64,000 nt of DNA from Clostridiaceae bacterium (GTDB taxonomy: Bacteria; Bacillota; Clostridia; Acetivibrionales; DTU013), in NCBI GenBank assembly GCA_012519745.1, contig JAAYPO010000081.1, positions 5,096 through 69,095 on the forward strand, given 5' to 3'. A program made the position numbers and the translations under genes. Under the pieces are notes generated by a model, which worked only from the letters and a program-made list of their open reading frames with translations, was not told where the DNA came from and did no database searches. Positions 1-64,000 of the stretch are shown piece by piece. How positions within the stretch are numbered: the stretch's first letter is position 1; the number at the start of each line of letters is the position of its first letter.

Positions 1-325
<325 letters not shown>

Positions 326-367
326 TTATTTGTTCTACAAAAATAATAAAATTCCTGCTGCTGCATT

Positions 368-395
368 AAAAAGGGAACATATTATGTATGCTCCC
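368..395 (-). terminator. Rho-independent terminator or attenuator between tsf and pyrH
   Basis: Minus strand reads GGGAGCATA-cataa-TATGTTCCC followed by TTTTT. The stem is 9 bp with one G-U pair. Confidence 0.6.
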
Positions 396-403
396 TCATT
401 AAT

Positions 404-1051
404 TTAACCGCCGATTTGCTTGGCCACTTCTTCAGCGAAGTTTTCATCTTTCTTTTCCAATCCTTCGCCTCTCTCAAAGCGGGCGAATCTCCGGATGCTT
501 ATGTTCTCACCGATCGCTGCGATCTTTTCTGTGACCAGCTGTTTGATCGTCTTATCGGGATCCTTGATCCAGGGCTGCTCCATCAGGCAGATCTCCTTGT
601 AGTACTTCTCGATCCTTCCCTCGACCATCTTCTCGATTATCTTCTCAGGCTTGCCTTCGTTTCTGGCCTGTGCCCTGAGGATGTTCATCTCTTTTTCAAG
701 CACGTCAGTGGGTACTTCCTCTCTTTTGACATACTCGGGCTTTGCAGCCGCTATCTGCATCGCTATATCCTTGACGAACTGCTTGAATTCCTCATTTGCA
801 GCAGCAAAGTCAGTCTCGATATTGACCTCTACAAGCACACCTATCCTGCCGTTGCCATGTATGTATGAATCAACAAGTCCTTCAGCTGCGATCCTGCCGG
901 CCTTCTTTGCTGCCGCGGCAAGTCCCTTTTCCCTCAAAAGCTCTATAGCCTTATCCAAATTGCCCTCAGCATCGGTCAGAGCTCTTTTGCAATCCATCAT
1001 CCCCGCACCGGTTCTCTCGCGGAGTTGTTTTACCATTTCAGCTGTAATCAT
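404..1051 (-). CDS. tsf: Translation elongation factor Ts (short form)
   Basis: [25 protein letters not shown] is the EF-Ts UBA-like N-terminus. GGAGG lies 7 nt upstream of the ATG at 1051. The track start at 1069 (TTG) overlaps this RBS. Confidence 0.93.
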
Positions 1052-1200
1052 CCATATTCCTCCAAACAATAATAATCATATTATTGGCCATCTGATCGGC
1101 CCTTATTCTCAAACTGTTACATATTATCCCCCGGCTCCGTTCCCGGAACCGGGGTCATTTTCGATATCGCCAAGCCAGGTCCTCTCACGGACCACCGGGC

Positions 1201-2013
1201 TTATTGCTCTGCTTCCGCTGCCGGGCTTGCTTCTGCCTCTGCTGCAGGGCTCACTTCTGCTTCCGCTGTGGAAAGATCCTCTGTTTCGTTGATCTTCTCC
1301 TGGGCCTCAGGGCTTTCGTCGGACATTGATTCGCCCTGGCGTCCTTCGACAACAGCATCGGCCATTTTAGTTGCGATGAGCTTAACTGCTCTGATAGCAT
1401 CGTCATTACCGGGAATGACATAATCGACCTCATCAGGATCACAGTTGGTATCGACTATGGCTACCACTGGTATACCAAGCTTTCTTGCTTCGAGTATTGC
1501 ATTTCTTTCTTTTCTCGGGTCAACGATGAAAAGAGCACCCGGGAGCTTTTTCATGTTCTTGATACCGCCAAGGTACTTCTCGAGCTTTTCCATCTCGGCC
1601 TTGAGCTTGATGACTTCCTTCTTCGGAAGCACTTCAAACAAGCCATTCTGCTCCATGGTCTCCAGCTGGTTGAGTCTGCTGATCCTCTTCTGGATGGTTT
1701 TGAAGTTGGTGAGCATTCCGCCCAGCCATCTTGCGTTCACAAAAAACTGACCGCTTCTTTCGGCCTCTTCCCTGATGGAATCCTGCGCCTGCTTCTTTGT
1801 GCCGACAAACAGGACATCGCCGCCGTTCATTGCGACCTCTCTTACAAAGAAATAAGCTTCTTCAACTTTTTTTACTGTTTTCTGCAGGTCGATGATGTAG
1901 ATGCCGTTTCTCTCCGTAAAGATGTATTCGGCCATTTTGGGGTTCCATCTCCTGGTCTGGTGTCCGAAATGGACGCCTGCTTCCAGAAGCTGCTTCATTG
2001 AAATTACAGACAT
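1201..2013 (-). CDS. rpsB: 30S ribosomal protein S2 with an acidic Ala/Glu/Pro C-terminal extension
   Basis: [27 protein letters not shown] is an S2 signature. GGAGG RBS present. The tail carries AEAE(V/A)SPAAEAE repeats. Confidence 0.95.
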
Positions 2014-2117
2014 AGATATATCCTCCTTAAGTTTATACCACCACGGCTGTCATCCGGACGGAAGACCCATCGGCACTTATCCGCGCGTCCAACCGTGTGC
2101 GTATTTTATCGTTAGAT

Positions 2118-2146
2118 AGTATAACACACAGCAAAATAATTATCAA
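2118..2146 (-). promoter_or_regulatory. Sigma-A type promoter of rpsB-tsf
   Basis: Minus strand reads TTGATA, a 17 nt spacer, then TATACT, about 100 nt upstream of the rpsB ATG. Confidence 0.5.
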
Positions 2147-2199
2147 TCATTTAATATGAGAAAATGTTTGTTCAGCTTTTAAATGCCCAACCGTTCTGT

Positions 2200-3147
2200 T
2201 TAGGGCTTGTGCGCCTGAATGTAGGCTGCAGTCTTTCTTATCAGCCAGTATATATCAGTATCATCAGCCGCCTTCTCTACCCATTTTTGGGGTTCCCCGA
2301 TGATTTGGGGCACCGCTTTGTTCAAGATATCTACATATCCCTGGATCTCCACGATTTTTGCCGGTGGTTTACCGGGTCCATTGTCTGTTGTCGGATCGGG
2401 CGTCTGGTCTGGTTGACCAAGCTGCAGTATCCTGCCATATGTGCCGACGATTTTTGCAAGCTTATCCTCTGTGTTGACAGCCATCTCCCAATGCGAACCA
2501 TGCTCTACTATAAAAGGATGTTTTATCCCCATCTGGACCGGATTTCTGATTATCCCGAAATAGTCGGTCTGGGGATTGCCTGTCGAAGGCTTCGTCGCAG
2601 CTCCTCTAAACCTTAGCCCGATAGCCCGGGCTATTTCACCTCCGATATATTCTGCGATCTGCTTATCTCCAGGATGTCGGACGCTATAGAATACGATAAC
2701 TCCCGCGGCTGCCTCAGGAGCGTTTGTATGCAGGCTGATCAGTGTGTTGACACCAGCGTTGGCAGCAAGTTTGGAGCGCTCTGATAGTGTTATATTGCTG
2801 CCGGTTGTTCTTGTCAGGAATACGCCATATGCTTTTTGCAGCATGAGGCCCAGCTGCAGCATCACATCCCCTTCTCTGTATGTTCCCGGTCCAACATTTG
2901 CCCCTGCATGGTGACCGGGATCAAATCCCACTTTACCAAAGTTATACATAACGACTGCATCCCCATCTGCCGGAATTTTACGGCAGATAGTATGCCCACT
3001 CCCCTCTTCGCTGACTTTAATATCCCTATTCAAAATATTCAATACCAGTATTGTTGGTTCACGACATTTACCCCAACATTCTTCCAATGGATTGCAAAGC
3101 AACATCTGACGCTGTTTCATTTGCAATAGAAAAAAGGGAGGGAACAT
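2200..3147 (-). CDS. N-acetylmuramoyl-L-alanine amidase (Amidase_3 type) with an uncharacterised C-terminal domain; start uncertain
   Basis: GFDPGHHAGANVGPG...DVMLQLGL...NTLISLHTNA matches the Amidase_3 zinc-amidase pattern. No good RBS at the 3147 ATG, so an internal start (e.g. MYNFGKVGFDPGH, near 2949) is possible. Confidence 0.7.
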   Translation of the reverse strand: MFPPFFLLQMKQRQMLLCNPLEECWGKCREPTILVLNILNRDIKVSEEGSGHTICRKIPADGDAVVMYNFGKVGFDPGHHAGANVGPGTYREGDVMLQLGLMLQKAYGVFLTRTTGSNITLSERSKLAANAGVNTLISLHTNAPEAAAGVIVFYSVRHPGDKQIAEYIGGEIARAIGLRFRGAATKPSTGNPQTDYFGIIRNPVQMGIKHPFIVEHGSHWEMAVNTEDKLAKIVGTYGRILQLGQPDQTPDPTTDNGPGKPPAKIVEIQGYVDILNKAVPQIIGEPQKWVEKAADDTDIYWLIRKTAAYIQAHKP

Positions 3148-3151
3148 TGAT

Positions 3152-3372
3152 CACGTCTGGATGAATTTGCAAGTAAGGGCAGTGCCATGAAATCCTAGTG
3201 GATGAATTTGCAAGTAAGGGCATTAATTGTGATATACAATGGAGACATAATGTAAGGTATCGCGATTTATGTAATCTTTTTATGGATTATATGCAACAAA
3301 ATAGTTCATTACCCTACCCTTTCTTGAAAAATCATCCACTAGGATTCTCAACTTGCATTTTAGTCCACCCGG
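3152..3372. repeat. Dispersed repeat element, copy A (canonical orientation)
   Basis: Two direct arms TGGATGAATTTGCAAGTAAGGGCA at 3158-3181 and 3199-3222 (41 bp phase). A conserved core follows. An inverted arm CTTGAAAAATCATCCACTAGGATT lies at about 3323-3348, plus a degenerate second inverted arm at about 3352-3370. Confidence 0.85.
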
Positions 3373-3435
3373 ATAAATAGAAATGGACTGTACCTGTAAT
3401 TAGCGTTTCTCCTCTCTGTGGGATCGGATATGGAT

Positions 3436-3475
3436 AAAAAAAAAGAGGATGACCTTGTGTGGATCGGTCATCCTC
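3436..3475 (-). terminator. Rho-independent terminator of the 3499-4848 gene
   Basis: Minus strand reads GAGGATGACC, an 11 nt loop, GGTCATCCTC, then T9. The 10 bp stem is perfect. Confidence 0.85.
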
Positions 3476-3498
3476 CTGTCTCACTGTCCTAACTGTGC

Positions 3499-4848
3499 TT
3501 ATTGTCCTTCGGGTCTGTTGCTGATATCAATGGCCATGTCGCCGGAACCCAGTGAATTTTCCGGCCTGTTTTCACCACCCACAGCCATATTCTGGGCCTT
3601 CGCCCCGATGTTTGCCGGAGAGATCTGGTTGAGGTTATAGATATTGCCTACTGAATCCATATCCTTCTCAGAAACAGTATTGGCAACGATCTGACGCCCA
3701 TCCAAAAATCCCCGGATACCCTTTATTATCTCATCGAGGACAGCATCTGATTTATTCATATCCATAACATAGCGGGCTCTTTCAAGGTTGTAAGGACCCG
3801 TACATGCAAATGTGCAGGACGTGATCTCTGAAACGATCAGCCAGGGTGTGAAGGAAGTTCTGACAACAACGTTTTCACTTCTGGTCGAGTCGGTTATTGC
3901 CATACCAACGGATATTTTCGATTCCGTATAGGTGCCTTCCCCTTTAAAATGGATCAGGATGCTCTTGAAGTTGATTTCAGCCCATACGATATGGGCGATA
4001 TTTATGGCAATGGTTCCAAAGGACCATAAAAGCAGCGGAACAAAAAATGTTTCCATGATCGATGCGAACGAAGTCAGATCGGGCAGATCCCTGTTCTTCA
4101 GGAACAGCAGCAATGCAGACAGGCATACGAGCAGATGACCGTAAGCAGAGGTCACCAATCTCAGGATCGAATAGATCGCCGGGAATTTTATCTCCTCATG
4201 GATCGGCTGGGTCTCCTGGATGGTATCACCTTCAAAGCTGCCTTTATCGGTGCTTCCCTCCATGACCAGCTGCGGTTTCATCTCACGATATATCCTGTTC
4301 GGTATTTCTTTATATCTCGAATTTGCCATTTCCATGTCAAGACTTCTGAATATGTCTTTCGGATGCACATTCTCCTGCCAATGATCACGGTATTCTGAAA
4401 CCTCTGTCTTCGGATTGAGCATCTCCGCACGTTTCTTTGCTATGAACAGTGCATCGGCAATCGAAACGATCATTAGTATTACAACGAGCAGCAAATAAAC
4501 AGTCGGGTCCAGAGGGGCTTCAGGGATCACTGCCCCTTTCCTCAGCCTCAGCTCACAGATGACCGGAGCAATGACAGCCAGAGCCGTCATGATCAAAACA
4601 CCGTTCAGACTGACGGATTCTATCTTGAGTCTATTGACCCTTTTGATAGAAAGATTGTTAGGCTTCCAGATAATGAGCAATAAGACCGCAAGTATCAGAC
4701 CCATCCATTGCGGATACGATGAATCGGCCAGTTTTGTCAGCCCTACCGAGCCGGATAAAATAGCGATCAGATATATAATAAGGATCATTATGGAATATGC
4801 TGCCTTGTGAGCTATGACATGAACATAGTTCCTGATCGGGTAGGGCAA
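3499..4848 (-). CDS. Hypothetical multi-pass membrane protein (possibly the distal part of a frameshifted larger gene)
   Basis: 449 aa ORF with a TTG start. It has several hydrophobic helices in the N-terminal and central parts and a soluble C-terminal region. I recognise no family. Confidence 0.55.
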   Translation of the reverse strand: MPYPIRNYVHVIAHKAAYSIMILIIYLIAILSGSVGLTKLADSSYPQWMGLILAVLLLIIWKPNNLSIKRVNRLKIESVSLNGVLIMTALAVIAPVICELRLRKGAVIPEAPLDPTVYLLLVVILMIVSIADALFIAKKRAEMLNPKTEVSEYRDHWQENVHPKDIFRSLDMEMANSRYKEIPNRIYREMKPQLVMEGSTDKGSFEGDTIQETQPIHEEIKFPAIYSILRLVTSAYGHLLVCLSALLLFLKNRDLPDLTSFASIMETFFVPLLLWSFGTIAINIAHIVWAEINFKSILIHFKGEGTYTESKISVGMAITDSTRSENVVVRTSFTPWLIVSEITSCTFACTGPYNLERARYVMDMNKSDAVLDEIIKGIRGFLDGRQIVANTVSEKDMDSVGNIYNLNQISPANIGAKAQNMAVGGENRPENSLGSGDMAIDISNRPEGQ

Positions 4849-5249
4849 AAACAGGAATCTCGGAAAAACGCGAAGGTTGGGTTCTTTCTGCCCATCAGCA
4901 TCTGTTCAAGATGCTTTGATTCATACATCACCTCCGGTTCATTGGTAAGTGATTCACTCGGAGCAAAGTTTTGGGACAGGCTTGCCGGTATACCTCTGCC
5001 CACATAAAAACGGAAAATCTTCAACAGCCCGCTAAGAAAATATCTGATCCCGACCCCTAAAAGCAATATACTGATGATCAGGTTCACCCATCCTGCAGTC
5101 GAACCACTATCTAAAATGCGACTCCGGAGCGTCAGCAGCGATATTGCTCCGATAGCGGAACATACAGCTCCACTGGCCAAGGACAGTAGACCTTCCTTTT
5201 TAAAAGGGTTAGGAATATCGATTGAATCTGAACCGTATTGAAATGACAT
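4812..5249 (-). CDS. Hypothetical membrane protein (possibly the proximal part of the same gene as 3499-4848)
   Basis: 145 aa ORF with two hydrophobic segments. It overlaps the next ORF by 37 nt. The downstream ORF's frame stays open upstream to about 4906. Confidence 0.5.
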   Translation of the reverse strand: MSFQYGSDSIDIPNPFKKEGLLSLASGAVCSAIGAISLLTLRSRILDSGSTAGWVNLIISILLLGVGIRYFLSGLLKIFRFYVGRGIPASLSQNFAPSESLTNEPEVMYESKHLEQMLMGRKNPTFAFFRDSCFCPTRSGTMFMS

Positions 5250-5346
5250 TTTACGGCCCCCTCTTATGTAATTAGTACAATTTTACAATACTATTTTATT
5301 ATTGTCGAGAATATTAATAGTACAGGCAACATTTGAGAATTTTCTT

Positions 5347-5354
5347 CATATACT
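5347..5354 (+). promoter_or_regulatory. Candidate sigma-E/K type -10 element (CATATACT) upstream of sigK
   Basis: CATATACT resembles the mother-cell sigma -10 consensus CATACAnT. It lies about 35-40 nt upstream of the sigK start. This is a motif resemblance only. Confidence 0.25.
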
Positions 5355-5380
5355 TATACGGTGACTAATTTTTACGGGAG

Positions 5381-6100
5381 GTGCCTTGTTTGCTGCACTT
5401 CTTATTCACCATGCTGAATGAGGTCCTAGGCAGTATCATTTTTCAACTAGGCTATGTCTCGAATTCAAACTCGTTTCCACAGCCGCTTACAGCAGAAGAA
5501 GAGCAAAAATACATCGAAGCATATAAAGAAGGCAGCGAAGATGCCAGAAATACACTTATCGAAAGGAATCTGCGGTTGGTTGCACATATAGTGAAAAAAT
5601 ACAGCAGCTTCAGCAGCGACAGTGATGATCTCATCTCCATAGGTACCATCGGCCTCATCAAAGCCATATCGACCTTCGATCAGTCAAAGGGTACCCGGCT
5701 TGCAACATACGCTGCCCGCTGTATTGAAAATGAAATATTGATGCAGATTAGATCCACAAAAAAGATACAGAGCGAAGTATCTCTCCATGACCCAATTGGC
5801 ATAGACCGTGAGGGCAACGAAATCACACTGATCGACGTTATCGGAAATGAGACCGAATCAGTTATTGATGAAGTTGAACTAAAAATTCAGGTAAAGCGCC
5901 TGTACAATAAAATGAAGGCAGTATTGAAAAAACGTGAGAAAACAGTTTTGGAACTTCGCTACGGCCTTCTTAACGGAACGAGCAAAACTCAGCGTGAGAT
6001 AGCAGGTATGCTCGGCATATCCAGATCATATGTATCACGAATAGAAAAAAAAGCAATAAAAAAGCTCAGCAAGGAGCTTGAGCCGGAAAGCGGCAGATAA
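5381..6100 (+). CDS. sigK: RNA polymerase sporulation sigma factor, pro-sigma-K (uninterrupted)
   Basis: GYVSNSNSFPQPLTAEEEQKYIEAYKEG...ARNTLIERNLRLVAHIVKKY...LISIGTIGLIKAI...ATYAARCIENEILM...SLHDPIG.D.EGNEI.LIDV...TQREIA..LGISRSYVSRIEKKA matches B. subtilis SigK closely, including the pro-sequence. The start is probably the TTG at 5390, 8 nt after GGGAGG. Confidence 0.9.
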   Translation: MPCLLHFLFTMLNEVLGSIIFQLGYVSNSNSFPQPLTAEEEQKYIEAYKEGSEDARNTLIERNLRLVAHIVKKYSSFSSDSDDLISIGTIGLIKAISTFDQSKGTRLATYAARCIENEILMQIRSTKKIQSEVSLHDPIGIDREGNEITLIDVIGNETESVIDEVELKIQVKRLYNKMKAVLKKREKTVLELRYGLLNGTSKTQREIAGMLGISRSYVSRIEKKAIKKLSKELEPESGR

Positions 6101-6218
6101 AACAACAGGGCACGGGGTCATGATCATCTATCGGTCGATGGTTGAATGCCGGGGATCAAATAGTGAGTAGAAACCGCTGAAAAGGTGATAATCATGATTC
6201 CCCCGTCCCCTGGTATTT

Positions 6219-7532
6219 TTACTTGTCTTCTTCGCCTCTGGCGAGCTTTACATGAGAATCGGCCATCTCATAGCCGGCAGCCTGTGCACAGGATGTGTTC
6301 AGATCGAGAGCAGTCACTGCTGCCGCCGCTATCTCTGCCAGTCTCATAACATTTCTGTTATCGTCCACGCTCTTGCCGAAGCCTCCGCAGCCGATCAGCC
6401 TCAGGGCTTCCTTTGAGGTACCGAACATCGTACCTCCTCCAATGGTAGCAAGCTCCATACACGGCAGACTGACCATGAAATGGACACCATCGTCGGTTGC
6501 ATCAGCCTGTATGAAACAGCTTGAAGAGGATATGACATGAGCCAGATCCTGACCGGTAGCCGCATAAAACGCTGCGATAGCATTTGCCGCATTCACATTG
6601 AAGCCTGCGATAGTACCGCTGTAGCACGAGCCCAGATAGCATTTGTGGAAGACTACCTTTTCGACGCTTCTTGGGTTCACGCCTTTTTTAAATACGGCAC
6701 TAAGCACCTCTGTGGGGATAAACACCTCTGTCTCCACAGCTTTGCCGCGTCCCTTCAGAACATTGATGTGAGCCGACTTTTTGTCGGTGTCAAGATTGCT
6801 GCTGATGGTGATCAGCTTCCAGTCCGGCATCATAGAAAGAATATATCTGGTGATGTCTGCAGAAGCCTTTGTCACACCGTTCATTCCCATGGCGTCGCCT
6901 GTCTTGAACGCCATCCTCAGGAACACCTTCGTCCCAAGCTGGTACGGTTCGATATCCTCGAGGCGTACAAAGGGATCCTTTGACAGCTTTCCAAGCTGCT
7001 CGAATAATACCTTGTCGGTTTTGATCCTCTGGCAAAACTCCTGCGCCTTTATTATATCGGGAGCTTCAATCAAAGGCGCTCTGGTCATACCGTCATAGTG
7101 CACCAGTGTCCTCAGCCCTCCTGCCATGTTGATGGCCTTGATGCCCCGCTGCACTCCGGCAACAAGAGCTGCCTCATTTGTTGCCAGCGGTATATATACC
7201 TTCTCGTTGACATACTGGCCGTTGATCTGGATCGGTCCGGCCACTCCAAAGGGGATCGTAGCCGCTCCGATTTTTCCTTCTATCCCGGTCAGCAGTCTTT
7301 CACCGCCGACCAGTGTGGCATTGTCAAGCCTGGTGTTCTTGATCTGTTCAAGGGATACCCCTGTTGCTTCCTCTACAGATTCACAGCGTATCCTGGCGGC
7401 AGCATCACATGCGTCTGCCACCTTTACAGCATCTGAGCCGAATATCTCAGTGAATACGACTGTCTCCAGATGCTGGCTTTTGATTTCACCGGCTATATAT
7501 TTTGATTTGATATCCTTCAATCGATCGTTCAT
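6219..7532 (-). CDS. Hydroxymethylglutaryl-CoA reductase, soluble, class-I-like motifs
   Basis: IPFGVAGPIQINGQ...YIPLATNEAALVAG..RG and TGDAMGMNGV resemble the HMG-CoA reductase catalytic-domain motifs (GVAGP, ATTEG-like, DAMGMN). No membrane domain. Confidence 0.8.
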   Translation of the reverse strand: MNDRLKDIKSKYIAGEIKSQHLETVVFTEIFGSDAVKVADACDAAARIRCESVEEATGVSLEQIKNTRLDNATLVGGERLLTGIEGKIGAATIPFGVAGPIQINGQYVNEKVYIPLATNEAALVAGVQRGIKAINMAGGLRTLVHYDGMTRAPLIEAPDIIKAQEFCQRIKTDKVLFEQLGKLSKDPFVRLEDIEPYQLGTKVFLRMAFKTGDAMGMNGVTKASADITRYILSMMPDWKLITISSNLDTDKKSAHINVLKGRGKAVETEVFIPTEVLSAVFKKGVNPRSVEKVVFHKCYLGSCYSGTIAGFNVNAANAIAAFYAATGQDLAHVISSSSCFIQADATDDGVHFMVSLPCMELATIGGGTMFGTSKEALRLIGCGGFGKSVDDNRNVMRLAEIAAAAVTALDLNTSCAQAAGYEMADSHVKLARGEEDK

Positions 7533-7600
7533 TTTACCGTGCTCCTTCTTTGATTTATAGCGGTTGAAATGCTGCTTCCCTGATCAAGCCGCCGACTGTC

Positions 7601-8488
7601 TCAGCTGCATTTTTGATGGAGAAGAGTACTCAGTGTTTGTGCATAGCCGCCTGCCGCATTGATCTTCTCTTGATCTATGCCCGTATCGATCCCCATTCTG
7701 TGGAACATCTCAACGAGTACCTCTGTCTGACAGTTTCCTTTCGCACCCGGCGCATATGGACATCCTCCCAGACCTCCGGCGGCGCTGTCAAATATGGTTA
7801 TGCCTGCCTCAAGAGATGCCAGATTGTTGGCAAACTCCATGCCGAAGTACTTGTGATAATGAACCGCAAGATCGGCTGTGGTCAGCTTGTCCTTTATCAT
7901 CTTTGGTATCTCATATGCTGTTATTGGATTGGCCATTCCAGTGGTGTCTCCCAGCGAGATCTCATAAGATCCAAAGCTTTCCAGCGCCAGTGCAGTCTCC
8001 AGCGCAAGTTCCGGTGCCATGTGACCCTCTATGGGGCAGCCGAAAACTGTCGCGATATATGAGCGCACCTTTACTCCATGTTCCCTGGCAGTTTTATTGA
8101 TCCTTTCGATTTCCTTGAGAGACTCCTCCCTGCTCATGTTGAGGTTTTTCTTGTTGTGGCTCTCGCTTGTGCTCATTATGGTCACAACTTCCTTCAGCCC
8201 GCATTCTATAGCAAGCTCAAGGCCTCTCATGTTGGGTATCAACGCATTGTAGACAACTCCCTCCCTGCGTCTGATCCCTGCCACTACAGCCTTTGCATCC
8301 GCCATCTGAGGAACCCATTTGGGATGTACGAAGGAGGTCACCTCTATCCTTTGACAGCCTGCGTCAGTGAGCATGTTTACCAGCTCTATCTTCTTTTCCG
8401 TTGGGATAAACTCCGGCTCAGGCTGGAGTCCATCCCTTGGACCAACTTCAAAAATCGAAACTTGTTTTGGAAAAGCAGTTTTATCCAT
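7601..8488 (-). CDS. Hydroxymethylglutaryl-CoA lyase
   Basis: FEVGPRDGLQ...IEVTSFVHPKWVPQMADA...GLGGCPYAPGAKGN are HMG-CoA lyase (HMGL-like) signatures. The likely start is the ATG at 8488, preceded by GAGGGA. Confidence 0.85.
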   Translation of the reverse strand: MDKTAFPKQVSIFEVGPRDGLQPEPEFIPTEKKIELVNMLTDAGCQRIEVTSFVHPKWVPQMADAKAVVAGIRRREGVVYNALIPNMRGLELAIECGLKEVVTIMSTSESHNKKNLNMSREESLKEIERINKTAREHGVKVRSYIATVFGCPIEGHMAPELALETALALESFGSYEISLGDTTGMANPITAYEIPKMIKDKLTTADLAVHYHKYFGMEFANNLASLEAGITIFDSAAGGLGGCPYAPGAKGNCQTEVLVEMFHRMGIDTGIDQEKINAAGGYAQTLSTLLHQKCS

Positions 8489-8564
8489 GATATATCCCTC
8501 ATTTCCTGCCTGCATACTTTGCCTGTATACCTAGCCTGTATACCTGCACATGAATTTGACTTGA

Positions 8565-9599
8565 TTATGGTATAACTATTGCACGTCCGTTGATATTGTT
8601 GAACTCATCCAGCGCTTTCTGGTAGTCCTCCATTGGCACTTCCATCCCGATATATGCGGACGGGTCCACCTTACCGCTGTTGACAAGCCTCATCAGAAGC
8701 TCCCATGTTTTATACATATGCCTTCCGTAGATACCGGTGATCTTTATCTCCCGGTAGACCACGCGATACATATAGCTGCTGATGGCAAGCTCTGCACCGA
8801 CCATCCCCACATGTACAAGGGTTCCGGCAGTTGCCAGAGCATCGATGGCCTGATTTATGACCTTGGTGTTTCCGGTGAAATCGATGACACAATCGACACC
8901 AACACCGTTTGTCAGCTCTTTTGCGGTTTTTACAAGATCATCCTTCATACCGTTCAATGCAATATCTGCTCCGACCTTCAGACTGTATGCCAGCCTGTTT
9001 TCATTCACATCCATTGAAATGACCTTTACCGCTCCCAGGGCTTTTGCCAGCTCACAGGCCATGAGTCCTATGGTGCCCACGCCCAATATCGCTACGATCT
9101 TGCCGCTGGGTTCTGCCTTTTGCAAAGCATGCAGGGCCGTGCCCATAGGTTCCATGAGCGCCATCTGTTTAAAGTCAGCATCGTCCTGAAGCTTTATGGC
9201 CGAGACCTCAGGAAGCCTGATGTATTCAGCGAAGCAGCCATCAACATTCCGTCCCAGCACTCCCATGTTGTTTGTACAGATATGCTGATTGTCGGTCCGG
9301 CATTCATGGCAGTAACCGCATGGAATGTGAGTTTCGCCGGCAACACGATCTCCGGGCTTGAAATTCTTCACCAGCTTGCCCACCGCCTCAACTTCACCGG
9401 AAAACTCATGGCCGAGAGTAAACGGAAGGCTGTAGTTTGTGGATGCCACCAGCGGAGTCCATTCGAATACTTCCATATCGGATTTGCACATGGCTGCGGC
9501 CCTTACTCTTATGAGAAGATCGTGCTCACCTATCTCCGGTATCGGTATATCGACGATTTCCGCTCCTTCTCCTGGTTTTGTTTTTCTCAAAGCTTTCAT
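8565..9599 (-). CDS. Zinc-dependent alcohol/polyol dehydrogenase (MDR family; threonine or sorbitol dehydrogenase-like)
   Basis: GHEFSGEVEAVG, a CGYCHECR structural-zinc Cys cluster, and a GVGTIGL Rossmann motif. Confidence 0.85.
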   Translation of the reverse strand: MKALRKTKPGEGAEIVDIPIPEIGEHDLLIRVRAAAMCKSDMEVFEWTPLVASTNYSLPFTLGHEFSGEVEAVGKLVKNFKPGDRVAGETHIPCGYCHECRTDNQHICTNNMGVLGRNVDGCFAEYIRLPEVSAIKLQDDADFKQMALMEPMGTALHALQKAEPSGKIVAILGVGTIGLMACELAKALGAVKVISMDVNENRLAYSLKVGADIALNGMKDDLVKTAKELTNGVGVDCVIDFTGNTKVINQAIDALATAGTLVHVGMVGAELAISSYMYRVVYREIKITGIYGRHMYKTWELLMRLVNSGKVDPSAYIGMEVPMEDYQKALDEFNNINGRAIVIP

Positions 9600-9671
9600 A
9601 TCAAATTTCTCCCATGAATCAATATTTGCGCGTCGGACCTCTGCCTCCGCAGTATCTGGCAGAATACCCGG

Positions 9672-10376
9672 CTATTTGTTTCTGGTCAGGGTTTCATCCG
9701 GGGCATATCCGAGCTTTTCATAATGTGCGGATCTGGTGACTATATCATCATCCAGCTGCATTTTTGCAAACTTGATCACTTCTTCGGCTCTGTCTCTTGG
9801 GATAACCAGCACACCGTCATCATCCGCACAAATGATGTCGCCGGGATTTACAAGAACACCCGCGCAGTTGACGGGAATATTGGTTCCGCCAAAGGTGCAT
9901 CTGCCATATGAGTGGGTGAATGTTCTCTGTGTGCAGAAAACATTGGCTTTTTCGAGATTCGTCTCATATGAGTCTCTGCAGCCGCCATCCACTACTGCGC
10001 CTTCAATGCCCCTGATCATCAGGTTCATTGCAATTTCAGAGCCCCATACTCCTCCGCGTATCCCTTCCATATCGATGACCACTACCATATCCTTGGCGTT
10101 TTCCTCATTGATGCCGTCCACAAATCTATAAATGTCGCTGCAGCCCTTTCCAAGCTCTTCGCGCCATTCCTCAACAGTCTTGCATACCTTTACGGCGTCC
10201 TGCTTCGGAAGCAGCTTTACTGTGTACGCAAAGCCCTTGAATTCCATACCAGGGCGCAAGGGCCGCATATTAGCGTTCATGGTGCCTTTGTCCACCAGAC
10301 CTATAGCGTCCATAGCGTCGGAAAGATCCGCACATCTGTACTTTCTCAGTTCGTTTATCAGTTCACTGTTTGTCAT
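9672..10376 (-). CDS. RraA family protein / putative 4-hydroxy-4-methyl-2-oxoglutarate-type aldolase
   Basis: The core ...GGVWGSEIAMNLMIRGIEGAVVDGGCRD... is typical of the RraA / HMG-CHA aldolase fold family. Confidence 0.65.
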   Translation of the reverse strand: MTNSELINELRKYRCADLSDAMDAIGLVDKGTMNANMRPLRPGMEFKGFAYTVKLLPKQDAVKVCKTVEEWREELGKGCSDIYRFVDGINEENAKDMVVVIDMEGIRGGVWGSEIAMNLMIRGIEGAVVDGGCRDSYETNLEKANVFCTQRTFTHSYGRCTFGGTNIPVNCAGVLVNPGDIICADDDGVLVIPRDRAEEVIKFAKMQLDDDIVTRSAHYEKLGYAPDETLTRNK

Positions 10377-10414
10377 TTTTTCTACCTTCCTTTTATGTTT
10401 ATATTAGATAATGC

Positions 10415-11293
10415 CTAATACAGGCTTTCTCTTTCCATCAGCTTTCTCATCACTACCGTGATCGTCATTGCCAGTACAAAGATCAGCACCGCCATGACAT
10501 TTCCATATCCTATATTAAAGTTCTGGAATGCATTCACAAACAAATGCAGCGGCAGCAGTTCTGTGGCATGATTGGGTCCGCCTCCGGTCATTACATAAAC
10601 CAGGTCGAAGGATCTCAATGCTCCTACGGTCTGCAGAATAATGACCATCTTGATGATGTCCCACGACAGCGGAATGACCATATGGCGAATCATCTTCCAG
10701 CCTGTAGCACCGTCAAGAGTAGCGCTTTCTATGACTTCACTGGACATGTTCATAAATCCCGAGTTGAACAGGATCACCTGTATTCCGCAGGAATTCCAGG
10801 TCTGGGCGATTATGATCGCTATCAGCGCCAGCTGAGGGCTTGACAAAGGCGGGATATAATGTGCTCCTGCCCCCACGGCATTCATCAGCGGTTTCAGCAG
10901 GCCCATACCCGGACTGTAGATATAGTTCCATATGAATCCTACTGCTACGGATGGAAGCACTGTCGGTATAAAATAAAGTGTCTTGTACAGACGATATCCC
11001 TTAAGCTGCAAATATATCAGGTATCCAAGAAGGAATCCTATCAATACCTGCAGTGTTGTGGTAGATACCATGAATATCAATGTATTGCCAAGTACCTTCC
11101 AGAACATTTGGGAACCCAGCACAGCCCGGTAGTTATTAAAACCTACAAATCTGCTCGATGCCAGCGTGTCCCAGGTATATGTGCTCATCACCACCGACTG
11201 AAGAATCGGATACAGCACCAGATAAGCATAGACCAGAAACCCCGGCACCAGAAACAGCAGTATGGTACCAATATTCTTCTTCGTTACTTTCAT
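10415..11293 (-). CDS. ABC transporter permease (carbohydrate-uptake CUT1 type)
   Basis: Six-TM permease with an EAA-like loop (ESATLDGATGWKMIRHMVIPL). Confidence 0.85.
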   Translation of the reverse strand: MKVTKKNIGTILLFLVPGFLVYAYLVLYPILQSVVMSTYTWDTLASSRFVGFNNYRAVLGSQMFWKVLGNTLIFMVSTTTLQVLIGFLLGYLIYLQLKGYRLYKTLYFIPTVLPSVAVGFIWNYIYSPGMGLLKPLMNAVGAGAHYIPPLSSPQLALIAIIIAQTWNSCGIQVILFNSGFMNMSSEVIESATLDGATGWKMIRHMVIPLSWDIIKMVIILQTVGALRSFDLVYVMTGGGPNHATELLPLHLFVNAFQNFNIGYGNVMAVLIFVLAMTITVVMRKLMERESLY

Positions 11294-11326
11294 TTCAAGT
11301 CTCTCCCCTTACCGCCAGGTAAAATT

Positions 11327-12220
11327 CTATCCCTTGATCGCGCCTGCGATCATACCTTTTTCTATTTTCTCCTGTGCCAGAATATAAAACACTATGCTTG
11401 GGATAATGGCCATCATTATTCCGGCGGCCAGCTGCGTATACTCGGAATTGTACTCGGTAATAAAGCCCATCAACCCAATAGGAAGGGTCTTCAATGCAGG
11501 CTTGCTAAGCAGCAGCATGGATACAAGCAATTCATTCCAGCTGGCAAGAACAGCAAGTATGGATATTGTTACGATCCCGTCCTTGGTCAGCGGTACAATT
11601 ATTTTAAAGAACAGCCTGAAGACAGAGCAGCCATCAATAAATGCACACTCTTCCAGTTCCCTCGGCAATGACGTCATGAACCCTTCGAGTATAAATATTG
11701 AGATGGGTATCCTGAATGCTGCATAGATCAGGCTCAGTACTCCAAGATTATTGTACTGGTTCCATTTGCCCACCATCATGTACAAAGGAATTATTGCCGA
11801 ATGTATAGGTATCATCATACCTGCGATAGCTATAAAGTATAAAAGCTTTTTCCCCTTGAAGTTGAATCTGGATAAAACAAACGCGATGGGTGTTACAGTC
11901 ACAACTGTGATTACTATGGTCAATCCGGTCACTATCACACTGTTGAGCATATATTTATCGATCTTTGAGCCTTTCCATGCTTTCAGGTAGTTGGAAAACA
12001 TCCACTGCTTGGGAGGGCCCCATGTGTTCATAGTCAGGTCAGCCTGTGACTTCAGGGAAGAAAACAGGAGCCAGATCAAAGGCAGCGCTACGATCAGTGC
12101 AAATACCGTCAACACGATATATATCCATACAAGGGTCTTTTTCTTTTCGACTGCAAGCTGCGGACTTGGCATTACCAGCTCATCCGTGCCGCTCACAGCT
12201 TTTTTAGTTTGATTGCCCAT
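11327..12220 (-). CDS. ABC transporter permease (CUT1 type)
   Basis: EAA-like loop ECAFIDGCSVFRLFFKIIVPL. The likely start is MGNQTKK at 12220 with an AAGGTGA RBS. The track ORF extends to 12298. Confidence 0.85.
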   Translation of the reverse strand: MGNQTKKAVSGTDELVMPSPQLAVEKKKTLVWIYIVLTVFALIVALPLIWLLFSSLKSQADLTMNTWGPPKQWMFSNYLKAWKGSKIDKYMLNSVIVTGLTIVITVVTVTPIAFVLSRFNFKGKKLLYFIAIAGMMIPIHSAIIPLYMMVGKWNQYNNLGVLSLIYAAFRIPISIFILEGFMTSLPRELEECAFIDGCSVFRLFFKIIVPLTKDGIVTISILAVLASWNELLVSMLLLSKPALKTLPIGLMGFITEYNSEYTQLAAGIMMAIIPSIVFYILAQEKIEKGMIAGAIKG

Positions 12221-12316
12221 TCGCTTCACCTTTACTATTTTGGTTTTACAGCCATGGCATACCGGCAAGGCCGGTATGCCATGACCGTATTGTGTCAATT
12301 GATACTTACAGTATGC

Positions 12317-13723
12317 TTATTTCTGTGCCTTGACGTAGTCCTCTGCCGCTTTCTGAACTTCTGCGACAGCCTTCTGGACATCGAACTCACCTGTGATCAG
12401 GCCGGGCATTGCAGTCTGCTTGATAGCAAGGTCAACAGCCGGAGGTGCTATGGTATCCATTGAAGGAATATATGCATCAGCTGTACGGTATGCTTCGATC
12501 AACTGGTTCATAACATCAGAGACATTAGCTTTGTTGTAGTCCACCTGTCCTGCATATACAAATCCGCCTGCTTCCATGATCGGCACGTTGAAATCCGGGC
12601 TGCAGATATTCATTGCCAGCTTGATAGCTGTGTCCTTCTTTGTCTCATCAAGTCCATTCTTTACAAATATGCCTATAACGTTGCCGCCCACTCTTACCTT
12701 AGGATCGCCGTCAGGTCTGTCAGTCATGGCCGGGAAGTCAACACGGGCGATCTTGGCAAGGAATTCAGGTCCTCCTGCCGTAGCAAAGTTGCCGGGCTTC
12801 CATGCGCCTTCGTAGTACATGGCAGCTTCGCCTCTTGCAAACATTTGGTCAGCTTCCGATGCGCTTATTCCAAGTACTCCCTTTGGATAACCGCCGGCAT
12901 CAACAAACGCCTTGAATTTTTCCATGGCTGCTACGAAGCCGTAAGCCGGATCATTCCAGCTGGTCTGCTTGTCGCCGAGGGTAAGAGCCTTGAAGTTGTC
13001 AAGACCTGCGGATCTTGAAAGAAGAGCTGATGCAAGCCATGCAAATCTTCCATCCTTGCCGCCGGTCACGAGTGTTGCTATGCCTTCTTTGTTGGTCTGG
13101 GGAACCAGTGCCAGCAGCTCGTCAAAGGTTTCAGGCACCTTCCAGCCATATTTCTGGAACAGCTCCTTGTTGTAGAAAAGGCCGTCTATGGAGCCTTCCT
13201 GGGGCGCCAGCATTATTTTGCCGTCCTCTGTCGATGCAAAATTGAGTGATGTTTCCGTAAACCACTGTTTGAATTCCGGATATCTCGGATCTTCAAATAC
13301 AGGCTTCCAGTCGATTATCATGTCGTCCTTTATGAACTCTCTGGCATAGCTGAGGGGGCACCATGATACATCCGGAGGATTGCCTGCAGCCATTTCGACT
13401 GTCAGCTTGGTCCTTGCGTCTGCTGTCGGCAGAGCGTCATGAATTATTGTTATGTTCGGGCTCTCTGCCTTGTACTTGGCCATCAGAGCTTCGATCTGGT
13501 CATATGCTGCAGCTCCTGCCGTCCAGGGTGTCAAAAGCCTCAGTTCGATTTTCTCGGTGGTTGCAGGAGTTTGATCTGTAGGAGTCTGACCCGGTGTTGT
13601 CGTTCCTCCCGGTGTGTCGTTTGCCGGCGGGGTATCCTGACGTCCGCATCCGAATACCAGCGCAGATGTCATAACAAGCAGTAAAACCAGGGAAATTACC
13701 TTGAAAAAACGTGATCTTTTCAT
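12317..13723 (-). CDS. ABC transporter extracellular solute-binding lipoprotein
   Basis: Signal peptide plus lipobox (LVFGC), a Thr/Pro-rich linker and a family-1 SBP-like body. Confidence 0.85.
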   Translation of the reverse strand: MKRSRFFKVISLVLLLVMTSALVFGCGRQDTPPANDTPGGTTTPGQTPTDQTPATTEKIELRLLTPWTAGAAAYDQIEALMAKYKAESPNITIIHDALPTADARTKLTVEMAAGNPPDVSWCPLSYAREFIKDDMIIDWKPVFEDPRYPEFKQWFTETSLNFASTEDGKIMLAPQEGSIDGLFYNKELFQKYGWKVPETFDELLALVPQTNKEGIATLVTGGKDGRFAWLASALLSRSAGLDNFKALTLGDKQTSWNDPAYGFVAAMEKFKAFVDAGGYPKGVLGISASEADQMFARGEAAMYYEGAWKPGNFATAGGPEFLAKIARVDFPAMTDRPDGDPKVRVGGNVIGIFVKNGLDETKKDTAIKLAMNICSPDFNVPIMEAGGFVYAGQVDYNKANVSDVMNQLIEAYRTADAYIPSMDTIAPPAVDLAIKQTAMPGLITGEFDVQKAVAEVQKAAEDYVKAQK

Positions 13724-13770
13724 TTTCTACCTCCTAATTTTTATTTAATCCTGATGGATCAAATACACGA

Positions 13771-14208
13771 TCATTTTTCAGTTAAAGTTGCGATATTATC
13801 GTCATCCTTTACTCTGTGCAGGTTTATACCTTTTAATTCAAGCAAAGTTATTTCTGACAGGTATAATACCGTGGTACCATTTTCCAAATGCCCCGTATAA
13901 GTATTTTCCAGATCGGAAATCACCATGTGGAAGTGAGGTTTGCCGTCAACTACAACGCCCTGCAGCGATGCAAGCTCTATCGGCTTTTCAATAGTAAGGA
14001 ATTCATCCACAGGCTCTCTTTCCATACCTGTCACCCGATGGAAAACAGCCTTTTGCAGCGAGCCTATGGCGCTTGTTATGATTGCGTTTTTTATGCCCGC
14101 CTCACTTAAACCTTTTTCGATACTTTCGAGCAGCAAATCACCCCTTTTGAGATTCATAATCAAAACCCTGCCTGTGCCTTCACCAAGGAAACTTACCATT
14201 TGCCTCAT
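13771..14208 (-). CDS. PPC/DUF296 domain protein
   Basis: A 145 aa beta-rich protein (..LIMNLKRGDLLLESIEKGL...SAIGSLQKAVF...GKPHFHMVISD) that resembles the PPC (DUF296) fold family. Confidence 0.5.
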   Translation of the reverse strand: MRQMVSFLGEGTGRVLIMNLKRGDLLLESIEKGLSEAGIKNAIITSAIGSLQKAVFHRVTGMEREPVDEFLTIEKPIELASLQGVVVDGKPHFHMVISDLENTYTGHLENGTTVLYLSEITLLELKGINLHRVKDDDNIATLTEK

Positions 14209-14385
14209 CCTTTCTCTGTCTGCATGGGTATTATGCAGACATCGACCTTATATAATAATTTTAGAAAAAAAACAGAGTACTTAAAATCAACTCTGTTCAG
14301 ATTTCGTTAATTATTTTAATCAGTTTTAAGGAAAATACTCTCCGAAGAAAATCAATATAACTATTTTAATTTTTATAGTAAAATC

Positions 14386-16029
14386 TTAAACTGAAAGATT
14401 CTGTTGATATTCAGTGGGGGTACATCCTGCTATCTTTTTGAAAACCTTGCTGAAATAGCAGGCATTATCGTACCCCAGCATGTAGGATATCTCATAGATC
14501 TTGTGGGAACCCTGCCTGATCAGTTCCTGTGCCTTCTCGACCTTCACCTGGTTCACATACTCTGTAAAATTCATTCCAGTATATTTGGGAAACAGACCGC
14601 TTAAATACCCTGCGCTTATATTGAGGTGATCGGCTACATTTTTCAGATTCACCGGGCCGACACAGTTTTCAAAGATAAATTTTTTGGCCCTGGTGATCAG
14701 TACATGCTTCTCATCCTTATTCTGATCGCTCAATACACGAATAATCCGACTGCGCAGTTCATCAAGCCAGTCCGATATCTCCGCCAGTGTTCTCAGGGAC
14801 CCGACATGCTCAAGTTCGTTATAATCCTCTCCGCCCTTGCCGTTCTTCTTCCTTATGTCTACCAGATGTATGCCGCAAAGCAGCACCAGCTGGCTGCACA
14901 ATTCATATACCCTGCCTTTACTGATCCTTTTGTCGTTTATATCGCTGCGCATCCTGGCAAACAGATTGTTAATGCCTGAAGTGTCCCCATGGGAAACAAG
15001 TCTTGGCAGTTCTTCCTTAAGATCAAAGCTGAAAGCCTCTGTATCCTCATATGACAGGCTTTCATGTCCGCTGTAGTACAAAATGCTTCCGTACCCGCTG
15101 TAAAACATGTCCTCCAGAGCTGTCTCGGCCTGCCTGAATGCCTGGGGCAGATTCTTATAGCCCTTGCATACCCCGCTTATGCCCACTGCCACTTCCAGAT
15201 TCACATACTTCTTTATCATCTCGATAATCGTATCGAACATGGGCTCCATTCGCTGCTTCATAGCTGCATCGTCGGTATCTGCGCCTTCCCCTTCCTCGGG
15301 TGAAAACACGATGACATATTTGCCAAAGGACCACTTGATGATGTGACTTGTAAAAAATTCATTCCCTATATCGGCTATCAAATCGGTCAATGTGTGATCT
15401 ATGAGCTTTATATCCTGTTCCTGGCTGTATTTTTCCCTTAAGGTGTACAGATTTGTCTCAAGTATGCCCAGACGAAGCATGTTCTCGTTGAGCCCGAAGT
15501 CCATCAAGGGCAGCTTGTCTTCTATATTGACCCGGTCCTCAAGAACATTTTCTATTATACTTTTTAAAAATACCTGCCTTATGGCAGAGAGGCTCCAGTA
15601 ATCATAGCTTACCCTTTTTACCTCGGGTTTTTTCTCATCGCCCGAAAGGATCACTTCCCTGACTTTTTCCAGCACCTCCTGCAGTGACTCGCTGCTTATG
15701 TTGAGCTTTAGTATATAGTCCCACGCGCCAAGCTTCATAGCCTTTCTTACCAGCTTAAATTCATTGTAGCTGCTCAGGACTATCACCTGGAGGTTTGGGT
15801 TATGCTCTTTTGCAAGGCGCATCATTTCTATCCCGTCCATTTTGGGCATCACGATATCCGTAATGACCAGTTGGGGATCGTGCTGCTTTATCAATGACAG
15901 TCCATTCTCACCATTGCTTCCCTCGGCTACGATCTCAAAGCCCAGCGATTTCCAGTCGACAAGTGACTTGATGCCTACCTTCACCAACGTTTCATCATCA
16001 ACCAACACAACCCTTACCAAATACAACAC
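14386..16029 (-). CDS. Two-component response regulator, REC + AraC-type HTH (YesN-like)
   Basis: REC domain (VLVDDE...DLVITDIVMPKMDG) and a C-terminal AraC HTH (..YLSGLFPKYTGMNFTEYVNQVKVEKAQELI..). Confidence 0.9.
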   Translation of the reverse strand: MLYLVRVVLVDDETLVKVGIKSLVDWKSLGFEIVAEGSNGENGLSLIKQHDPQLVITDIVMPKMDGIEMMRLAKEHNPNLQVIVLSSYNEFKLVRKAMKLGAWDYILKLNISSESLQEVLEKVREVILSGDEKKPEVKRVSYDYWSLSAIRQVFLKSIIENVLEDRVNIEDKLPLMDFGLNENMLRLGILETNLYTLREKYSQEQDIKLIDHTLTDLIADIGNEFFTSHIIKWSFGKYVIVFSPEEGEGADTDDAAMKQRMEPMFDTIIEMIKKYVNLEVAVGISGVCKGYKNLPQAFRQAETALEDMFYSGYGSILYYSGHESLSYEDTEAFSFDLKEELPRLVSHGDTSGINNLFARMRSDINDKRISKGRVYELCSQLVLLCGIHLVDIRKKNGKGGEDYNELEHVGSLRTLAEISDWLDELRSRIIRVLSDQNKDEKHVLITRAKKFIFENCVGPVNLKNVADHLNISAGYLSGLFPKYTGMNFTEYVNQVKVEKAQELIRQGSHKIYEISYMLGYDNACYFSKVFKKIAGCTPTEYQQNLSV

Positions 16030-16045
16030 CTCCCCGCCCGAAGCA

Positions 16046-17818
16046 TCAGAGCTCTTTATGGATCAGCACCTTTACTGATGTATACTCATTGTATCTGCTC
16101 TCGACAGATATTCCGTATTCCTGGCCGTATATCAATTTGATTCTTTCATTTATATTTTTAAGTCCGACCCTGTTGTACTTGTTGCTTTCACTGTCAGTGG
16201 CATCCAGTATGCTGCCAAGGCGTCCCTCCGGTATCCCCGCACCGTTATCCCTGACCTCTATCACGATATCTTCACCGGCAGACATGACTGACACCTCTAT
16301 CATGCCCATGCCGCGCTTGCCTTCAAAACCATGGACGATGGCATTTTCAGCGATCGGCTGCAATGTGAATCTTGGGATGCGGTATTCCTCAAGCCCCTCC
16401 TCCACAGTATAGCTGACCTGGATCATGCCCTTTTTTCTCACCTTCTGGATATCGATATACTTATCCAGAAGATACAGCTCCTCTTTTATAGTGATCCTGT
16501 CGGCCTTGCCTTTGGAGGTTTCCTTTAAAAGGACACCCAGTGCTGTGGCCGTTTCACTGATCCCTTCAGCCTTCTGGAGCATGGCCATGACCTTGATGGA
16601 GTTGAGCACATTATATATGAAATGCGGGTTGATCTGATTCTGCAATACTTTGAATTCCAGCTCGCTCTTTGCTTTTTCCTCGTCCTTTATCCTGTTCATA
16701 AGTAGCTCCACATTCGATGACAGTTTATTCATTCCCTTGCCCAGTATCCCCATCTCATCGTTCCCCTCCAGAGCGGGATCAGGTCTGAAATCGCCTCCGG
16801 ATATCCTGTCCATATGCGCCAGCAGCCTCCTTATAGGCTTTGTTATGTTAGTAGACAGGAAAGCGCTGCACAAGATACTCACCGTCAGTGAAATAAATAT
16901 GATCACAAAAGCCATTTTAGCTGCTGCGCCTTTTTGTGACTCTATTTGCCTGTAATCCACCAGCTGAACTATCCTCAGGCCGGAATAATCAGATTTTTCA
17001 TGGACTGCAAGGACCTTTTTATCCTTGAAATAGCCTACGGTCTCGCCTGCGTCACCCTTTATCAGCTCAAAAAGGCCCTGTTCCTGCATATTTTTCGCTA
17101 AATACTGCCCCTGGCTGCTATAGACGCACCTTCCCTTTTCATCGAGGAGAAAAATAACATCTCCCTCTGTCAGATCGAAGCTCTTCAGGCTGTCCCCAAT
17201 GACATCCGGTGAAAACGCCAGCATCTGCCAGCCGATCTTTTTTCTGCTGTCGGAAAAAATAATGGAGCGTGCAATGGGAAGAAAATAGTCGGATGCCCTC
17301 ATCCTTGACAGGTTGTCCTCAATGCCGTTAAAAACAGCCACTATCTCGTCCTTCCCCTGGATAAACCAATCCTTCTGATACATTTCAGCGTAATCCAGAT
17401 AATCGGTCTCTATGCCGAAGGTCAGCTGCACTCCATTATTGCCCCTTATCACCAGCGAGGTCACATAGCCGCCGATGGACGAGCTTGTTATCCTGTCTTC
17501 GATGACTTTCAGCGCTGTAGAAATATCAAGGTTATAGTTATGTGTCTCATTCCTATAGTCCCTGACCAGGACCTTGTCAATGTTCCTGTTTATGAATATC
17601 CAATCAGAAAGAGCGCTGCATTGAGCAAGCTGCTTATCCACATTGCTGAGCAGATATCTGATATTGCTTTGTGTGTTTTCCACAGCCCGTTCTTCCAGCT
17701 TGCTCTTTGTATAGTTGTAATAATAGGCGATTATGAAAAATGATACTAATGCCAGGATTATGGAAAACCCCACAATTATCTTGTCCTTCAGTGTGTTTAG
17801 GCTAATAATTCTCTTCAT
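16046..17818 (-). CDS. Sensor histidine kinase (YesM-like: TM, sensor, HAMP, His_kinase, HATPase)
   Basis: QINPHFIYNVLNSI (His_kinase family H-box) and NAIVHG...DNGAGI...GLKNINERI ATPase motifs. The likely start is MKRIISLN at 17818. Confidence 0.9.
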   Translation of the reverse strand: MKRIISLNTLKDKIIVGFSIILALVSFFIIAYYYNYTKSKLEERAVENTQSNIRYLLSNVDKQLAQCSALSDWIFINRNIDKVLVRDYRNETHNYNLDISTALKVIEDRITSSSIGGYVTSLVIRGNNGVQLTFGIETDYLDYAEMYQKDWFIQGKDEIVAVFNGIEDNLSRMRASDYFLPIARSIIFSDSRKKIGWQMLAFSPDVIGDSLKSFDLTEGDVIFLLDEKGRCVYSSQGQYLAKNMQEQGLFELIKGDAGETVGYFKDKKVLAVHEKSDYSGLRIVQLVDYRQIESQKGAAAKMAFVIIFISLTVSILCSAFLSTNITKPIRRLLAHMDRISGGDFRPDPALEGNDEMGILGKGMNKLSSNVELLMNRIKDEEKAKSELEFKVLQNQINPHFIYNVLNSIKVMAMLQKAEGISETATALGVLLKETSKGKADRITIKEELYLLDKYIDIQKVRKKGMIQVSYTVEEGLEEYRIPRFTLQPIAENAIVHGFEGKRGMGMIEVSVMSAGEDIVIEVRDNGAGIPEGRLGSILDATDSESNKYNRVGLKNINERIKLIYGQEYGISVESRYNEYTSVKVLIHKEL

Positions 17819-18044
17819 ATTGTATGTTCCTTGTAGATATGGCCCAATATGGTACAATTTACACAAACTAGTTTACATAAAGTTTAAATCATGCTTCAAT
17901 TATATTGTTTTCCGGTCAAACTGTCAATTTAGCATATAGTCTGCTAACGACAGGTCTATTGATATATATGTATTATGTTGACTTCCTATTCTCTCTAATA
18001 TAAAATAAAATTGATAAAAAAAGAGATACATACATATATTATTA

Positions 18045-18123
18045 CCGCTTGCCATTGCCATTTACCATTTACACTTACCATGTGCCATTTGCCATGTGTC
18101 ATTCACCATGTGCCATTTGCCTT
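18045..18123. repeat. Imperfect heptanucleotide array (RCCATKT, about 10 units) in a divergent promoter region
   Basis: gccatt gccattt accattt acactt accatgt gccattt gccatgt gtcattc accatgt gccattt. An 18-nt block, accatgtgccatttgcc, is repeated 28 bp apart. Confidence 0.8.
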
Positions 18124-18164
18124 TCTTTGATTATGCAATCAAATTCAATCAGGAGGAAAAACCG

Positions 18165-19076
18165 ATGACGGAATCCATAAAAAAATATTTTAAGGTCGGA
18201 ACTATCCATTTTATGTCATATCCACAAACAATGAAGGGAGAAGGCCCCATAGCAGAGACTCTTATGAAGATCCTTTGCGACGACTATTTTGATGCCGTTG
18301 AGCTGACCTGGATCAAAAGCGACGAGGTAAGGAGTCAGGTGAAAAACATGCTGGACGAGTCCGGCATAACTGTTTGCTACGGAGCACAGCCAAGGCTCCT
18401 CACCACGGGATTGAACCCGAATGCCGCCGAGGAGGCAGACCGGGCAAAGGCTGAGGCAACTCTCATGGAAGCGCTGGATGAGGCTGAATACCTGGGCGCA
18501 AAGGGAATCGCCTTCCTGGCTGGCAAATATGATGAAGAGAAAAAGGAGCATCACTACAACCAGCTTCTGAAAACAACGAAAAACCTGTGCAAATATGCCG
18601 CCACAAAAGGAATGAATGTTGAAATAGAGGTTTTTGACTATGATGTGGACAAAAAATCACTGATAGGCCCTGCTCCTCTTGCAGCCAGATTTGCAGCCGA
18701 GATACGTGAATGCCATAACAATTTCGGTCTGCTGATAGATCTGTCCCATATCCCCCAGACCCACGAGACCAGCCGATTTGTGATCCAGACACTGAAGCCT
18801 TACATCACACACCTCCATTTCGGCAGCGCCGTTTTGGGAGATCCGTCCATGGAAGCATTTGGAGACACACATCCCCGGTTCAACTTTGCCAATTCGGTCA
18901 ATTCAGTGAATGACCTGGCCAACTTCCTGCAATGTCTGAAGGATGAGAATATGTTCTACCGGAAGGACCCCATGGTGCTTTCTTTCGAAGTAAAGCCGTG
19001 GAAGGATGAAAACCCCGAGCTTGTGCTGGCCAACACAAAGCGCGTTCTCAACCGTGCATGGGCGCTTGTGGACTAA
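18165..19076 (+). CDS. Sugar phosphate isomerase/epimerase family (xylose-isomerase-like TIM barrel) protein
   Basis: AGGAGG RBS 7 nt upstream of the ATG at 18165. The length, the pattern (..LIDLSHIP..) and the context fit. The family assignment is tentative. Confidence 0.6.
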   Translation: MTESIKKYFKVGTIHFMSYPQTMKGEGPIAETLMKILCDDYFDAVELTWIKSDEVRSQVKNMLDESGITVCYGAQPRLLTTGLNPNAAEEADRAKAEATLMEALDEAEYLGAKGIAFLAGKYDEEKKEHHYNQLLKTTKNLCKYAATKGMNVEIEVFDYDVDKKSLIGPAPLAARFAAEIRECHNNFGLLIDLSHIPQTHETSRFVIQTLKPYITHLHFGSAVLGDPSMEAFGDTHPRFNFANSVNSVNDLANFLQCLKDENMFYRKDPMVLSFEVKPWKDENPELVLANTKRVLNRAWALVD

Positions 19077-19126
19077 ATGAAGAAATCGAGAAGCAATAAC
19101 GTATTAAGAAAGCGGAGGAATCTTGA

Positions 19127-20086
19127 ATGAAGATAGTAATTTTAGACGGATATACTGAAAATCCCGGCGATCTCAGCTGGGAAGGCTTTGAGTCTCTCGG
19201 CGAGCTTGTGGTCTATGACCGCACAAAGCAGGAGGATATTATTCCGAGAATAGGAAATGCTGAAATAGTGATAACTAATAAAACCCCCCTGGACAAAAAA
19301 GTATTTGAAGCCTGTCCATCAATAAAATATGTCGGTGTCCTGGCTACCGGCTATAATGTAGTTGATATTGAAGCTGCAAAGGAAAGAAACATACCGGTCT
19401 CCAACATCCCCACATACGGTACTGCAGCTGTTGCTCAATACACATTCGCTTTGCTGCTGGAGATATGTCACCATGTAGGAAAGCATAATGATGCCGTCAA
19501 ATCAGGGAAATGGACTTCCTGTCCCGATTTCTGCTTCTGGGATTATCCACTTATCGAGCTGGCAGGAAAAACCTTTGGGTGTATCGGTTACGGAAGGATT
19601 GGCCAGAACGCCGGAAAACTGGCCCAGTGCTTTGGTATGAAGGTAATTGCCTATGACGAGTACCAAAACAAGGAGCTTGAGAACGAGAACATGCGGTATG
19701 TCGATCTCGACACACTTCTTGCAGAGTCAGATGTGATTTCACTGCACTGCCCTCTTCTGCCGTCAACAAATGGCATCATCAACAAGGATACCATTGCAAA
19801 AATGAAAGATGGCGTGATAATCATAAACACATCCAGAGGCCCGCTGATAGTGGAAGAGGACCTCAAAAAGGGACTTGTCGATGGCAAAATATATTATGCG
19901 GCCGTGGATGTGGTATCGTCAGAGCCCATCTCGGAAGACAACCCGCTGCTGACAGCGCCTAACTGCATCATCACACCTCACATCGCATGGGCGCCGAAGG
20001 AGAGCCGCAAACGGCTGCTGGACATAGCAGTCAGCAACCTGGAAGCCTATCTGTCCGGCAAGCCTGTCAATGTTGTCAACGGCTGA
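19127..20086 (+). CDS. D-isomer-specific 2-hydroxyacid dehydrogenase (glycerate/hydroxypyruvate reductase-like)
   Basis: GCIGYGRIGQ NAD-binding motif. INTSRG...D and TPHIAW catalytic motifs. Confidence 0.88.
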   Translation: MKIVILDGYTENPGDLSWEGFESLGELVVYDRTKQEDIIPRIGNAEIVITNKTPLDKKVFEACPSIKYVGVLATGYNVVDIEAAKERNIPVSNIPTYGTAAVAQYTFALLLEICHHVGKHNDAVKSGKWTSCPDFCFWDYPLIELAGKTFGCIGYGRIGQNAGKLAQCFGMKVIAYDEYQNKELENENMRYVDLDTLLAESDVISLHCPLLPSTNGIINKDTIAKMKDGVIIINTSRGPLIVEEDLKKGLVDGKIYYAAVDVVSSEPISEDNPLLTAPNCIITPHIAWAPKESRKRLLDIAVSNLEAYLSGKPVNVVNG

Positions 20087-20089
20087 GCC

Positions 20090-20270
20090 GCTGCGGCCGT
20101 TGGGCCGTTGGGCTGCTGGGCCGTTGGGCCGCTGGGCCGCTGGGCCGCTGGGCCGTTGGGCTGCTGGGCCGCTGGGCCGCTGGGCTGGCTTGGCCGTTGG
20201 ACCGCTGGGCCGCTGGGCTGCTGGGCTGATGGGCTGGCTTGGCCGGCTGAGACGTTACAGCAATTAGTGT
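20090..20270. repeat. GC-rich 9-bp tandem repeat array (about 20 units; consensus GGGCCGYTG)
   Basis: Directly visible periodicity. It starts just after the TGA stop at 20084-20086. It is flanked by a 14-bp direct repeat TGAGCCGCTGCGGC at 20084-20097 and 20283-20296. Confidence 0.9.
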
Positions 20271-20324
20271 TTTCAACCACTTGAGCCGCTGCGGCAGCTA
20301 ATGATAATTGTATAGCATGAACAC

Positions 20325-20372
20325 AAAAATCCGTCTAAGAGATAACTCCAATTTCTCCTGGACGGATTTTTA
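20325..20372 (+). terminator. Hairpin with flanking A- and T-runs (possible bidirectional terminator)
   Basis: AAAAATCCGTC, a 24 nt loop, then GACGGATTTTT. The loop is large, so confidence is moderate. Confidence 0.45.
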
Positions 20373-20580
20373 TTATGATTTACAGGCAAACTTGACCGAC
20401 TTCCACGGCTGTGAAACTACAGTGTTCAGAAATTCAAGTAAAGTGTGCTTTTTAGGAAATAATTATGAAATTTTTCCATGAATCGTATACATAATAGTGG
20501 TGCATGGAGGTATATGTTAACTCATCATTGGGAAATAATACACTAAACCTGCATTTTGGAACAATGCGAAACGGAAATAA

Positions 20581-20982
20581 TTATTTCCCGATCATACCGA
20601 CTGCCTCGTCGATATACTGCTGCAGTGTCAGCTGAGGCACACCTGCAATCTGGATATTGCATTTGTTTACGGGAATGAGCACCTTTTTTGCCGGGCTTTC
20701 GGCAACGGCCGCAGCCATGGCGGGTGTCAGCTCGCCCAGCATTGAGTTTGCGGCAACGATACCGATGGCACCCATAATGATATCAGCTTTCGATGAATTG
20801 TATACGATAGCATTCTCGCCGGTGGCGCCCTCATCAGCACCGGCCTTGAGCATGGCAGCGGTTGCCAGAGTATTGGTCCCAAGCGCTGTTATCACGACTG
20901 TTTTTCCGTATCTCTCCCTCAGGCTCTCTACTATGGCGCGGCCCATCCCGCCTCCCTGGCCGTCAATTACCGCGATTTTCAT
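20581..20982 (-). CDS. Conserved hypothetical protein (DUF3842-like)
   Basis: The MKIAVIDGQGGGMGRAIVE... N-terminus is as I recall for DUF3842 proteins of Clostridia. The family recall is not verified. Confidence 0.5.
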   Translation of the reverse strand: MKIAVIDGQGGGMGRAIVESLRERYGKTVVITALGTNTLATAAMLKAGADEGATGENAIVYNSSKADIIMGAIGIVAANSMLGELTPAMAAAVAESPAKKVLIPVNKCNIQIAGVPQLTLQQYIDEAVGMIGK

Positions 20983-21071
20983 AGTTCCCTCCACACCTTG
21001 TAAATCAACCAAGTTTATAACGCATCGTTATTTCATTATATCAAAAAACATATAGCAAAGTCATCAGCTTA

Positions 21072-22244
21072 TCATGCCGTTATTTCCCCTGCCTTTTTCA
21101 AAGCGACCTTTGTTATTGCCGGCCCAACCATCTCATATATGAATGTGGCACTGAGAATGACTGCACGTATTGTCTGCCCATACTCGGGAAGCATCTGTGC
21201 CGCCATGAGCGAAAGGCCTATGGCAACACCTGCTTGCGGAACAAGCGAAAATCCAATATATTTTCTGACTGCTTCAGGTGCTTTCATTATCATGGCACCC
21301 AAGGAAGCACCGCCTACCTTTCCTATGACCCTGCAGACAATATAAAGGATCCCGATCAATCCGATTTTCGGCAGAACCGTTATGTCAAGCTCCATTCCCG
21401 ATACAACGAAAAACATCAGGAATATGGGCGGAGTAATACTGTCAGTCAGCTTGAGTATGGAATCACCGGACTTGCTGACATTGACCAGCATTGCTCCCAG
21501 CGACATGCAAATCAGCAGCGGAGACAGCCCCAGCATCGTCGCCAGCGAGCTGCCCAAAAACACGAATCCGGCTGTTATTATGAGTCGGTTTGATTCCTTC
21601 TTGAAAAATCGCAGTGGAATAGTGAACAGCACACCCAGTATGAAGCCTGCTAACAGTGATCCAAGTATCTCGATGAATGGCTTTAAAATTGAAATGGCAA
21701 GCGATACTTCACCGGGACGCTGCATCATATTGACTATTGCTACTGAGAATCCGAAAGCTATAAGCGCAACCGCGTCATCCAGTGCGACTACACTCAGAAG
21801 AGTGTTGGTAACAGGCCCCTTTGCCTTGTACTGCCTGACCACCATAATAGTTGCCGCCGGTGCTGTCGCTGAAGCGATCGCTCCCAGCAGTAACGAGATC
21901 TCTATGCCAAAGCCAAACAGTGTAAGTACCAATGTGACTACCAGAGTAGCAGCCAGTCCTTCCATGATCGCTATGACTATCGGCATCATACCGACTTTTT
22001 TCAGGTAGCTGAGCTTGAATTCAGATCCTATGGAAAACGCTATAAATGAAAGCGCGATCTCGGATACCAGCCCCAGACCCTCTACCAGATCCAGCGGGAC
22101 CAGCTTCAAAACATATGGGCCTATCAATAGGCCTGCAATGAGGTATCCTGTCACATTCGGCAGTTTTAACAGCTTTACGGCACGACCAAATATAAGCCCT
22201 GTGAACAATATCAGTGCCAGATAAAAAAGTGTATTCAGGTGCAT
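21072..22244 (-). CDS. Cation:proton antiporter (CPA1/CPA2, Na+/H+ exchanger family)
   Basis: 390 aa with about 11-12 TM segments. N-terminus LPNVTGYLIAGLLIGPYVL is typical of Kef/NapA-type exchangers. Confidence 0.8.
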   Translation of the reverse strand: MHLNTLFYLALILFTGLIFGRAVKLLKLPNVTGYLIAGLLIGPYVLKLVPLDLVEGLGLVSEIALSFIAFSIGSEFKLSYLKKVGMMPIVIAIMEGLAATLVVTLVLTLFGFGIEISLLLGAIASATAPAATIMVVRQYKAKGPVTNTLLSVVALDDAVALIAFGFSVAIVNMMQRPGEVSLAISILKPFIEILGSLLAGFILGVLFTIPLRFFKKESNRLIITAGFVFLGSSLATMLGLSPLLICMSLGAMLVNVSKSGDSILKLTDSITPPIFLMFFVVSGMELDITVLPKIGLIGILYIVCRVIGKVGGASLGAMIMKAPEAVRKYIGFSLVPQAGVAIGLSLMAAQMLPEYGQTIRAVILSATFIYEMVGPAITKVALKKAGEITA

Positions 22245-22247
22245 ATA

Positions 22248-22586
22248 CTATAATTCAACTCCTTCTGCGCTAAGAACAGGCAGCGTGAAAATAACAGCAG
22301 AATCGGGCTTTGACAGGTCTCCAACCACTTCGCGTATGATCTTCTTTGCTTCCTCCGTTTTCTCTTCTCTTAGTGCCATAAATAATGTTTTGCTCTCTTT
22401 GCGGTCAGGGTCGATAAGCATCCGCAATGTACCGAAAAACGGAAGATCCTCATTGCTTTTTGTCAGTTCGCGAACCATCCCTGTACTGTTCAATATTGTT
22501 GCTCCGCAAATACCCTGCTCCATCAGCCTTTCAAGCAGAGTGTCGAGAACCTCGACTTTGTTCAATACCATAACTAACAACTGCAT
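22248..22586 (-). CDS. Small P-II-like protein coupled to the antiporter gene
   Basis: 112 aa with a beta-alpha-beta N-terminus (MQLLVMVLNKVEVLDTLLERLMEQGICGATIL). A 3-nt gap separates it from the antiporter gene. The family call is tentative. Confidence 0.45.
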   Translation of the reverse strand: MQLLVMVLNKVEVLDTLLERLMEQGICGATILNSTGMVRELTKSNEDLPFFGTLRMLIDPDRKESKTLFMALREEKTEEAKKIIREVVGDLSKPDSAVIFTLPVLSAEGVEL

Positions 22587-22743
22587 CTAATTCACCCCAA
22601 AATCAAAAATAAAGGATTATGCTTTCAACTTCAAAAGTATAACCCTTTATCCCCAATAATGCAAATTATGCTTGCTCCTGCATGATAACATAGATCTACG
22701 ATCTGTACGCCTTCAGCAGTCTGAGCTATTTCTCGTATTCAGG

Positions 22744-22766
22744 GAAAAGACTGGGGTTTCCCCACA
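22744..22766 (-). terminator. Short GC hairpin plus T-run downstream of the PBP gene
   Basis: Minus strand reads TGGGG-AAA-CCCCA followed by GTCTTTTCC. Confidence 0.45.
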
Positions 22767-22814
22767 GAGTATAAAAATCTGATATATTCAATTGAATAGC
22801 CTGGGTATTACATC

Positions 22815-24656
22815 CTAATACCCCTTCTCCAGCATGCCTTTGGCGATCTCGGCGAACACGGGGGCGGCGGACTTGCCGCCAAGGCGGCCGTCTTCGGCGA
22901 AGACGGCTACGGAGTAGCGCGGCTCGGCGGCAGGAAAGTAGCCTGCGAACCATGCGTGGACGATCTCCTCCGAGCCTGTCTCCGCGCTGCCGGTCTTGCC
23001 GCCTGCACCGCCATAATACCCCATTACAGCTTCGGTGCCCGTACCATTCAGTGTCACAGCCTCCATCAGCTCTCTTATTTTGTCCGATGCCTCCTTTGAA
23101 ATAATTCGTTCGCCCTCGCTTTTTTTGATTTGTTTTACAATGCTGCCGCTGCTGTCTACGATGGAATCCACTATATTCACCTTGTTTTTGATGCCGCCAT
23201 TGGCTATAGTCGCTGTCATGTCAGCCACCTGCAGAGGCGTGGCCAGTATCACACCCTGACCGATGGCCATATTGGCTATATCCGCGCTGCTGTAATATGT
23301 ATCCATATCGGGAAGATTTCCTGATGCTTCGGGGACTCCCTGCTCTGAAATGCCGGTTTTGCCGCCGAGCCCAAACTTCCTTGCCATTGCTGTCAAATTC
23401 CTATAACCGATCTTTTGACACAGCTCAATAAAATAAGAGTTGCATGAGAGGGCAAACGCCTTCTCCAGATCTACATCACCATGCCCTCCCTGAAAATATG
23501 AATAGCACTTGAAGATCAGACCGTTTATGTCCACCGCCCCGGTGCAATAATAGTGATCCGGATCATCAAAGCCATGGTAACGGTCGTAGACTCCGAAATC
23601 ATACGGCTCGTATACAAAAGGCATGGTTCCGTATGAGTATCCGTCAAAAAACCTGTATTCATCGCCGGTCTCATTCCCGTGATGTCCTAAGCCGTTCTCA
23701 TTCCTGCCATTGCTCGAACCGCTGCCATCCGCACCGGATTTATCGATATCACCAATTACTATAGTCTCCTTATTCTCAAAGTAAGCGGCAGCATCGATTA
23801 TCTTGAATATAGAGCCCAGATTGTAAGCTGCTGTCGCTTTGTTGAAAAGCTCCTTATCATTGCTGTCCAGATATCTTTCAACTGCGTTCTGGTCAAAGTC
23901 GGGCATGCTGGCCATAGCAAGGATATCCCCTGTAACCACATCCTCCACCACCACTGCACCGGATATCCCGCCATTTTCCATAGCCTCCTCGACTATTCTT
24001 TGTACATGGTAATCCAACGTGAGCTTCACATTCAGCCTTCTGTTGCCGTCGGACCAGCTCTTGAGCTTGTATCCGAAGCCCTTGATGGGTTTCTTCGCCG
24101 CATCGGTCACCGTGCCTATTTCAAAGACGGCATTGTCCCTGAGTACTTTTTCATATGCCTTCTCAATGCCTGCCTGCCCTATCTGGTCGCTTCTGTTGAT
24201 GTAACCCATGACATGCTTTGCCAAAGCTCCCTCATCATATCGCTCCACTGAGTTGATCATGGACACCCATTCTACATTCAGACCTATTACTGCATCATGG
24301 CCTGCTTTATCAGTCTCTATCAAAAACGGTTTGCTTTTTGACGTCACACCATTTAGTATGTCAGCATCAACACCAAGGGCTTCGCAGACTCTTCTCCTCT
24401 CAGTATCGGACTGAGGTATATAAGCTGTCTTTATAAGGGCACTATATTTCTCTTTTCTGTTGGTGAACGGGATGCTGTTGCGGTCCAATATGTTTCCTCT
24501 GATCCTCTCTATGGCAGTGCTGGACACTCTCTGTCTGAAGGCCGCCTCTTCCAGTGACCTGTCGGGCACGAACTGGATGATGGCCACTCTGAGGATCAGC
24601 AAAGTAAAAATGAACAGTATGGTGCCTCCCATAAAATATATCCTTTTCGCAGACAA
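22815..24656 (-). CDS. Class B penicillin-binding protein (transpeptidase; SpoVD/PbpI-like) with an internal insertion
   Basis: N-terminal TM and a PBP dimerisation region. SxxK (GSIFK), SxN (SCN) and KTG (GKTGSAE) motifs. Confidence 0.88.
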   Translation of the reverse strand: MSAKRIYFMGGTILFIFTLLILRVAIIQFVPDRSLEEAAFRQRVSSTAIERIRGNILDRNSIPFTNRKEKYSALIKTAYIPQSDTERRRVCEALGVDADILNGVTSKSKPFLIETDKAGHDAVIGLNVEWVSMINSVERYDEGALAKHVMGYINRSDQIGQAGIEKAYEKVLRDNAVFEIGTVTDAAKKPIKGFGYKLKSWSDGNRRLNVKLTLDYHVQRIVEEAMENGGISGAVVVEDVVTGDILAMASMPDFDQNAVERYLDSNDKELFNKATAAYNLGSIFKIIDAAAYFENKETIVIGDIDKSGADGSGSSNGRNENGLGHHGNETGDEYRFFDGYSYGTMPFVYEPYDFGVYDRYHGFDDPDHYYCTGAVDINGLIFKCYSYFQGGHGDVDLEKAFALSCNSYFIELCQKIGYRNLTAMARKFGLGGKTGISEQGVPEASGNLPDMDTYYSSADIANMAIGQGVILATPLQVADMTATIANGGIKNKVNIVDSIVDSSGSIVKQIKKSEGERIISKEASDKIRELMEAVTLNGTGTEAVMGYYGGAGGKTGSAETGSEEIVHAWFAGYFPAAEPRYSVAVFAEDGRLGGKSAAPVFAEIAKGMLEKGY

Positions 24657-24773
24657 GTAAAAGCCCCCTTCAACGGTATTACTAGAATTCTTGCCGTTTG
24701 AAAGAGGCCATATTCACAAATTGCTGCTTCTCAATATATCATTGCTTAGACTATTCCTGAAAGGAACCGGACC

Positions 24774-26012
24774 CTATTGGCTCTTGCGCCTGAGCATGGC
24801 ATACGGTTCAACAGGCTCCATGGGCATGTATACCGTCATCTGTGGGTGGGGAGCAGCGTCAATGTCCTCACCGTCCTCATTCTTCATGGATGTCACCTTG
24901 TGGATGTCAAATGGCCCTTTCGGGCTGACCACCTCCAGCTCGTCACCAATGACAAACCTGTTCCGCTGCTCGATGGTAGCAATTCCTGAAGCACTGTCAT
25001 ATGAGGTGACCAGACCGACAAAATCATACTCTCTGATATAGGAGCTGGACTCATATATCTGCCCCCTGCCGCTGGGCTTTTCGTCAAAAAAGCCTGTGGT
25101 GTACTCCCTGTGGCTTGCCTTGGACATCTCTTTTATCCAGGACTTATAAAATACATATCCTTCCGGGTCGGCAATATAGGAGTCCAAAGCCTCCCTGTAC
25201 GCTTTCACCACCGTTGCCACATAGTAGGAGCTCTTCATCCTGCCCTCTATCTTCAGGCTTGTGATACCGCTGCCTATGATGTCCGGCAGGCGGTCTATCA
25301 GGCACAGATCCTTCGAGTTGAATATATATGTGCCCCTCTCATCTTCATACACAGGCATGTATTCTCCCGGCCGTTTTTCCTCCACCAGATGGTACTTCCA
25401 TCTGCAGGGGTGGGCACAAAGTCCTCTGTTTGCATCACGGCCTGCCATGTAATTGCTCAGAAGGCATCTGCCGGAATAGGATATACACATCGCTCCATGG
25501 ACAAACATCTCAAGCTCAAGGTCCTTCGGAACATTTTTCCTGATCTCCCTGATCTCACCGAGCGAAAGCTCTCTGGCAAGTATGATCCTCTTCACACCCT
25601 GACGGTGCCAGAATGCTGCGCTCCTCCAGTTGGTGTTGTTTGCCTGGGTACTCAGGTGCAGCTCCATATCGGGTGCCACCTGGCGCAGCATGTCAAAAAT
25701 ACCGGGATCCGAAAAAATAACGGCATCCGCTCCCATGTCCCTCAACTTCCGGATATATTCAGGCATACCGTCGAAATCCTCATTGTGAGGGATAATATTC
25801 ATCGTTACATATACCTTTTTGCCCCGGCTGTGGGCAAAGCTGATGCCCTCCTTCATCTCATCTGAGCCGAAATTGCCTGCAGAAGCTCTCAGGCCGAATT
25901 CCTCTCCCCCCAGATATACCGCATCGGCGCCGTATATGATCGCCATCTTCAGCTTTTCAAGATTGCCGGCAGGCGCCAGCAATTCGATCCTGCCCGTTGG
26001 TCGCACGCTCAT
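24774..26012 (-). CDS. U32 family peptidase-like protein
   Basis: ELLAPAGN...AIIYGADAVYLGG N-terminus and U32 core motifs. It lies in the conserved mltG / O-methyltransferase / U32 neighbourhood (yrrL-yrrO in B. subtilis). Confidence 0.85.
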   Translation of the reverse strand: MSVRPTGRIELLAPAGNLEKLKMAIIYGADAVYLGGEEFGLRASAGNFGSDEMKEGISFAHSRGKKVYVTMNIIPHNEDFDGMPEYIRKLRDMGADAVIFSDPGIFDMLRQVAPDMELHLSTQANNTNWRSAAFWHRQGVKRIILARELSLGEIREIRKNVPKDLELEMFVHGAMCISYSGRCLLSNYMAGRDANRGLCAHPCRWKYHLVEEKRPGEYMPVYEDERGTYIFNSKDLCLIDRLPDIIGSGITSLKIEGRMKSSYYVATVVKAYREALDSYIADPEGYVFYKSWIKEMSKASHREYTTGFFDEKPSGRGQIYESSSYIREYDFVGLVTSYDSASGIATIEQRNRFVIGDELEVVSPKGPFDIHKVTSMKNEDGEDIDAAPHPQMTVYMPMEPVEPYAMLRRKSQ

Positions 26013-26668
26013 TTGTCCATCTCCGTTTCCCTTCGCTTGTATGACAGAGCCACTCCATCACCCACAGGCAATATGCTTGTATCCAGCATGGGATCGCTGC
26101 ATATGCTGTCCAGGAATGACCGCATCCTGTTGACTATTGTTTTCTTCCTTCTGACCACCGGCTCATCACCGGCCACCATCCCCTTGTAAAGTACGTTGTC
26201 ACACACCAGAAGCCCGCCGTCTTTCAGCATTCTCAGGCATTCTGGCAAAAACTCCGGATACTGTCCCTTTGCTGCATCCATGAAGATCATATCGTACTTT
26301 TTGTCCAGACACCTCAGGACCTCTGCCGCATCTCCGGCTATCACAGCGATAGTATCTGCCAACCCGGCTCTTTTAATGTTTTCATGGGCTTTTATGACCA
26401 TCTCTTCGTTGCGCTCGATGGTGTCGATCCTGCCTCCGGCTGCCAGTATACCTGACAACAGTATGGAAGAATATCCTATAGCCGTACCTATCTCAAGTAT
26501 CCTGCCCGGTTTTACCAGCCTGCCCAATACAATGAGCAGACTTGCGGTCTCGGGCTTTATGATCGGCACATGATGGGCCGCCGCATATTGTTCGAGTTCA
26601 AGCAGCAGCCCCTCTCCGGGTCTCAATATTTTTCTGACGTAATCATTTGCTCCATCCGGTCCTTGCAT
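26009..26668 (-). CDS. Class I SAM-dependent O-methyltransferase (YrrM/TrmR-like)
   Basis: ILEIGTAIGYS SAM motif and DMIFMDAAK. A 4-nt overlap with the U32 gene. Confidence 0.8.
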   Translation of the reverse strand: MQGPDGANDYVRKILRPGEGLLLELEQYAAAHHVPIIKPETASLLIVLGRLVKPGRILEIGTAIGYSSILLSGILAAGGRIDTIERNEEMVIKAHENIKRAGLADTIAVIAGDAAEVLRCLDKKYDMIFMDAAKGQYPEFLPECLRMLKDGGLLVCDNVLYKGMVAGDEPVVRRKKTIVNRMRSFLDSICSDPMLDTSILPVGDGVALSYKRRETEMDK

Positions 26669-26714
26669 GGTATCCCTTTCAAAATAAAGAGGCTGCCGCG
26701 GGCAGCCCCTGATA

Positions 26715-27896
26715 TCACTTCTGTGAATACTTCTTTATGTTTGCCTGATGCTCCTTGAAGGTCCTTGCAAAGGCATGCCCCCCTGTGCCATCCCCCTTGG
26801 CCACATAATAGAGGTAATTTGTACTGTCGGGGTTCACCGCAGCCTTTATCGAAGCTTCGCCCGGGCAGCTTATCGGTCCCGGAGGAAGGCCTTCATACAG
26901 GTAGGTGTTGTACGGGTCATCTATTTCCAGATCCTCATAAAGCACTCTGTCCTTGTAGGAGCCCGTTTTATTCAGCAATATATACTGTATCGTCGCATCG
27001 ACCTGCAGCTTTCGTAATGTCTTATCCTTGTTGGTCAGCCTGTTGTAGAGGACGCCTGCGATAATATGGCGGTCATCCGGGTCCCTTGCTTCCCTTTCTA
27101 TTATGGATGCCATGATCACGACCTTATCCATTGTCATTTCCACAGGCAGATCGGCCATCATATCCCTGTACTGCTGCTTGAATTTCTTGTCGAAATTGTC
27201 CAGCATCTTTGTGAGTACTTCGCGGTTGCTTGCATTATAATCGTATTCATAGGTGTCCGGGAACAGGTATCCCTCAAGTCTGTATTTCCTGTCAGGCAGT
27301 CCCTTGAGGAAATCGTAGTCAAACTCCTCAGTGTTGGCTGCTTTTATGAACGCTTCCTTGTCCTTTATTATCTTGTTGTTGTAAAGTATGTCCACTATCT
27401 GAGTAAAGGTCTTGCCCTCGGGTATCATGACCTTCCTTGTCACCGCATTGGAGGAAAGCACCCTCATCATCTCATCATAGGTCAGATCCTTCCTGACTAT
27501 GTGTGTGCCAGACTTGTATGTTCCGTCATATCCATTGATCTTGGAGAGCAGCTTGAATACGGTCTCATTCTGGATCAAACCGTTTTCCATAAGCTTTTTG
27601 GCTATTTGGGTGGTAGAGGCGCCCCTCTCCACAACAAATTCCACACCCTGGCTTTCATCAATGACTATCTCGGGACGTGTGCTGGCATCCAGATAATTCT
27701 TCATCACGTAGTCATATGAAATAGTGGCGCAGACCACTCCTACAGCTATCAGAAACACAACTACAAACAGAAATATAGTAAACCGTTTAAGCTTTTTATA
27801 CTTCTTTTTTTTCGGCGCTTTGGCAGACTTCGTGCTCTTTTTGACTGCACCTGCAGTTTTGGCTTTTCCTTCACCTCTTATATCCTGCCAATCCAT
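26715..27896 (-). CDS. mltG: Endolytic murein transglycosylase MltG (YceG-like)
   Basis: N-terminal TM and a YceG domain (..LEGYLFPDTYEY.., ..ASIIEREA..). AGGAGG lies 7 nt upstream of the ATG at 27896. Confidence 0.88.
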   Translation of the reverse strand: MDWQDIRGEGKAKTAGAVKKSTKSAKAPKKKKYKKLKRFTIFLFVVVFLIAVGVVCATISYDYVMKNYLDASTRPEIVIDESQGVEFVVERGASTTQIAKKLMENGLIQNETVFKLLSKINGYDGTYKSGTHIVRKDLTYDEMMRVLSSNAVTRKVMIPEGKTFTQIVDILYNNKIIKDKEAFIKAANTEEFDYDFLKGLPDRKYRLEGYLFPDTYEYDYNASNREVLTKMLDNFDKKFKQQYRDMMADLPVEMTMDKVVIMASIIEREARDPDDRHIIAGVLYNRLTNKDKTLRKLQVDATIQYILLNKTGSYKDRVLYEDLEIDDPYNTYLYEGLPPGPISCPGEASIKAAVNPDSTNYLYYVAKGDGTGGHAFARTFKEHQANIKKYSQK

Positions 27897-27939
27897 AATG
27901 TTACCTCCTGCATAATCCCGACACAATGCCTGATGCCCT

Positions 27940-29760
27940 TTATGCCTTGCTTCTCGATTTTGCCCTCTGCTCGGTGTCGAGTATCCTCTTCCTTAGTCTT
28001 ATGTTCTTGGGGGTTATCTCAACAAGCTCGTCTTCCGTGATGAACTCAAGTGCCTGCTCAAGGCTCAGTACCCTTGGCGGCGTAAGCCTCAGTGCATCAT
28101 CCGAGCCCGATGCCCTCATATTTGTCACATGCTTCCTCTTGCACACATTTACAACGATATCTTCATTCCTTGCATTCTCACCGACTATCATTCCCTCGTA
28201 TACCCTGGTACCGGGAGTTATGAACAGATTTCCTCTCTCCTGGGCGTTGTACAGGCCGTATGTCACTGCCTCGCCATCCTCCCATGCCACCAGCGAACCC
28301 CTTTGTCTGCTGGATATCTCTCCCTTATACGGTTCATGGCCATTAAATATATGATTCATTATACCATTGCCCTTTGTGTCGGTCAAAAACTCCGAACGGT
28401 ATCCGATCAGGCCTCTTGCCGGTATCTTGAATTCCAGTCTCATGTAGCCCTCGGCAGCTGAGTGCATGTTCACCATTTCCGCCTTACGGCTCCCGAGCTT
28501 TTCCATGACAACGCCCATAAACTCTTCGGGTACATCTATCATAAGCAGCTCTATCGGCTCGTAATCGACTCCGTCCACATCCTTCATTATGACCTTGGGC
28601 TTGGAAACCTGGAACTCGTAGCCCTGCCTTCTCATTGTCTCAATGAGGATCGACAGGTGCAGCTCACCTCTGCCCGACACCTTGAAGGAATCAGCAGTTT
28701 CAGCTTCCTCGACCCTAAGACTTACATTTGTCTCCAGCTCCTTGAACAGTCTGTCCCGCAAATGTCTGGAGGTCACATATGTGCCCTCTCTTCCGGCAAA
28801 CGGGCTGTTGTTGACGCTGAATGTCATGCTCAGGGTCGGCTCGTCAATATTGACAAAGGGCAACGGCTCAGGAGCCTCCACATCACAGATCGTCTCTCCT
28901 ATATTTATCTCACCAAAGCCTGATACCGCCACTATATCGCCTAATTCAGCCCTTTCGCTTTCAGCCCTTCTCAGCCCTTCAAACTTGTAAAGCTTGCTGA
29001 CCTTTGACTGGTAAACTGTTCCGTCCCTTCTGCATATGACTGCCTGCTGTCCGGTCCTCATGCTGCCTCTGTCGATCCTGCCGATGGCGATCCTGCCGAC
29101 ATACTCATCATAATCAATATTGGACACCAGCAATTGCAGCGGTCTGTCCATTTCACCTACAGGTGCCGGTACATAATCGATGATCGTCCATATCAGAGGT
29201 TCGAGATCCTTCCTTTCATCGTTCAGATCCATTACCGCATATCCGTCTCTTGATGAGGCGTATACTACCGGGAACTCCAGCTGGTCATCATCGGCACCCA
29301 GTTCGATGAACAGCTCCAATACTTCATAGATGACCTCTTCTGGTCTTGCCTCCGGTCTGTCGATCTTGTTTACCACTACTATGGGTTTGAGATCGAGCTG
29401 CAAAGCCTTCCTCAACACGAATCTGGTCTGGGGCATCGGCCCCTCGAAAGCATCCACAAGCAGCACGACTCCATCCACCATCTTCAGCACACGTTCCACT
29501 TCTCCGCCGAAATCCGCGTGCCCGGGAGTGTCTACGATGTTTATCTTCAAACCCTTGTAATTGACTGCAGTGTTTTTTGCAAGTATCGTGATGCCCCTCT
29601 CTCTTTCAAGGTCGTTGGAGTCCATCACACGTTCCTGTACCTGCTCATTGGCTCTAAAAATACCGCTTTGGCGCAGCATGCCGTCTACCAGAGTTGTTTT
29701 TCCGTGATCGACATGTGCTATTATCGCTATATTTCTAATATCCTCTCTTTTATCTGCCAC
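27940..29760 (-). CDS. typA: Translational GTPase TypA/BipA
   Basis: [33 protein letters not shown] and NKIDR G-motifs. The likely start is the GTG at 29760 (GGAAGGG upstream). The track ORF extends to the ATG at 29835, which has no RBS. Confidence 0.92.
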
Positions 29761-29887
29761 GGTGTTCGTCCCTTCCAGTCCATATACCTCTAGTGCATAA
29801 TATATTTGACTTAAAATCGCTTGTATTTGTTGCATTTATACCTGAATTTAGTATAAACCTGCCCGGTCTCCCGAATACAACAAGATA

Positions 29888-29916
29888 AATTTTAAATTAT
29901 AGTATAAATAATGTCA
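29888..29916 (-). promoter_or_regulatory. Sigma-A type promoter upstream of typA
   Basis: Minus strand reads TTGACA, a 17 nt spacer, then TAAAAT. Confidence 0.5.
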
Positions 29917-29983
29917 ACAAAATCAAAATCGCCTGCCCGGCCGGACGGCATAAAAAGGTAACGGCCGGTTCCCCCTGACAAAC

Positions 29984-30255
29984 GACTGTTTTTTCAAATA
30001 AGGGCATCACACCCCTGACCGACTGGATGATTTTCCAGGTAGGGGCATCACACCCCTGCCCAACTGGATGATTTTTCAGGTAAGGGCAGCCATAAAAATT
30101 CTAGTGGATGATTTTTCAAGTAAGGGCAGGAAATCTGGCGATTTTATTGAGCATAATCCATAAACAGAATACATAATTCGGGATATCATACATTATGTTG
30201 CCTTAAAAAGACAACATCTATGCCCTTACTTGCAAATTCATCCAGTAGGATTTTT
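29984..30255. repeat. Dispersed repeat element, copy B (inverted relative to copies A and C; expanded arm array)
   Basis: Arms TGGATGATTTT(T/C)CA(A/G)GTA(A/G)GGGCA start at 30024, 30065 and 30105 (41/40 bp phase), plus a partial arm at about 29986. The core is the reverse complement of the copy A/C core. An inverted arm TGCCCTTACTTGCAAATTCATCCAGTAGGA lies at 30221-30250. Confidence 0.85.
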
Positions 30256-30330
30256 ATTCTTCCCTTTATACAATTAATTTGGCTATCTGGATCCTGCACC
30301 CTTGCCAAATTTGCAGATCCACCCTCATAG

Positions 30331-30355
30331 AAAAGCCCCCTGCAGTATCACAGGG
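30331..30355 (-). terminator. Weak hairpin plus T-run after the HD-GYP regulator gene
   Basis: Minus strand reads CCCTG-tgatactg-CAGGGG followed by CTTTTC. Confidence 0.35.
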
Positions 30356-30392
30356 AGCCGGCGGTACTTCACTTAGCAGGCAGAGAATACAT

Positions 30393-31901
30393 TCATTCGT
30401 AGGTTGCAGCAGTCTCTGTAAGCATCCTGCTGTAGCCGGTGCCATCGATCAGATCCAAAAACACCGGCACGACATATGCGTCGAATTGGGTTCCGGCACC
30501 ATTCAAAAGCTGCTGTCTGGCATCTTCCAGATTCAGCTTGGATCTGTAAAGCCTGTCGGACATCATGGCGTCAAAGGCATCGGCAACCGATATTATCCTT
30601 GCCAGCAGCGGTATTTCATCACCCCTCAGCCTTTCCGGATACCCGGTGCCGTCCACCCTCTCATGATGGCACTTTACGATGGGGACCACATCCTTGAACA
30701 TGGAAACCGCCGAAAGTATGCGGGCCCCTTTGAGGGGGTGCTTCTGTATCTCTATCAGTTCACGCTCGTTGAGCTTGTCCGTCTTGAGCAGGATATCATC
30801 GGCGGTCCCTATCTTCCCGATGTCATGGAAGATGCCGCTTATCCTCAGCGTCTCCAGATCTTCACAGGGTATGCCGATGGCTTCGCCGATCTTTACTGAA
30901 TAGTACGCCACACGGTCAGAATGCCCTCTTGTGTAAATATCCTTAGCGTCCACAGCCTGCCGCAGCGCTTCTATTGTGTCCATGTACCTCAGCTTCAGCT
31001 GATCATAGGTTTTGTTGAGCTCGTCATTTTTCATATTGACCAATGAATGCATAAAGGCATTGTTTACAGACGATGCGGCCTGGCTTGTATATATCTCAAG
31101 GAGCTTTATGCCCTCATCAGTATTCTTTCCCTCAACGTAAATAACGCCGATCGTCTGGTTCACTTCGTTATTGAGCGGGAAGATCACACCATCCTCCAGA
31201 TCTATCCTGCGCTTTGTTATCCTTGCATTTCCGATATGCTCCATCAGGCTTGGGCTCAGCATCTCCATGAAATGGTTTATTTCCGCCCTGTATTTCCCGA
31301 TTCCCTTGAAAATACTCTTGTTTCCCTCGATCAGCCCAGTGGTGTCATCAACGAGTATGAATGCGTTCTCGCTGTCTACAAGAGGCATTATTTCCGTAAG
31401 TATATCCTCGAGTATCATATCGATGGGCTGAAGTGAGTAAATCTTAGGAACAGCCCTAAGAATCTCATTTAGGCCATCCCTGAATTTTCTTATCGTCCTC
31501 ATCTGAGAAATGGATTTGATACCGGATTCCACTAACAGAAGCAGCTGGTCGAACCTGTCGCTTTTTTCACAATAGCCCTGTATATCCAGCGCTCTGATGG
31601 TTTCAAGGGGAGGGGCCAGATCCTTATGACCGGTAAGCAGCAGTATATATATATCCTTATTGAATTCTCTGATCCTTTGAACCACCTTATCTCCGTGGAT
31701 CGGGTACATCAGATAATCCAGGATCATCAGGTCATAGTTCCCATTCCGGACTCTTTCTATGGCTTCGAGAGGATCTATGATGCCTGTAAAATCATATCCG
31801 CTGCGTTTGAGCACAACTGACAGCGAATCTATGATGCCTATCTCGTCGTCCACGACAAGCACTTTATAGTTCAGTGAATCGGCATGTAACTTCTTTCTCA
31901 T
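30393..31901 (-). CDS. Response regulator: REC, GAF-like middle region, HD-GYP (putative c-di-GMP phosphodiesterase)
   Basis: REC (VLVVDDE...DLMILDYLMYPIHG). HD-GYP (HSDRVA..., FHDIGKIG, HHERVDGTGYP, ...VADAFDAMMSDRLYR). The start ATG overlaps the kinase stop (ATGA). Confidence 0.88.
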   Translation of the reverse strand: MRKKLHADSLNYKVLVVDDEIGIIDSLSVVLKRSGYDFTGIIDPLEAIERVRNGNYDLMILDYLMYPIHGDKVVQRIREFNKDIYILLLTGHKDLAPPLETIRALDIQGYCEKSDRFDQLLLLVESGIKSISQMRTIRKFRDGLNEILRAVPKIYSLQPIDMILEDILTEIMPLVDSENAFILVDDTTGLIEGNKSIFKGIGKYRAEINHFMEMLSPSLMEHIGNARITKRRIDLEDGVIFPLNNEVNQTIGVIYVEGKNTDEGIKLLEIYTSQAASSVNNAFMHSLVNMKNDELNKTYDQLKLRYMDTIEALRQAVDAKDIYTRGHSDRVAYYSVKIGEAIGIPCEDLETLRISGIFHDIGKIGTADDILLKTDKLNERELIEIQKHPLKGARILSAVSMFKDVVPIVKCHHERVDGTGYPERLRGDEIPLLARIISVADAFDAMMSDRLYRSKLNLEDARQQLLNGAGTQFDAYVVPVFLDLIDGTGYSRMLTETAATYE

Positions 31902-33925
31902 TTATCCTCCTCCTGATTGCCGTATGTTATACACGGTATGGATATGAAAAACGTTGTACCGCATCCTTCCTTTGTAATGAAAGACATATTGCCCCCAAAC
32001 CGTCCCCTTATGGTGGCATAAGACATATAAAGGCCCAGTCCCGTACCGTTTTTGCCCTTGGTGGTTATCATCTCCTTGAACAGCCTGTCTGCGACATTTT
32101 TCGGTATTCCTTTCCCGTAATCCTTGAAGGTGAACTCCACATTGTCACCGCTTCGAACTATTTCCAGGTCAATGGTTCCGTTTTCTCCATCGTATGCCTG
32201 CATTGCATTGATAATGATATTATCAAACACCTGGACCAGATTGTTGACTTCTCCTTTGATCTCAGTGCTGGCATCAACATGCGAGTTGATTTTTAATATA
32301 CAATGGTACCTCTTCAACTCATGCTTCAGCAGCAGTTCGACACGCTTTATTACCTCATCGACAGTAAATTTGACACTGTTTGTGGATATCATCTGTACAG
32401 CCTGTCCCTTTACTGCCGATATGACATCCGACATATATGCGCAGTATGGCTTCATTTTTTCCAGCCAGGTCAACATCTCTTTTGCGATCTCTCTATGATC
32501 CTGGTCTGTTACGCTCCTGTCGCCGACGGAGTCCCTGTACTCGTATGCCAGATCCTTGAGAGCCTCTATCCCGCCTGAAATAGACATTATTGGTGTCTTG
32601 AGATTGTGTGCGATGCCGCCGATCAGCTGCCCCAGGGATGCAAGCCTTTCCTGCTCTATCAGGATCGCCTGCTGCTCCTTTATCGCCTCGATACTGCGTT
32701 TCTCAAGATTCTGTATTTTATTGAATGCAATAACAAGATCCCCTATTTCATCATTGGATGTTATCACCAATCTTTTTTCGAAGGTCTGATCAACGCCCGA
32801 TGCAATTTCCTCCAAATTCTGAGTTACTCTGGAGATATCGTCTGTAAGGGTCTTGGCAAAGTAAAGTATGACAATGAAATTTATAACAAACAGCGCCGCA
32901 AAGCTGATAGCAAAAAAGGTAAGTGTTTCATCGGAACCAACCAGGTATCTGGCTCCAATCACCCAAATCTGGTCATCTATTAAAACTTGCTTGGCGATCC
33001 CCTGTGCATCTACTCCATAATAGTCAAATACATGGCCATCTGTACTTAACGCGATCTCATTCATATGCTTGATGAAAAATTCACTCAACTGTGGAAATCC
33101 ACTGTTTGTGATAATCTGGCCGTCTGAAGGTGGTATAATAAAAACCTCATCGCCTTGACTGACTAATACAATTTTGTCCAACAATCCGACAATATCATCT
33201 TTTGTTTTGATATCCCTTTCCAGCGCTTCTGTTATTTCGTAATCATATAATTTAAAGATGATCTCACCTTTTTCTTTAATAAGTCTTGAATAACCAATGA
33301 GGGATACAAACAGCAATGCAACTATGAATATCGGGATCAACTGTATAATAATCTTAACTTTTAAAGATAGCTTGGAATTGTTTTTATATTCATGAAAACT
33401 AGTTTTCAACAGGATCCTGACATATATTTTTTTTGTGAAAATATATGAAAACGTTGCTATGAGAGTCCCCAGTGAAAAAAACATGATCCAAAGCTTAAAG
33501 GTAACAGTAGTAATATTCTTTGTAGATATGGTTATTATCGTAATTATAAAAACACTGGGCAAAAAGCTTTGGACAATATATGCCACAACCGGAAACTGTA
33601 TGCACCTTATTCTTATTGCTTCAATTTTGCTAAGATCTTTTGAGTATATCGTATTGTCAAAATTATATAGGCACCTTAAGCTGTAGCATAACCAAATATT
33701 TAAAAATATAATGGTCAATAAGGTAATCAGTATATACTGCTGTGTGTATTTTGTATTTTCAAGTTCCCATTGAAATTGAGTATCATAAGTAAACTGAGGA
33801 TAATTAAGAATAAGAGGAATCAATTTGTAGAAAAGCAACGACACAACAACATTACATAGATCATGAATAAATAGTATCTTGAGAATAACTGTATTTGCTT
33901 TAATTAGCGATTTGATCCTATTCAT
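31898..33925 (-). CDS. Sensor histidine kinase with a multi-TM N-terminal region and a periplasmic or extracellular segment
   Basis: H-box GGIAHNLKTPIMSI. N, G1 and G2 boxes (NIIINAMQA, DYGKGI, GTGLGLYMS). About 6-7 N-terminal hydrophobic helices. It starts 5 nt after the NRPS stop. Confidence 0.88.
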   Translation of the reverse strand: MNRIKSLIKANTVILKILFIHDLCNVVVSLLFYKLIPLILNYPQFTYDTQFQWELENTKYTQQYILITLLTIIFLNIWLCYSLRCLYNFDNTIYSKDLSKIEAIRIRCIQFPVVAYIVQSFLPSVFIITIITISTKNITTVTFKLWIMFFSLGTLIATFSYIFTKKIYVRILLKTSFHEYKNNSKLSLKVKIIIQLIPIFIVALLFVSLIGYSRLIKEKGEIIFKLYDYEITEALERDIKTKDDIVGLLDKIVLVSQGDEVFIIPPSDGQIITNSGFPQLSEFFIKHMNEIALSTDGHVFDYYGVDAQGIAKQVLIDDQIWVIGARYLVGSDETLTFFAISFAALFVINFIVILYFAKTLTDDISRVTQNLEEIASGVDQTFEKRLVITSNDEIGDLVIAFNKIQNLEKRSIEAIKEQQAILIEQERLASLGQLIGGIAHNLKTPIMSISGGIEALKDLAYEYRDSVGDRSVTDQDHREIAKEMLTWLEKMKPYCAYMSDVISAVKGQAVQMISTNSVKFTVDEVIKRVELLLKHELKRYHCILKINSHVDASTEIKGEVNNLVQVFDNIIINAMQAYDGENGTIDLEIVRSGDNVEFTFKDYGKGIPKNVADRLFKEMITTKGKNGTGLGLYMSYATIRGRFGGNMSFITKEGCGTTFFISIPCITYGNQEEDK

Positions 33926-33930
33926 AATGA

Positions 33931-36900
33931 TTACCCTTCTTTTAAAAAACCTATTTCAATCATATTGCTGATCAATTTTTTTACATAGTTTGATTTAAAA
34001 GTATCGGGCCAGCTTATATCCATTGCTTGAAAAGCCTTCAGCGTTTTCTCATTTCTGGTTTTTATAGAATCATTATACTCAAACCCATTTGAATTGCCTA
34101 TTTCATTGATAATTCCCTCCAGGCTTTGCTGGGCACTTGCATCACTGGAAATATGATTCAGTTTCGTTCTGAATTCCATCTCATCAAGAATTTGTATATT
34201 TGCCAGGTCCAGAGCTTTCAAAATATCAATAAGCGCAGCTAACCTATGCTTTTTATTATACAGATGATAAATACTGTTGATTTGGCCCTTTTTAATAATA
34301 TCGACTATTGACTTGCCGCAGATATCGACCGGAGACATTTCGATTTCGACATTTGCCATCCGTTTTGATATTGCTCCTATCATGATCATTGAATTCAATC
34401 TTCTGCAAAATGCATTCATAAACACATTTTTTTGACAAACACCATCACTATACCTTCCAGTGATGTTTCCCATTCTGTATATGTTTACATCCATCCCATC
34501 GGAAGCTTCCTGCAGTACCAGTTTTTCCGCTTCAAGTTTTGTAGCCAAATAAACATTTTCAAATATATTCTGACCAACAAAAAGATCATCTTCAGTAAAG
34601 TCAGTGACCCCTGTATCATTACCAAATCCATCTGTACCAGAAATGCTTATTGTTGATATATGGTGGAATACCGATTTGGATCTTCTACATAATTTTAGCA
34701 TCTCAAGTGTTCCATTCACATTGGTATCATGGAATTCTGAATATGAGCCGTAGTGCCTGACATTAGCAGCTGAATGAATAATAGTATCAATGCTGCTGCA
34801 TAAAAAGTCATATTTGTTTTCGTCCAGTCCAAGATTGCATTTTGTAATATCACCTCGGAGTAAGAAGATTCTCTCCAATAGTTTTCTGTCAACATCTTTG
34901 AAATAATAATCAATATCATCAGTAATATCATCTTTTCTGACAAGACAATAAACATTAGCATCAGATTCAGCAAGCAAGTAATACAGAATGTGTATGCCCA
35001 GAAAACCTGTCGATCCGGTTAACAGAACATTTTTGAACCTTACCGGGGCTTTGGGCTTTAAAATATCCGGTACACAATGATTGTAGTCATTATTCTTCAG
35101 ATAGTTGATCCTCTCTTGTCTGCTTATCACATTGTCATATAACAGCTCAATTGTCGGATATTTGTATAGATGCTGAGTCTTGATGCCCCAGTTTTCAGTA
35201 TAGGATTTTACCTGTACTTGTATGATATTAAAAGAATCTCCTCCCAAGTCAAAGAAATTATCCTTTATTCCAACTTTAGGAATGCCAAGTACCTCCTGCC
35301 AGATACATGTCATTTTAGCTTCAGTCTCATTTCTGGGCGGCTGATACCGGCTTTCAATTTTCTTTTCATATTTTATTTGCTTTAGAGCATTCTTATCGAC
35401 CTTACCGCTTGAAGTCAACGGCATCTCATCGATCTGTACCAGATTGTCAGGCATCATATAATGAGGTAAAAAAGAGTTGAGAAAATGTTTCAACCTGGCG
35501 ATATCTACCTGTACGTCTGCCGTAAAAAATGCATTAAGCAAGGTGATTTCGCCTTCACATACGCAAGGCAAAACAACTCCATCTTTTATCCCTTCAAATT
35601 TCAGGAGCGCGTTCTCGATCTCACCAAGCTCGACCCTGTATCCATGTATTTTCACCTGATAATCAAGTCTGCCAAGGTATTCGATATCACCATTTGGATA
35701 CCACCTGCCCAGATCTCCCGATCTATACAGTTTTTGCCCCTCGACAAAAGGATTGTCAATGAACCTCTGATTTGTAAGTTCAGCTCTGTTCAAGTAACCT
35801 TTGGCTACTCCTTCACCACCTACATAGATCTCGCCCTTTACCCCTATAGGAACAAGCTGTTGATATTTATCGAGAATATATATCTGTGTTGTTGGTATTG
35901 GTTTACCGATGTTACATGCATTCGAATTAATGATATCTGCTGTAACTTCCTTATATGTAGAATGGACTGTCGTCTCTGTGATCCCATACATATTAACAAG
36001 CTTCACATTGGGATACAATGACTTCCAAGCCTTTAGCTTCGCTGGCTTAAGAGCCTCCCCTCCAAATATGATATATCTTAATGACAGATCATGCTCCTTA
36101 CTATTCAATTCACTGTCCGACAAGTTGTAAAAAGCTGTTGGGATCTGATTTAGTACTGTTGCTTTGTTCTTCCTCAGTAATCTCAGAAACTCTTTAGGAT
36201 CCTGTGCGATAATATGGGGAACTATCACCAGTTTACCTCCATACAGCAACGCGCCATACATTTCCCAAACAGAGAAATCAAAACAATATGAATGAAACAT
36301 CGTCCATACATCGCCGCTGGAAAAGTCAAACTCAAACTTGCTGTTAAATAACAGTCTTACGACATTTTTATGACTTACCTGTACTCCTTTAGGGGCTCCT
36401 GTTGAACCTGATGTATAAATAATATATGCAGTATCTTCAGGTCCGCAGACAGATGCGATTTCAGACACATCTCCGGTATTTGATCCTCTCAGGATATGAT
36501 CCAATATCAAAATGCGGTCAGTATCAAATCCCGTTTGCTCAACCACTTGACAGCTCTTTTTATATTGCGCTTCTGATGATAATAACAGCAGCGGTTTGCT
36601 ATCATTAATAAAATAGCATAGCCTGTTATGCGGATATGAAGGATCAAGAGGAAGATATGTACCGCCGGCTTTCAGAATACCCAAAATGCCGATTATCATT
36701 TCTATGGAGCGGTCAATGATTAACCCTACGATTGTATTTGGCTTAACTCCATTGCTTGACAATATACCTGCGAGTTGTTCTGCTTTCAGGTTCAACTCAC
36801 TGTATGTGATACTTCTGTCATGGTCAATAACAGCTGTATTCTCGGGGTGGGCATTGACTTGATCAATGAACAGCTCATTTATCGTAACAGTTTGTGGATA

Positions 36901-38322
36901 ATCCGCATTAGTATTATTAAATTCTGTCAGTATCCTGTATTTTTCTTTTTCGGACATAATATCTAATCTTGATATCTGTTTATCCGGATTATCTATTCCG
37001 TGCCACAGCAATCTTATTATGTGATCATGCATGAATTCGATCTCTTTAGAATAGAACCTGTCGGTAAGGTAGTCATAATCAATAATAATGCTGCCATCGT
37101 CTTCCCTTTCATTTATATGGATATACAAGGGAGTGACCTGTCTCCCGTTAAAGTGCCATCTGCCCTCATTTTGCAGCATTCCATCATCTTTTGTTATTTT
37201 TGCATTCTGATATGATATCAGTATTTCATAAAGCTCATTTGATCCCATGTTATCCTGTTTGCTTTTTTTGATCAGTTCGTATGGATATCTTTGATGCCTC
37301 AGTATAGACATCCATTCCTGGGTAATTCCCGATACAAACTCTCTGAATGATATTGAATCATCGATATTGATGCTAAACGGTATTGTATTTACAAACAAAC
37401 CACATGTATTCTTTTCTCTGGCATTTAGCCGGTTTAGTACAGGCACCCCTATGACATGCCCGAGAGTGCCTGTAGCTCTGGCAAGATATATTGCAAGCGC
37501 AGACATCAGCAGCGAAACTAAAGTTGTTCTATTACATTGCATGTATTCATACAATTTGACTGCCAGCTTATTGGGAACAGCAAAGGTTTTTCTTTTAGCT
37601 TCAGTACTGAATTGCGTCGATCTGCTTCTGTAAAAGAGATTATTTGTTAACGTAAGGCTGCTGAATCGTGCATCCCAGAAATCCTTGTCGGCAATAAATC
37701 TTGGTGAGCTTAAATACTCTTTCTCTCTATTGATCAAGTCCAAATATGTCGATGTTTGATTATCATAGTCATTACTATTCAACTTCAGATCATTATAATA
37801 GCCCATGATATAGTTGGCAGTCTTCACGATAGACCAGCCATCGGTAATTAAGTGATGGAATTTCATATAAATGCCAAATTCGTCTTCACTGACCTTAACA
37901 ATAGCAAAATAGCACAAATCACATCCCATCAGTTTAAATGGGATCTTCGACTGTAACTCATCCCACTCATACAAGCTTTCTCTTCCTTTTTGACTAAAGT
38001 CAACGAAATCTATTTTGCGATAATCATATTCAGTAAAATATTGGAAAGGCTCACCGTCTATTTCTGTGAAATGCAGTCTGAAACAATCGTGATTCTTAAT
38101 CAGCAGATTTATCGATTTTTCTAACAAACCAATATCGACTTTTTCTTTGATTTTCAAAGTTGCGGCGACAATACCGATGCTGGTACCGGGATACATTTTC
38201 TCAGTATACCAGATACCCAATTGAGGATGAGTCAATGGATAGCAAATAGCATTCTTATTCACAGCTGACACCCCATTATCATTTGTAAAAAATAAATAAC
38301 AAAATAATCCTATAATTAGCAT
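33931..38322 (-). CDS. Single-module nonribosomal peptide synthetase, C-A-T-R (terminal thioester reductase)
   Basis: C: HHLITDGWS. A: YIIYTSGSTGAPKGV, NMYGITETTVH, GEIYVGGEGVAKGYL, YRSGDLGRW, KIHGYRVELGEIE, LPHYMMP, SGKVDKNAL. T: FFDLGGDSF. R: LLTGSTGFLGIHIL plus YLATK. 1463 aa. Confidence 0.93.
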   Translation of the reverse strand: MLIIGLFCYLFFTNDNGVSAVNKNAICYPLTHPQLGIWYTEKMYPGTSIGIVAATLKIKEKVDIGLLEKSINLLIKNHDCFRLHFTEIDGEPFQYFTEYDYRKIDFVDFSQKGRESLYEWDELQSKIPFKLMGCDLCYFAIVKVSEDEFGIYMKFHHLITDGWSIVKTANYIMGYYNDLKLNSNDYDNQTSTYLDLINREKEYLSSPRFIADKDFWDARFSSLTLTNNLFYRSRSTQFSTEAKRKTFAVPNKLAVKLYEYMQCNRTTLVSLLMSALAIYLARATGTLGHVIGVPVLNRLNAREKNTCGLFVNTIPFSINIDDSISFREFVSGITQEWMSILRHQRYPYELIKKSKQDNMGSNELYEILISYQNAKITKDDGMLQNEGRWHFNGRQVTPLYIHINEREDDGSIIIDYDYLTDRFYSKEIEFMHDHIIRLLWHGIDNPDKQISRLDIMSEKEKYRILTEFNNTNADYPQTVTINELFIDQVNAHPENTAVIDHDRSITYSELNLKAEQLAGILSSNGVKPNTIVGLIIDRSIEMIIGILGILKAGGTYLPLDPSYPHNRLCYFINDSKPLLLLSSEAQYKKSCQVVEQTGFDTDRILILDHILRGSNTGDVSEIASVCGPEDTAYIIYTSGSTGAPKGVQVSHKNVVRLLFNSKFEFDFSSGDVWTMFHSYCFDFSVWEMYGALLYGGKLVIVPHIIAQDPKEFLRLLRKNKATVLNQIPTAFYNLSDSELNSKEHDLSLRYIIFGGEALKPAKLKAWKSLYPNVKLVNMYGITETTVHSTYKEVTADIINSNACNIGKPIPTTQIYILDKYQQLVPIGVKGEIYVGGEGVAKGYLNRAELTNQRFIDNPFVEGQKLYRSGDLGRWYPNGDIEYLGRLDYQVKIHGYRVELGEIENALLKFEGIKDGVVLPCVCEGEITLLNAFFTADVQVDIARLKHFLNSFLPHYMMPDNLVQIDEMPLTSSGKVDKNALKQIKYEKKIESRYQPPRNETEAKMTCIWQEVLGIPKVGIKDNFFDLGGDSFNIIQVQVKSYTENWGIKTQHLYKYPTIELLYDNVISRQERINYLKNNDYNHCVPDILKPKAPVRFKNVLLTGSTGFLGIHILYYLLAESDANVYCLVRKDDITDDIDYYFKDVDRKLLERIFLLRGDITKCNLGLDENKYDFLCSSIDTIIHSAANVRHYGSYSEFHDTNVNGTLEMLKLCRRSKSVFHHISTISISGTDGFGNDTGVTDFTEDDLFVGQNIFENVYLATKLEAEKLVLQEASDGMDVNIYRMGNITGRYSDGVCQKNVFMNAFCRRLNSMIMIGAISKRMANVEIEMSPVDICGKSIVDIIKKGQINSIYHLYNKKHRLAALIDILKALDLANIQILDEMEFRTKLNHISSDASAQQSLEGIINEIGNSNGFEYNDSIKTRNEKTLKAFQAMDISWPDTFKSNYVKKLISNMIEIGFLKEG
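33934..35031 (-). other. NRPS terminal reductase (NAD-binding, SDR-type) domain, approximate bounds
   Basis: TGSTGFLG Rossmann motif and a Y..K catalytic pair (VYLATKLEAE). Confidence 0.7.
35128..35331 (-). other. NRPS thiolation (PCP) domain, approximate bounds
   Basis: GGDS motif with the phosphopantetheine-attachment Ser at aa 1030. Confidence 0.7.
35368..36900 (-). other. NRPS adenylation (A) domain, approximate bounds
   Basis: Core motifs A3-A10 as listed for the CDS. Bounds estimated. Confidence 0.75.
36958..38244 (-). other. NRPS condensation (C) domain, approximate bounds
   Basis: YPLTHPQLGIWY start motif and HHxxxDG at aa 156-162 (nt 37837-37857). Bounds estimated by motif position. 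Confidence 0.7.
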
Positions 38323-38393
38323 TATATTGATTTTCCCGAAAAATTACAAGAAAAAGATATGAAATTTTGCTAAAAATTTCACGATATTTGGAA

Positions 38394-40778
38394 TCACTTC
38401 ATTATGACGATTGTTACACCGGATTCACCTTCACCATATTTCCCAAGTCTGAAGCTCTTTACATGGCGATTGGATCTTAAATATTGATGTACACCGTTTC
38501 TGAGCATGCCCGTACCCTTGCCGTGTACGATAGTGACCTCGGAAAGGCCGGCAATGGCAGCATCATCCAGAAACTTTCCAAGCTCCAGGACAGCCTCCTC
38601 CACATTCATGCCCCTTATGTCGGTCTGAGTCGATATGTGCATCGCCTTGTTCATACCTATCCTGCCGGAGCCGATCTTCTGTATTTCCGCAGCCTGATCA
38701 TCCACCAGCTTCAGGTTTGAAACATGTACGTTTATTTTCATGATGCCGGCCTGTATAATGGCCTCGCCGTCCTTGTCAGGGGGATTCACCACAGTCCCCT
38801 TCTGATTCAGATTGATTATCAGCACACTGTCGCCGGGCTTCAGGTTTTCAGGCGGCTTAACGAAGCCCTTTCTTGGCATAAGGTTCTCTGACAAAGAGCT
38901 TTCAAGCTCTCCGATGCTGTTCCTTAACCTGGCTCTTACCTCCATTGCCGCCTTGTTCTGCAGTATTTCATCCTGCTCTTTTGCCGCACGCTTCATCTCC
39001 TCGAGCATGCTCTCGGTGTCCTGCTTCGCGTTGAGCAGGATCCTTCTGGCCTCTTCCCTTGCTTCCCGCAGCAGCCTTTCCTTCTGCGTGTGCAGCTTTT
39101 GCTTTTGCTGCTCCAGTTCCTTTTTCAGCCCTTCGATCTCCAGCCTGTAGCTTTCAGCCTGCAGTCTCTCCTTCTCTGATTCGCTGCGGTTTTTCTCTAT
39201 CTTCATCAATACATCTTCAAACTGTATCTCTTCACCTGATAAAAATTCCCTTGCTCTGTCAAGTATCTCCTCCTGCAGCCCCAGCCTCTTTGAAATGGCG
39301 AATGCATTACTTTTTCCCGGCACACCGATCAACAGGTTATACGTCGGTCTCAGTGTCTCAACATCAAATTCACAGCATGCGTTTTCAACACCTTCAGTAG
39401 TCAGCGCATACACCTTGAGTTCACTATAATGAGTGGTAGCTACAGTGATCGCTCCTGTGTCGTGCAGATTTTCCAGTATAGACATTGCCAGTGCCGCGCC
39501 CTCTGTAGGGTCAGTCCCGGCTCCCAGCTCGTCAAAGAGCACCAGGGACCTGTCATCAGCTTCAGACAATATCTTTACAATGTTCTTCATATGTGATGAA
39601 AATGTGCTCAGACTCTGCTCAATGCTCTGCTCATCACCTATATCGGCGAAAATATCGTGGAATATGCTCAGCTCAGTTCCCTCCGCCGCTGGAACGTGGA
39701 GACCGGCCTGAGCCATCAGTGTAAACAGGCCGACTGTCTTGAGGGTCACTGTCTTACCACCGGTATTTGGCCCTGTGACGACAAGTGTATTGAAGCTTTC
39801 GCCTGCCCAGAGGTCTATAGGCACCACGGTCTTGCTGTCCAGCAGAGGGTGCCTGCCTTTCTTTATCTTGATCCTCTTCTCATCATTGAGCCTGGGACAG
39901 ACGCAATTGTAATCAAGACTGAGCTTTGCCTTGGCAAAAGCAAAATCAAGGGCCGCAAATATTGACATGTTGATCTTCAAAGGCTCAACTATTTCTGCCA
40001 CATCCGATGTCAATTCATGCAAAATACGCTCTATTTCGATCTGCTCCTTAATCTTCAGCTGCTTGATGTTATTATTGGCCTCTACCACAGCCATGGGCTC
40101 AACGTAGACCGTAGCGCCGCTGGCTGACGAATCATGCACCAGCCCAGGAACTTCGTTCCTGCATTCGGCCTTGACCGGCACTACATACCTGTCCCCCCTT
40201 ATGGTCACAAGGGATTCCTGCATAAGCTTCTGATACTTGGAGGAATGTATCATCGAATTGAGCTTTTCCTTGATGGAGTTCTGATGCTCCTTGATCTGCC
40301 TTCTGATGTTTGCCAGGGTATTGCTGGCACTATCGGCAATCTCCTCTTCACTCGCTATTGCAAGATTAATCTTGTCCTCGATACGCTTATTGGAGGTCAG
40401 ACCGGCGATCAGCTCTCCTATGTGATCGTTGGCCTCATTTTCTTCAGAGCTCACGGCAGATGAATAGTTCTTCAGGTTTCTTGCTGTCCGCAGAGTATCA
40501 GAGACCCTTAGCAGTTCGCCGGGAGTGAGCATCGAGCCGATCTCGACCCTTTTCAGACTGCTCCTTATATCATGCAGCCCTCCCAGGGGCGGATTCCCTC
40601 TTCGCAGTATAAAATCCACTGCGTGAGTGGTTTCTCTCAGCATCCTTTCGACCACAGAGTACTGTCTTTCGGGAACGACTTCTTCTGCCAGTTCCTTTCC
40701 CAGCTCCGAGGCACATAAGCTTTTAAGTCTGTTGATTATCTTGTCGAATTCCAGTATTCGAAGCGTTCTCTCATCCAT
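38394..40778 (-). CDS. mutS2: Endonuclease MutS2 (MutS domains plus C-terminal Smr)
   Basis: Walker A GPNTGGKT, DELGAGTDP, a coiled-coil region and a C-terminal Smr domain (..DIRGMNVEEA...VTIVHGKGTG.L). Confidence 0.93.
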   Translation of the reverse strand: MDERTLRILEFDKIINRLKSLCASELGKELAEEVVPERQYSVVERMLRETTHAVDFILRRGNPPLGGLHDIRSSLKRVEIGSMLTPGELLRVSDTLRTARNLKNYSSAVSSEENEANDHIGELIAGLTSNKRIEDKINLAIASEEEIADSASNTLANIRRQIKEHQNSIKEKLNSMIHSSKYQKLMQESLVTIRGDRYVVPVKAECRNEVPGLVHDSSASGATVYVEPMAVVEANNNIKQLKIKEQIEIERILHELTSDVAEIVEPLKINMSIFAALDFAFAKAKLSLDYNCVCPRLNDEKRIKIKKGRHPLLDSKTVVPIDLWAGESFNTLVVTGPNTGGKTVTLKTVGLFTLMAQAGLHVPAAEGTELSIFHDIFADIGDEQSIEQSLSTFSSHMKNIVKILSEADDRSLVLFDELGAGTDPTEGAALAMSILENLHDTGAITVATTHYSELKVYALTTEGVENACCEFDVETLRPTYNLLIGVPGKSNAFAISKRLGLQEEILDRAREFLSGEEIQFEDVLMKIEKNRSESEKERLQAESYRLEIEGLKKELEQQKQKLHTQKERLLREAREEARRILLNAKQDTESMLEEMKRAAKEQDEILQNKAAMEVRARLRNSIGELESSLSENLMPRKGFVKPPENLKPGDSVLIINLNQKGTVVNPPDKDGEAIIQAGIMKINVHVSNLKLVDDQAAEIQKIGSGRIGMNKAMHISTQTDIRGMNVEEAVLELGKFLDDAAIAGLSEVTIVHGKGTGMLRNGVHQYLRSNRHVKSFRLGKYGEGESGVTIVIMK

Positions 40779-40795
40779 CTGCCCAATATACCATC

Positions 40796-41308
40796 CTATC
40801 TGAATTTTCTCATGAGTTTGTTTCTATAATAATCGATAAACAGCGTATACACATAATCGTATATGAAGAAAACCACCTCTGCAGCAATGACCAGCAGCCA
40901 TATAGGGAGGGCAACTGACAGCTCAGGCATAAAAAGGCCGCTGAAGCCCGCAATGGAGATTGCTGCGTTAGCATTGAAATACACGAATTTCAATATATAT
41001 TCTAATGCTAAACGGTTCAACCTTTCAATGTAAAATTTGACTATACCATATAATCCGAAGAATACGACATAAGGGATCACACCGAGCTTATCCGGAAGGA
41101 CGATAAATGAAATAAGGCAGGTGGCTGCATAAAAGATCCACCCTGCCTTGATGCCGTTTTCCATTATTGATATTGAAACAAAAAAGGAGCTTAGCGCATA
41201 TAGCGAGATCCTGTTGGTCGGAAGTATATTCGCCAGCAGCAGGCATATCACCGCAAGCGCCCCTAAAATACCGTTCAGGGCCAGTCGTTTTGCTTTTGGG
41301 GAACCCAT
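40796..41308 (-). CDS. Hypothetical integral membrane protein
   Basis: 170 aa with 5 predicted hydrophobic helices. I recognise no family. Confidence 0.6.
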   Translation of the reverse strand: MGSPKAKRLALNGILGALAVICLLLANILPTNRISLYALSSFFVSISIMENGIKAGWIFYAATCLISFIVLPDKLGVIPYVVFFGLYGIVKFYIERLNRLALEYILKFVYFNANAAISIAGFSGLFMPELSVALPIWLLVIAAEVVFFIYDYVYTLFIDYYRNKLMRKFR

Positions 41309-41372
41309 TTCCTATCCTCCCATAAATAGTACATCCGCGCCTCAGTAATCCATCTGCACTAACAGCCTCATA

Positions 41373-41984
41373 TCAGCAGCAGCCGATAAGGTCTCCGCCT
41401 GCACATTCACAGCAGCAGTCGGAACACCAGAGACATTGGCAAATGGTACACAGATCCGGTTCAAGCCTGTTATATCCCCTGTTGAATGAACTGGTCCTGT
41501 AAGCGCTGTTGGAGGCATTCATCCTGTTCAGTGCGCTTCTGTATTCATAATTGGAGGGATCCATATTCACCGCTCTCTGGATATGCGTATATGCTTCATC
41601 ATACCAGCCCTTGCGCATGAATATCAAGCCTTTGAGATAATACCACTCCGCAGGTCTGCTGCCGCTATTGTCCAGCATGTCCTCTGCTGTATCCACACGC
41701 CCGTTGTTTATATGTGATTTCACCTGGTTGAAATAGTCACTGCTGCCCCAATTCCCGCTTCTGCTGTTTCTGGCATATGAAGCATCCTGCCTCTGCGCCG
41801 CATTTTTCATAAGGTAGTCATATGCTTCATTGATCTCCCGCAGCTTCTCCTCAGCCAGCTTGGACAACGGATTATCCTGGTACTGATCGGGATGATACTT
41901 CTTGACCATTTCCCTATATGCTCTTTTTATTTCATCTTCGCTTGCGCCCTCTCTAATCCCTAAAACATCATACGGATTTTTCAA
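41373..41984 (-). CDS. J-domain protein with a TPR-like region and a Cys-rich C-terminal tail
   Basis: J domain [29 protein letters not shown]. The C-terminus is [25 protein letters not shown]. Confidence 0.8.
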
Positions 41985-42855
41985 TTTTACCGCAACTCCC
42001 TACTTCAAGAATTTTTTCAGTTTTTCTGAGCATTCCCAAATAGATTATATTTTCCAATATATCTTTGTTCATCTTGATATCAAGAAGCTCAAAAGCCCTT
42101 GATATTTCATTGAGCGAATACGTCAGATTGAATTCCACCCTGTCTCGTATCTGCTCCCTGAATTCTCCCAGATCCTGTCCTTCATACCGGTATTGGTATA
42201 TGAGCGGATTGTAGCTGCCCTTCTTTATGTCCTTTTCAAGATCATCATATGCGTCCAGCAGATATATCCACTTCCCAAGGTTATATCCTGTCCATCTCAA
42301 AATTTTCTCAGTCTTTTCATCCGTGCAAAGAGGTCCATATGCCATGACCTCCTCCATCAGCTTTGCAAAAGGCTCGGCGGCCATATCCATCGAAGCACAC
42401 TTCTCCTTCTCCAGCCGCACCAGCTCAGCCAGATGCTCCTGCATTGCGGCACATTTCCTCTCATATTTCCTCCTGAGCCTGTTAAAGGACTTCTTGAGCA
42501 TTATGAGCGCTGAAGCCGAAACAAAGGATCCCTCGTCACGTTTTTTATCTTCCAGATTATAATACGCCAGGATGGTATTAATGTCTGAGGCGTATTCAAT
42601 GACGGCATTTTCATCCACCATATGCCTTTTTTCCAGCGGATGCGCCATACACCGCTTCTTCAGGACTGTGATCCTTTCACCTGATGCCGCCGAAAGCAAA
42701 ATGGCCAGAAATGCGGAGTCATAACTGAGCATAAACCGCTTCAGCTGACCCTGCCGTCTGCCGATGGACCTGCAGACTCCGCAGTAATATGCTCTGAAAA
42801 GTTCGTAATCTTTTATTTTCATCTCCGGCTTTTCCGGAACGATATATCCGAACAT
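41968..42855 (-). CDS. Conserved hypothetical protein (DUF5685-like; MFGY...YCGVC N-terminus)
   Basis: [32 protein letters not shown]. My recollection is that this N-terminal pattern defines DUF5685; this is unverified. A 17-nt overlap with the J-domain gene. Confidence 0.6.
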
Positions 42856-42864
42856 AGGCTCCCT

Positions 42865-43410
42865 TCACTGCTTTTGCCTCTTGATGGACAAATAAGCTCT
42901 GAAATACATAAAGAACGCGAATATCGCAGCTGCAACAGCGATTATGAAAAACAGCTGGTTCAGTGCCAGCCCCAGAATGTTCCACCTTCCGAAGGGCTCA
43001 TCAAACATGAGCATTATGATGGCAAGGTAAAAAATAACCGTTGTCATCTTGCCGTACCAGTTGGCTGAGACCACATAATGATTCTGCTTGTACAGTACCA
43101 GCGCGCCTACACCCATAAGCGCTTCTTTTGCAAGTATGATAAGAACAAGCTCTATAGGTATTATGCCAAGCGAGAATGACAATATCGATACCGCTGTTAT
43201 CTGCATAAGCTTGTCAGCCAGAGGGTCTGCTATCTTGCCCCAGGAAGTGACCAAATTATACTTTCTGGCAATGTAGCCATCCAGAACATCAGTAAGTCCC
43301 CCCACTAAAAACAACACTACAGCTGTAATATAATGACGAGTACTTAGAAAATGAGCAAATACAGGTATTAACAAAAATCGTAATATGGTCAGAATATTTG
43401 GAACGTTCAT
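42865..43410 (-). CDS. pgsA: CDP-diacylglycerol--glycerol-3-phosphate 3-phosphatidyltransferase
   Basis: CDP-alcohol phosphatidyltransferase motif DGYIARKYNLVTSWGKIADPLADK. Confidence 0.88.
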   Translation of the reverse strand: MNVPNILTILRFLLIPVFAHFLSTRHYITAVVLFLVGGLTDVLDGYIARKYNLVTSWGKIADPLADKLMQITAVSILSFSLGIIPIELVLIILAKEALMGVGALVLYKQNHYVVSANWYGKMTTVIFYLAIIMLMFDEPFGRWNILGLALNQLFFIIAVAAAIFAFFMYFRAYLSIKRQKQ

Positions 43411-43482
43411 GGCTCACCACCCATGTTTTTTCTATAGTCTACCATAACTTAACTGCCTTGTACAATCATACGAAAGAACAGA

Positions 43483-43905
43483 TCAAATGTCTTGTACCGA
43501 CCTTTCGATCAGATCATAAAGCTCCGGCATGAATTTTTTGATATTGACAGGCTTCAGCTCCCTGTTCGTCCAGCAGTGCATAGTCTCCCCTTCAGTCAGG
43601 AGCCTTTCTTCGCCTGCCCTGGCCACTTCGTAGTGAAATACCAGCCTTGTGCCTGTATACTCTTTTATGCGGGTCCTGACAACGACTACATCCTCATATC
43701 TGGCAAAACCCTTGAAGCGGCACCTCAGCTCCAGCAGCGGCAGCATGGCCCCCTTCTCCTCTATCATCGAGTACGGCATTCCCATTTTTCTTATAAAATC
43801 AGTCCTTCCGGCCTCGAACCAGACAGCGTAGTTGGAATGGTGCACGACTCCCATCTGATCTGTTTCCGCATATCTCACTACAAATTTTGTCTCTGATACG
43901 AACAT
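43483..43905 (-). CDS. Acyl-CoA thioesterase (4HBT/YbgC family)
   Basis: VRYAETDQMGVVHHSNY hotdog-fold signature. Confidence 0.85.
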   Translation of the reverse strand: MFVSETKFVVRYAETDQMGVVHHSNYAVWFEAGRTDFIRKMGMPYSMIEEKGAMLPLLELRCRFKGFARYEDVVVVRTRIKEYTGTRLVFHYEVARAGEERLLTEGETMHCWTNRELKPVNIKKFMPELYDLIERSVQDI

Positions 43906-44004
43906 TATATCACCTGTATCTTTATAACTATTCTTAAAAAATTAAGCCCGTGTTTTGGATATACACGGGATTAACCTTCTGTACTCGATTTTGGAAAATG
44001 CGCT

Positions 44005-44202
44005 TTAATACCCTTTTTCAATAATGACGCTATGGGCTTCTTCCACTTCTGCCTCCGGAACAAGCACCTCATAATAATTATCATTGTTTTCGTGATTCTT
44101 GCTTATCGGTCTGAGTTTAACGAGAATCCCTTCTTTTGTGAGCAGCTCCTGCAGTGCTGTCGCTATCTCCTTGCTCTGAGCCATGTATACTACTGTCCAC
44201 AT
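44005..44202 (-). CDS. Small hypothetical protein
   Basis: 65 aa ORF with good coding appearance. No family recognised. Confidence 0.45.
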   Translation of the reverse strand: MWTVVYMAQSKEIATALQELLTKEGILVKLRPISKNHENNDNYYEVLVPEAEVEEAHSVIIEKGY

Positions 44203-44224
44203 TCAAAACACGCCCCTTTTTGGA

Positions 44225-44590
44225 CTATTCCCCAGAAATGACTTCACCATGGCGGCATAGTATTCTAGATTTCCCCCTCACTTTTATGGCGGAAGTATTC
44301 TCTGTAAACTGAGCTAGTAAAACCTCACCCTTATCAAGTTTTTCTGTGTGATGGAATTTGGTATCCCTGCCTCTGGTAAGGCCTATAACATTTACTCCGT
44401 TCTCTTCTGCTCTGATCACTACATATTCTCCAAGTATCTTGTCTGATTCCTGATCCAATAAAACCACCTCGAAATAACTATATATTATTTCATTTGAAAA
44501 ATCAACACAATTTGTCCTGATAAATGGTAAAAGCCCCTGTATCAAACACTTTAGTGCTTTATCACTGTTTTTGCACAGGCTTAGAGACAA
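44225..44590 (-). CDS. Hypothetical protein; start uncertain (overlaps the dnaE 3' end)
   Basis: 121 aa ORF. No family recognised. Confidence 0.4.
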
Positions 44591-47500
44591 TTTTCACATT
44601 ATCTTCACCAAAACGTTCAATCAGTTCTCTTTGCAGTGTTTCACACAGTTCAGCCCGATATTCTCCAATTTTGGATCTGGAAACATTTCCCACGCTATCC
44701 GAGCTGCAGAAGATGACAGGAGTCGTTCCATTGAAGTATTGCAATAGGGAAATAACCGATCTCATCATTTCACTGTCTGCTGCAGCATTTGTCTTAATAT
44801 AAACCTTGGCATCATGCCCTTTTTTACCATTGATCAAGGCAGCGGCCTTGTCGATCCCAGCTTGTGCTCCTGCATTCTTCTTTTGGATCATCCTGACACT
44901 ATCACATAGTATTTTGGGCTGTTCTTCTTCTTTTATACTGATACGGCCATCGATAAATACGGCATTTTCGTTGACAAGCAGTTCCTTAAACCTCTTTAGC
45001 ACCGCAGGGAACACGATCACCTCCATGCTGCCGTACAGATCCTCGATAGTCACAAAGGCCATCAGGTTATTGCTTTTTGTGGTTTTTGCCTTTATCTCGG
45101 TTATGATCCCTCCCACAGTCACCATAATGCCGTCGGAAATGCTTTTGGAGCCGGCTTCGGCCATGCTGCCGCCTGCTTCTTCAATACCGGCTGCATTCAG
45201 ATCCGAGCTGTTGATGGTAGCCTGCTCAAGTATTTCCTCTTCGAATTCTTTCAGCGGATGACCTGATACGTATAATCCCAGCATTTCCTTTTCCATTGCA
45301 AGAAGCATCTTCGCAGAAAACTCTTTGAGTTCGGGGTAGTGCTCCTCCAGTTTTATTGTCTGCGCCCTTCCGGGAAATTCAAACAGTGAAAGCTGCCCCT
45401 CCACCTTGCTCTTTTTGTTCTGCTGGGCGCTGTCCAGCAGGCGCTCATATACTGCCATCATCCTTGACCTGTAAACACCCAGTGAATCGAATGCACCGCA
45501 CTTGATCAGACTTTCGACACACCTTTTGTTGAAATCCCTTCCTCCGATCCGTTCGCAAAAATCACCGAAGCTCGTAAAGGGTCCCCCTTCACTTCTTTCC
45601 TGTATCAATTCCCTGACCGCATTCTCGCCCACATTCTTTACAGCGGCCATTCCAAATCTGATCTTTCCATTGACCACGGTAAATCTTATATCACTTTCGT
45701 TCACATCAGGCGGCAGCACTTCTATTCCTGCTTGCTTGCACTCATGGACATAATAGGAGACCTTGCTGCTGCTTCCGAGGAAGCTGTTGAGAGATGCAGC
45801 CATAAATTCCACCGGATAGTAGAGCTTCAGCCAGGCAGTCTGATATGCGACCACGGCATATGCTGCGGCGTGAGACTTGTTGAATGCATAACTGGCAAAG
45901 TCCATCATCTGGTCGAATATTCTGTTTGCGGTCCTTTCATCGACGCCGTTCCTGACAGCGCCCTTTACAATGATATTGCCGGTCTCATCAACTATCCCGT
46001 GGATAAAATTCTCTCTTTCCTTTAGCATGACATCGTGCTTTTTCTTTGACATGGCCCGGCGCACAAGGTCAGAGCGGCCGTAGGAGTAGCCTGCCAAATC
46101 CCGGACGATCTGCATGACCTGCTCCTGGTAAACCATGCAGCCGTAAGTCACATCCAATATGTCTTCCAGCAGCGGATGCTCATATGTTATCTCCTCAGGA
46201 TTGTTTTTGTTCCTTATGTATTTTGGTATGGAATCCATCGGACCCGGCCTGTAAAGGGATATCCCGGCTATGACATCCTCCAGTGACGCGGGCTGGAGCT
46301 CCTTCATGAACTGGGTCATACCTGCGCTCTCCAACTGGAATATCCCCGATGTCTTACCCTCTCCTATCAATGTGAACACTGCGGGATCATCCATATCCAG
46401 CTTGTCGATATCTATCCTGCTGCCGTGGTTCTTATATATAAGGTCTGCAGCATCCCTGATGACGGTCAGCGTACGAAGGCCCAGAAAATCCATTTTCAAC
46501 AGTCCAAGCTCCTCCAGCAGTCCCATGGTGAACTGGGTCGTGACACTTTCATCATTCTTCTGCAGCGGCACATATTCCGTGACCGGCTCCTTTGATATCA
46601 CGACTCCCGCAGCATGGGTGCTGGCATGTCTTGGCATACCCTCAAGGAGCTTTGCCGTATCTATCAGCTCAGCCGCCTTTTCATCCTCGTCATATCTGGA
46701 CCTGAGCTCCGGATTGATCTCCAGCGCTTTATCTATATTCATCCCGATCTGGAAGGGGATCATTTTCGCTATCTGATCCACCTCGGCATACGGTATATCC
46801 AGTGCTCTGCCCACGTCCCTTATTACGGCTCTTGCTGCCATAGTCCCGAATGTGATGATCTGGGCCACTCTGTCCTTGCCGTATTTGCGCACAACATAAT
46901 CTATGACCTCCTGCCTTCTCTCATAGCAGAAGTCGATATCTATATCAGGCATCGTGACTCTCTCCGGATTGAGGAACCTTTCAAAAAGCAGATTGTATCT
47001 CATGGGGTCGATGCTGGTGATACCCAGGGAGTATGCCACCAGGCTCCCTGCTGCAGATCCCCTGCCGGGGCCCACCCGGATGCCGTTATCTCTGGCATAT
47101 TTGATAAAATCCCATACGATGAGGAAATAGTCCACATACCCCATCTGCTTTATGACCGAAAGCTCGTAATCGAGTCTTCGGCGGTACTCCGGATTTGCGG
47201 CTTCAGCTTCATAGCGCCACTTGAGACCATCCTCACACAGGCTGCATAAATATTCAAAGGGTTCGCTGCCGGCAGGAACATCGAATTTGGGAAGGTGAAG
47301 CTGGTTGAAATCCAGTTCAACATTGCAGCTTTCGGCTATCCTTACCGTGTTTTCTATGGCCTCGGGCACATTTCTGAAGGCCTGGGCCATTTCCTCCGGC
47401 GATTTGATATAAAACTCATCCGAGTTGAATTTCATACGGTCTTCATCGGTGATCTTCCTGCCCGTCTGGATACATAGCAGAACCTCATGGGCCCTGGCGT

Positions 47501-48140
47501 CACTGCGCCTGAGATAGTGGGCGTCATTTGTGGCGACCAGCGGTATACCCGTTTCCTTCGATAGCTTTATCAGGTTCTGGTTTACCAGATTTTGCTCTTC
47601 CATCCCGTTATTCTGCAGTTCAAGGTAAAAAAAGCCCTGTCCGAATATATCATTGAGCTCCAGTGCCTTCTCCCTGGCTCTGATGTAGCTCCCTTCCAAT
47701 ATTGCCCTGGGCACATCGCCGGATAAGCATGCACTGAGAGCGGTTATTCCCTTCGAATATTTCCGGAGCACCTCCATATCGATCCTGGGTTTGTAATAAA
47801 AGCCCTCCGTGAAGCCTGCGGACACGATCTTCATAAGGTTCCTGTAGCCTTCATTGTCCCTGGCAAGCAGCACCAAATGGCCCTGGTCGGCATCCCGGCC
47901 GGGCTGCTTGTCAAAACGTGAGCGCTTTGCCGTGTAGACCTCGCACCCCAAAATGGGCTTTATGCCTTTTTTGACCGCTGTTTTATAGAAATCTACCACA
48001 CCGTACATCACACCGTGATCGGTGATGGCAATACTGTCCATCTCAAGCTCCGCAGCCCGCGATATCAAATCATGTATCCGGTTGGCACCGTCCAGCAGAC
48101 TGTATTCGGTATGGACATGCAAATGCACAAACCCAGCCAT
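44562..48140 (-). CDS. dnaE: DNA polymerase III alpha subunit (DnaE type)
   Basis: PHP domain [15 protein letters not shown] plus polymerase core and OB-fold regions. GGGAGG lies 6 nt upstream of the ATG at 48140. The track ORF starts at the GTG at 48161. Confidence 0.95.
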
Positions 48141-48309
48141 ATCATCCTCCCATTGGGACACTCTTCGTCATCAGAGACATACTCCCTGCAGAAGAGTGTC
48201 CCATTACATCTGACGACACTCTTCATCATCAGAGACTTCAGGGACATTTCTCCTCAACCAAAGACCAGCTTCATGCACAGAAGTGCCCTGTACCTTTGCC
48301 CCCTCACCA

Positions 48310-49374
48310 TTATACCTCACAACTGTTGATAATGAAAATGCTTGCCTGCTCAGAAAGGTCGATTTCCCTTGGCAATGCCAGACGCTGCATTTTTTCGTCA
48401 TATACTATGCGCACCAAAGGTCTGGTAGGCATTTTCATGTTTTCCCTGACAACAATGGCTCGCTCCTTTGTATTGAGCAGCACACCTGTTCCCACAGGAT
48501 AAACAGTGACATATTTGACGAAGCTCTCCACTACCTTGGGATCGAAATGATATATGCCCAGAGAAGTGATATATTCGTATACTTCATGAGGCTTTAGCTT
48601 CTTCCTGTAGACACGGTCCGAAGTCAAAGCGTCATAGACATCCGCTATCGCCACTATCCTGGCAAAAATCTGTATGTTCTCACTTTTCAAATGCAGGGGA
48701 TATCCGCTGCCGTCATATCTTTCATGATGTCCCAGCGCGATATATGCAGAAGTCATATTCAGTCTGTCACATTTTTTCAGCATATCATATCCCAGTATGG
48801 TATGCTTCTTGATCTCCTCAAACTCATCTACCGTCAGCTGGGAGGGTTTCTTTAAGATCTCCCTGGGTATGCAGAGCTTTCCGATATCATGCATCATAGC
48901 ACCGATCCCCAGCTCCTTGAGTCTTTCCGTATCAAAGCCTAGTCCGATGCCGGTAATAAGTGAAAGGATGCATACATTTACCGAATGCTCGAATGTATAA
49001 TCATCCACCGACTTTATTTCTGTAAGATTATACAGGATATCACCATTGCTGATGAGCTCATCTATGATTTTATTGACCATTGCTTTAACTTTTTCGACTT
49101 CTTCAGTCACAGAAAAATTATAGCCGGTCATCATTTTTTTAACCAGGACCACTGCCTCATTGCGAGTTTCATCATTGACCACATCATTCACTTGGATACC
49201 TTGGGAAATGTCATCCTCCAGATATACTTCAGAAATACCGCGCTTTCTTAGCTGCTCAACATAGCTCTCTCTCAGCTCAACACCCTTTTCAAGCAACACG
49301 CCGCCGTCAGAACTGAATATCGTCCTGGCCAGCTTGATACCTACAGGTATTGAGTCGACACTTACTCTGCGCAT
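48310..49374 (-). CDS. HD-GYP domain protein (putative c-di-GMP phosphodiesterase), stand-alone
   Basis: HSVNV..., MHDIGKL, HHERYDGSGYP, IADVYDALTSDRVYR. Confidence 0.88.
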   Translation of the reverse strand: MRRVSVDSIPVGIKLARTIFSSDGGVLLEKGVELRESYVEQLRKRGISEVYLEDDISQGIQVNDVVNDETRNEAVVLVKKMMTGYNFSVTEEVEKVKAMVNKIIDELISNGDILYNLTEIKSVDDYTFEHSVNVCILSLITGIGLGFDTERLKELGIGAMMHDIGKLCIPREILKKPSQLTVDEFEEIKKHTILGYDMLKKCDRLNMTSAYIALGHHERYDGSGYPLHLKSENIQIFARIVAIADVYDALTSDRVYRKKLKPHEVYEYITSLGIYHFDPKVVESFVKYVTVYPVGTGVLLNTKERAIVVRENMKMPTRPLVRIVYDEKMQRLALPREIDLSEQASIFIINSCEV

Positions 49375-49550
49375 CTTATCCTCCGTTTTATACGTCTTGA
49401 CTTTATATCATATTCGACAAAGTAAGATAAAATCCTTCACATATACGAATAAATGATAAAAAATTATCAAATTTATGAATAAATATTCACGGATCCATCG
49501 TACGGGAAATATGTGATTATTTTGTTAATTTATGGTATTATACTGGTACT

Positions 49551-50225
49551 ATGGAATTGCCGGGGGATAACATGATCGGATCGACTGCCGGAAACCTGGA
49601 AAGACCGGGTGTTTTCAACTTAATACTGAGCGGTATCAGCAAAGCGGTCAGAATGATCATTTCATTCAGGCCCAGGGACCTGCTGTCTGAAGACCTAAAA
49701 TATAGAATATATTATTACCGCTCCTTTATTCCTGATCTGTATAGGAGGCATTCGTCACAAAAGACTGCAAATTGCCTGTTTTGCCGCCATCTGGTCAAAT
49801 CAGAATACCATAGATATTGCCTCATATGCACAAAGGGGACTTACGACCATTGTTATCTTCCTCTCCCAGCCATACTGTACGAAGACTCTGCTTCAGCAGA
49901 CAGCTCCAAGACCCTGTTCAAGCCCTGGTACTTCATGAAAACCTGCAGCAGCTTTGAAAGACTGCCCGGGAAGCAGTATGCCAGAAATCTGCGGTTTCTG
50001 CTCTCATCCATCACGATACACAACTATGAGACACTGGAGGGTTTGGAAAATGGTATCCTGTCCGGCAGCAGACCCTGCTATATCTGTGCCTGTGTCGATT
50101 ACGACCTGTACAAGAGATGCAAAAGACAGGGTGATTATGATATTTGTTCACCCTGTCCTATTATCAGGAAAAAGCTTGAGTCTGTCTATGAAAACCACAG
50201 ATCATCCATAAGACCTGCCGGATAA
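49551..50225 (+). CDS. Orphan Cys/His/Tyr-rich hypothetical protein (start possibly the ATG at 49572)
   Basis: This is the only long ORF in an 850-bp gap, open for 224 codons. It has CxxC-type pairs (CLFC, CLIC, CYIC, CSPC). The ATG at 49551 has no convincing SD, but GGGGGA precedes the ATG at 49572. Confidence 0.4.
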   Translation: MELPGDNMIGSTAGNLERPGVFNLILSGISKAVRMIISFRPRDLLSEDLKYRIYYYRSFIPDLYRRHSSQKTANCLFCRHLVKSEYHRYCLICTKGTYDHCYLPLPAILYEDSASADSSKTLFKPWYFMKTCSSFERLPGKQYARNLRFLLSSITIHNYETLEGLENGILSGSRPCYICACVDYDLYKRCKRQGDYDICSPCPIIRKKLESVYENHRSSIRPAG

Positions 50226-50228
50226 CCC

Positions 50229-51968
50229 TCAGTACAAAAGCCCTTTTATTATTCCCGTTACACTTTCTTTAATCTTGTCGAGCTTATTTTGTGCCTTCTC
50301 CATCGATGCTTCGGATACGCCATAATATATCTTTATTTTTGGTTCTGTACCTGAAGGCCTGATGCAGAACCAGGAACCGTCCTCCAATTCGTAATAGATT
50401 ACGTTAGAGGCAGGCAAGTCAAGTATTTCCCCGCTTCCGTCAGCAAACACCTTCCGTTCCTTCGTCATGTAGTCCCTTACGGCTTTCAGCCTGCAGTCAC
50501 CAAAACGGTCTGATTTGCGTGCTCTCAATGACTCCATTGCACTGCCTATCCTTTCGATCCCTTCCTTGCCCTCAAGGGTAAATGATGTTATCCCCTCAAT
50601 AAAATAGCCGTATTTCTTATATACCTCCTGTAGTCCCTCGTACAGCGACATCCCCCTGTTGCTGTAGTATGCAGCCATCTCTCCTATAAGCATAGCTGCA
50701 ACGACAGCATCCTTGTCCCTTGCAAAGGTGCCCGCCAGGTATCCATAGCTCTCCTCGAAGCCAAAAATGTATTTTTTAATGCCGGTCTCATCCAGTTCCT
50801 TTATCTTCTCACCAATAAACTTGAAGCCTGTGAGAACTTCGATCAGTTCTATATCATAATTGGCCGCGATCTTTCTTGACAATTCACTTGTGACGATAGT
50901 CTTGACGACAAATCCGTTTGCAGGAAGGGAGCCCATGGATTTTTTCTGGGAAAGTATATATTCCATCAAAAGACAACCTGTCTGGTTGCCTGTCAGCACC
51001 ACGTATTCTCCTGCCGAATTTCTGACAACCACACCTATCCTGTCACAGTCGGGATCCGTGCCTATTATCAGATCCACATCCTCCTTTTTTGCCAGCTCGA
51101 TTGCAAGCCTGAATGCATCTCTTTCTTCAGGGTTTGGAAATTTGACCGTACTAAACCCGGGATCCGGAAGCTCCTGCTCCCTGACAACAAGCACATCCTT
51201 AAAGCCTGTTTCATCCAATATCCTTCTGACGGGCTTGTTTCCGGCACCATGGATCGGAGTGTAGACTATCTTCATTGAACCGGCAGCCTTCTTCACCTCA
51301 TCCGGGTTCACTCTGAGAGTCTTAAGGCTGTTTATATAGGCATCGTCCACTTCCCTGCCGATCATGCGTATCAGGCCATTTTCCAATGCTTCCTTCTCAT
51401 CCGCAGGCTTTATGGCGGTCAGATCCTCGATGCAGTTGATTTCCCTCAAAACAGCTTCGGAAGCCTCCAGCGGCAGTTGTCCGCCATCCTCGCCGTAAAC
51501 CTTGTAGCCGTTATACTGTTTGGGGTTATGGCTGGCAGTGATCACAATGCCCGCAGCTGCTTCAAGATGCCTGACTGCAAATGAAAGCTCCGGAGTCGGA
51601 CGCAGTTCATCAAAAAGATACGCCCTGATACCATTGGCAGCAAATACTTTTGCAGCCTCCATTGCAAATTCGGGTGATTTGTTCCTTGAGTCATATGCTA
51701 TAGCTATGCCGCGCTCCGCCGGATCACCGGCGTTTTTGAGCAGATAGCCGGCCAGTCCCTGTGATGCTTTCCTTACTGTATATATGTTCATCCTGTTGGT
51801 ACCTGCTCCGATGATTCCCCTCAGCCCTCCGGTACCAAAATCCAGATCCTTATAAAACCTTTCCTCTATTTCATTTGGATCATCTTTTATCTGCTCCAGT
51901 TCCTTTTTTGTTTCTTCATCAAAATAATCGCTCTGCAGCCAAAAATCGTATAATGCCCTGCTATCCAT
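50229..51968 (-). CDS. Phosphoglucomutase / phosphomannomutase family (PgcA-like)
   Basis: Active-site TASHNPKQYNGYK, Mg loop GTDPDCDR, and GEESYG-like FEESYG. Confidence 0.92.
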   Translation of the reverse strand: MDSRALYDFWLQSDYFDEETKKELEQIKDDPNEIEERFYKDLDFGTGGLRGIIGAGTNRMNIYTVRKASQGLAGYLLKNAGDPAERGIAIAYDSRNKSPEFAMEAAKVFAANGIRAYLFDELRPTPELSFAVRHLEAAAGIVITASHNPKQYNGYKVYGEDGGQLPLEASEAVLREINCIEDLTAIKPADEKEALENGLIRMIGREVDDAYINSLKTLRVNPDEVKKAAGSMKIVYTPIHGAGNKPVRRILDETGFKDVLVVREQELPDPGFSTVKFPNPEERDAFRLAIELAKKEDVDLIIGTDPDCDRIGVVVRNSAGEYVVLTGNQTGCLLMEYILSQKKSMGSLPANGFVVKTIVTSELSRKIAANYDIELIEVLTGFKFIGEKIKELDETGIKKYIFGFEESYGYLAGTFARDKDAVVAAMLIGEMAAYYSNRGMSLYEGLQEVYKKYGYFIEGITSFTLEGKEGIERIGSAMESLRARKSDRFGDCRLKAVRDYMTKERKVFADGSGEILDLPASNVIYYELEDGSWFCIRPSGTEPKIKIYYGVSEASMEKAQNKLDKIKESVTGIIKGLLY

Positions 51969-52082
51969 ACCTGTCCTCCAAATGTGCTTTTATGTATAAG
52001 ATTTACTTTGTATTTTACCACAATATATGAAAATAAAGAAAGGGGGTAACAGAATGATTGATATTACAACAACCCAAAAGTG

Positions 52083-52289
52083 TCCTGGTGGATGAATTTG
52101 CAGGTAAGGGCAGCTCAAAAAATCCTGGTGGATGAATTTGCAGGTAAGGGCAGAGATTTCATTATGTTACAGTAACATAATACTCAATATCTCGATTTAT
52201 GTATTCTAATTATGGACCATATGCAATAATATTGCTCTAAACCAATCAGTCATCTTACCCTTAGTTGCAAATTCATCCACTAGGATTTT
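52083..52289. repeat. Dispersed repeat element, copy C (canonical orientation)
   Basis: Arms TGGATGAATTTGCAGGTAAGGGCA at 52089-52112 and 52129-52152 (40 bp phase). A perfect 10-bp hairpin ATTATGTTAC-a-GTAACATAAT. The core is about 80% identical by eye to copy A. An inverted arm TTGCAAATTCATCCACTAGGA ends at about 52286. Confidence 0.85.
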
Positions 52290-52297
52290 AAGCTGTA

Positions 52298-52358
52298 GGA
52301 AAGGGGACGTTTCTCAGCCATCGAAGCCATGCCTCATGCAGAGAAGCGTCCCCTTTCC
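52298..52358 (-). terminator. Long hairpin 2 nt after the spoIVA stop (no clear U-tract on the minus strand)
   Basis: GGAAAGGGGACG(TTTCTC), a 25 nt loop, then (GAGAAG)CGTCCCCTTTCC. The T-run is on the plus side only. Confidence 0.4.
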
Positions 52359-52360
52359 TT

Positions 52361-53839
52361 TTACAATATTATACAGATCAGGCCGCCGCTGCCTTCGTTT
52401 ATGATCCTCTGGAGAGTCTCCTGCAGCTTGTTCTGGGCATCCTCCGGCATCCTCAGCAGCTTGTTGTGCAGGCCTTCACTGACCAGTTCATGGAGCGATT
52501 TGCCAAATATATTGGATTCCCATATCTTTCCCGGCTCGTTTTCAAATTCCTTTAGAAGGTAATTGACCAGCTCCTCCGACTGCTTCTCAGTACCCACAAG
52601 GGGAGCTATCTCCGTCTCAATATCCGCTCTGATCATGTGGACCGACGGCGCCGAAGCCTTCAGCTTGACACCGAAGCGGTTGCCCTGCTTTATTATCTCA
52701 GGCTCATCCAGTGTCATCTCTTCCATCTGTGGAGTTACAACACCATACCCCCTTAATTTGACCTCATGCAGCGCAAACTCCACCCGCTCATATTCCCTCT
52801 TTATCCTGGCCAGGTCCTTCATAAGGCTTATGAGCATGTGCTCGCCTTCAATGCGCAGTCCTGTTGTATCACTGAGCACATTATAGAACAGGTCCTCGGG
52901 AGTATCCACCTCGATGAGCATTTTGCCAACACCGGCGCTGATCTCCGCTAATTCAGCCTTCCTTATGAATTCATACTGGGTAAAGCCTGCCATTGCATCC
53001 TTCGCTTCACGGATCTTCTGCACACCATTCAGCGTATCCCTGATGGCCTGAAGCATATCTACCCTCAGCCAGTGATCCTGCTCAAGGGTCTCCACCCATC
53101 TTGGCAGGTTTATCCCTATCTCGCACACAGGGAACTCATAAAGTATGCGCTCCATTATCGCAGTCATATCTTCACTGTGCATCTGAGCACAGTTGACGCT
53201 GATGACCGGCACCTCGTATTTTTCCTGAAGCTCCAGTCTCAGTCTTTCAGTTTCCTCATCCTTTGGTATGACAGAATTCAACACTATCACAAAGGGCTTG
53301 TTGATAGCCTTCAGCTCACTGATCACCCTTTTTTCAGCTTCTACATAATCTTCCCTGTCAATATCGGTGATGGTGCCGTCGGTAGTCACAACCAGACCTA
53401 TAGTGGAGTGCTCATTGATAACCTTTTGGGTTCCCAGCTCAGCTGCCTGCTCAAAGGGGATCTGGTAATCGAACCACGGAGTGGATACCATCCTTGGCGA
53501 GTTGTTCTCAAGATACCCCAAAGCGCCCTTTACCAGATAGCCTACACAATCCACCATCCTGACCTTTAGCTTCAGGGTCTCGTCCAGAGTAATTTCCACC
53601 GCCTCGTTGGGTACGAACTTGGGCTCCGTCGTCATGATCGTGCGCCCTGTTGCACTCTGCGGCAGTTCATCCTTTGCCCTTTCCCGGCTGTAAACATTTT
53701 CTATGTTCGGTATGACCAACAGGTCCATGAACCTTTTGATCAAGGTTGATTTTCCTGTCCTGACAGGCCCTACGACACCTATATAAATATCACCTTGCGT
53801 CCTCTCAGCTATCTGCTGATATATGCTGTACCTTTCCAC
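52361..53839 (-). CDS. spoIVA: Stage IV sporulation protein A (spore coat morphogenetic ATPase)
   Basis: IYIGVVGPVRTGKSTLIKRFMD Walker A and the conserved C-terminus ...GSGGLICIIL. Confidence 0.95.
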   Translation of the reverse strand: MERYSIYQQIAERTQGDIYIGVVGPVRTGKSTLIKRFMDLLVIPNIENVYSRERAKDELPQSATGRTIMTTEPKFVPNEAVEITLDETLKLKVRMVDCVGYLVKGALGYLENNSPRMVSTPWFDYQIPFEQAAELGTQKVINEHSTIGLVVTTDGTITDIDREDYVEAEKRVISELKAINKPFVIVLNSVIPKDEETERLRLELQEKYEVPVISVNCAQMHSEDMTAIMERILYEFPVCEIGINLPRWVETLEQDHWLRVDMLQAIRDTLNGVQKIREAKDAMAGFTQYEFIRKAELAEISAGVGKMLIEVDTPEDLFYNVLSDTTGLRIEGEHMLISLMKDLARIKREYERVEFALHEVKLRGYGVVTPQMEEMTLDEPEIIKQGNRFGVKLKASAPSVHMIRADIETEIAPLVGTEKQSEELVNYLLKEFENEPGKIWESNIFGKSLHELVSEGLHNKLLRMPEDAQNKLQETLQRIINEGSGGLICIIL

Positions 53840-53969
53840 CCGATAACCCCCCTTAATCTATGGATATGCAAATAGAACGGGATTCACAATTAATATATAT
53901 GTCCGAAAAATCCTATTATTACAAAAAAGATAAGGGGTGGTCATTGGAAATAGAACGGGTCAGAGCATA

Positions 53970-54866
53970 TCACTTCTTCGTTTTTGCTGCGGTAAATATT
54001 CTCAGTATCTTGTGTATGAACAGAATATCGATGGGCAGACCCTTCCACTTCTCCCCGTCGATGCTCAGATGAAAGCTGGCATCACCTTCGATGATGCACC
54101 TTTTCGTCCTGAGCCACTTTACGTTCCTGTCATTTACAAAATCATAGTTCAAAACCTTGAAAAACAGACCTGCCATCTCAACAGGCGGACAGTTTTTGAC
54201 AAGGAGTATGTCCATGTATCCATCTGACAGATCAGCATCGCTGACCAGGTTGGAAAAACCGGCGGCATGCTTTCCGTTGAGGATCAGAAACAGCAGAAAC
54301 TCGTCCTCTACCACCTCGTCATCAGTGGTCAGCTTGAGCCTTACCGGCTTTACATTAGTAAGCTCGCCCAGAGCAGTAAGATAATATGCCAAAGGTCCGA
54401 AATTCTTTTTAAGATCGCTGTTGGTGCTGTAGGAAACATCCACAAAATTGCCTCCGGCACAGGTATTCAGGCAGTATTTCTCGTTGTTGATCAGTCCCGC
54501 ATCTATCTGCGAAATATGGCCGTCGAATATTATGTCCAGGCATTTTCTCATATCACTTGGTATATTGAGACTCCTGGCGAAATCATTACAGGTCCCTGCC
54601 GGAATGATCCCGATTGGAATATCTATACCCGTCTGGAGCAAAATGCTTGCAATGAAATTGACAGATCCGTCTCCGCCGGATATCACCACAAACTCGAAAT
54701 TCTCCTCCGTAAGTATCCTCTCAAGATTTTTGTCGCTGTCTGCGCTCATCCTGAACGGTATGGCCAGCAGGTCCTTTTCAAGGAAACGGCTGACGATATA
54801 ATCCAGCTTTTTCGGCACATTCCTGTTCCCCGACAAGGGATTGTATACTACCAAAACTTTCTTCAT
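53970..54866 (-). CDS. Diacylglycerol kinase family lipid kinase (YegS/DagK-like)
   Basis: MKKVLVVYNPLSGN, VVISGGDGSVN and GIIPAGTCNDFA motifs. Confidence 0.88.
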   Translation of the reverse strand: MKKVLVVYNPLSGNRNVPKKLDYIVSRFLEKDLLAIPFRMSADSDKNLERILTEENFEFVVISGGDGSVNFIASILLQTGIDIPIGIIPAGTCNDFARSLNIPSDMRKCLDIIFDGHISQIDAGLINNEKYCLNTCAGGNFVDVSYSTNSDLKKNFGPLAYYLTALGELTNVKPVRLKLTTDDEVVEDEFLLFLILNGKHAAGFSNLVSDADLSDGYMDILLVKNCPPVEMAGLFFKVLNYDFVNDRNVKWLRTKRCIIEGDASFHLSIDGEKWKGLPIDILFIHKILRIFTAAKTKK

Positions 54867-54970
54867 ATGAAATCCTCCGATTTATTCGTAATACACCTGA
54901 TGGTGTTGTATCTCAATACTCTGCAGTTTTTTGTCAAAAAACTACTTCATCTTGTTTCATCTTACAATAT

Positions 54971-56428
54971 TTAGTATTTTAATTCAACAACAACCGTATC
55001 CTCGTACACAGTGATCCCGCTGACCACTGCTTCTGCCATCTCATGGGTCAGCTCGCCCCTGGAAAACATTGCTGCCGCAGCTTTCCCCAGTGTGATTAGT
55101 TCAGATGAGGAAGCATCTCTGGTCCTGTGGCTTTCCACCTCACCTTCCAGCAATGCCAGCCGTCTTTCCAGCTGCAGGTTCATCCTCTCAAACAGCTGCT
55201 CCGAGATCCTGCCCTCAAGCCTGTCTTTGTAAAGCAGTTCCTGCTGGCGCCGGCCGTATTCCAACTGGGTGCATATTCTCGAATATGCAGCAGTGCGTTC
55301 ATTACTGCCCTGTGATGCTATTCTCTCCTGCAATTCCAGTATCTCCTTGTTATCTTCAAACAACCCTGCCAGCTCGCGGCAAATAGGCGCCACGATATCA
55401 TCCTCATAGACAAAATGGCTGGAGCATACTGCCTTTCCCTTTCTGCAGTAATTACCGCAGACATATGCCGTACCATTCCTGCGTTTCCTGGCGTACATAG
55501 TGCTGCCGCAGTCACCACAGGTCATTATGCCGTTCAATATGTGCCGGCTTTTGTTCCGGCTGATCTTACTGCTGTTCCTTGCATTCCTGAGCCTTTGCAC
55601 CTCTTCATATGCTTCCCTGGATATGATGGCCTCATGAGTACCTTCTGTTATTACCCACTTCTCCTGCGGAAGCCTCCGTGTCTTTTTGCTTTTGAAGCTG
55701 ACCTTTTCACTGACTCCCTGTACCGTATCACCAATATATACGCGGGAACAAAGTATACGTCTGACAGTTATCCTGTTCCACCCCTCACCCCTCGGTGCGC
55801 CGTACCCTTTTTTTTCCAGATATTTCGAAATGGATGAATAACCATGACCGGATATATAGAGAGAGTATATTATCTTTACGATATATGCCTCGGCTTCATC
55901 TATGACCAGCTTGTTTTTTTCAATATCGGACTTTCTATATCCAAAGGGCGCCCTGCCTAAATACTCGCCCCTTTGTATCTTAAAGCGAAGGCATGCGCGT
56001 ATCTTTCTGGAAATATCACGCACGTACCTCTCATTTACCCATGTCTCGATGCCTACGGTGTCATTGTCCACAAGACTGTCATAACGTCCGTCTGCGGTCA
56101 AGAGCCTGACGCCGCACTCCTCGAGGTAATCTATCATCTGCAGTGTCTTGGCATTGTTCCTTCCCAGCCGCGAGAGATCCTTCAGCAGCACCAGATCGAT
56201 CCTGCCGGCGGATATATCCCTTTTCAGCCTGTCCAGACCTTCTCTCTCAAACGCCGACCCCGACACATTATCATCGACATAAATGCCGCAGATCCGGCCA
56301 AGCCGGTTTACAGACACATACTCCAGCAGCAGGTCCCTCTGGTTCTCGATGGACTCATGGTTTTCTCCGCTGTCATCTCTGCTTATCCTGACATAGATCC
56401 CTATATTGCTCTGTCTGCAGTTCCCCAT
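54971..56428 (-). CDS. Large serine recombinase (resolvase N-domain, recombinase domain, zinc ribbon, coiled coil; SpoIVCA/TnpX-like)
   Basis: IGIYVRISRDDS...NQ (catalytic Ser region), DLSRLGRN, GRAPFGY, and zinc ribbon CGDCG...CGNYC. The C-terminus ...TVYEDTVVVELKY resembles the SpoIVCA end. The likely start is MGNCRQ at 56428. Confidence 0.9.
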   Translation of the reverse strand: MGNCRQSNIGIYVRISRDDSGENHESIENQRDLLLEYVSVNRLGRICGIYVDDNVSGSAFEREGLDRLKRDISAGRIDLVLLKDLSRLGRNNAKTLQMIDYLEECGVRLLTADGRYDSLVDNDTVGIETWVNERYVRDISRKIRACLRFKIQRGEYLGRAPFGYRKSDIEKNKLVIDEAEAYIVKIIYSLYISGHGYSSISKYLEKKGYGAPRGEGWNRITVRRILCSRVYIGDTVQGVSEKVSFKSKKTRRLPQEKWVITEGTHEAIISREAYEEVQRLRNARNSSKISRNKSRHILNGIMTCGDCGSTMYARKRRNGTAYVCGNYCRKGKAVCSSHFVYEDDIVAPICRELAGLFEDNKEILELQERIASQGSNERTAAYSRICTQLEYGRRQQELLYKDRLEGRISEQLFERMNLQLERRLALLEGEVESHRTRDASSSELITLGKAAAAMFSRGELTHEMAEAVVSGITVYEDTVVVELKY

Positions 56429-56631
56429 TATATGATGCCCGCTCCCTGGTGCCGCGGGACACAAGCCTCAGCAGCTTCAGCCTGATATCTCCGGCTTTCT
56501 CCCTGCCGGTATGGCAGATCACGATCCTTTTTTGCCGTTTCCTTCTCCCATCCACAGTATGAGGCCTCCCATCAGCACTTCTGATATATGGTATATATAT
56601 ATTTCATGGTATTTGTCCATTAGAAATGATA

Positions 56632-56661
56632 TTGTTCATCTGTGCAGGAACGCTGTATAAT
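56632..56661 (+). promoter_or_regulatory. Sigma-A type promoter of the 103-aa ORF
   Basis: TTGTTC, an 18 nt spacer, then TATAAT, followed by RBS AAAGGAGGG and the ATG at 56692. Confidence 0.55.
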
Positions 56662-56691
56662 ATATCTATTCCGGAAAGGAGGGTGAGCAAT

Positions 56692-57003
56692 ATGTCCAGA
56701 GAGATCCCAAGCATGCTCATGTCATTTTTGAAAACAGCTTTACAGGATGTGGACGATGGTTACGAATACGCCTCGGAATTGAACAGGATCCTTAATTCGG
56801 ATGATTGCCAGGCAGCGCTGTCTCCGAAGGAAATAGATGCCCTTCGGGAATATGCGGATGAGGTGAAAAAGGTAGGCGAGATAAATTACTATTCCACAGA
56901 GAGGATCCGGGAAATCGAGAAGGAGCACTTCGGCGAAAGAGGCATCCCCGGTTATCTGAAGGCTGATCACGGACAGCCGGAAAAACCCGTCTGGCCGTTC
57001 TGA
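56692..57003 (+). CDS. Small acidic hypothetical protein divergent from the recombinase
   Basis: Strong RBS (GGAAAGGAGGG, 8 nt spacing) and its own promoter. 103 aa. No family recognised. Confidence 0.6.
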   Translation: MSREIPSMLMSFLKTALQDVDDGYEYASELNRILNSDDCQAALSPKEIDALREYADEVKKVGEINYYSTERIREIEKEHFGERGIPGYLKADHGQPEKPVWPF

Positions 57004-57004
57004 A

Positions 57005-57400
57005 GCAGGCGGTGACAGGCAGAGGGTCGGTACGACATTCGGACTACAGCAAACATGCGGAAGGCCGGTACTGCATTCAGACATCTGGAACTGGAACAGG
57101 CGGAGGGCCGGTACTGCATTCAATGACTGCAAGCGTTACAGATGCTTCGGTATCACGCAGTTCAAATGAGGCACCAGGCACCACAACCTGCGGCACGGAT
57201 GCCGCAGGCGCTGCGTCCGAGCCACGGATGGCGAGTGACCAGCGCCCTCATTTGAGCAAGTGATGCCGATTAGCAGATGTTCGCGAAGCAGTCTGAATAC
57301 AGTACCGGCCCTCCACCTGTTCTGAAGAAGTCCGGCTGTCGTACCGGCCTTTCGCCTGTCTGCTGCAGTCCGGCCGCAGTACCGGACTGTGGTCGGATCG
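57005..57400. repeat. About 400-bp nested inverted-repeat structure with phased CGGTAC motifs
   Basis: CGGTAC at 57028, 57066 and 57109. The complement GTACCG at 57302, 57341 and 57379 (38-43 bp phase). The arms are mutually reverse-complementary. Inner palindromes include CCTGCGGCA-cgga-TGCCGCAGG (57187-57208) and TCAAATGAGG/CCTCATTTGA. Confidence 0.85.
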
Positions 57401-57406
57401 TCTGCT

Positions 57407-58522
57407 TTATTTGAAAAAGCTTTTCAGCTCGTACATGCCCCACCTGCACTGCAGGTATTTGCCTGCGAGGGCTTTATCAAGCAGCGATTCATGCATGCAC
57501 AGCGATGCTGCAAATGAACGCTTATCAATAAGCTTCAGCGCCTTTGGCCCCTCTCTGAAAAACTCTCTGCGGCATTCGCATATTTTCTGGGCTATAGCAA
57601 AAATGATATCCTCACGCTGCTCCAGGCATTTGATCAGCCACACTGCCCTGCTCAGCAGATCCCTCAGTTTAACACCGCCCTCCTCCCCGTCCAGAGATGA
57701 CTTGACTGCAAATGCTTCAGATATGCAAACATTCGGAAAAGCTTCCCCATTGTATATCACATGAATATCTCCTCTGGTATCCCGGACCATTATATCCGGC
57801 AGTGCACGATTTATCGGCACATTGCTGCAATACTCCCGTCCGGGTATAGGCTCAAGGCTTTTGACCTTTTTAAAGGCCTCCCTGACACGGTTGATGGTCA
57901 ATCCCGTAGCACCTGCCACATATTGGGCATCATCATCGGCGACTGCATTCAGGTAACCGTCCACCACAAGCATGGCGTCAAAATCCTGCCGCTCCATCTG
58001 TTTGAGCTGGATCAGCAGGCACTCCTTCAGATCCCGTGCACATATCCCCGGAGGATCCAGTGACTGCAGTTCCTCCAGCACATCGAGCACCAGGGTCTCC
58101 GGAACATTGAAAAAAGCAGCTGTCTCAGCAATATCAGCTTTCAGATAGCCATTTTCATCCGTGTTGTCTATAAGGAATTCTCCGATACTGTAGCTGGTCT
58201 TGTCGGGACATAACGCTTCAAATTGCAGCAAGAGATGCTGCTTGAGCGAAAGGATCCTTTCCGGTGCTTCTATTACATGATCGTTGATCTGGGAATCATT
58301 TTCATAATCGTTTGTATATGCTGTGTACACATCAGCATATGATCCTGCCAAAGCAGCTTCATCCGGTGCTCCTTCAAGTACGGGATTGGTTTCGAGCTGG
58401 TTTTCGATGTATTGGAAAAGTTCGCCGGAGTTCATTTCAAGTATTTCGATGGCCTGCTTCAGTTGAGGTATGAGCAGAAGCTTCTGTGAACGTACATGGC
58501 TGAAGTCAAAATTATACTCCAA
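57407..58522 (-). pseudogene. rpoN: RNA polymerase sigma-54 homologue lacking the C-terminal RpoN-box segment (truncated or split)
   Basis: Region I: LIPQLKQAIEILEMNSGELFQYIENQLETNPVLE. Core-binding region: ..LDPPGICARDLKECLLIQL. HTH: MHESLLDKALAGKYLQCRWGMYELKSFF. The stop follows immediately. About 65-75 aa, including the RRTVAKYR-type RpoN box, are absent. Confidence 0.65.
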
Positions 58523-58616
58523 GAGCGGTCACCTCGAAAAAAGGGTTATATAGTATTATATAACCCTAAAGGCAACTTTAGTAATGCTGGCAGGCCCTAA
58601 AAAAGCTGAGACAGCC

Positions 58617-59555
58617 TTAAATTCCCATTAGCCTGGCAATTGCGATGGAGAATATGTAAAGCATCGCCATTAAAACATAGAGAACTAATACTGCTATCAC
58701 AGGCCAATGTGTCAACACTGCCTTTACATCCTGACGCGTCTTGGAGATAGGCGGTATGATAACGGCCCTTCCCTCTGTGACCTTCTTGAATGCGAACAAA
58801 AGTCCCACAGTAAATAACAGACTGGGTATACCGATGGTTATTACTCCCATCAGCTCCACGGCGGTCAGAGTGATATTCTCCGGCCGGACATTTCCCCTGT
58901 TGATATATTGAAGGACCTCAGCAAGTGCATTATTCAGAAAGTGAGCCAGTATCCCGGCAAAAATGGAATCTGTCCTCACAACATAATAGCCTATGATCAG
59001 CCCTAAAAATATGGGTCCCAGCAAGTTGGTTATATCAAAATGAAATATTCCAAAAAGTATCGATACTATGACCACCGCCTTGTATGAACCGCGTCTTTCG
59101 TAAGCCTTCAGTAAAAATCCTCTGTGCATCAGCTCTTCACATACCCCAGGGGCAATGCCTATGATGGCGATACCGACAAGAAGCTCTGCCGGGGTGTTTG
59201 GTACCGGTAAGCCTTGGGAGGGGATATCTCCGATGAACTGCAGAAAATAGACTATGATGTTGTTGAACATAGTGGCCGCAAATAAAGCGGGTACAGCTGT
59301 AACGATTATCAATAAGGCCGGAACTAATCCAAGCTTATTCAGCCTGAATGTCTCCTTGAAATCGATTCTTTTCACCAGACAGTATACGATCACGAAGGCT
59401 GCTATCGCAAACTCATTGATCAGCACGATGGTATACATATGGTCATAGACAGCGGTTCCCAGAACAGCGCCCATCACCAGCTGATAAACCAGAAACACAC
59501 CGGCAAAAGCAAAAAACAGCTTGTTTGCACCGGTCAGGGTCAGTTTGTTTTTCAT
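58617..59555 (-). CDS. CPBP family intramembrane glutamic endopeptidase (CAAX protease-like)
   Basis: EELMHRGF, FGIFH and HFLNN motifs. Multi-TM. Confidence 0.85.
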   Translation of the reverse strand: MKNKLTLTGANKLFFAFAGVFLVYQLVMGAVLGTAVYDHMYTIVLINEFAIAAFVIVYCLVKRIDFKETFRLNKLGLVPALLIIVTAVPALFAATMFNNIIVYFLQFIGDIPSQGLPVPNTPAELLVGIAIIGIAPGVCEELMHRGFLLKAYERRGSYKAVVIVSILFGIFHFDITNLLGPIFLGLIIGYYVVRTDSIFAGILAHFLNNALAEVLQYINRGNVRPENITLTAVELMGVITIGIPSLLFTVGLLFAFKKVTEGRAVIIPPISKTRQDVKAVLTHWPVIAVLVLYVLMAMLYIFSIAIARLMGI

Positions 59556-59619
59556 CCGTCAAATCCTTTCGATCTAATAATAGTAATATTCTATTCACAC
59601 AATATCATAAATCATGTTT

Positions 59620-60213
59620 TTATTGATATTGCCCCGGCTTCCATATCTCCGATTCAGTGACCACCATATCCACCCTGATGTCAGATCCATCCGTCGGCAC
59701 CCGCTCCGCCAGCTGCATATCAAAGCAAACGCCTGCTTTCAAGCATCCGGCGGAGAGCTTCGGCAGAAACCTGTCATAATAGCCTGCTCCAAATCCCATC
59801 CTGTTGCAGTGCCTGTCAAAGGTCACCCCGGGAATAACCGCCAGGTCCGCTTCCTCAGGCTCCATCGGCTCCAGTACCGACGGATCGGGCTCCAGTATGC
59901 CCTTAAATCCCGGAATAAGGTCCTTTGTGACATCGCTGATCTCATAGACCGCAAGATGCCTTTCTCTCCCCGGACAGACCATGACCCGCGGAAGCGCGAC
60001 CCTTTTTCCATCCCTTAAGCATTTCTCTATGAAAGGCCTTGTCATCACCTCATTTCCAAAGGACATATAGGCTATGACCACAGCTGCACATCCATATTCC
60101 TTCAGGGAGCATACCCTGCTGAAGATCTCAGCACTTTTTCGGCATACCTCTTCGGCGGTGAGGTGATTTCTTCTCTCTATGTACTTTTTTCTGAAATCCT
60201 TCTTTATATCCAT
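59620..60213 (-). CDS. 5-formyltetrahydrofolate cyclo-ligase
   Basis: VIPGVTFDRHCNRMGFGAGYYDRFL signature. Confidence 0.85.
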   Translation of the reverse strand: MDIKKDFRKKYIERRNHLTAEEVCRKSAEIFSRVCSLKEYGCAAVVIAYMSFGNEVMTRPFIEKCLRDGKRVALPRVMVCPGRERHLAVYEISDVTKDLIPGFKGILEPDPSVLEPMEPEEADLAVIPGVTFDRHCNRMGFGAGYYDRFLPKLSAGCLKAGVCFDMQLAERVPTDGSDIRVDMVVTESEIWKPGQYQ

Positions 60214-60279
60214 ACCAATACCCCGATACTCATCTGCAGATCCTGATGTCCTGATAGTCCGTATGATCCCGGATCCGGA

Positions 60280-60951
60280 TCAGCCCCTTAGCAGCATATC
60301 CTGCAGCGGGTGCAGAACATAGGATGAAAAAAAATACAGGACCGTCAGGATCGATGCGGTACAGACAAATGTCATCAGGTAAAGCTTCCATCCGGTGCCA
60401 ATACCTATTCTGACAAGTACCGTATAGGCCAGTCTGGATATCAACAGCAAAAACCCTGTCACAAAAATCAGCCCCGCAGCTATATACGGAACTAACCCGT
60501 ACAGAAGCAAAACACAAAGCAAAATCCCGATACAATACACAGGCACCAACTCTGCAGGCCTTTTCAGCACCGGTGCTTCATTCCTGCCGTCCAGTCTGAA
60601 ATGGGCCGCCGGGATCAGAAGAAAGGGTATCGGCAGACCAAAAAGCAGACCTGTGAATATCCTGGCTGCATTGTTGGTTTCGATCAATCCCATATATGAA
60701 AGCGCACCATCGAGCATCATAGGGAGCATCAAGACACACATTATCACAGCCCCAACAAGCCCCGGCGGTCTTTGCGCCTTCATTCTGCGAAGCAGCAGCA
60801 GGAAGATGAATGCTGTGAAAATGCCCGCATATATCCCGGTATCCCGGGCGCATACGGGCAAAATCATGCCTCCCGACTCAAGGGACCTCTCAGGGAGCTG
60901 ATGGCATATCAATGAACCTGCCATATTAAAAAAATCTTTTACGATGTCCAT
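60280..60951 (-). CDS. DUF2085-type membrane protein
   Basis: N-terminal CHQLPERS motif. Multi-TM. Confidence 0.7.
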   Translation of the reverse strand: MDIVKDFFNMAGSLICHQLPERSLESGGMILPVCARDTGIYAGIFTAFIFLLLLRRMKAQRPPGLVGAVIMCVLMLPMMLDGALSYMGLIETNNAARIFTGLLFGLPIPFLLIPAAHFRLDGRNEAPVLKRPAELVPVYCIGILLCVLLLYGLVPYIAAGLIFVTGFLLLISRLAYTVLVRIGIGTGWKLYLMTFVCTASILTVLYFFSSYVLHPLQDMLLRG

Positions 60952-60957
60952 AGCTTA

Positions 60958-61656
60958 TCAATAAAACGGAACGCTCTCCCCTATCGTATACAGTAAAAAG
61001 CAACCCAGACACGACAGCACGAACATGGCTATGGCAGCAACAAGAAGCGCAACGCCAAAGGATCTTCTGTCATCATCCCCATCTGAGCTCATGAATACAA
61101 TGGCGGTAATAATGCCGGCTATCTGGCCTATACCGGGCAACAAAGTAAAAAGCATGGTCAGGAAAACCTTGAGCCCATTACTCAGCGGCGGTTTAACGCT
61201 GTTATTGTGATATGCGTGAGGCCGCTGCTGGCGGGGATAGTATGGTCTTTGACCATGATCCTGTCTCTGGCCGTACTCAGGCCTTTGCCCCATATCCTGC
61301 GGCTGCGTCGGTCCGTACATCGGCGGCGTCGGTCCGTACTGAGGCGGTGTTGGTCCGTACTGCGGCACCTGCGCATTATCCTGATTCTCTGCAGCCGGAT
61401 CATTATCGGCTGTGAACTGGTTTTCATCTGCAGCAGGCATATTTTGACCGTCCTGGGGCGGAGCAGTATCAACCCCCTGATCATTGCCGGCATCCCCGGA
61501 CGCGCTGACACCTGAAGTACCGTCCTGCGGCTGCGGCATCCCATATGGTGCATCTACTTTTATCTCAAGTATACTGCCGCAGTATGGACAGCGATTAGCT
61601 TCCGACGGTATGTTCTCGCCACAAAAACCGCACTTTTTCTGAGAATAATTATCCAA
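60958..61656 (-). CDS. Zinc-ribbon protein with a Pro/Gln-rich repeat linker and C-terminal TM helices
   Basis: CGFCGENIPSEANRCPYCGS. PQYGPTPPQYGPTPPMYGPTQPQ repeats. Two C-terminal hydrophobic helices. Confidence 0.7.
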   Translation of the reverse strand: MDNYSQKKCGFCGENIPSEANRCPYCGSILEIKVDAPYGMPQPQDGTSGVSASGDAGNDQGVDTAPPQDGQNMPAADENQFTADNDPAAENQDNAQVPQYGPTPPQYGPTPPMYGPTQPQDMGQRPEYGQRQDHGQRPYYPRQQRPHAYHNNSVKPPLSNGLKVFLTMLFTLLPGIGQIAGIITAIVFMSSDGDDDRRSFGVALLVAAIAMFVLSCLGCFLLYTIGESVPFY

Positions 61657-61749
61657 TGATCTTCCTCCTCACATTTTCACTAAATATGCATAAATTGTAC
61701 TATTCGACTAACTGCTGATAAAACCCTCTTTATTCCAACGAGTTTCTGT

Positions 61750-63576
61750 TCACAGGAAGAGCATGTTGTCGACATATCTCTCCATAAAATACGCAGAAGC
61801 AGAAAGCTCAATATACCGGATCCTTTTAGCAATATCCTCCGAAGTCTTTAGCATGATGTTTGACAGCAGACATTCTGCAGCCCCTGATCCTGACGCATTG
61901 CCTATGGCTGTCACCCTGTCGGCCAAGCTCCGCGGCAGCAGACCTATCCTGGCTGCACTGCTGATGTGTATACTGCTTCCGAATCCTCCTGCCAGATAGA
62001 CCCTGTTTATTTGATCATACCCGATGCCCGCACTGTGGAGCAATGTATCTATACCTGCCGCAATAGCGGCCTTTGCATTCTGGATCTCCCTTATATCCTT
62101 CTGTGTTATAATAATGGATTCCCCGGTGCTGCTCTCATTTTCACCCGCTATCACAAAGGATCTCATTTTATCGATATCGGCAAGCCGTTTGCGTGTTTCA
62201 TCGGGCAAGCTGTCCCAATTACTGCTTCCCGCAAGCTTTCCCGTCTCATCGACGACTCCCTCGTCGAGCAGAACAGCAATGGCATCGATTATCCCTGACC
62301 CGCATATACCGGCCGGAGCGTCATTCCCTATTACTGTATATCCATAATCGGGACCGGCTGCCAACGAGTCGATGGCACCTGTAACTCCTCCCATCCCGCA
62401 TCGCAGGCCTGCTCCCTCAAATGCAGGACCGGCTGCTGTGGAACAGGCCATCAGCCATTCCCTGCCTCCAAGTACGATCTCCCCGTTTGTTCCGATATCT
62501 ACCAGCAATGAAATACCATCCCGCTCATACATACCGCTGGACAAAACAGCCGCAACTGTATCTGCTCCGATATACGCAGATACACAGGGAATGTCTGTCA
62601 GTATGCCGTTGCTGTTGATCGCTATCCCGCCTTGGGCAGCCGACAACTGCAACAGCCCGCAGGTCACAGGTATAAAGGGCGATATGGCCAAAGCAGAGGC
62701 ATCGAGGCCATTCAGCAAATGAAGCATAGTGGTATTGCCGCTGAATACCGCATGATATATTTCATCACAGCTGATGCCTGCATCGCCGGCGAGACTTTTT
62801 AAAAGCTCGTTGATGCAGTCCGTTATCAGCTCTCTCATCTCGATCAGATTCTCCTCAGATTGCTTTGTGTGATTGATCCTTGATATTATGTCTGCTCCGT
62901 ATTTCCGCTGTGGATTGAGCATAGAATCCACAGCCTTCAGATCACCGCTGTTCAAATCATATAAATAAGCAGCCACAGTGGTGGTGCCAATGTCAAAAGC
63001 TGCTCCAAACAAGCTGCCGGAAGTATCCCCCGGTTCTGCCGAAATAAGCTTTCCATCAGCTTCCACCACAGTCACCTTATAGTCCGCATCTCTCAATACA
63101 GAGGGCAGCCGCCTTAGCAAAGGCTGCATATCCGAGCCAGCTGTCATTCCTGATCCAGCAAGCAGTCTCTCCATGTCAGGCGTCTGATCCTCAATATCCG
63201 GCGGTGTCAATTCGATGTATTTCTTTCGCACTACAGAGCAGATGTCGATATCTCTTTGCACGCCGGCAGTTATTATGACAGCTTCGTTTTTACTGTCATC
63301 TGTGTAAACCATCGTATCAGAGGTCACAGTACAATTGCATGCAAGCCTGTATCCCCTGCCCAGCATGGAGCTCCCAAGCAGGAGCCTCTCGTTTTCTGAG
63401 GGTCCGCCTTCGATACCGCTGACCCTCACACTGCACTTTCCGCAGATACCCTTGCCTGCGCATGGGGTATCTATGGATATACCGCTTGTTCTGAGGACCT
63501 GTAGAAGATTGTCCCCGTCCTGAGCTTCCACACTGAGTACTCCGTCCCTCTTATGTATCTCGACCCTGTATGCCAT
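61750..63576 (-). CDS. 2Fe-2S ferredoxin-domain / ASKHA-fold protein (corrinoid reductive-activase RACo-like, DUF4445 type)
   Basis: N-terminal plant-type ferredoxin pattern CAGKGICGKCSV...C. ASKHA-like DIGTTTV and DIGTNGE phosphate motifs. GGAGGG RBS before the ATG at 63576. Confidence 0.75.
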   Translation of the reverse strand: MAYRVEIHKRDGVLSVEAQDGDNLLQVLRTSGISIDTPCAGKGICGKCSVRVSGIEGGPSENERLLLGSSMLGRGYRLACNCTVTSDTMVYTDDSKNEAVIITAGVQRDIDICSVVRKKYIELTPPDIEDQTPDMERLLAGSGMTAGSDMQPLLRRLPSVLRDADYKVTVVEADGKLISAEPGDTSGSLFGAAFDIGTTTVAAYLYDLNSGDLKAVDSMLNPQRKYGADIISRINHTKQSEENLIEMRELITDCINELLKSLAGDAGISCDEIYHAVFSGNTTMLHLLNGLDASALAISPFIPVTCGLLQLSAAQGGIAINSNGILTDIPCVSAYIGADTVAAVLSSGMYERDGISLLVDIGTNGEIVLGGREWLMACSTAAGPAFEGAGLRCGMGGVTGAIDSLAAGPDYGYTVIGNDAPAGICGSGIIDAIAVLLDEGVVDETGKLAGSSNWDSLPDETRKRLADIDKMRSFVIAGENESSTGESIIITQKDIREIQNAKAAIAAGIDTLLHSAGIGYDQINRVYLAGGFGSSIHISSAARIGLLPRSLADRVTAIGNASGSGAAECLLSNIMLKTSEDIAKRIRYIELSASAYFMERYVDNMLFL

Positions 63577-63597
63577 TCGACCCTCCAAACTGATATA

Positions 63598-63999
63598 TCA
63601 AGCCTGCTCATCCTGGCCCTTTTCGGGCTCCTGTTCCTGCTCTTCCTGTTTTCTTCCGCATTTATAGCAGTATTCCATATCGATGGCCAGAACCATGCCG
63701 CAGTTGGGGCATGCCTTAACGTTTTTGAGCTCCAGTATCTTCTCTCTCATCTCATCGATATTTGCAATTATCTCATCTATCTTTACGCATTTCTCCAGCA
63801 GCTTTTCGCTTACCATCCTGCCCTCGTTGTAGTCCTCATACAGCTGTCTTCCCATCTCGGTGTAGATCTTTCTGACCTTGTCCTCTTCAGCATTGATGTT
63901 CATGTTCAGTCTTGTGACTTCAACAACGCTGCCTGATATTTTTGCGGCAGCCTTTGCGGTATCGGTCACCTTTTTGGTTATGTTATCCAGTACCGACAT
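63598..63999 (-). CDS. Zinc-ribbon domain protein
   Basis: A coiled-coil N-terminal part, then CPNCG...CYKCG, then an acidic tail. Confidence 0.6.
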   Translation of the reverse strand: MSVLDNITKKVTDTAKAAAKISGSVVEVTRLNMNINAEEDKVRKIYTEMGRQLYEDYNEGRMVSEKLLEKCVKIDEIIANIDEMREKILELKNVKACPNCGMVLAIDMEYCYKCGRKQEEQEQEPEKGQDEQA

Positions 64000-64000
64000 T

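Follow-up and report, generated by a model that had tools for sequence, protein, structure and literature searches.

The intergenic sequence that abuts the amidase ORF in this clostridial DNA raises the question of what kind of repeat it is. The original prediction described it as one of three intergenic copies of a dispersed, unannotated family and offered four identities for it: a MITE-like non-autonomous element, a recombinase-flipped switch, a protein-binding regulatory module or a small RNA gene. Our analysis of the window (the whole 64-kb stretch of DNA in which the three copies lie) and of related genomes favours the first of these, although the element has neither a target-site duplication nor a parent in the sequences searched; the switch, the small RNA and the regulatory module proved weak. 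We give a probability of roughly one half to a non-autonomous element of the MITE-like, or foldback, type, with arms that serve as phased sites to which a protein encoded elsewhere would bind.

Ordinary chromosomal DNA makes up the window, which carries rpsB-tsf and genes for an Amidase_3 protein, BipA, an HD-GYP response regulator, dnaE, phosphoglucomutase (PGM), SpoIVA and sigma-54. Its sequence belongs to a biogas-fermenter metagenome contig (SRR3184675); for the BipA protein and the protein encoded at 3499-4848, no database record was found. The arm TGGATGAWTTTNCANGTAAGGGCA occurs at 10 sites in the window, each within one of the three intervals first proposed, and at none in 100 dinucleotide-preserving shuffles of the same sequence. 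A 23-nt arm query, GGATGAATTTGCAAGTAAGGGCA, gives 8 matches with three or fewer mismatches, and a slightly degenerate version gives all 10. A 30-nt core pattern has exactly three occurrences, and copies A, B and C are the only full matches in the window to an nhmmer profile based on 15 copies. Arm, pattern and profile searches thus all bear out three intergenic copies of one architecture. The parts of these copies are listed here, together with a second element that is described further below.

3158-3349, plus strand: copy A as a whole, with two arms, core and one inverted arm
3158..3181, plus strand: outer left arm of copy A, 24-mer TGGATGAATTTGCAAGTAAGGGCA; an exact arm match that starts 41 bp ahead of the inner arm
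3190..3222, plus strand: inner left arm of copy A with its AAATCCTAG extension; the 24-mer starts at 3199
3223..3314, plus strand: core of copy A, 92 bp, 28% GC (from alignment, regular-expression search and GC content)
3245-3272: dyad ACATAATG..ATTTATGT in the core of copy A, followed by the core motifs TTATGTAATC, TTATGGA and GCAACAAAAT
3315..3349, minus strand: right arm of copy A, variant GGATGATTTTTCAAGAAAGGGTA, with its CTAGGATT extension; the 24-mer is 3315-3338
29983-30256, reverse complement of copies A and C: copy B as a whole; its four-arm array flanks the core on the opposite side
29983..30128, plus strand: array of copy B, four arms starting at 29983, 30024, 30065 and 30105 (spacing 41, 41 and 40 bp)
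30129..30220, minus strand: core of copy B, 92 bp, in the opposite orientation to A and C; dyad at 30171-30198
30221..30256, minus strand: single arm of copy B with its extension, on the ACATAAT ('L') side; an exact arm match, 24-mer 30221-30244
52083..52152, plus strand: left arms of copy C at 52089 and 52129, 40 bp apart (arm search)
52153..52255, plus strand: core of copy C, 103 bp; dyad at 52175-52202
52256..52289, minus strand: right arm of copy C with its extension, 24-mer 52256-52279; an inverted repeat with the left arm
57014-57390: second element, three direct arms, GC-rich core and three inverted arms, spaced 38-43 bp

Several boundaries had to be moved. Copy A is real, but similarity between copies stops at about 3349 and not at 3372, where its end had been placed. 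The arm had been sized at 24-33 bp; the 24-mer is genuine, and because AAAATCCTAG precedes it the arm extends to about 35 bp. The distance of 5 nt to the first ATG of the amidase ORF (3147) counts from 3152, and the 24-mer itself starts 11 nt away. The 'short hairpin' listed as a shared part falls in a 22-nt segment that is conserved in neither sequence nor position; a conserved hairpin between the left arm and ACATAAT was rejected, as the 4-6 bp stems available to most copies there lie at differing places and have weak z-scores. In copy A, the arm region 3190-3222 forms a 30-nt inverted repeat with 3317-3346 (90% complementary). The array of copy B lies on the CAATAAAAT ('R') side of its core; its outermost arm (29983) is degenerate, and Tandem Repeats Finder (TRF) assigns the array a period of 41.

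Across the family, arms of about 35 bp are inverted on both sides of an AT-rich core (92 bp, or 103 bp in copy C), and the inverted arms match over 30-32 nt with 90-91% complementarity. Arms are also repeated head-to-tail, in arrays of 1-11 units with an exact 41-bp period. The longest arrays are found at loci in metagenome-assembled genomes (MAGs), with 11 units in L040 and L009, eight in L031 and five in L008 and L021. The spacing of 40-41 bp that had been read from copies A, B and C is correct for all three, and the phasing is in fact stronger than first claimed, with its exact period, its arrays of up to 11 units and its retention in a sister family with diverged arms. The distance between the starts of the inner arms is 116 bp in 13 of the 15 complete copies and 127 bp in the other two, copy C and L056; both of these have an 11-bp insertion in the core, which in copy C creates GCAATAATATTGC. 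A helical-phase constraint suggested by this 11-bp step was rejected, since the corresponding distance in the sister family, about 125 bp, gives it no support.

The linkers between arms are near-identical within an array, differ between loci and come in three flavours. One flavour can pair with the AGGGG/AAGGG of the arm, forming a 13-bp hairpin in L040, and the 3' end of the linker pairs with CAAGTAG or AGGGG in L040, L021, L033, L007 and copy B. The other two flavours, GCAGTAGGGCGTCTAAG and AAAAATCCTAG, cannot pair, so that a hairpin in each 41-nt unit was rejected as a family feature. Two known kinds of array were also considered and set aside. CRISPR arrays have repeats of 24-37 nt with unique spacers of similar length, whereas the linkers here measure only 6-17 nt and hardly vary within an array. 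REP/BIME elements consist of alternating palindromic units; the arm is no palindrome, the units run head-to-tail, and a single linker flavour is capable of forming a hairpin.

Left and right arms of the same element covary (0.108 against 0.076 ± 0.011, a value reached by one of 500 shuffles), a score that relatedness of the copies alone may inflate. In L033, for example, both arms read TGGACGA. This likeness is compatible with homogenisation within an element. As single-stranded DNA, copy A folds back strongly (z = -6.6).

The 15-copy alignment shows a core that is fixed in length and in the order of its motifs: a variable segment of 22 nt, the dyad ACATAAT-N14-ATTATGT, TTATGTAT.CT, TTATGGA and CAATAAAAT. 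Identity sits in these four blocks, and the spacers between them are saturated with changes. The 28-bp dyad is usually centred on GATATC. Mean identity is 86% for the arms versus 59% for the core, and the cores have a GC content of 28–31% versus 46% for the window. The dyad has the inner CATAA/TTATG motifs of the dif consensus. An Xer/dif site (two 11-bp arms around a centre of 6-8 bp) was nevertheless rejected, as the two motifs are separated by 16 bp in 15 of 15 copies.

All 16 copies examined are intergenic, and no ORF is conserved inside them over a size range of 190-650 bp, as had been predicted for the copies in the window. Copies A, B and C each lie between co-directional genes on the minus strand. 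Two signals were predicted outside copy B, on either side:

29889..29917, minus strand: predicted sigma-70 promoter of the BipA gene, TTGACA-17-TAAAAT
30334..30359, minus strand: predicted intrinsic terminator of the upstream HD-GYP response-regulator gene

These predictions place copy B in a spacer between transcription units. Copy C is flanked by a long hairpin after the spoIVA stop codon and by the PGM promoter region with its conserved TGTGGTAAAAT. No transposase or integrase gene stands beside any copy, and no ORF is flanked by arms, either in the window or in approximately 100 kb of MAG loci. Searches of the window, of the 8-kb loci around each arm match in the species genomes and the JGI metagenomes, and of the phage, plasmid and viral sequences found no autonomous parent element with the same arms; IS copies are often missing from MAGs in general.

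To define the distribution of the family, an arm pattern was scanned over 185,579 species genomes and the JGI metagenomes, and 8-kb loci around each match were compared. The species genomes gave 40 stretches with arm matches. Thirteen of these are in OH_CBrB_222 and OH_CBB_73, both MAGs of Bacillota bacterium, and each of the remaining 27 is an isolated match in an unrelated phylum, ascribed to chance. The metagenomes added five contigs with complete elements (L047, L053, L055, L056 and L065); matches in L052 and L049 were discarded as chance, one of them falling within coding sequence. Besides the three copies in the window, related genomes hold at least 12 complete copies, and the dispersed family proposed from the window therefore reaches beyond it, into two MAGs and five metagenome contigs. 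Phages, plasmids and viral contigs gave no match to the arm or to the core dyad. The hosts of the family all belong to one narrow clade of uncultured, anaerobic-digester Clostridia. A search of the literature on 41-bp repeats and clostridial MITEs found nothing relevant. Short-read contigs from other samples break within the arms (in further samples, within those of copy C), as expected of a multi-copy repeat.

Related species differ in which sites are occupied. The SpoIVA-PGM spacer, which holds copy C in the window, is element-free in three syntenic related species whose SpoIVA is 88–90% identical, and no arms were found in the 20 kb around the three empty loci. An element between an HD-domain gene and dnaE shows the reverse, as this spacer is element-free and short in L083, L087 and the window. 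Given further copies, presence/absence differences of this kind and no match to an Rfam family or in the phage and plasmid collections, the original prediction withstands the grounds for refutation that it had named. There are also signs of age. Cores within one genome are 61–66% identical, with some pairs from the same genome reaching 72–75%, which indicates that there was no recent burst and that the copies are old. Among 10 assemblies that stem from different sequencing runs, the spacer of copy B shows 100% identity, arguing against current activity, and copy A in a second sample differs by one single-base indel. A copy in L015/L025 contains a nested insertion of another small element with inverted repeats. 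At 15 pairs of flanks, where decay of the array ends blurs the boundaries, no target-site duplication or target consensus was seen.

The element at the HD-domain/dnaE spacer came to light through a weak profile match in L079/L082, from a species with a SpoIVA 90% identical to that of the window. It has three or four arm units with an exact 41-bp period, a single inverted arm and a core that retains CATAATG-N14-ATTATGTA. Its arms, CAAATTTTTCGCTTTGGGCCAC, have approximately 15 of 24 positions in common with the arm of the window and do not retain GGATGA. L082 has exactly one 41-bp unit more than L079. Period and dyad have thus persisted although the arm sequence changed, as would be expected if the arms co-evolve with a putative, lineage-specific binding protein of fixed geometry.

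The MITE-like reading draws on the small size, the inverted ends, the intergenic sites, the lineage restriction, the empty sites, the array dynamics and the arm variants. The family is non-coding with inverted termini, its copies are dispersed, and their insertion is polymorphic between genomes; density reaches three copies in 64 kb, with 13 loci in the MAGs. The element would be a non-coding unit of approximately 190-650 bp in which a fixed AT-rich core is bracketed by inverted arms of about 35 bp, the terminal 41 bp (arm plus short linker) being reiterated outward, head-to-tail. A transposase or recombinase encoded elsewhere may assemble on several arm sites at each end, and such an arm-binding protein would formerly have spread the element in trans into 'safe' spacers between terminators and promoters. 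Arrays may lengthen and shorten by unequal recombination or by replication slippage, and conversion within an element, or foldback pairing, could keep its two arms alike. Since a target-site duplication and a parent are both absent from the sequences searched, we file the family as a variant of the MITE kind and as a member of no named family.

A host function offers a different account of the same geometry, one that we regard as unlikely. According to this account, the element is an architectural or partition-like module retained by the host: arm arrays nucleate a nucleoprotein complex, the AT-rich dyad core is a second binding site or an unwinding site (compare iteron and centromere arrays, or BIME/REP bound by gyrase or IHF), and copies are kept by selection. 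The contrast of well-kept arms and near-invariant core blocks with saturated spacers speaks for it, as do the rigid 116-bp length, the 41-bp period retained while arms diverged between lineages and the low GC content of the core. Rigid length and strong conservation of arms and blocks are also compatible with a host function, as opposed to a decaying selfish element. Further points in its favour are the invariance of copy B over 10 samples and the orthologous loci L033 and L053, which have an element in the same spacer between flanks that are about 84% identical. The cores of these two elements, however, are 61% identical, no closer than random pairs, so that conservation in situ is not demonstrated. 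Close syntenic relatives do without any elements, which are therefore dispensable, and the genes next to the copies (amidase, BipA, PGM) share no function. Arrays range from 1 to 11 units, and a nested insertion has been tolerated.

Somewhat more remote is the idea that these, far from being decaying selfish DNA, are a new class of chromosomal nucleoprotein assembly site, with up to 11 putative binding arms set at exactly four helical turns and inverted around an AT-rich dyad core, maintained and recognised by a dedicated clostridial protein for a role such as chromosome organisation, partition or programmable recombination. The elements with a TwoAYGGAY-like core, considered below, would then form a sister class. 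We hold this to be improbable.

We doubt still more that the element is an invertible switch, in which a recombinase would flip the 92-bp core by way of the inverted arms and alter the expression of the adjacent gene. Inverted repeats of 24-35 bp do bracket the core, copies point both ways with respect to the downstream gene, and the cores of L033 and L053 are in opposite orientation while a three-arm array lies on the same flank of each. That lone opposite pair, a difference between species, can be the product of inversion in situ, of independent insertion or of ectopic conversion via the symmetric arms. Frequent flipping is argued against by the arrays of three or more units, which in seven of eight cases are found on the CAATAAAAT side and would be randomised, and by copy B, identical in 10 assemblies; copies A, B and C show one orientation only in all assemblies (consensus assemblies, from 10 samples for copy B). 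The 24-mer arm is asymmetric and has no conserved internal dyad, and is therefore not a typical crossover site of a serine or tyrosine recombinase. No recombinase gene adjoins any copy in the loci covered, and the serine recombinase gene at 54971-56464 is syntenic in relatives that have no repeats of this family. The core, finally, carries no conserved promoter: a scan of the three cores in the window found neither a conserved sigma-70 promoter nor a terminator within the element. The TATAAT noted on the minus strand of copy A is indeed present (3283-3288), but it has no -35 element, was not called by the promoter scan and is replaced by CATAAT and TATGGT in copies B and C. The promoter scan gives no support to an outward promoter feeding the amidase gene.

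A role as RNA, whether as a small RNA whose repeated GGAUGA motifs sponge up a protein, like the CsrA binding proposed for TwoAYGGAY, or as a cis-acting structure in untranslated regions, is very improbable. The arms contain GGATGA (GGAUGA in RNA), which arrays reiterate up to 11 times, the linker can pair with the arm in some arrays, and a TwoAYGGAY-like core is surrounded by the same arrangement in the nearby element at 57014-57390. However, the motif is absent from the sister arms beginning CAAATTTTTCGC, which led us to reject a CsrA sponge, and linker-arm pairing is missing in two of the three linker flavours. A search of the whole window against Rfam 15 gave no match at the gathering score, and none was found for the family at E ≤ 1 with copy A or at E ≤ 0.05 with seven related loci; as far as known RNA families go, the description of the repeat as unannotated stands. 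Six outer pairs of the dyad are invariant and therefore uninformative on structure, and the inner pairs are paired in 81.2% of cases versus 79.8% in shuffles (reached by 121 of 500), so covariation is absent. Mean z-scores of the minimum free energy (MFE) of the core are weak on both strands (-1.0 on one and -0.6 on the other), and RNAalifold recovers from the family an arm stem and the invariant dyad only. These results run counter to the small RNA gene that had been suggested and lead us to read the core as a group of motifs conserved at the DNA level, not as a structured RNA. Mismatches between arms show no strand bias (six versus three for G-U and A-C), the long duplex would bury the arms in a read-through transcript, a predicted terminator and a predicted promoter flank copy B, and orientation to the neighbouring genes is variable.

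The second element bears on this question because its core (57145-57271) aligns end to end with TwoAYGGAY (RF01731) at 32.8 bits and E of about 0.002, a score that is below the gathering threshold of 43 bits. The closing P1 stem of TwoAYGGAY has been described as 'often very large (e.g., 24 base pairs)' (Weinberg et al. 2010, PMC2864571), and its members from gut metagenomes are multi-copy elements with long inverted flanks. Together with the layout of 57014-57390 (arms, core and inverted arms, as in the 41-bp family), this makes TwoAYGGAY, too, look like the middle of a foldback repeat. One foldback scaffold seems to carry different cores in these bacteria, and the orphan RF01731 motif may be the middle of a repeat element instead of a free-standing sRNA. 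TwoAYGGAY has been proposed to bind CsrA (PMC4333381). This proposal does not transfer to the 41-bp family, which differs in having no AYGGAY hairpins, no match to RF01731 and a core without covariation. In both kinds of element, the arm ends facing the core read ...CA and TG..., like the tips of a DDE transposon; we treated this as coincidence because, with tips in this orientation, the transposon itself would lie outside the element, amid housekeeping genes.

Least credible is an operator array through which a transcription factor would control the adjacent genes as a regulon: the sites are long, phased, conserved and upstream of genes, copy A abuts the amidase ORF and the arm contains AATTTTCA, which we take to be half of a CodY box, but the downstream genes are functionally unrelated and have orthologues in relatives without the sites, orientation varies, the distance to the start codon ranges from 11 to more than 800 bp, and up to 11 copies are atypical for operators.

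If the family is a mobile foldback element, it provides a bacterial case of an inverted-repeat element that ends in exact 41-bp arrays able to expand, and it points to an enzyme in digester Clostridia, a transposase or recombinase, that would assemble on many phased sites. There are practical consequences as well: the arms break short-read assemblies of an abundant biogas-reactor species, and array length can serve as a strain marker, as in the one-unit difference between L079 and L082. The significance would rise if an arm-binding protein with a cellular role, or programmed inversion, proved to be true.

The closest general likeness is to bacterial MITEs such as Correia/CREE of Neisseria, RUP of pneumococcus and bcr1 of the Bacillus cereus group. 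Like these, the family is small, non-coding, dispersed, intergenic and lineage-restricted, with inverted termini and presence/absence differences. It differs from them in having no target-site duplication or parent IS in the sequences searched, in the reiteration of its inverted repeat as an exact 41-bp array of 1-11 units, and in cores that are about 60–75% identical per genome while arms and four blocks are conserved. The BOX elements of pneumococcus are mosaics of the form boxA-boxB(n)-boxC with a module of approximately 45 bp in variable number; to our knowledge, no protein that mobilises them has been named. They too are built of modules, sit between genes and combine complementary ends with a tandem module of similar size (41 bp in the present family), but their variable module, boxB, is internal, whereas the family reiterates its terminal inverted module around a core of fixed length, and no kinship in sequence between the two is expected. 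Eukaryotic Foldback (FB) transposons, for which target-site duplications and sometimes coding partners are known, likewise have long inverted termini made of tandem sub-repeats in variable number around a non-repetitive middle, in another domain of life and on another size scale. The sopC locus of the F plasmid (12 repeats of 43 bp) and the STAR repeats of S. aureus (intervals of approximately 40 bp) resemble the arrays in repeating a motif the size of a protein-binding site head-to-tail, at about four helical turns and in variable number. These, however, are single plasmid loci or have no inverted partner and core, whereas the 41-bp family has many chromosomal copies, each with an inverted arm and a dyad core.

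The main repeat family, whose non-coding copies A, B and C lie in the window, breaks up assemblies of this digester species; in copies A and C, the arms are where short-read contigs from several independent samples (L078, L091 and L103-L105) terminate. The other features, in the window and in loci or contigs of related genomes or metagenomes (L-numbers), are as follows:

L079 15789-16035 and L082 ~6940-7210: sister-family element, in a related species
L015 3680-3890 and L025 160-400: different small inverted-repeat element, inside a main-family copy
L052 1-575: inverted-repeat segment in an unrelated metagenome contig
L079 11480-11720 and 15625-15750; L083, L087 11480-11900; window 48161-48310: hairpin modules GGGGACAC...GTGTCCCC
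Window 18049-18121: TTGCCAT tandem repeats (7/14/28 bp), overlapping the start of ORF 18096-19076
Window 20082-20234: 19 tandem copies of the 8-bp unit GCTGGGCC, at the 3' end of ORF 19127-20086
Window 54971-56464, minus strand: large serine recombinase gene (Resolvase + Recombinase + Zn_ribbon_recom)
Window 57014-57390: second arm-core-arm element, with the layout of the main family and an unrelated sequence

The sister family has arms of the sequence CAAATTTTTCGCTTTGGGCCAC with a period of exactly 41 bp in both L079 and L082, and its core retains CATAATG-N14-ATTATGTA. The array comprises three units in L079 versus four in L082, so that strains differ by one unit; L083, L087 and the window all lack an element at this site.

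The element nested in L015 and L025, with ends CACAGTGTGCAAAAA... and ...TTTTTGCACACTC, is placed between the left arm of the family copy and ACATAATG, and is partly duplicated in L025. An arm-like match in L052 was rejected as a family member: an ORF (MDEISGKGKS...) begins there, and its first bases match the arm pattern by chance. This contig carries approximately 460 bp flanked by a perfect inverted repeat of approximately 60 bp, which might represent an assembly artefact or an invertible segment within a gene. The hairpin modules, which are reiterated 3' of spoIVA and HD-domain genes (three in L087, each ~130 bp), look like a separate, terminator-like dispersed family.

Because the 8-bp period at 20082-20234 is not a multiple of three, gain or loss of units would cause frameshifts. 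The serine recombinase gene, which lies next to the spoIVA, DAGK and sigma-54 genes with conserved synteny in all relatives examined, is a fixed part of the chromosome and not a component of a visible mobile element.

In the second arm-core-arm element, three direct arms (GGCCGGTACTGCATTCA-type, spaced 38-43 bp) and three inverted arms bracket a GC-rich core. The element occupies the spacer that separates the sigma-54 gene from a 103-aa gene; in relatives this spacer is just ~120 bp. With a score of 32.8 bits (below the threshold of 43; E ~0.002), the core at 57145-57271 aligns to the full model of the Rfam RNA motif TwoAYGGAY (RF01731).

Follow-up and report, generated by a model that had tools for sequence, protein, structure and literature searches.

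A reductase/lyase pair related to HMG-CoA enzymes in a bacterial uptake locus: possible CoA-dependent cleavage of a sugar-derived hydroxy acid

Described systems and organisation of the locus

In Pseudomonas mevalonii, mevalonate is catabolised by an NAD-dependent HMG-CoA reductase and an HMG-CoA lyase, encoded by mvaA and mvaB in a stand-alone mevalonate operon. Archaeal-type class I reductases (EC 1.1.1.34; e.g. 6HR7 and the mevalonate-operon protein P0244) belong to the mevalonate pathway. The lower glyoxylate and glucarate pathways of E. coli employ Hyi, GlxR/GarR and GlxK/GarK, and catabolism of the branched plant pentose D-apiose, described by Carter et al. (2018), uses one transketolase route and three oxidative routes (PMC13753588, PMC13001218); no CoA-thioester route for D-apiose is mentioned in PMC13753588.

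The locus described here lies in a window of 64,000 nucleotides. The twelve genes listed in the original prediction were all confirmed in place by ORFs, Pfam and NCBIfam, and the ORF coordinates likewise bear out the divergent, plus-strand transcription of the last two:

16046..17866, minus strand: YesM-like sensor histidine kinase (HAMP, His_kinase PF06580 and HATPase_c; Pfam)
14386..16029, minus strand: YesN-like response regulator with AraC-type HTH (Pfam)
13771..14208, minus strand: PCC/PPC (DUF296) protein, a conserved member of the system (PF03479, 67 bits)
12317..13723, minus strand: CUT1-type solute-binding lipoprotein (SBP_bac_1/SBP_bac_8; lipobox)
11327..12298, minus strand: MalG/UgpE-like ABC permease (PF00528, BPD_transp_1; NCBIfam)
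10415..11293, minus strand: MalF/UgpA-like ABC permease (PF00528, BPD_transp_1; NCBIfam)
9672..10376, minus strand: RraA-like protein, class II aldolase/beta-keto-acid decarboxylase family (PF03737, 100 bits; putative role)
8565..9599, minus strand: Zn-dependent medium-chain dehydrogenase, Zn-ADH (ADH_N/ADH_zinc_N)
7601..8515, minus strand: HMG-CoA-lyase-like acyl-CoA lyase (HMGL-like; NF004283, 368 bits, cut-off 246)
6219..7532, minus strand: class-I-derived HMG-CoA-reductase-like oxidoreductase (PF00368, 295 bits)
6062..6079, minus strand: terminator-like hairpin 3' of the reductase gene (pattern match only)
18096..19076, plus strand: PF01261 xylose-isomerase-like TIM barrel (63 bits), divergent
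19127..20086, plus strand: D-2-hydroxyacid dehydrogenase (PF02826/PF00389), divergent

From the PCC gene to the reductase gene the intergenic gaps are 18-72 bp (ORF coordinates), and a pattern scan of this minus-strand stretch gave no intergenic terminator-like site. The kinase and response regulator genes are 16 bp apart, and the same type of scan gave a sigma-70 -35/-10 match (12/12) at 17927-17899, 5' of the kinase gene.

The locus resembles mvaA/mvaB in that a reductase and a lyase gene are adjacent, apparently catabolic and not needed for isoprenoids, and in that a primary alcohol would be converted to a CoA thioester and then cut, with likely use of NAD. It differs in that mvaA is of class II whereas the present reductase is class-I-derived, in that the gene order is lyase then reductase, in having altered pockets in both enzymes, and in that the pair lies amid sugar, glycoside and sugar-acid genes.

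Ancestry of the two enzymes and isoprenoid synthesis

The reductase is of class I ancestry. It scores 287 bits against TIGR00533 (cut-off 442) and 32 bits against the class II model TIGR00532, i.e. far under the equivalog cut-offs of both classes; among solved proteins it is most similar to class I enzymes from archaea, plants and human, and the GVAGP and DAMGMN motifs are found in the alignment. These results confirm the class-I-like character originally suggested, as does a phylogenetic tree, which places the enzyme in class I. The family there forms a tight clade (60-95% identity, SH-aLRT 100) on a long stem (length 1.23) within the archaeal-type class I reductases; its nearest outgroups, of 44-46% identity, are biosynthetic, one lying within a full mevalonate operon.

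The fold, the catalytic Glu, Lys, Asp and His (human E559, K691, D767 and H866) and the HMG carboxylate anchors are shared with the archaeal-type enzymes, the equivalents of R590, S684, K692, K735 and N755, including carboxylate-binding residues, being likewise retained; the human numbering was assigned by anchoring on conserved motifs. By contrast, all 21 family members compared have Asp-Pro at the NADPH 2'-phosphate site S626/R627, where class I representatives have Ser/Thr at position 626 in 129 of 138 cases and Arg at 627 in 97 of 138. The pocket leucines L853 and L857 are changed to Thr and Gln, respectively, N736 to Cys and G685 to Ser. The presence of Asp-Pro in place of Ser-Arg suggests NAD use, and the reductase is probably NAD-dependent and oxidative in direction. 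T558N, S565G and H752N were considered as diagnostic changes and dropped, because biosynthetic relatives carry them too.

The lyase is ~50% identical to the B. subtilis (1YDO) and human (2CW6) enzymes. Its catalytic and metal-binding residues (R27, D28, H219, H221 and C252) are invariant in the family alignment, beside which T192, K/R222, E227 and F228 are family-specific (n = 4). That it is this close to true HMG-CoA lyases and exceeds NCBI's NF004283 cut-off, together with the retained carboxylate anchors of the reductase, counts against the sugar-acid reading set out below.

The anaerobe makes no mevalonate and obtains isoprenoids by the MEP pathway. Profile searches of its 99.99%-complete genome gave Dxr (494 bits) and IspH (305 bits), with the present reductase gene as the sole PF00368 match; neither HMG-CoA synthase (top match 21 bits) nor mevalonate kinase (top match 37 bits) is present genome-wide, so that their absence, originally noted for the window, holds for the whole genome. 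Since the MEP pathway is used, the reductase is single and mevalonate-pathway genes are lacking, the pair is non-biosynthetic, which supports the original proposal of a catabolic role and sets the enzyme apart from the usual setting of archaeal-type class I reductases. Five other carrier genomes are alike, with Dxr in four and mevalonate kinase in none.

Conserved partners and transport

In 65 of 66 loci the gene immediately 5' of the reductase gene, and co-directional with it, is that of the lyase, and the two are a unit whatever transporter goes along with them. The arrangement had been thought unusual in an anaerobic Firmicute; it is not so restricted, being widespread, if patchy: its carriers number at least 72 species-level genomes and include Bacillota, Spirochaetota, Planctomycetota and other groups. 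The conserved neighbours of the pair are sugar or sugar-acid genes, i.e. cytoplasmic GH140-like or GH2 glycosidases, 2-hydroxyacid dehydrogenase, glycerate kinase, split transketolase and TRAP/TTT importers; an ADH or SDR, the PCC and RraA-like proteins and the PF01261 TIM barrel also recur around the core.

The binding protein has a lipobox at its N-terminus and its nearest solved relatives are oligosaccharide binders (4G68 and 7EHP); in other lineages a cytoplasmic GH140-like gene directly precedes its gene. A YesM-like kinase accompanies the locus in 11 related loci. TRAP/TTT importers replace the ABC system in three loci, and because such carboxylate importers (TRAP DctPQM or TTT TctABC) lie in or beside the operons of L063, L079 and L078, an acid substrate can be proposed; the solved protein most similar to the binding protein of L079 is itself a TRAP binding protein, 4PC9/4PCD (176 bits). 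Of 21 carrier genomes, 16 have a GH140-like subtype that none of 128 non-carriers from the same order has; with the GH140-like and GH2 genes of the loci, this speaks for a glycoside as the source of the substrate. The gene is absent from the present genome and from that of a congener, which counts against the sugar-acid reading.

Both locus architectures include the PCC protein, which is found in 26 related loci; among solved proteins it has no relatives other than the hypothetical proteins 2H6L and 2DT4. For the RraA-like protein the top solved relative is 3NOJ, a CHA aldolase/oxaloacetate decarboxylase, and its gene is present in 19 related loci, each with a transporter of the present ABC type. 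The Zn-ADH, present in 39 loci and elsewhere substituted by a second Zn-ADH type or an SDR, is closest to L-threonine 3-dehydrogenase (310 bits against Tdh models, under the 380 cut-off; 223 bits against solved Tdh proteins). No single scheme covers the RraA-like protein, Zn-ADH, PCC protein, cupin and transketolase, a further point against the sugar-acid reading.

The TIM barrel and the 2-hydroxyacid dehydrogenase are paired in 23 loci, the latter being present in 24. The TIM barrel matches, weakly, only IolO and OtnI models, has no solved relative by sequence and is 23% identical to ApsI; on these grounds its assignment as a Hyi or ApsI orthologue was rejected, and the lack of orthology also counts against the sugar-acid reading. 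It may be a tartronate-semialdehyde/hydroxypyruvate-type isomerase, and the dehydrogenase (PRK06487, 316 bits; glyoxylate reductase, 208 bits) a hydroxypyruvate/glyoxylate reductase. The E. coli lower pathways have a parallel in 14 loci, in which the core is followed by consecutive genes for a PF01261 isomerase, a reductase and a PF02595 glycerate kinase, the kinase gene (TIGR00045, 429 bits) coming next after that of the dehydrogenase. A gene like that for the tartronate semialdehyde reductase GarR occurs in three loci, in two of which (L016 and L076) no 2-hydroxyacid dehydrogenase gene is within reach. Unlike in E. coli, the isomerase is no Hyi orthologue, the reductase is a D-2-hydroxyacid dehydrogenase, and the C3 acid would come from a CoA-dependent cut rather than from glyoxylate carboligase or GarL. 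In the present genome the glycerate kinase is on another contig, and this, with the divergent TIM barrel and dehydrogenase genes, likewise counts against the sugar-acid reading.

The D-apiose routes share with the related loci a plant branched-pentose context, a PF01261 TIM barrel of the ApsI family and, in many of the loci, GH140-like and split transketolase genes; a C5 substrate would suit a C2 plus C3 outcome. By contrast with those routes, a CoA thioester is proposed here, the TIM barrel is distant from ApsI, no AplK-type kinase is found in any related locus, and the transketolase of the present genome is a separate, E. coli-like cluster on contig C116.

A possible CoA-dependent route and its alternatives

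As a general mechanism, it is moderately likely, judged from gene content and sequence, that a hydroxy acid derived from a sugar is catabolised by oxidative cleavage that depends on CoA. Candidate substrates are apionate, a pentonate, aceric acid and mevalonate. A C5 sugar acid is probably the most parsimonious, to be cut into a C2 and a glycerate-level C3 piece, the latter because genes for the TIM barrel, dehydrogenase, glycerate kinase and GarR-like protein recur; that the substrate is specifically a C5 acid is put forward tentatively, and that it derives from apiose is doubtful. No description of such a CoA-thioester route was found in the literature.

The chemistry, direction, cofactor and substrate that we infer for the pair would be as follows. 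Under control of the YesM/YesN-type system, a plant-derived sugar or small glycoside would be imported and broken down through a CoA thioester, the RraA-like protein, Zn-ADH and PCC protein possibly preparing the acid. The reductase, run oxidatively with NAD+ and CoA, would act on a mevalonate analogue that is polyhydroxylated and bears a carboxylate, i.e. a sugar acid, and turn its terminal CH2OH (or aldehyde) into an acyl-CoA, which the lyase-like enzyme would cut by a retro-Claisen/aldol reaction. A linear pentonate would give glycolyl-CoA and tartronate semialdehyde; D-apionate would give glyoxylate and glyceroyl-CoA. The C3 piece may reach phosphoglycerate via the TIM barrel, the dehydrogenase and the glycerate kinase encoded elsewhere in the genome.

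Mevalonate or mevalonolactone catabolism as by mvaAB, giving HMG-CoA and then acetoacetate and acetyl-CoA, with an electron sink provided by the ADH/SDR through reduction of acetoacetate to 3-hydroxybutyrate, would explain the pairing, the closeness of the lyase to solved HMG-CoA lyases and its score over the cut-off, and the retained carboxylate-binding residues; the threonine-dehydrogenase-like Zn-ADH has a substrate similar to 3-hydroxybutyrate, and TRAP/TTT importers are compatible with a small acid. Mevalonate, named in the original prediction, is nonetheless improbable as the substrate because both pockets carry family-invariant polar changes. Its catabolism also fits poorly with a reductase so far below the cut-offs of both classes and with partners that include glycosidases, oligosaccharide-type binding proteins, 2-hydroxyacid dehydrogenase, glycerate kinase and transketolase; no acetoacetate-utilisation genes, such as acetoacetate CoA-transferase or thiolase, recur in related loci.

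Aceric acid (3-C-carboxy-5-deoxy-L-xylose) shares its branched six-carbon skeleton with HMG and mevalonate, and carries a carboxylate. If it were released from rhamnogalacturonan II, its C1 aldehyde would become a CoA thioester, to be cut into glycolyl-CoA and 3-hydroxy-2-oxobutanoate in the manner of (R)-citramalyl-CoA lyase, itself an HMGL family member. The CH3-CHOH end suits the threonine-dehydrogenase-like ADH, and the GH140 family, represented by GH140-like genes in many loci, is known only from RG-II breakdown. However, those proteins reach only ~100 bits against the family model, genes of GH127 (aceric-acid-releasing) or rhamnosidase type were not seen in the loci, and the products do not reach glycerate, leaving the conserved glycerate kinase unexplained; this substrate too is improbable.

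The opposite direction is very unlikely. In this case an acyl-CoA and a keto compound would be joined by the lyase, and the reductase would take the thioester down to an alcohol, either to dispose of electrons or to make a branched polyol or acid. Reductive action is normal for class I reductases, fermenting anaerobes need electron sinks, and the lyase gene precedes that of the reductase; but lyase equilibrium lies on the side of cleavage, the Asp-Pro site is typical of NAD-linked catabolic enzymes, and importers, glycosidases and a sensor system form the locus.

Least probable is a chance neighbourhood of an ordinary-sugar transporter with an unrelated, separately transcribed pair, as might be read from the variable transporter type and from spirochaete loci where the pair has only a GntR regulator, given the short, terminator-free gaps from PCC to reductase in the window, an enzyme set that follows the pair across phyla and three transporter classes, and a dedicated GH140-like subtype confined to carrier genomes. 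The predicted functional tie of the pair to the uptake locus is supported, and the locus presents neither as an ordinary-sugar locus with a separately transcribed pair nor as the site of a sole biosynthetic reductase.

Gene content and distribution of the locus

The overall observation of the original prediction, that HMG-CoA lyase- and HMG-CoA reductase-like genes lie at the end of a regulated uptake locus, is confirmed. The catabolic module to which they belong is real, widespread and apparently undescribed, and has a chemistry that we infer; a literature search that combined the reductase and lyase pair with sugars or sugar acids, apiose and aceric acid included, gave nothing relevant. The predicted gene list and coordinates were borne out by the ORF list and by Pfam and NCBIfam scans.

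Genes of the locus, in window positions (Pfam assignments, also NCBIfam where stated)
16046-17866, minus strand: histidine kinase, PF06580/HAMP
14386-16029, minus strand: AraC-type response regulator
13771-14208, minus strand: PCC/DUF296 protein
12317-13723, minus strand: SBP_bac_1 lipoprotein
11327-12298 and 10415-11293, minus strand: two BPD_transp_1 permeases (also NCBIfam)
9672-10376, minus strand: RraA-like protein
8565-9599, minus strand: Zn-ADH
7601-8515, minus strand: HMG-CoA-lyase-like protein (also NCBIfam)
6219-7532, minus strand: HMG-CoA-reductase-like protein (also NCBIfam)
18096-19076, divergent from the minus-strand genes: PF01261 TIM barrel
19127-20086, divergent from the minus-strand genes: D-2-hydroxyacid dehydrogenase

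From the PCC to the reductase genes the intergenic gaps are 18-72 bp, and a pattern search found no intergenic terminator-like sites between them; a hairpin with a T-run lies 3' of the reductase gene and a 12/12 promoter match lies 5' of the kinase gene. The SBP_bac_1 lipoprotein, two BPD_transp_1 permeases, PF06580 kinase and AraC-type regulator of a CUT1 importer with YesM/YesN-type control are all present, with no ATPase gene of the ABC importer within the locus.

A neighbourhood scan of one genome per species gave 72 loci, all ORFs of which were clustered, with representatives scanned against families. Two main Firmicute layouts were found. The window-type layout comprises the kinase, response regulator, PCC, binding protein, two permeases, RraA, Zn-ADH, lyase, reductase, TIM barrel, 2-hydroxyacid dehydrogenase and glycerate kinase (the latter being on another contig, C136, in the window's own genome). 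The second has two permeases, a GFO/IDH/MocA oxidoreductase, another PF01261 barrel, a different binding protein, PCC and a cytoplasmic GH2, followed by Zn-ADH, lyase, reductase, 2-hydroxyacid dehydrogenase and glycerate kinase. A tartronate-semialdehyde-reductase-like gene is present in loci L016, L076 and L077, which have the second layout or are near it; of these, L016 and L076 show no 2-hydroxyacid dehydrogenase within reach of the locus sequence. Spirochaete loci often consist of GntR, lyase, reductase and SDR only. Ruminiclostridium cellobioparum DSM 1351 is cultured and has the full locus.

Three loci have a carboxylate-type importer, i.e. DctPQM directly before the enzymes (L063, L079) or TctABC beside them (L078). 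The closest solved structure to the L079 binding protein is the TRAP binding protein 4PC9/4PCD, which, with its nearest solved relatives, was presumably crystallised with aldonic acids. In these TRAP-linked variants, an isocitrate/tartrate-dehydrogenase-family gene accompanies the core pair in L079 (12654-13757), and URO-D-like and 2-keto-3-deoxygalactonate-kinase-like genes do so in L063 (5708-6787, 9996-11000), which suggests differing feeder or exit steps in these lineages.

In the window's order, 21 of 149 genomes carry the reductase family, and in its genus 2 of 12 do so. This patchy distribution, the large serine recombinase and small sigma-70 region-4/HTH protein flanking a Ruminiclostridium-type locus (L093:3074-5102), and a sigma-70-type gene adjoining the reductase in the window (5381-6100), hint at horizontal spread of the locus.

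Properties of the reductase and lyase

The proposal that the reductase is class-I-like held up, both by profile and by phylogeny. Its scores are 295 bits against PF00368, 287 bits against TIGR00533 for class I, short of the equivalog cut-off of 442, and 32 bits against TIGR00532 for class II (cut-off 260); its best solved relatives are class I enzymes, i.e. archaeal (6HR7), plant and human. A homologue search revealed a tight family (66-95% identity) in Clostridia, spirochaetes and planctomycetes; by exhaustive search of representatives, the nearest relatives outside it are only 44-46% identical, one being in a complete mevalonate operon and another archaeal. In a tree of 59 sequences, made by a quick method, the family is one branch (SH-aLRT 100, stem length 1.23) nested in the archaeal-type class I clade.

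HMG-CoA reductase, which acts on HMG-CoA and mevalonate, is among the best-studied enzymes. In a column by column comparison of 21 family members with 138 class I representatives, E120, K251, D329 and H427, which we take to be human E559, K691, D767 and H866, are invariant in the family and agree with the class I catalytic columns. The equivalents of human R568, R590, S684, D690, K692, K735 and N755 are also invariant, and presumably include, from human structures, the residues holding the HMG carboxylate. By contrast, the NADPH 2'-phosphate site, which we assume to be human S626/R627, is Asp186-Pro187 in all 21 members, whereas these positions are Ser or Thr in 129 and Arg in 97 of the 138 representatives. 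Further invariant family-specific changes are G685 to Ser, N736 to Cys, L853 to Thr413 and L857 to Gln417. Taken together, the retained catalytic and carboxylate residues and the family-specific changes predict that the thioester redox chemistry is intact, that the cofactor is probably NAD, that the substrate would carry a carboxylate and that the pocket would be more polar. T558N, S565G and H752N, considered as signs of a new substrate, are withdrawn and carry no weight because they are common to the nearest biosynthetic relatives.

The lyase passes the NCBI HMG-CoA lyase threshold (NF004283, 368 bits; cut-off 246) and is ~50% identical to the Bacillus subtilis and human enzymes. R27 (catalytic), D28, H219 and H221 (metal) and C252 (loop) are invariant in 50 locus-linked lyases. 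T192, K/R222, E227 and F228 are unlike the B. subtilis and human enzymes, the family changes being GDT-I to GDT-T, Asp after His-x-His to Lys, Arg or Gln, Ala to Glu, and Leu to Phe; from these substitutions, relative to two reference enzymes, the lyase pocket may be retooled too.

In 65 of the 66 loci with sequence at that position, the lyase gene immediately precedes the reductase gene, and in having the two genes side by side the window resembles Pseudomonas mevalonii mvaAB, in which the reductase oxidises mevalonate to HMG-CoA, which is then cut by the lyase. True mevalonate catabolism of this type would account for the pairing. However, the P. mevalonii reductase is class II whereas that of the window fails TIGR00532 (32 against 260 bits), so that, on profile scores, the window system is not a member of class II mvaAB. 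The interpretation originally offered is partly supported: the non-biosynthetic part stands, as the genome is of the MEP type, but mevalonate itself is an unlikely substrate.

A biosynthetic role of the reductase is rejected given the lack of mevalonate-pathway genes, the presence of MEP genes and the similar findings for other carriers. The window is part of contig C12 of a 3.07 Mb genome (99.99% complete), in which a genome-wide profile search matched PF00368 only to the reductase. The search for the rest of either isoprenoid pathway, as had been advised, found Dxr (494 bits) and IspH (305 bits) in this genome, with the best matches to HMG-CoA synthase (21 bits) and mevalonate kinase (37 bits) far below cut-off; since there is no mevalonate pathway, the case that would have implied biosynthesis, i.e. 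a mevalonate-pathway genome with this reductase as its sole copy, is not the one found. Among five other carriers (R. cellobioparum, Mahella, two spirochaetes and one Christensenellaceae genome), none has a mevalonate kinase above cut-off and four have Dxr. The window reductase shares the catalytic Glu/Lys/Asp/His of biosynthetic class I HMG-CoA reductases (EC 1.1.1.34) but lacks their Ser-Arg NADPH site, an accompanying mevalonate pathway and a TIGR00533 score above cut-off. The public-record name of the family's genes, "hydroxymethylglutaryl-CoA reductase (NADPH)", wrongly suggests a mevalonate pathway in MEP organisms.

Links to glycosides and to known apiose routes

Nine loci have GH140-like genes (DUF5060 + PF13204), which often immediately precede the gene for the binding protein of the window type.

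Loci with a divergent GH140-like gene
L093:7832-9592
also L008, L016, L032, L033, L039, L048, L052, L058 and L075

The GH140-like and GH2 proteins have no signal peptide and the binding proteins are lipoproteins, which argues that cleavage of an imported glycoside is intracellular. A GH140-like subtype of ~586 residues (~100 bits) is present in 16 of the 21 carriers of the window's order, usually 5-15 kb from the reductase, and in none of its 128 non-carriers, which have other PF13204 types or none; as the carrier genomes are related and not independent, this co-occurrence is an association, not a statistical test. When one Ruminiclostridium-type locus is extended, the full set can be seen: an AMP-binding enzyme, a cupin, the GH140-like gene and a split transketolase precede the genes of the window type. 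Neither the GH140-like gene nor the cupin is present in the genome to which the window belongs. GH140 is weakened as proof that apiose is involved, because the locus-linked proteins are a divergent subtype and that genome has none.

According to PMC13753588 (October 2026), four routes of apiose/apionate breakdown are known, of which one proceeds via transketolase and three are oxidative; a CoA-dependent route is unmentioned there. The transketolase route employs apsI, aplK and aptAB (PMC13001218); by contrast, the window is without an ApsI-type isomerase, an AplK-type kinase and AptA/AptB. The TIM barrel is 23% identical to Pectobacterium ApsI over 207 residues (E = 0.006), it has no orthologue-level match to Hyi or ApsI, and an ESM Atlas search with it returned only the family name. 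No ORF in any related locus is an AplK-like FGGY kinase; split transketolases in some loci, none being in the window, are 35-43% identical to AptA/B. With ApsI at only 23% identity and no AplK-like kinase in the loci, the window system is, as judged by gene content, outside the known apiose routes.

Elsewhere in the window's own genome, locus L085 (contig C116:5548-13558) has a split transketolase, SDR, Peripla_BP_4 binding protein, ABC ATPase, permease and FGGY kinase. It is laid out like the apiose cluster of Escherichia coli ST131, with which its transketolase subunits, SDR and binding protein share 31-41% identity; the genome's best AplK-like kinase (38%) is on C136, not in L085.

Proposed chemistry

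The mechanism as a whole derives from family chemistry and gene context. Mevalonate is formally 2,4-dideoxy-3-C-methyl-pentonate, and a pentonate has the same backbone, from C1-carboxylate to C5-alcohol. By analogy, a pentonate might be oxidised to its CoA thioester and undergo a mevalonate-type cut to give glycolyl-CoA and tartronate semialdehyde; the semialdehyde could enter glycolysis via the conserved followers of the pair, namely an isomerase of family PF01261, a reductase of the hydroxypyruvate type and glycerate kinase. From D-apionate, the acid derived from the branched pentose apiose, glyoxylate and glyceroyl-CoA would be formed, again C2 and a glycerate-level C3. Since both cuts would yield such products, the favoured substrate is a C5 sugar acid, putatively split into C2 and C3 through a CoA thioester with NAD. 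The ADH, SDR and GFO enzymes, which take each other's place beside the core, may be sugar 1-dehydrogenases or keto-acid reductases, RraA may be an aldolase or a beta-keto-acid decarboxylase, and the transketolase donor could be hydroxypyruvate or a ketose.

No single chemical scheme uniting RraA, Zn-ADH, PCC, cupin and transketolase could be built, and a literature search on DUF296 (PCC) gave only word-start matches to other families and plant AHL papers. In a speculative alternative, Kdo would be cut by an RraA-type aldolase to D-arabinose, which would then be oxidised to D-arabinonate; this route would use most of the locus enzymes.

Returning to oxidative cleavage of a C5 sugar acid, the combined proposal, which in its entirety we regard as rather unlikely, is of an undescribed, widespread anaerobic pathway in which a class I reductase has come to serve as an NAD-dependent, CoA-acylating oxidase of sugar acids, with the C-C bond being cut by a homologue of HMG-CoA lyase. 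Such a pathway would degrade a C5 plant sugar in a CoA-dependent (energy-conserving) manner; it might be a fifth route for D-apiose/D-apionate, running via a thioester and fed by a new GH140-like cytoplasmic glycosidase. If the conserved clade works on a sugar acid, the reaction scope of the HMG-CoA reductase family would be widened, and a biosynthetic enzyme would clearly have been recruited to catabolism. Carriers of the module (Ruminiclostridium, Caldicoprobacter, Mahella, Christensenellaceae, termite-gut treponemes and planctomycetes) break down plant fibre in guts, digesters and sediments, and the module may thus explain what becomes of a pectin-derived sugar in such organisms under anaerobic conditions.

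Elsewhere in the window, three minus-strand ORFs had no Pfam match at the thresholds used (3499-4848, 449 aa; 4812-5249, 145 aa; 22248-22586, 112 aa). A single-module NRPS with a terminal reductase (C-A-T-R, 1463 aa; 33931-38322, minus strand) adjoins a histidine kinase and a response regulator with DUF3369/HD-GYP-type domains (31898-33925 and 30393-31901). This stretch is the only low-GC part of the window (~38% compared with ~47%), and the locus may be horizontally acquired and make a small aldehyde or alcohol peptide.

Follow-up and report, generated by a model that had tools for sequence, protein, structure and literature searches.

Copy B, a modular intergenic repeat upstream of typA, is a member of a dispersed repeat family in uncultured Clostridia

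The window is a 64,000-nucleotide stretch of DNA from a spore-forming Bacillota MAG labelled Clostridiaceae. By phosphoglucomutase (PGM), its nearest named relatives are Acetivibrio and Pseudoclostridium (~70% identity). The window contains three copies of a repeat element, designated A, B and C, which are all intergenic. Copy B lies between an HD-GYP response-regulator gene and typA. It is located downstream of the intrinsic terminator of the regulator gene (30334-30359, minus strand), which is kept in a sister species, and upstream of a near-consensus typA promoter, TTGACA-17-TAAAAT (29889-29917, minus strand), which is conserved and also kept in relatives that do not carry the element.

Copy B is composed of a core of ~90 bp (30130-30219), an array of arms on one side and one inverted arm on the other. 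In its canonical orientation the core is read on the minus strand and points through the array towards typA. Its positions 30171-30198 hold the palindrome ACATAA-N16-TTATGT, which corresponds to invariant columns of the family alignment. Arm comparison and pattern scan identified the full arms of the array on the plus strand: TGGATGATTTTCCAGGTAGGGGCAT at 30024-30048 (third unit) and TGGATGATTTTTCAGGTAAGGGCAG at 30065-30089 (second unit). The innermost arm at 30105-30129, found by the arm scan and in the family alignment, abuts the 3' end of the core. These three arms are 88-100% identical among themselves. They are followed by a fourth unit, a partial and decayed arm at 29983-30007 (plus strand), which is 72% identical to the reference arm and lies in the 41-bp register. 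The count of three full arms and one partial arm in the initial annotation was borne out, with spacings of 41, 41 and 40 bp and a TRF period of 41. At the 5' end of the core, the arm scan detected a single intact arm (30220-30244, minus strand) that is inverted with respect to the array, and the span from 30105 to 30244 measures exactly 140 bp.

Decayed arms stretch copy B to ~29941-30323, so that it is longer than originally delimited. On the 5' side, alignment and sequence point to a decayed second arm at 30259-30285 (minus strand). A decayed third arm occupies 30293-30323 (minus strand), and its position matches the solo arm of the sister species. On the array side, unit-for-unit alignment with the adjoining 41-bp units suggests a very decayed fifth unit at 29941-29982 (plus strand). 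This segment had resembled a terminator hairpin. The interleaved motif that had been noticed twice between the arms is GGCATCACACCCCTG: It is present as an exact match on the plus strand at 30003-30017 and 30044-30058 and nowhere else, with zero occurrences expected. Each GGCATCACACCCCTG motif can pair with the GGGG end of the preceding arm, and the resulting fold is not significant (-7.3 kcal/mol, z -1.4).

Copy A (3158-3338, plus strand) comprises two arms at 3158-3182 and 3199-3223, a core at 3224-3313 and an inverted arm at 3314-3338, as determined by arm scan and alignment. It is flanked by an accessory 449-aa gene, for which no close homologue was found in the sister species, and by an amidase gene. 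Copy C (52089-52279, plus strand) was delimited by the arm scan and is flanked by spoIVA and the PGM gene. It has arms at 52089-52113 and 52129-52153, an inverted arm at 52255-52279 and a core of about 101-103 bp, which includes an extra 11 bp. When up to 3 mismatches are allowed, a 24-nt arm pattern has 9 occurrences in the window, always within A, B or C, and none in 100 shuffles. Copy B has gapless inverted matches to both other copies, 157 nt with 78% identity to A and 118 nt with 75% identity to C. This means, the core of copy B is indeed the reverse complement of the other two. The corresponding swap of arm variants, also claimed from the first inspection, applies to A versus B but not to C, where both sides carry arms of the AATTTGCA type. 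Family-wide, the copy B layout is the usual one and A and C are the unusual forms. The order arm-core-array of copy B was found in 19 of 20 copies of Bacillota bacterium OH_CBB_73; the array is on the 5' side of the core in A, C and a further locus, L044.

Copy B belongs to a previously undescribed repeat family of uncultured Clostridia, which is dispersed, non-coding and modular. At least 30 full copies are present in at least five related uncultured Clostridia. When one genome per species was scanned with a degenerate arm pattern, multi-arm loci were detected only in OH_CBB_73 and OH_CBrB_222. Both are other organisms than that of the window, and OH_CBB_73 shares flanking DNA with it at 75-86% identity. 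OH_CBB_73 contributes 20 aligned full copies along with further arm arrays, the window three copies in 64 kb and one JGI metagenome four more. Additional copies from relatives were found via TypA and PGM homologues. All family copies are intergenic and lie beside unrelated housekeeping genes including hrcA, priA, infC, feoB, trpE and typA, about half of them between diverging genes according to crude ORF calls. An all-against-all BLAST of the flanking proteins yielded no recurrent family, and a common neighbour gene or regulon was therefore rejected. Likewise, a phage or plasmid origin was rejected since viral contigs, plasmids and phages contained no matching sequences.

The geometry of the element was determined from an alignment of 26 full copies from three genomes. 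The inner arm pair spans 140 bp, measured outer-to-outer, in 22 of the 26 copies. The remaining four spans are 139 bp (two copies), 141 bp and 151 bp, the last of which is one helical turn above 140. The arms of 25-29 nt form terminal inverted repeats that are 83-93% complementary. In the core, ACATAA and TTATGT, 16 nt apart, are invariant across the 26 aligned copies and most other positions are variable. By eye, parts of the element resemble a sigma-54 promoter, a DnaA box, a CodY box or a Hin hix site, but in each case spacing or matches fail. The same is true for the likeness to an Xer/dif site, whose halves are 6 and not 16 nt apart.

A sigma-A-like pair, [A/G/T]TGACA-17-AATTAT, is found in 17 of 25 copies, always at the same place and with 8-11 of 12 positions matched. 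It overlaps the invariant palindrome and points through the array. In copy B the pair matches only 7 of 12 positions, and none of the three window copies reaches the threshold. The 3' neighbour gene shares the strand of the element in 16 of 25 cases (26 were scored, one of them without a neighbour; crude ORF calls). Both typA and the PGM gene have conserved promoters of their own, which lie downstream of the element. Many copies possibly contain a predicted outward core promoter that would not be required by the neighbour genes.

The repeat unit of the arrays consists of a conserved 25-nt arm, TGGATGAWWTTKCAAKTARGGGCAG, and a weakly conserved 16-nt spacer. In agreement with the initial proposal, arm number varies between copies: Overall there are 1 to 11 arms per array, with 31 arrays holding 2-11 units, and the number also varies between species at the same locus. 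The 41-bp period is maintained in 107 of 111 array steps. Spacers are 61% alike within an array versus 39% between arrays, which argues for local duplication. A CRISPR array, which would have identical repeats and unique spacers of ~30 nt or more, was rejected: The 25-nt arms alternate with spacers of 16 nt, and within an array these are 61% alike. Coding potential was rejected, too, as the 41-bp period is not a multiple of 3 and the short ORFs of A and C are unmatched in B. These short ORFs end in the TGA of the arm.

Arms are much better conserved than cores. Arm identity within a genome is 91% and core identity 65%; between genomes the values are 83% and 60%. The orthologous pair L012/L039 has arms with 86%, cores with 59% and flanks with ~81% identity. 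Each species has its own arm sequence, shared by both sides of the element, as exemplified by L088 with GGTCAAAATTGCAGGTACAGTCC. The cores drift without indels while the arms track a genome-specific consensus. RNAalifold pairs the arms and reports some 'compensatory' pairs, but this covariation is a between-genome effect that vanishes within one genome, and selection for a hairpin was rejected. In OH_CBB_73, arms are 0.867 identical within an element and 0.868 between elements (p=0.62). The arm is not palindromic, and its consensus folds with -0.1 to -0.9 kcal/mol (z about 0). Single arm units fold no better than shuffles, and the core folds slightly better than shuffles (mean z -1.0). Arms that stay close to the genome consensus without compensating their partner, while cores drift, suggest recognition by a putative trans-acting protein. 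The spacing seems to be constrained as well: 41 bp correspond to about four helical turns, and the sole length variant adds 11 bp. A search of Rfam 15 with the window and 18 loci gave no gathering-score match to the element, only chance-level matches at E<1, and a known RNA family was rejected on these grounds. The sole Rfam hit in those loci is a tRNA gene in L044.

At the B locus, the intergenic region is identical to the window in further assemblies of the same species; the identity covers 9.9 kb in L052, the spacer in L053 and the stretch between core and typA in L054. In the sister species (L056, TypA 94% identical), the order NRPS-kinase-regulator-typA-mltG is the same as in the window. 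The regulator-typA spacer of this species comprises 246 bp and contains one solo arm unit, without core and without array. Species with 88-92% identical TypA keep kinase-regulator-typA, the terminator and the typA promoter and are devoid of any arm. A scan with a flipped-B pattern had no hit in a metagenome collection from which the B locus itself is absent. Since the order NRPS-kinase-regulator-typA is maintained without copy B, the element is not the edge of an inserted operon. This contradicts the proposal in the initial annotation that it marks the insertion boundary of the NRPS/TCS operon, which is ruled out by synteny in six related species or strains. A GC content of 0.38 over the kinase and NRPS genes (32-38 kb), compared to ~0.47 elsewhere, and a kinase type that differs between species would be in line with copy B as the scar or attachment site where the NRPS/two-component operon entered next to typA. 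Apart from the conserved order in the sister species, the regulator-typA junction is conserved in all relatives examined and the same repeat occurs at many unrelated loci, so that such an origin is hardly credible. Copy B is instead either a gain specific to the lineage, or it has been lost in the sister species.

The spoIVA-PGM locus of copy C carries the element in four species. In the sister species (PGM 90%), the orthologous element is present and inverted relative to the window. Both copies share an 11-bp insertion that is otherwise unique to C among the 26 aligned copies. The two cores of 103 bp match with 74% identity in inverted and 53% in direct orientation. The outer bases have not moved, CCTAG being found on the spoIVA side and CCTGG on the PGM side, and the inner two-thirds of the arms have moved with the core. 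This places the breakpoints inside TGGATGAATTTGCA, 14 nt of the arm. The idea that the element can sit in either orientation is corroborated by this pair. The element of a third species (PGM 89%) has 1|4 arms and is oriented like that of the sister species, which suggests that the window copy C would be the derived, flipped state. In a fourth species (PGM 85%), the element is flipped and has 3|2 arms, which have diverged alike on both sides. No element is present in a fifth species. Across the species with an element, the arm counts at this locus are 1|2, 1|1, 1|4 and 3|2.

A second flip was found at the locus represented by L012, L039 and L070 in three species, with 1+6, 1+3 and 2+2 arms. The core is inverted in the species with 2+2 arms (67% identity in inverted versus 46% in direct orientation). 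Arm number thus changes with the species at each of the two orthologous loci where it was compared. A full element faces a solo arm at two loci: copy B versus L056, and L035 versus L025, the latter being the same site in two species. Judging from these comparisons, flips and differences between full element and solo arm have arisen two or more times each. Neither of the two filled-versus-solo comparisons revealed a target-site duplication, although decayed arms obscure where the element ends. L035/L025 shows no more than a possible 6-nt microhomology, CAGCTC.

Comparison of related strains, suggested earlier as a check on arm number and orientation, gave a divided result. Between species both properties differ. 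Within the species, three assemblies of B and six of A share the arm number and orientation of the window, although minority states could be hidden in these consensus assemblies. The uniformity of the nine assemblies and the 19:1 bias in array side in OH_CBB_73 speak against flipping that is both frequent and unbiased. Rare recombination or template switching between the inverted arms may account for the flips, or they could be the trace of a programmed switch. The promoter-like pair in 17 of 25 copies and two flips among few comparisons fit a regulatory switch no less than a mosaic repeat family.

The element has two features in common with MITEs. Terminal inverted repeats delimit a small non-coding element, and copies are dispersed and differ in presence or absence at orthologous sites (copy B versus L056-L065, L035 versus L025, and the C locus, which is empty in L079). 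The sampled sequence, ~600 kb in total, contained no autonomous element, transposase, RAYT or recombinase in the vicinity of any copy. A phmmer search of 2048 ORF fragments with IS200 TnpA and E. coli RAYT queries retrieved nothing below E=0.5. Xer-type and serine recombinases were not detected near copies in the sampled loci of the two MAGs. These results are weak negatives. In none of the fetched loci does an arm pair flank a gene. A large serine recombinase is encoded 2.7 kb from copy C; nothing ties it to the arms.

Several known systems resemble the family. REPINs and BIMEs are REP doublets mobilised by RAYT transposases in Pseudomonas and enterobacteria (PMC3116915, PMC2817692). Like the family described here, they have two conserved inverted repeats of ~25 nt around a less conserved spacer of conserved length. 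They also leave singlet remnants, form ordered tandem arrays and are intergenic with tens to hundreds of copies per genome, and their repeat types are genome-specific and persist vertically over long times (PMC3116915, PMC2817692). However, a REP is an imperfect palindrome and the arm of the new family is not, compensatory hairpin changes are absent, and the sampled sequence contains no RAYT. Moreover, the arrays are direct repeats of one arm with a strict period of 41 bp instead of alternating REPs, and the family resides in a lineage of Clostridia.

BOX elements of Streptococcus pneumoniae have the structure boxA-(boxB)n-boxC, and the tandem number of boxB varies by locus and strain (PMC3049150). 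They share with the new family the modular build, the intergenic position in a Gram-positive host, a tandem module and complementary terminal modules. BOX elements lie near gene starts and can affect expression, and neither a clear target duplication nor a dedicated transposase is known (PMC3049150). The likeness is one of architecture; organism and modules differ. In BOX the amplified module is an internal box, whereas here it is the terminal inverted repeat outside the core, and the strictly fixed core length and the documented in-place flipping set the new family apart. BrickBuilt from Porphyromonas gingivalis is a MITE with a 23-nt minisatellite (PMC4596501). It is likewise small, species-restricted and intergenic and combines inverted ends, a variable tandem array and promoter-like segments (PMC4596501). 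In contrast, its 23-nt array is internal and without spacers, its leader and tail subunits are different, and it has no fixed arm-core-arm geometry. As defining features of REPIN/BIME, BOX and BrickBuilt each failed, the best-supported view is that the family works like them but belongs to none.

Taken together, the family probably represents interspersed mosaic repeats akin to BIME/REPIN, BOX and minisatellite-bearing MITEs, whose arms are most likely sites for a trans-acting protein. In the events that reshape the element, an arm together with its 16-nt spacer is gained by duplication or lost in units of 41 bp, usually 3' of the core; slippage or unequal exchange is the probable cause. The core has flipped in place, for which recombination or template switching between inverted arms may be responsible, and whole elements have come and gone with solo arms left behind. 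The arms would most likely be recognised by a DNA-binding protein, either transposase-like or domesticated, that is encoded elsewhere. A 41-bp step would align the bound proteins along the same side of the helix. For typA expression copy B would not be needed, and it would probably have a modulating effect at most. One point counts against a purely selfish repeat: Long vertical persistence combined with strict length is unusual for selfish junk and suggests a host function.

A rival reading is a programmed inversion switch. Invertible promoters (invertons) are controlled by master invertases and consist of inverted repeats around a short intergenic segment, and many loci share a repeat consensus (PMC11602134, PMC10028968). 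Both orientations are found at one locus, for the family described here only between species; in addition, this candidate family shows uniform assemblies and no linked invertase. Applied to the new family, a dedicated site-specific recombinase would flip the core promoter via the inverted arms, with the extra arms as accessory or alternative sites. The 140-bp geometry would then reflect the phasing needed to synapse a short loop. The inverted arms do enclose a short segment of strictly conserved length with one variant that is 11 bp longer, and both orientations occur at two orthologous loci across species with breakpoints inside 14 nt of the arm. The promoter-like -35/-10 pair, fixed in 17 of 25 copies, is aimed through the array towards a 3' neighbour that shares its strand in 16 of 25 elements, and '1+n' and 'n+1' states might be expected from flips between different arm pairs. 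Against this stand the uniform orientation of the window-species assemblies (three for B, six for A) and the position of the array on the same core side in 19 of 20 OH_CBB_73 copies, which is unexpected under frequent unbiased flipping. The outer arm of copy A matches the 5'-type inner arm, which speaks for duplication rather than a flip. Furthermore, the vicinity of the copies in the two MAGs contained no recombinase, all three window copies have degenerate promoter hexamers, and typA and PGM retain their own conserved promoters downstream. To our knowledge, tandem repeat arrays are not a feature of known invertons, and the segment of ~90 bp is shorter than most known cases. Small hairpin-flanked inversions also occur without a dedicated enzyme. 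In chloroplast non-coding DNA, short loops between inverted repeats flip recurrently and independently without a dedicated recombinase, although these inversions concern an organelle and single loci and not a dispersed family with arrays. A programmed switch is therefore considered unlikely. Its most far-reaching version, in which ~140-bp mini-invertons are spread genome-wide, is quite improbable. There, a putative recombinase would bind the 25-nt arms and flip a core promoter upstream of dozens of housekeeping genes, the 41-bp arrays would be accessory or alternative crossover sites that bias the switch, and the repeat family at 57014-57388, with an enzyme of its own, would form a parallel system.

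A host cis-regulatory array, with arms as operators or nucleoid-protein sites upstream of promoters and the family as a regulon instead of mobile DNA, would account for arms that are conserved far above cores and towards the genome-wide consensus, not towards the partner arm. The in-phase spacing of 41 bp, the location of B and C ~50-70 bp upstream of conserved promoters, the situation of about half of the copies between diverging genes (crude ORF calls) and the retention of an element at one locus across four species are compatible with it, too. Yet the downstream genes lack a common function, close relatives do without the element at the same, unchanged promoters, and the number of sites changes freely between species. 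A second element with the same architecture and unrelated arms fits selfish repeat families better. This makes a regulon of this kind rather doubtful. It is very improbable that the 41-nt modules act as RNA, e.g. as a protein sponge or a processing site, within a small RNA gene or a structured leader. A core promoter-like site aimed through the array, inverted arms that would make a long stem and arm-spacer junctions that in some cases can form short hairpins would suit an RNA, but Rfam offered only chance-level matches (E<1) and none at the gathering score, arms of the same element are no more complementary than others (0.867 versus 0.868, p=0.62), the core reaches a mean z of only -1.0 with single units no better than shuffles, and no terminator consistently follows the arrays.

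Among these possibilities, mosaic repeats read by a trans-acting protein remain the preferred explanation. Interspersed repeats have been well studied in proteobacteria (REP/BIME/REPIN) and streptococci (BOX) and are hardly described in Clostridia. The new family provides a comparative record that comprises persistence at one locus in at least four species, concerted species-specific evolution of 25-nt arms, array growth in 41-bp steps and repeated flips. It allows testable questions to be asked: what maintains such repeats and which protein reads them. In practical terms, the repeats could wrongly pass for CRISPR-like arrays, terminators or operon boundaries, and they break short-read assemblies at fixed points. 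The second element mentioned above, with the same architecture and unrelated arms, is located at 57014-57388 of the window.

The dispersed non-coding repeats of family 1, with inverted 25-nt arms, a core of about 90 bp and arm arrays at a 41-bp period, coincide with the ends of assembled contigs. Window coordinate 3194, located in copy A just outside the inner arm of the duplicated pair, is the common end of all six independent Logan assemblies of the window species (6/6). Further contigs begin within the copy B core or at a copy C arm (starts of loci L054 and L078). Since contig ends and starts fall on all three copies, family-1 repeats systematically break short-read assemblies.

Copy A is adjoined by an accessory gene, a 449-aa ORF (3499-4848) in which no Pfam domain was found. 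Its best non-self match is 72% identical. Homologues in Paenibacillus, Acetivibrio and Aliikangiella are longer (about 580-600 aa), and the ORF is possibly truncated in the window.

A second element with a family-1-like architecture is located at 57014-57388. Its arms are unrelated to those of family 1: Three direct 28-nt arms (AACAGGCGGAGGGCCGGTACTGCATTCA) with a period of 38-43 bp are followed by a core of about 171 bp and, on the other side, by three inverted arms with a period of 38-39 bp. In OH_CBB_73, a MAG of related Bacillota, many family-1 copies have their 5' arm bordered by a module that also makes up part of this core (57215-57300). A large serine recombinase gene (54971-56464, minus strand; Resolvase, Recombinase and Zn_ribbon domains) is located 2.7 kb from copy C. 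Its neighbour, also on the minus strand, encodes a sigma-54-like protein of 371 aa (57407-58522). This protein ends at ...ELKSFFK, and its match to the DNA-binding domain profile is limited to positions 5-88 of 160. An RpoN box was not found in any part of the window. One possibility is that the gene is an rpoN, split or decayed, with an element in between.

The GC content drops to 0.38 at 32000-38000, a region comprising the histidine kinase and a single-module NRPS (C-A-T-reductase), compared to about 0.47 on either side. At the same position in the closely related sister species, the kinase is of another type (HisKA_7TM) and the NRPS gene is larger, with a product of at least 2472 aa. Together, the low GC content and these differences suggest a cassette replacement within a conserved locus.

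Other repeats were observed at or near family-1 loci. In the spoIVA-PGM spacer of the sister species (L076, about 2040-2230), a terminator-like hairpin repeat of about 64 bp (ACGTTTCTCAGCCCTCGGAGCC...GAAGCGTCCCCTTTCC) is present in about three tandem copies after spoIVA; the window has one copy (52296-52350). The same spacer of a related species (L087, 460-720) contains about 24 copies of an approximately 11-bp repeat (GGATCAAGGCT / GGACCAAGGTC) directly after the arm array. A module of about 240 bp (...TTATGGCATATAATCGGATTA..TTGAGTTATGTAGACTCCAGA...GGTTTTTGCACAC) is repeated just outside 3' arm arrays in both MAGs, OH_CBB_73 and OH_CBrB_222 (L012 about 5100-5360, L023, L033, L049, L051). Elsewhere in the window (20082-20234), just downstream of a 2-hydroxyacid dehydrogenase ORF, the 8-bp repeat GCTGGGCC occurs in about 19 copies (TRF score 190).

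Follow-up and report, generated by a model that had tools for sequence, protein, structure and literature searches.

In the 64,000-nucleotide stretch of DNA from a Clostridiaceae bacterium analysed here (the window), three minus-strand genes, co-oriented and tightly coupled, encode a non-ribosomal peptide synthetase (NRPS) of C-A-T-R domain order, a histidine kinase with six transmembrane (TM) helices and a HAMP domain, and a response regulator of REC-DUF3369-HD-GYP architecture. These genes probably form a producer/sensor circuit with c-di-GMP as its output, and would represent one signalling operon of a module that is widespread in Clostridia. Inheritance and exchange of the NRPS are shared with the sensor half of the kinase, and not with its catalytic half or the regulator. 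This joint inheritance, which was unanticipated, favours a kinase that senses the product of the neighbouring synthetase, and it is from sequence comparison that we infer both the identity of this product and its sensing.

The operon is flanked by mutS2 (38394..40778) and typA (27940..29835). As an earlier note on this DNA stated, accessory genes for priming, transport, tailoring or resistance are absent from it: no PPTase-like sequence is present across the whole window, and domain annotation revealed no exporter gene within the operon. The close spacing of the genes described in the same note is also borne out. The NRPS stop codon TAA is followed by TCATT and then by the kinase ATG at 33925, which is preceded by GAAGGG and has a Shine-Dalgarno (SD) site, leaving a gap of 5 nt, and the kinase stop and the regulator start share an ATGA overlap. 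One promoter-like and one terminator-like site are located at opposite ends of the three-gene unit. The former, TTGTAA-17-TATAAT, lies upstream of the NRPS (38321..38349, minus strand; from a consensus scan only), and its -10 box overlaps the annotated ATG. For this reason, and because a homologue of 86% identity is annotated with 1443 aa, the true NRPS start is probably the GTG at codon 21 (38262), which would give a protein of 1443 aa. Downstream, a hairpin of 11 pairs, six of them G-C, followed by a T-run (30334..30359, minus strand) lies 34 nt past the regulator stop and is likely to mark where the operon ends. A search for riboswitches and other Rfam families at the locus found none. The dN/dS values of 0.05-0.10 indicate that purifying selection acts on all three genes (NRPS 0.096, against locus L001; kinase 0.091; regulator 0.045), and motif inspection found the catalytic motifs of all three proteins intact.

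The NRPS gene (33931..38322, minus strand) encodes 1463 aa as annotated, and its Pfam domains and motif positions agree with the earlier description of a single-module enzyme with all core motifs. The N-terminal Condensation domain (36931..38241, minus strand; aa 28-464; PF00668 at 2.1e-82) carries HHLITDG at aa 156 and occupies a starter position, as the operon contains no A-T or carrier gene and its relatives have no conserved one alongside. The adenylation domain follows (35401..36864, minus strand; aa 487-974; PF00501 at 2.6e-91, with AMP-binding at 487-844 and AMP-binding_C) and scores 436 bits against TIGR01733, above the cut-off of 317 bits. It contains motifs A3, A5, A7, A8 (884) and A10 (Lys974), with TSGSTGAPKG at 637, NMYGITE at 777 and YRSGD at 866. 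A disrupted substrate pocket, which had been considered as a reason for inactivity, is not found: the residues at aa 682, 683, 686, 725, 752, 754, 778, 786, 787 and 974 spell DFWNIGMVHK, the canonical Thr code. The module is completed by a thiolation (PCP) domain (35134..35310, minus strand; PP-binding, PF00550, aa 1005-1063) with GGDS at 1027 and a terminal SDR-type thioester reductase (33943..35031, minus strand; aa 1098-1460), in which NAD_binding_4 (PF07993 at 5.1e-49) spans 1101-1338, with TGSTGFLG at 1102 and YLATK at 1258. This R domain scores 187 bits against TIGR01746, under its cut-off of 213.35 bits.

The earlier note had asked whether the C domain belongs to the starter or the elongation type, and the answer is divided. 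It shares 37-41% identity with the C domain that opens two-module relatives (L026, L030, L032, L033) in the starter position and only 22-24% with their internal C domain, whereas its PDB matches leave the subtype ambiguous, mixing at similar E-values elongation-type domains (TycC, Txo) and the entries 7c1h/7c1k, which we take to be starter-type, their deposited name being only 'Non-ribosomal peptide synthetase modules'. The pyrazinone route mentioned in the earlier note is unlikely, because the enzyme is single-module and opens with a C domain. A better fit is an N-acyl amino aldehyde or alcohol, and given the ambiguous C-domain subtype the N-acyl part of this predicted product is a guess.

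The kinase is organised as five N-terminal TM helices, an extracytoplasmic alpha/beta domain of about 95 aa, a sixth TM helix, HAMP, DHp and CA. Its sensor half (32711..33925, minus strand; aa 1-405) comprises the five helices, the alpha/beta domain (about 236-331), TM6 and HAMP (356-403). Residues 1-355 match no Pfam family, and a predicted model of the sensor (pLDDT 89.6, pTM 0.85) gave no significant PDB match, with weak PDC/Cache-like matches only. The transmitter half (31898..32710, minus strand; aa 406-675) contains the DHp region with His440 in IAHNLKTP, HATPase_c and the stop codon, and shares 95% identity with the catalytic half found in a kinase whose 7TM sensor is unrelated. The regulator (30393..31901, minus strand) is composed of REC (14-122), DUF3369 (126-286) and HD-GYP (312-476), with a complete HD-GYP signature (HDIGK at 359, HHERVDGTGYP at 412), and Pfam detected no DNA-binding domain in it. 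Together with the lack of riboswitches and other Rfam families, this sets the two-component system apart from ordinary transcriptional regulators of gene clusters.

The association of the three genes extends far beyond the window. Kinase relatives occur in at least 590 species-representative genomes, and in the best 80 of these an NRPS lies directly upstream of the kinase in 69 of the 69 genomes with enough upstream DNA, its R domain abutting the kinase in 65 of the 69 loci; in the same best 80 of at least 590, a REC and HD-GYP regulator lies directly downstream in 57 of 66 loci and an adjacent regulator is absent from the other 9. One kinase, that of L035, has no upstream NRPS. The HD-GYP motifs are intact in all linked regulators (63/63). 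These frequencies are the opposite of orthologues that are never linked, a possibility the earlier note had raised, and they hold in unrelated genomic contexts from biogas-digester Bacillota, Dehalobacter, and rumen, rabbit and human-gut Clostridia. At the mutS2-typA site, the triad is kept at NRPS identities of 86, 59, 58, 52 and 47%; in Dehalobacter the surroundings differ, and an Sfp-type PPTase lies immediately upstream of it. Homologues with two modules (C-A-T-C-A-T-R), which share 29-45% identity with the window NRPS (BLASTP), likewise have kinase and HD-GYP neighbours in further contexts. Gene order thus indicates that the three-gene unit is conserved across many anaerobic Clostridia and that the linkage is not accidental. 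It is extremely improbable that an AT-rich NRPS island was inserted beside a pre-existing two-component system to which it has no functional link. Such an event would be in line with the GC content, which falls from about 0.47-0.50 to 0.27-0.40 across approximately 32900..38400, and with an IS element located between kinase and regulator in one relative. However, the AT-rich block takes in the kinase's own sensor half and no more of that gene, and all relatives examined have the same arrangement, at several chromosomal sites, which already contradicts this explanation.

Comparison of close relatives at the same site reveals what is exchanged. The catalytic half of the kinase and the regulator follow the housekeeping flanks in their divergence (75–95% identity), while the NRPS and the sensor half are replaced jointly. 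The AT-rich exchangeable block (32700..37830, minus strand) starts in the C domain just past HHxxxDG and continues through A, T and R into the kinase sensor half, with breakpoints inside the C domain (about 37830) and at kinase residues ~395–420 (about 32700); in every allele the switch between conserved and variable sequence occurs at kinase aa ~395-420. L013, L014 and L011 share about 82-86% DNA identity with the window across mutS2, across the catalytic half of the kinase together with the regulator, and across typA. Their segment between 37830 and 32700 instead encodes a C-A-T-C-A-T-R NRPS of 2472 aa and a HisKA_7TM sensor. The region of the promoter-like site is about 85% identical to relatives with the other cassette. 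L019 shares 86% identity with the window in mutS2, 90% in the catalytic half and 90-94% in the regulator, but only 35% in both the A domain and the sensor. The more distant L008/L018 share 70% in mutS2, yet 53% in the A domain and 45% in the sensor. The A-domain codes of the alternative cassettes are Asn-, Gly- or Ser-type, or X-Pro, where the window has Thr, and the sensors are either of the window's 6-TM type or HisKA_7TM. Such alternatives were seen only between species, at about 82-86% flank DNA identity. Within species no cassette polymorphism was found in this limited sample: among 23 contigs with an identical regulator, 10 of them listed, the same cassette is present wherever the upstream region is reached.

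The sensor follows the synthetase rather than its own kinase. Sensor distances correlate with those of the A domain (r = 0.855) and the R domain (r = 0.889), and less with those of the sensor's own catalytic half (r = 0.436). In a partial Mantel test, the sensor-A correlation given the catalytic half remains at r = 0.83 (p <= 0.0005), and the reverse direction is not significant (r = 0.03). Sensor clusters and A-domain code families correspond almost one-to-one: where catalytic halves are 75-85% identical, sensors are 72% identical in same-code pairs versus 32% in different-code pairs, and the L022 sensor clusters with that of Dehalobacter, both being Gly-type, contrary to its catalytic half. 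The NRPS and sensor half therefore behave as an exchangeable specificity cassette, each version with its own amino acid and sensor, that plugs into a conserved transmitter-plus-regulator chassis. Joint exchange of this kind is what would be expected of a kinase that senses the product of its own NRPS. Distant loci sharing the Thr code have sensors only 32-36% identical, no more alike than those of loci with other codes, and the amino acid alone thus does not predict the sensor. Adjacency could account for part of the co-inheritance of NRPS and sensor, and the DHp region and the C-domain N-terminus may be mere recombination anchors.

These observations also bear on the proposal that the cue for the kinase is an unrelated one, external or from the envelope, and that the NRPS is merely co-expressed, its product acting outward, for instance as a protease-reactive aldehyde against competitors or host, a role proposed for peptide aldehydes of gut Clostridia, with NRPS-sensor co-variation as a by-product of adjacency. 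We consider this rather unlikely. Both breakpoints do lie in conserved sequence, as homologous recombination would give, distant same-code loci carry dissimilar sensors, and related gut R-terminated NRPSs are reported to make dipeptide aldehydes (PMC12327764). Adjacency alone, however, leaves unexplained a linkage of 69/69 that persists across unrelated contexts and down to about 30% sensor identity, and two structurally unrelated sensor types each accompany particular NRPS types. Moreover, adjacency gives no reason for a sensor of a generic cue to match the synthetase in variability when the catalytic half stays conserved, and the A-type (6-TM) sensor, with 205 representatives among 1.84 billion proteins, is essentially confined to this kinase architecture.

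In the producer/sensor circuit that we favour, the NRPS would be primed by a PPTase encoded elsewhere and would load L-threonine, which the starter-position C domain would N-acylate using acyl-CoA or acyl-ACP, and reductive release would then yield an N-acyl-threoninal, or the alcohol after a second reduction. This proposed synthesis is drawn from the domain order, the A-domain code and the lack of a partner carrier protein. The amphiphilic product may be recognised by the co-encoded kinase via its 6-TM and PDC-like sensor module, as their co-inheritance suggests. From what is established about these domain families, the kinase would autophosphorylate on His440 and pass the phosphoryl group to the regulator REC domain, thereby switching the HD-GYP phosphodiesterase and changing cellular c-di-GMP. 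Such a loop may work between cells, as an autoinducer would, or may only feed back on the producing cell. The same product could instead be sensed cell-autonomously, the kinase serving feedback or self-protection by gauging how heavily a lipid-like product or reactive aldehyde loads the membrane, and not acting as a cell-to-cell receptor. The lack of an exporter in the operon, a largely intramembrane sensor with six TM helices, the predicted amphiphilic product and the absence of within-species pherotype polymorphism (10 of 23 contigs listed) are compatible with this role. Yet its output would be a second-messenger phosphodiesterase and not efflux or detoxification, and selection for private signal-receptor pairs explains cassette diversification better than toxicity sensing; we consider such a cell-autonomous role unlikely.

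By analogy, the circuit is best read as resembling Rpf/DSF in its logic and agr/comQXP in its specificity cassettes. In the Rpf/DSF system of Xanthomonas, RpfF is the synthase, RpfC the sensor kinase and RpfG the REC-HD-GYP regulator. The earlier note, which treated the architecture as not described, overlooked this precedent, where the same logic is realised with another synthase: the gene for the signal synthase sits beside those for a multi-TM sensor kinase and a REC-HD-GYP regulator, and the output is c-di-GMP hydrolysis, here predicted, and not DNA binding. In contrast to the crotonase-family RpfF, the synthase here is an NRPS and the sole biosynthetic gene; the kinase is an orthodox HAMP kinase, whereas RpfC is a hybrid with REC and HPt (Pfam detected only HAMP, HisKA and HATPase_c here, and no REC or HPt); the regulator has an additional DUF3369; the hosts are Clostridia instead of Proteobacteria; and synthase and sensor are exchanged as a cassette at the locus. 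The latter feature recalls agr of Staphylococcus and comQXP of Bacillus, in which signal genes and sensor half form one hypervariable block with a breakpoint inside the kinase gene, and the kinase catalytic half and response regulator stay conserved. The agr and comQXP signals are ribosomal peptides, their regulators bind DNA and their polymorphism occurs within species, whereas the present cassettes were seen to differ only between species (about 82-86% DNA identity), and the near-identical strains covered all share one.

Among known NRPSs, the best NCBIfam whole-protein resemblances are to MxcG (myxochelin) and to AusA, whose terminal module has the same C-A-T-R order, with near full-length alignment. 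The window NRPS was rejected as an equivalog of either, its scores being far under the cut-offs (591.2 versus 2300 for MxcG; 685.9 versus 2500 for AusA). MxcG also depends on an aryl-carrier partner, a gene for which is found neither here nor as a conserved neighbour of any relative. In the quorum-sensing systems Pvf of Pseudomonas, where PvfC is an A-T-R NRPS, and Vfm of Dickeya, NRPS-type enzymes likewise make a diffusible signal, and that of Vfm is sensed by the VfmI/VfmH two-component system. Their enzyme architectures differ, the clusters are multi-gene, the outputs DNA-binding and the hosts Proteobacteria. The dipeptide aldehydes of gut Clostridia have reportedly been interpreted as host-protease inhibitors. 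As far as the account in PMC12327764 goes, R-terminated NRPSs of these bacteria make dipeptide aldehydes or pyrazinones (Guo et al., 2017; ruminopeptin, Schneider et al.). These enzymes are equally clostridial and R-terminated, and the two-module homologues of the window NRPS belong to the same linked family; the window enzyme differs in being single-module and therefore cannot make a dipeptide or pyrazinone by itself.

No prior description of an NRPS-kinase-HD-GYP module was found in the literature, and the module appears to be so far undescribed in Clostridia. We tentatively put forward, as a broader possibility, that the reductase-terminated NRPSs found in Clostridia, among them two-module relatives of the enzymes behind the gut 'peptide aldehydes', could primarily be autoinducer synthases of a large quorum-sensing family, each with a cognate kinase and HD-GYP regulator, and diversified by cassette exchange into many private signal/receptor 'dialects'. 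If true, this would tie non-ribosomal chemistry directly to c-di-GMP lifestyle control in hundreds of gut, rumen and digester anaerobes.

Three consecutive genes on the minus strand, located between mutS2 and typA, form the operon at the center of this analysis, and an ORF check recovered all three at exactly the positions given for them in the earlier note. The first (33931..38322) encodes a non-ribosomal peptide synthetase (NRPS) with a single C-A-T-R module, composed of Condensation, AMP-binding and PP-binding domains and a NAD_binding_4 thioester reductase; a motif check found all core motifs intact, confirming the complete module that had been described. The second gene (31898..33925) encodes a sensor kinase with HAMP, HisKA and HATPase_c domains, in which no Pfam family matched residues 1-355. 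For this kinase, hydropathy and two AlphaFold models (pLDDT 79.9 at full length; pLDDT 89.6 and pTM 0.85 for the sensor half, residues 1-405, alone) agree on five transmembrane (TM) helices, an extracytoplasmic alpha/beta domain of ~95 residues, and a sixth TM helix leading into HAMP. When the PDB was searched with Foldseek for the confidently modeled sensor half, nothing was returned at E ≤ 0.001, and the weak PDC/Cache-like resemblances are not evidence for a type of ligand. The third gene (30393..31901) encodes a REC-DUF3369-HD_5 regulator in which the HD-GYP signature is complete (HDIGK and HHERVDGTGYP).

The genes are tightly coupled, as had been noticed previously: a 5-nt gap containing a GAAGGG Shine-Dalgarno sequence separates NRPS and kinase, and kinase and regulator overlap in ATGA. 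A promoter-like site lies just 5' of the NRPS gene and a terminator-like hairpin 34 nt 3' of the regulator gene. The GTG at 38262 is the likelier start of the NRPS, since a −10 box overlaps the annotated ATG and the homologue of 86% identity is called 20 codons shorter. The operon encodes no exporter, and the absence of a phosphopantetheinyl transferase (PPTase) gene from the operon extends to the whole 64-kb window. Measured against the relative locus L001, which carries the same allele, the NRPS, kinase and regulator genes have dN/dS values of 0.096, 0.091 and 0.045, next to ~0.05 for mutS2 and typA, and the HD-GYP motifs are unbroken in 63/63 linked regulators examined. As far as sequence can indicate, all three genes of the operon are functional.

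GC content, ~0.47-0.50 elsewhere, drops to 0.27-0.40 in a block that takes in the NRPS gene and, of the kinase gene, the first ~340 codons only. TM-helix composition as the only cause of the low GC of the sensor half was ruled out, because the entire NRPS is also low in GC and the GC step falls at a recombination breakpoint. The drop is instead explained by a kinase search, which retrieved proteins that match the catalytic 40% of the window kinase at 88-95% identity but are fronted by an unrelated HisKA_7TM N-terminus. Their source loci (L011, L013 and L014) share ~82-86% DNA identity with the window over three stretches, namely mutS2 with the first ~500 nt of the NRPS gene, the region from kinase codon ~410 past the regulator, and typA onward. 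Between window positions 37830 and 32700, they carry a 2472-aa C-A-T-C-A-T-R NRPS and a 7TM sensor. L001 is equally close to the window in the three stretches and has the same allele throughout. Its dS to the window is 0.25-0.36 in the R domain and kinase sensor half (32711-35031) and 0.8-1.0 elsewhere in the locus and its flanks; the low values may come from extreme AT bias or from this segment having been exchanged more recently.

Further alleles occupy the mutS2-typA site within the clade. The Thr-type allele of the window (one module, code DFWNIGMVHK, 6-TM sensor) recurs in L001-L008, L015, L017, L018 and L025. Two other one-module alleles also have 6-TM sensors, the Asn-type of L019 and L021 (DLT(V/K)IGEVGK; sensor 35% identical to that of the window) and the Gly-type of L022 (DILQLGVVWK; 34-36%). 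The one-module Ser-type of L038, L043 and L070 (DVWHFSLIDK) is paired with a HisKA_7TM-PAS sensor. Two-module enzymes are paired with HisKA_7TM sensors, both in L011, L013 and L014 (DIAQLGGIYK and the Pro-type DVQFIAHVVK) and, with other codes, in L044, L081 and L084. The catalytic half of the kinase and the regulator track the housekeeping flanks (amino acid identity 70-94% for mutS2 and 81-94% for typA), whereas the intervening segment does not. Thus, L019 is 86% identical to the window in mutS2 and 90% in the catalytic half but 35% in A domain and sensor, and the Thr-type loci L008/L018 reach 70% in mutS2, 53% in the A domain and 45% in the sensor. All alleles change from diverged to conserved sequence at kinase residues ~395-420, the HAMP/DHp junction, and at the left edge conservation is limited to the first part of the C domain. 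Comparison of these loci shows the NRPS and the kinase sensor half to travel together, as an exchangeable cassette on a conserved chassis, and the A-domain codes show that the predicted substrates differ between cassettes.

Alternative cassettes were seen between species only. An exact-protein look-up did not support polymorphism within species, finding the same cassette wherever places with an identical regulator reach upstream, and a metagenome scan with a 21-mer of the conserved regulator segment for near-identical strains with other cassettes gave two chance matches, both at unrelated loci.

A segment (~30303-29933) of the spacer between the regulator terminator and typA has no aligned counterpart in the two-module locus L013 and bears a copy of a dispersed intergenic repeat. 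Its ~41-nt tandem units (core TGGATGATTTTTCAGGTAAGGGCA) occur at 3158-3338, 29983-30249 and 52089-52152, with an inverted copy at 30221-30244, giving 9 matches where 0 are expected by chance. The repeat looks REP/MITE-like, and the spacer that bears it matched nothing among plasmids.

The joint behavior of sensor and synthase was quantified across the 63 loci with a 6-TM sensor. Distances between sensor halves are correlated with those between A domains (r = 0.855) and between R domains (r = 0.889), and far more weakly with those between the catalytic halves of the same kinases (r = 0.436). In partial Mantel tests, the sensor remains associated with the A domain given the catalytic half (r = 0.83, p ≤ 0.0005), whereas the catalytic half given the sensor is not (r = 0.03, not significant). 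Between kinases whose catalytic halves are 75-85% identical, sensor identity is 72% for pairs with the same code and 32% for pairs with different codes. Sensor-half clusters at ≥45% identity map almost one-to-one to A-domain code families, the mixed clusters including Thr with Ser; Thr-type loci at large distance have dissimilar sensors. The Gly-type locus L022 is closer to Dehalobacter (sensor 52%, A domain 53%) than to its own clade-mates (35-36% and 42-43%), and its catalytic half follows the opposite pattern (69% versus 82-85%). Physical adjacency and conserved recombination anchors alone could generate some of this co-variation, with no functional specificity involved. The 6-TM sensor domain, with 205 representatives in 1.84 billion proteins, is nearly always N-terminal, in full-length members of ~670 aa, and is a small, dedicated family.

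The linkage itself reaches well beyond the window. NRPS homologues at 86, 59, 58, 52 and 47% identity all have the kinase adjacent and, except on one truncated contig, the regulator as well, and every one of these loci lies between mutS2 and typA. Linkage at this site alone could reflect shared ancestry; against this stands Dehalobacter (42% NRPS identity), in which the same gene order recurs in an unrelated neighborhood. There, an Sfp-type PPTase gene directly precedes the NRPS gene (L009/L010, at 9253-9918, L023 and L024), the sole accessory biosynthetic gene seen beside any member. At yet other sites there are abundant two-module NRPS homologues, after which come a HisKA_7TM kinase and a REC-HD regulator. 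The co-occurrence check proposed in the earlier note was made by scanning a kinase alignment against one genome per species, which detected relatives in at least 590 genomes. Among the best 80 loci of these, an NRPS A domain lies upstream on the same strand in 69/69 with at least 4.6 kb of upstream DNA, the R domain abuts the kinase in 65/69, and REC and HD-GYP follow directly 3' in 57/66 with enough downstream DNA. The hosts are uncultured Clostridia and Bacillota of digesters, rumen, and rabbit, chicken and human gut, including Clostridium sp. CAG:508. On this comparative evidence, the linkage of NRPS, kinase and regulator is conserved and not accidental.

Departures from the arrangement occur. 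The adjacent regulator is missing in 9 of the 66 loci with enough downstream DNA, among them the Thr-type locus L017, at the same chromosomal site, which has typA directly after the kinase (11989-12273). One kinase/regulator pair (L035, 114-2649) has no upstream NRPS; a ThiF-family gene precedes its kinase, and before that lies a weak match (22.3 bits against a cut-off of 22.5 bits) to PilZ, a c-di-GMP receptor. In a gut and rumen clade (L036-L094), a gap of ~55-370 nt (1024 nt in L076) replaces the overlap of kinase and regulator, the linked regulators match that of the window in REC and HD-GYP only, with no match to its DUF3369 segment, and the A-domain codes include DIFLIGLVYK, DIFQMAGIFK, DVYYGGMVGK and DVAYLGGICK. 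The two-module loci L095-L098 have REC-HD_5 regulators of ~350 aa. In L004, a 58%-identical relative, an IS607-like element (MerR/resolvase and OrfB/TnpB genes; 16464-18205) splits the operon between kinase and regulator. In some genomes (L030, L028 and L026), at least two paralogous sets lie next to each other, which suggests multi-channel systems; L030 adds another kinase and another C-A-T-R NRPS after its NRPS-kinase-regulator set, and L028 has three REC-HD-GYP genes in tandem.

In the mechanism we propose, the window NRPS would load Thr, its motif-anchored code DFWNIGMVHK agreeing with the canonical Thr code at 10/10 positions. The amino acid would be N-acylated by a C domain of the starter position; this domain shares 37-41% identity with the first C domain of two-module relatives and 22-24% with the internal one, and its PDB sequence matches are ambiguous between subtypes. 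Release by the R domain would yield N-acyl-threoninal or -threoninol, to be recognized by the kinase sensor, and phosphotransfer to REC, at the Asp of its DLMILDY motif, would control the HD-GYP phosphodiesterase and, through it, c-di-GMP. We consider it fairly probable that the NRPS product elicits a response of the kinase, a cell-autonomous feedback variant counted in. A conventional role of the two-component system as transcriptional regulator of the cluster was ruled out, since the regulator has no DNA-binding domain and no family reached the gathering threshold when the entire window was scanned with Rfam for riboswitches, c-di-GMP-binding or other, through which a feedback loop might be closed. 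Elsewhere in the window, a second HD-GYP protein (48313-49407, minus strand; 365 aa, HD_5 only, without REC) adjoins the DNA polymerase III alpha gene and shows that the organism has further predicted c-di-GMP phosphodiesterases.

In its working logic of synthase, sensor kinase and REC-HD-GYP regulator, the triad resembles the Rpf/DSF system, but it is not a member, having neither an RpfF-type synthase nor a hybrid kinase. It shares its evolutionary pattern with the agr and comQXP specificity loci, from which it differs by a putative signal that is non-ribosomal, a predicted c-di-GMP output and inter-specific polymorphism. The NRPS belongs to the R-terminated class; its likeness to MxcG and AusA is at the level of domain order only, and it scores far below their equivalog cut-offs. 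Dipeptide aldehydes of gut-bacterial two-module NRPSs are interpreted as protease inhibitors. Such products have been reported for two-module enzymes of gut bacteria that are related to the window NRPS (PMC12327764). Full-text literature searches turned up no account of a clostridial NRPS–kinase–HD-GYP unit or of cassette exchange; a passing mention in Guo et al. (2017) is possible. The conserved triad and its exchangeable synthase–sensor cassette support, as far as sequence comparison reaches, the producer/sensor reading of the earlier note, as a circuit with second-messenger output.

To our knowledge, little is documented about how the cells of strictly anaerobic Clostridia signal to each other other than by agr-type peptides and AI-2, and what R-terminated NRPSs, abundant in gut and digester Clostridia, natively do is an open question. 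The conserved synthase–sensor–HD-GYP unit offers a testable answer, in which the product would be a signal, read by the neighboring kinase and turned into a change in c-di-GMP. If true, this would provide ligands for two uncharacterized sensor domains, the 6-TM type and HisKA_7TM. The natural series of cassettes (Thr, Asn, Gly, Ser and X-Pro, with two sensor architectures on one conserved transmitter) represents ready-made specificity swaps and could supply orthogonal signal/receptor pairs for engineered anaerobic consortia. The system is widespread and open to direct tests, and a prominent NRPS family of anaerobes may have its native role reassigned as a result.
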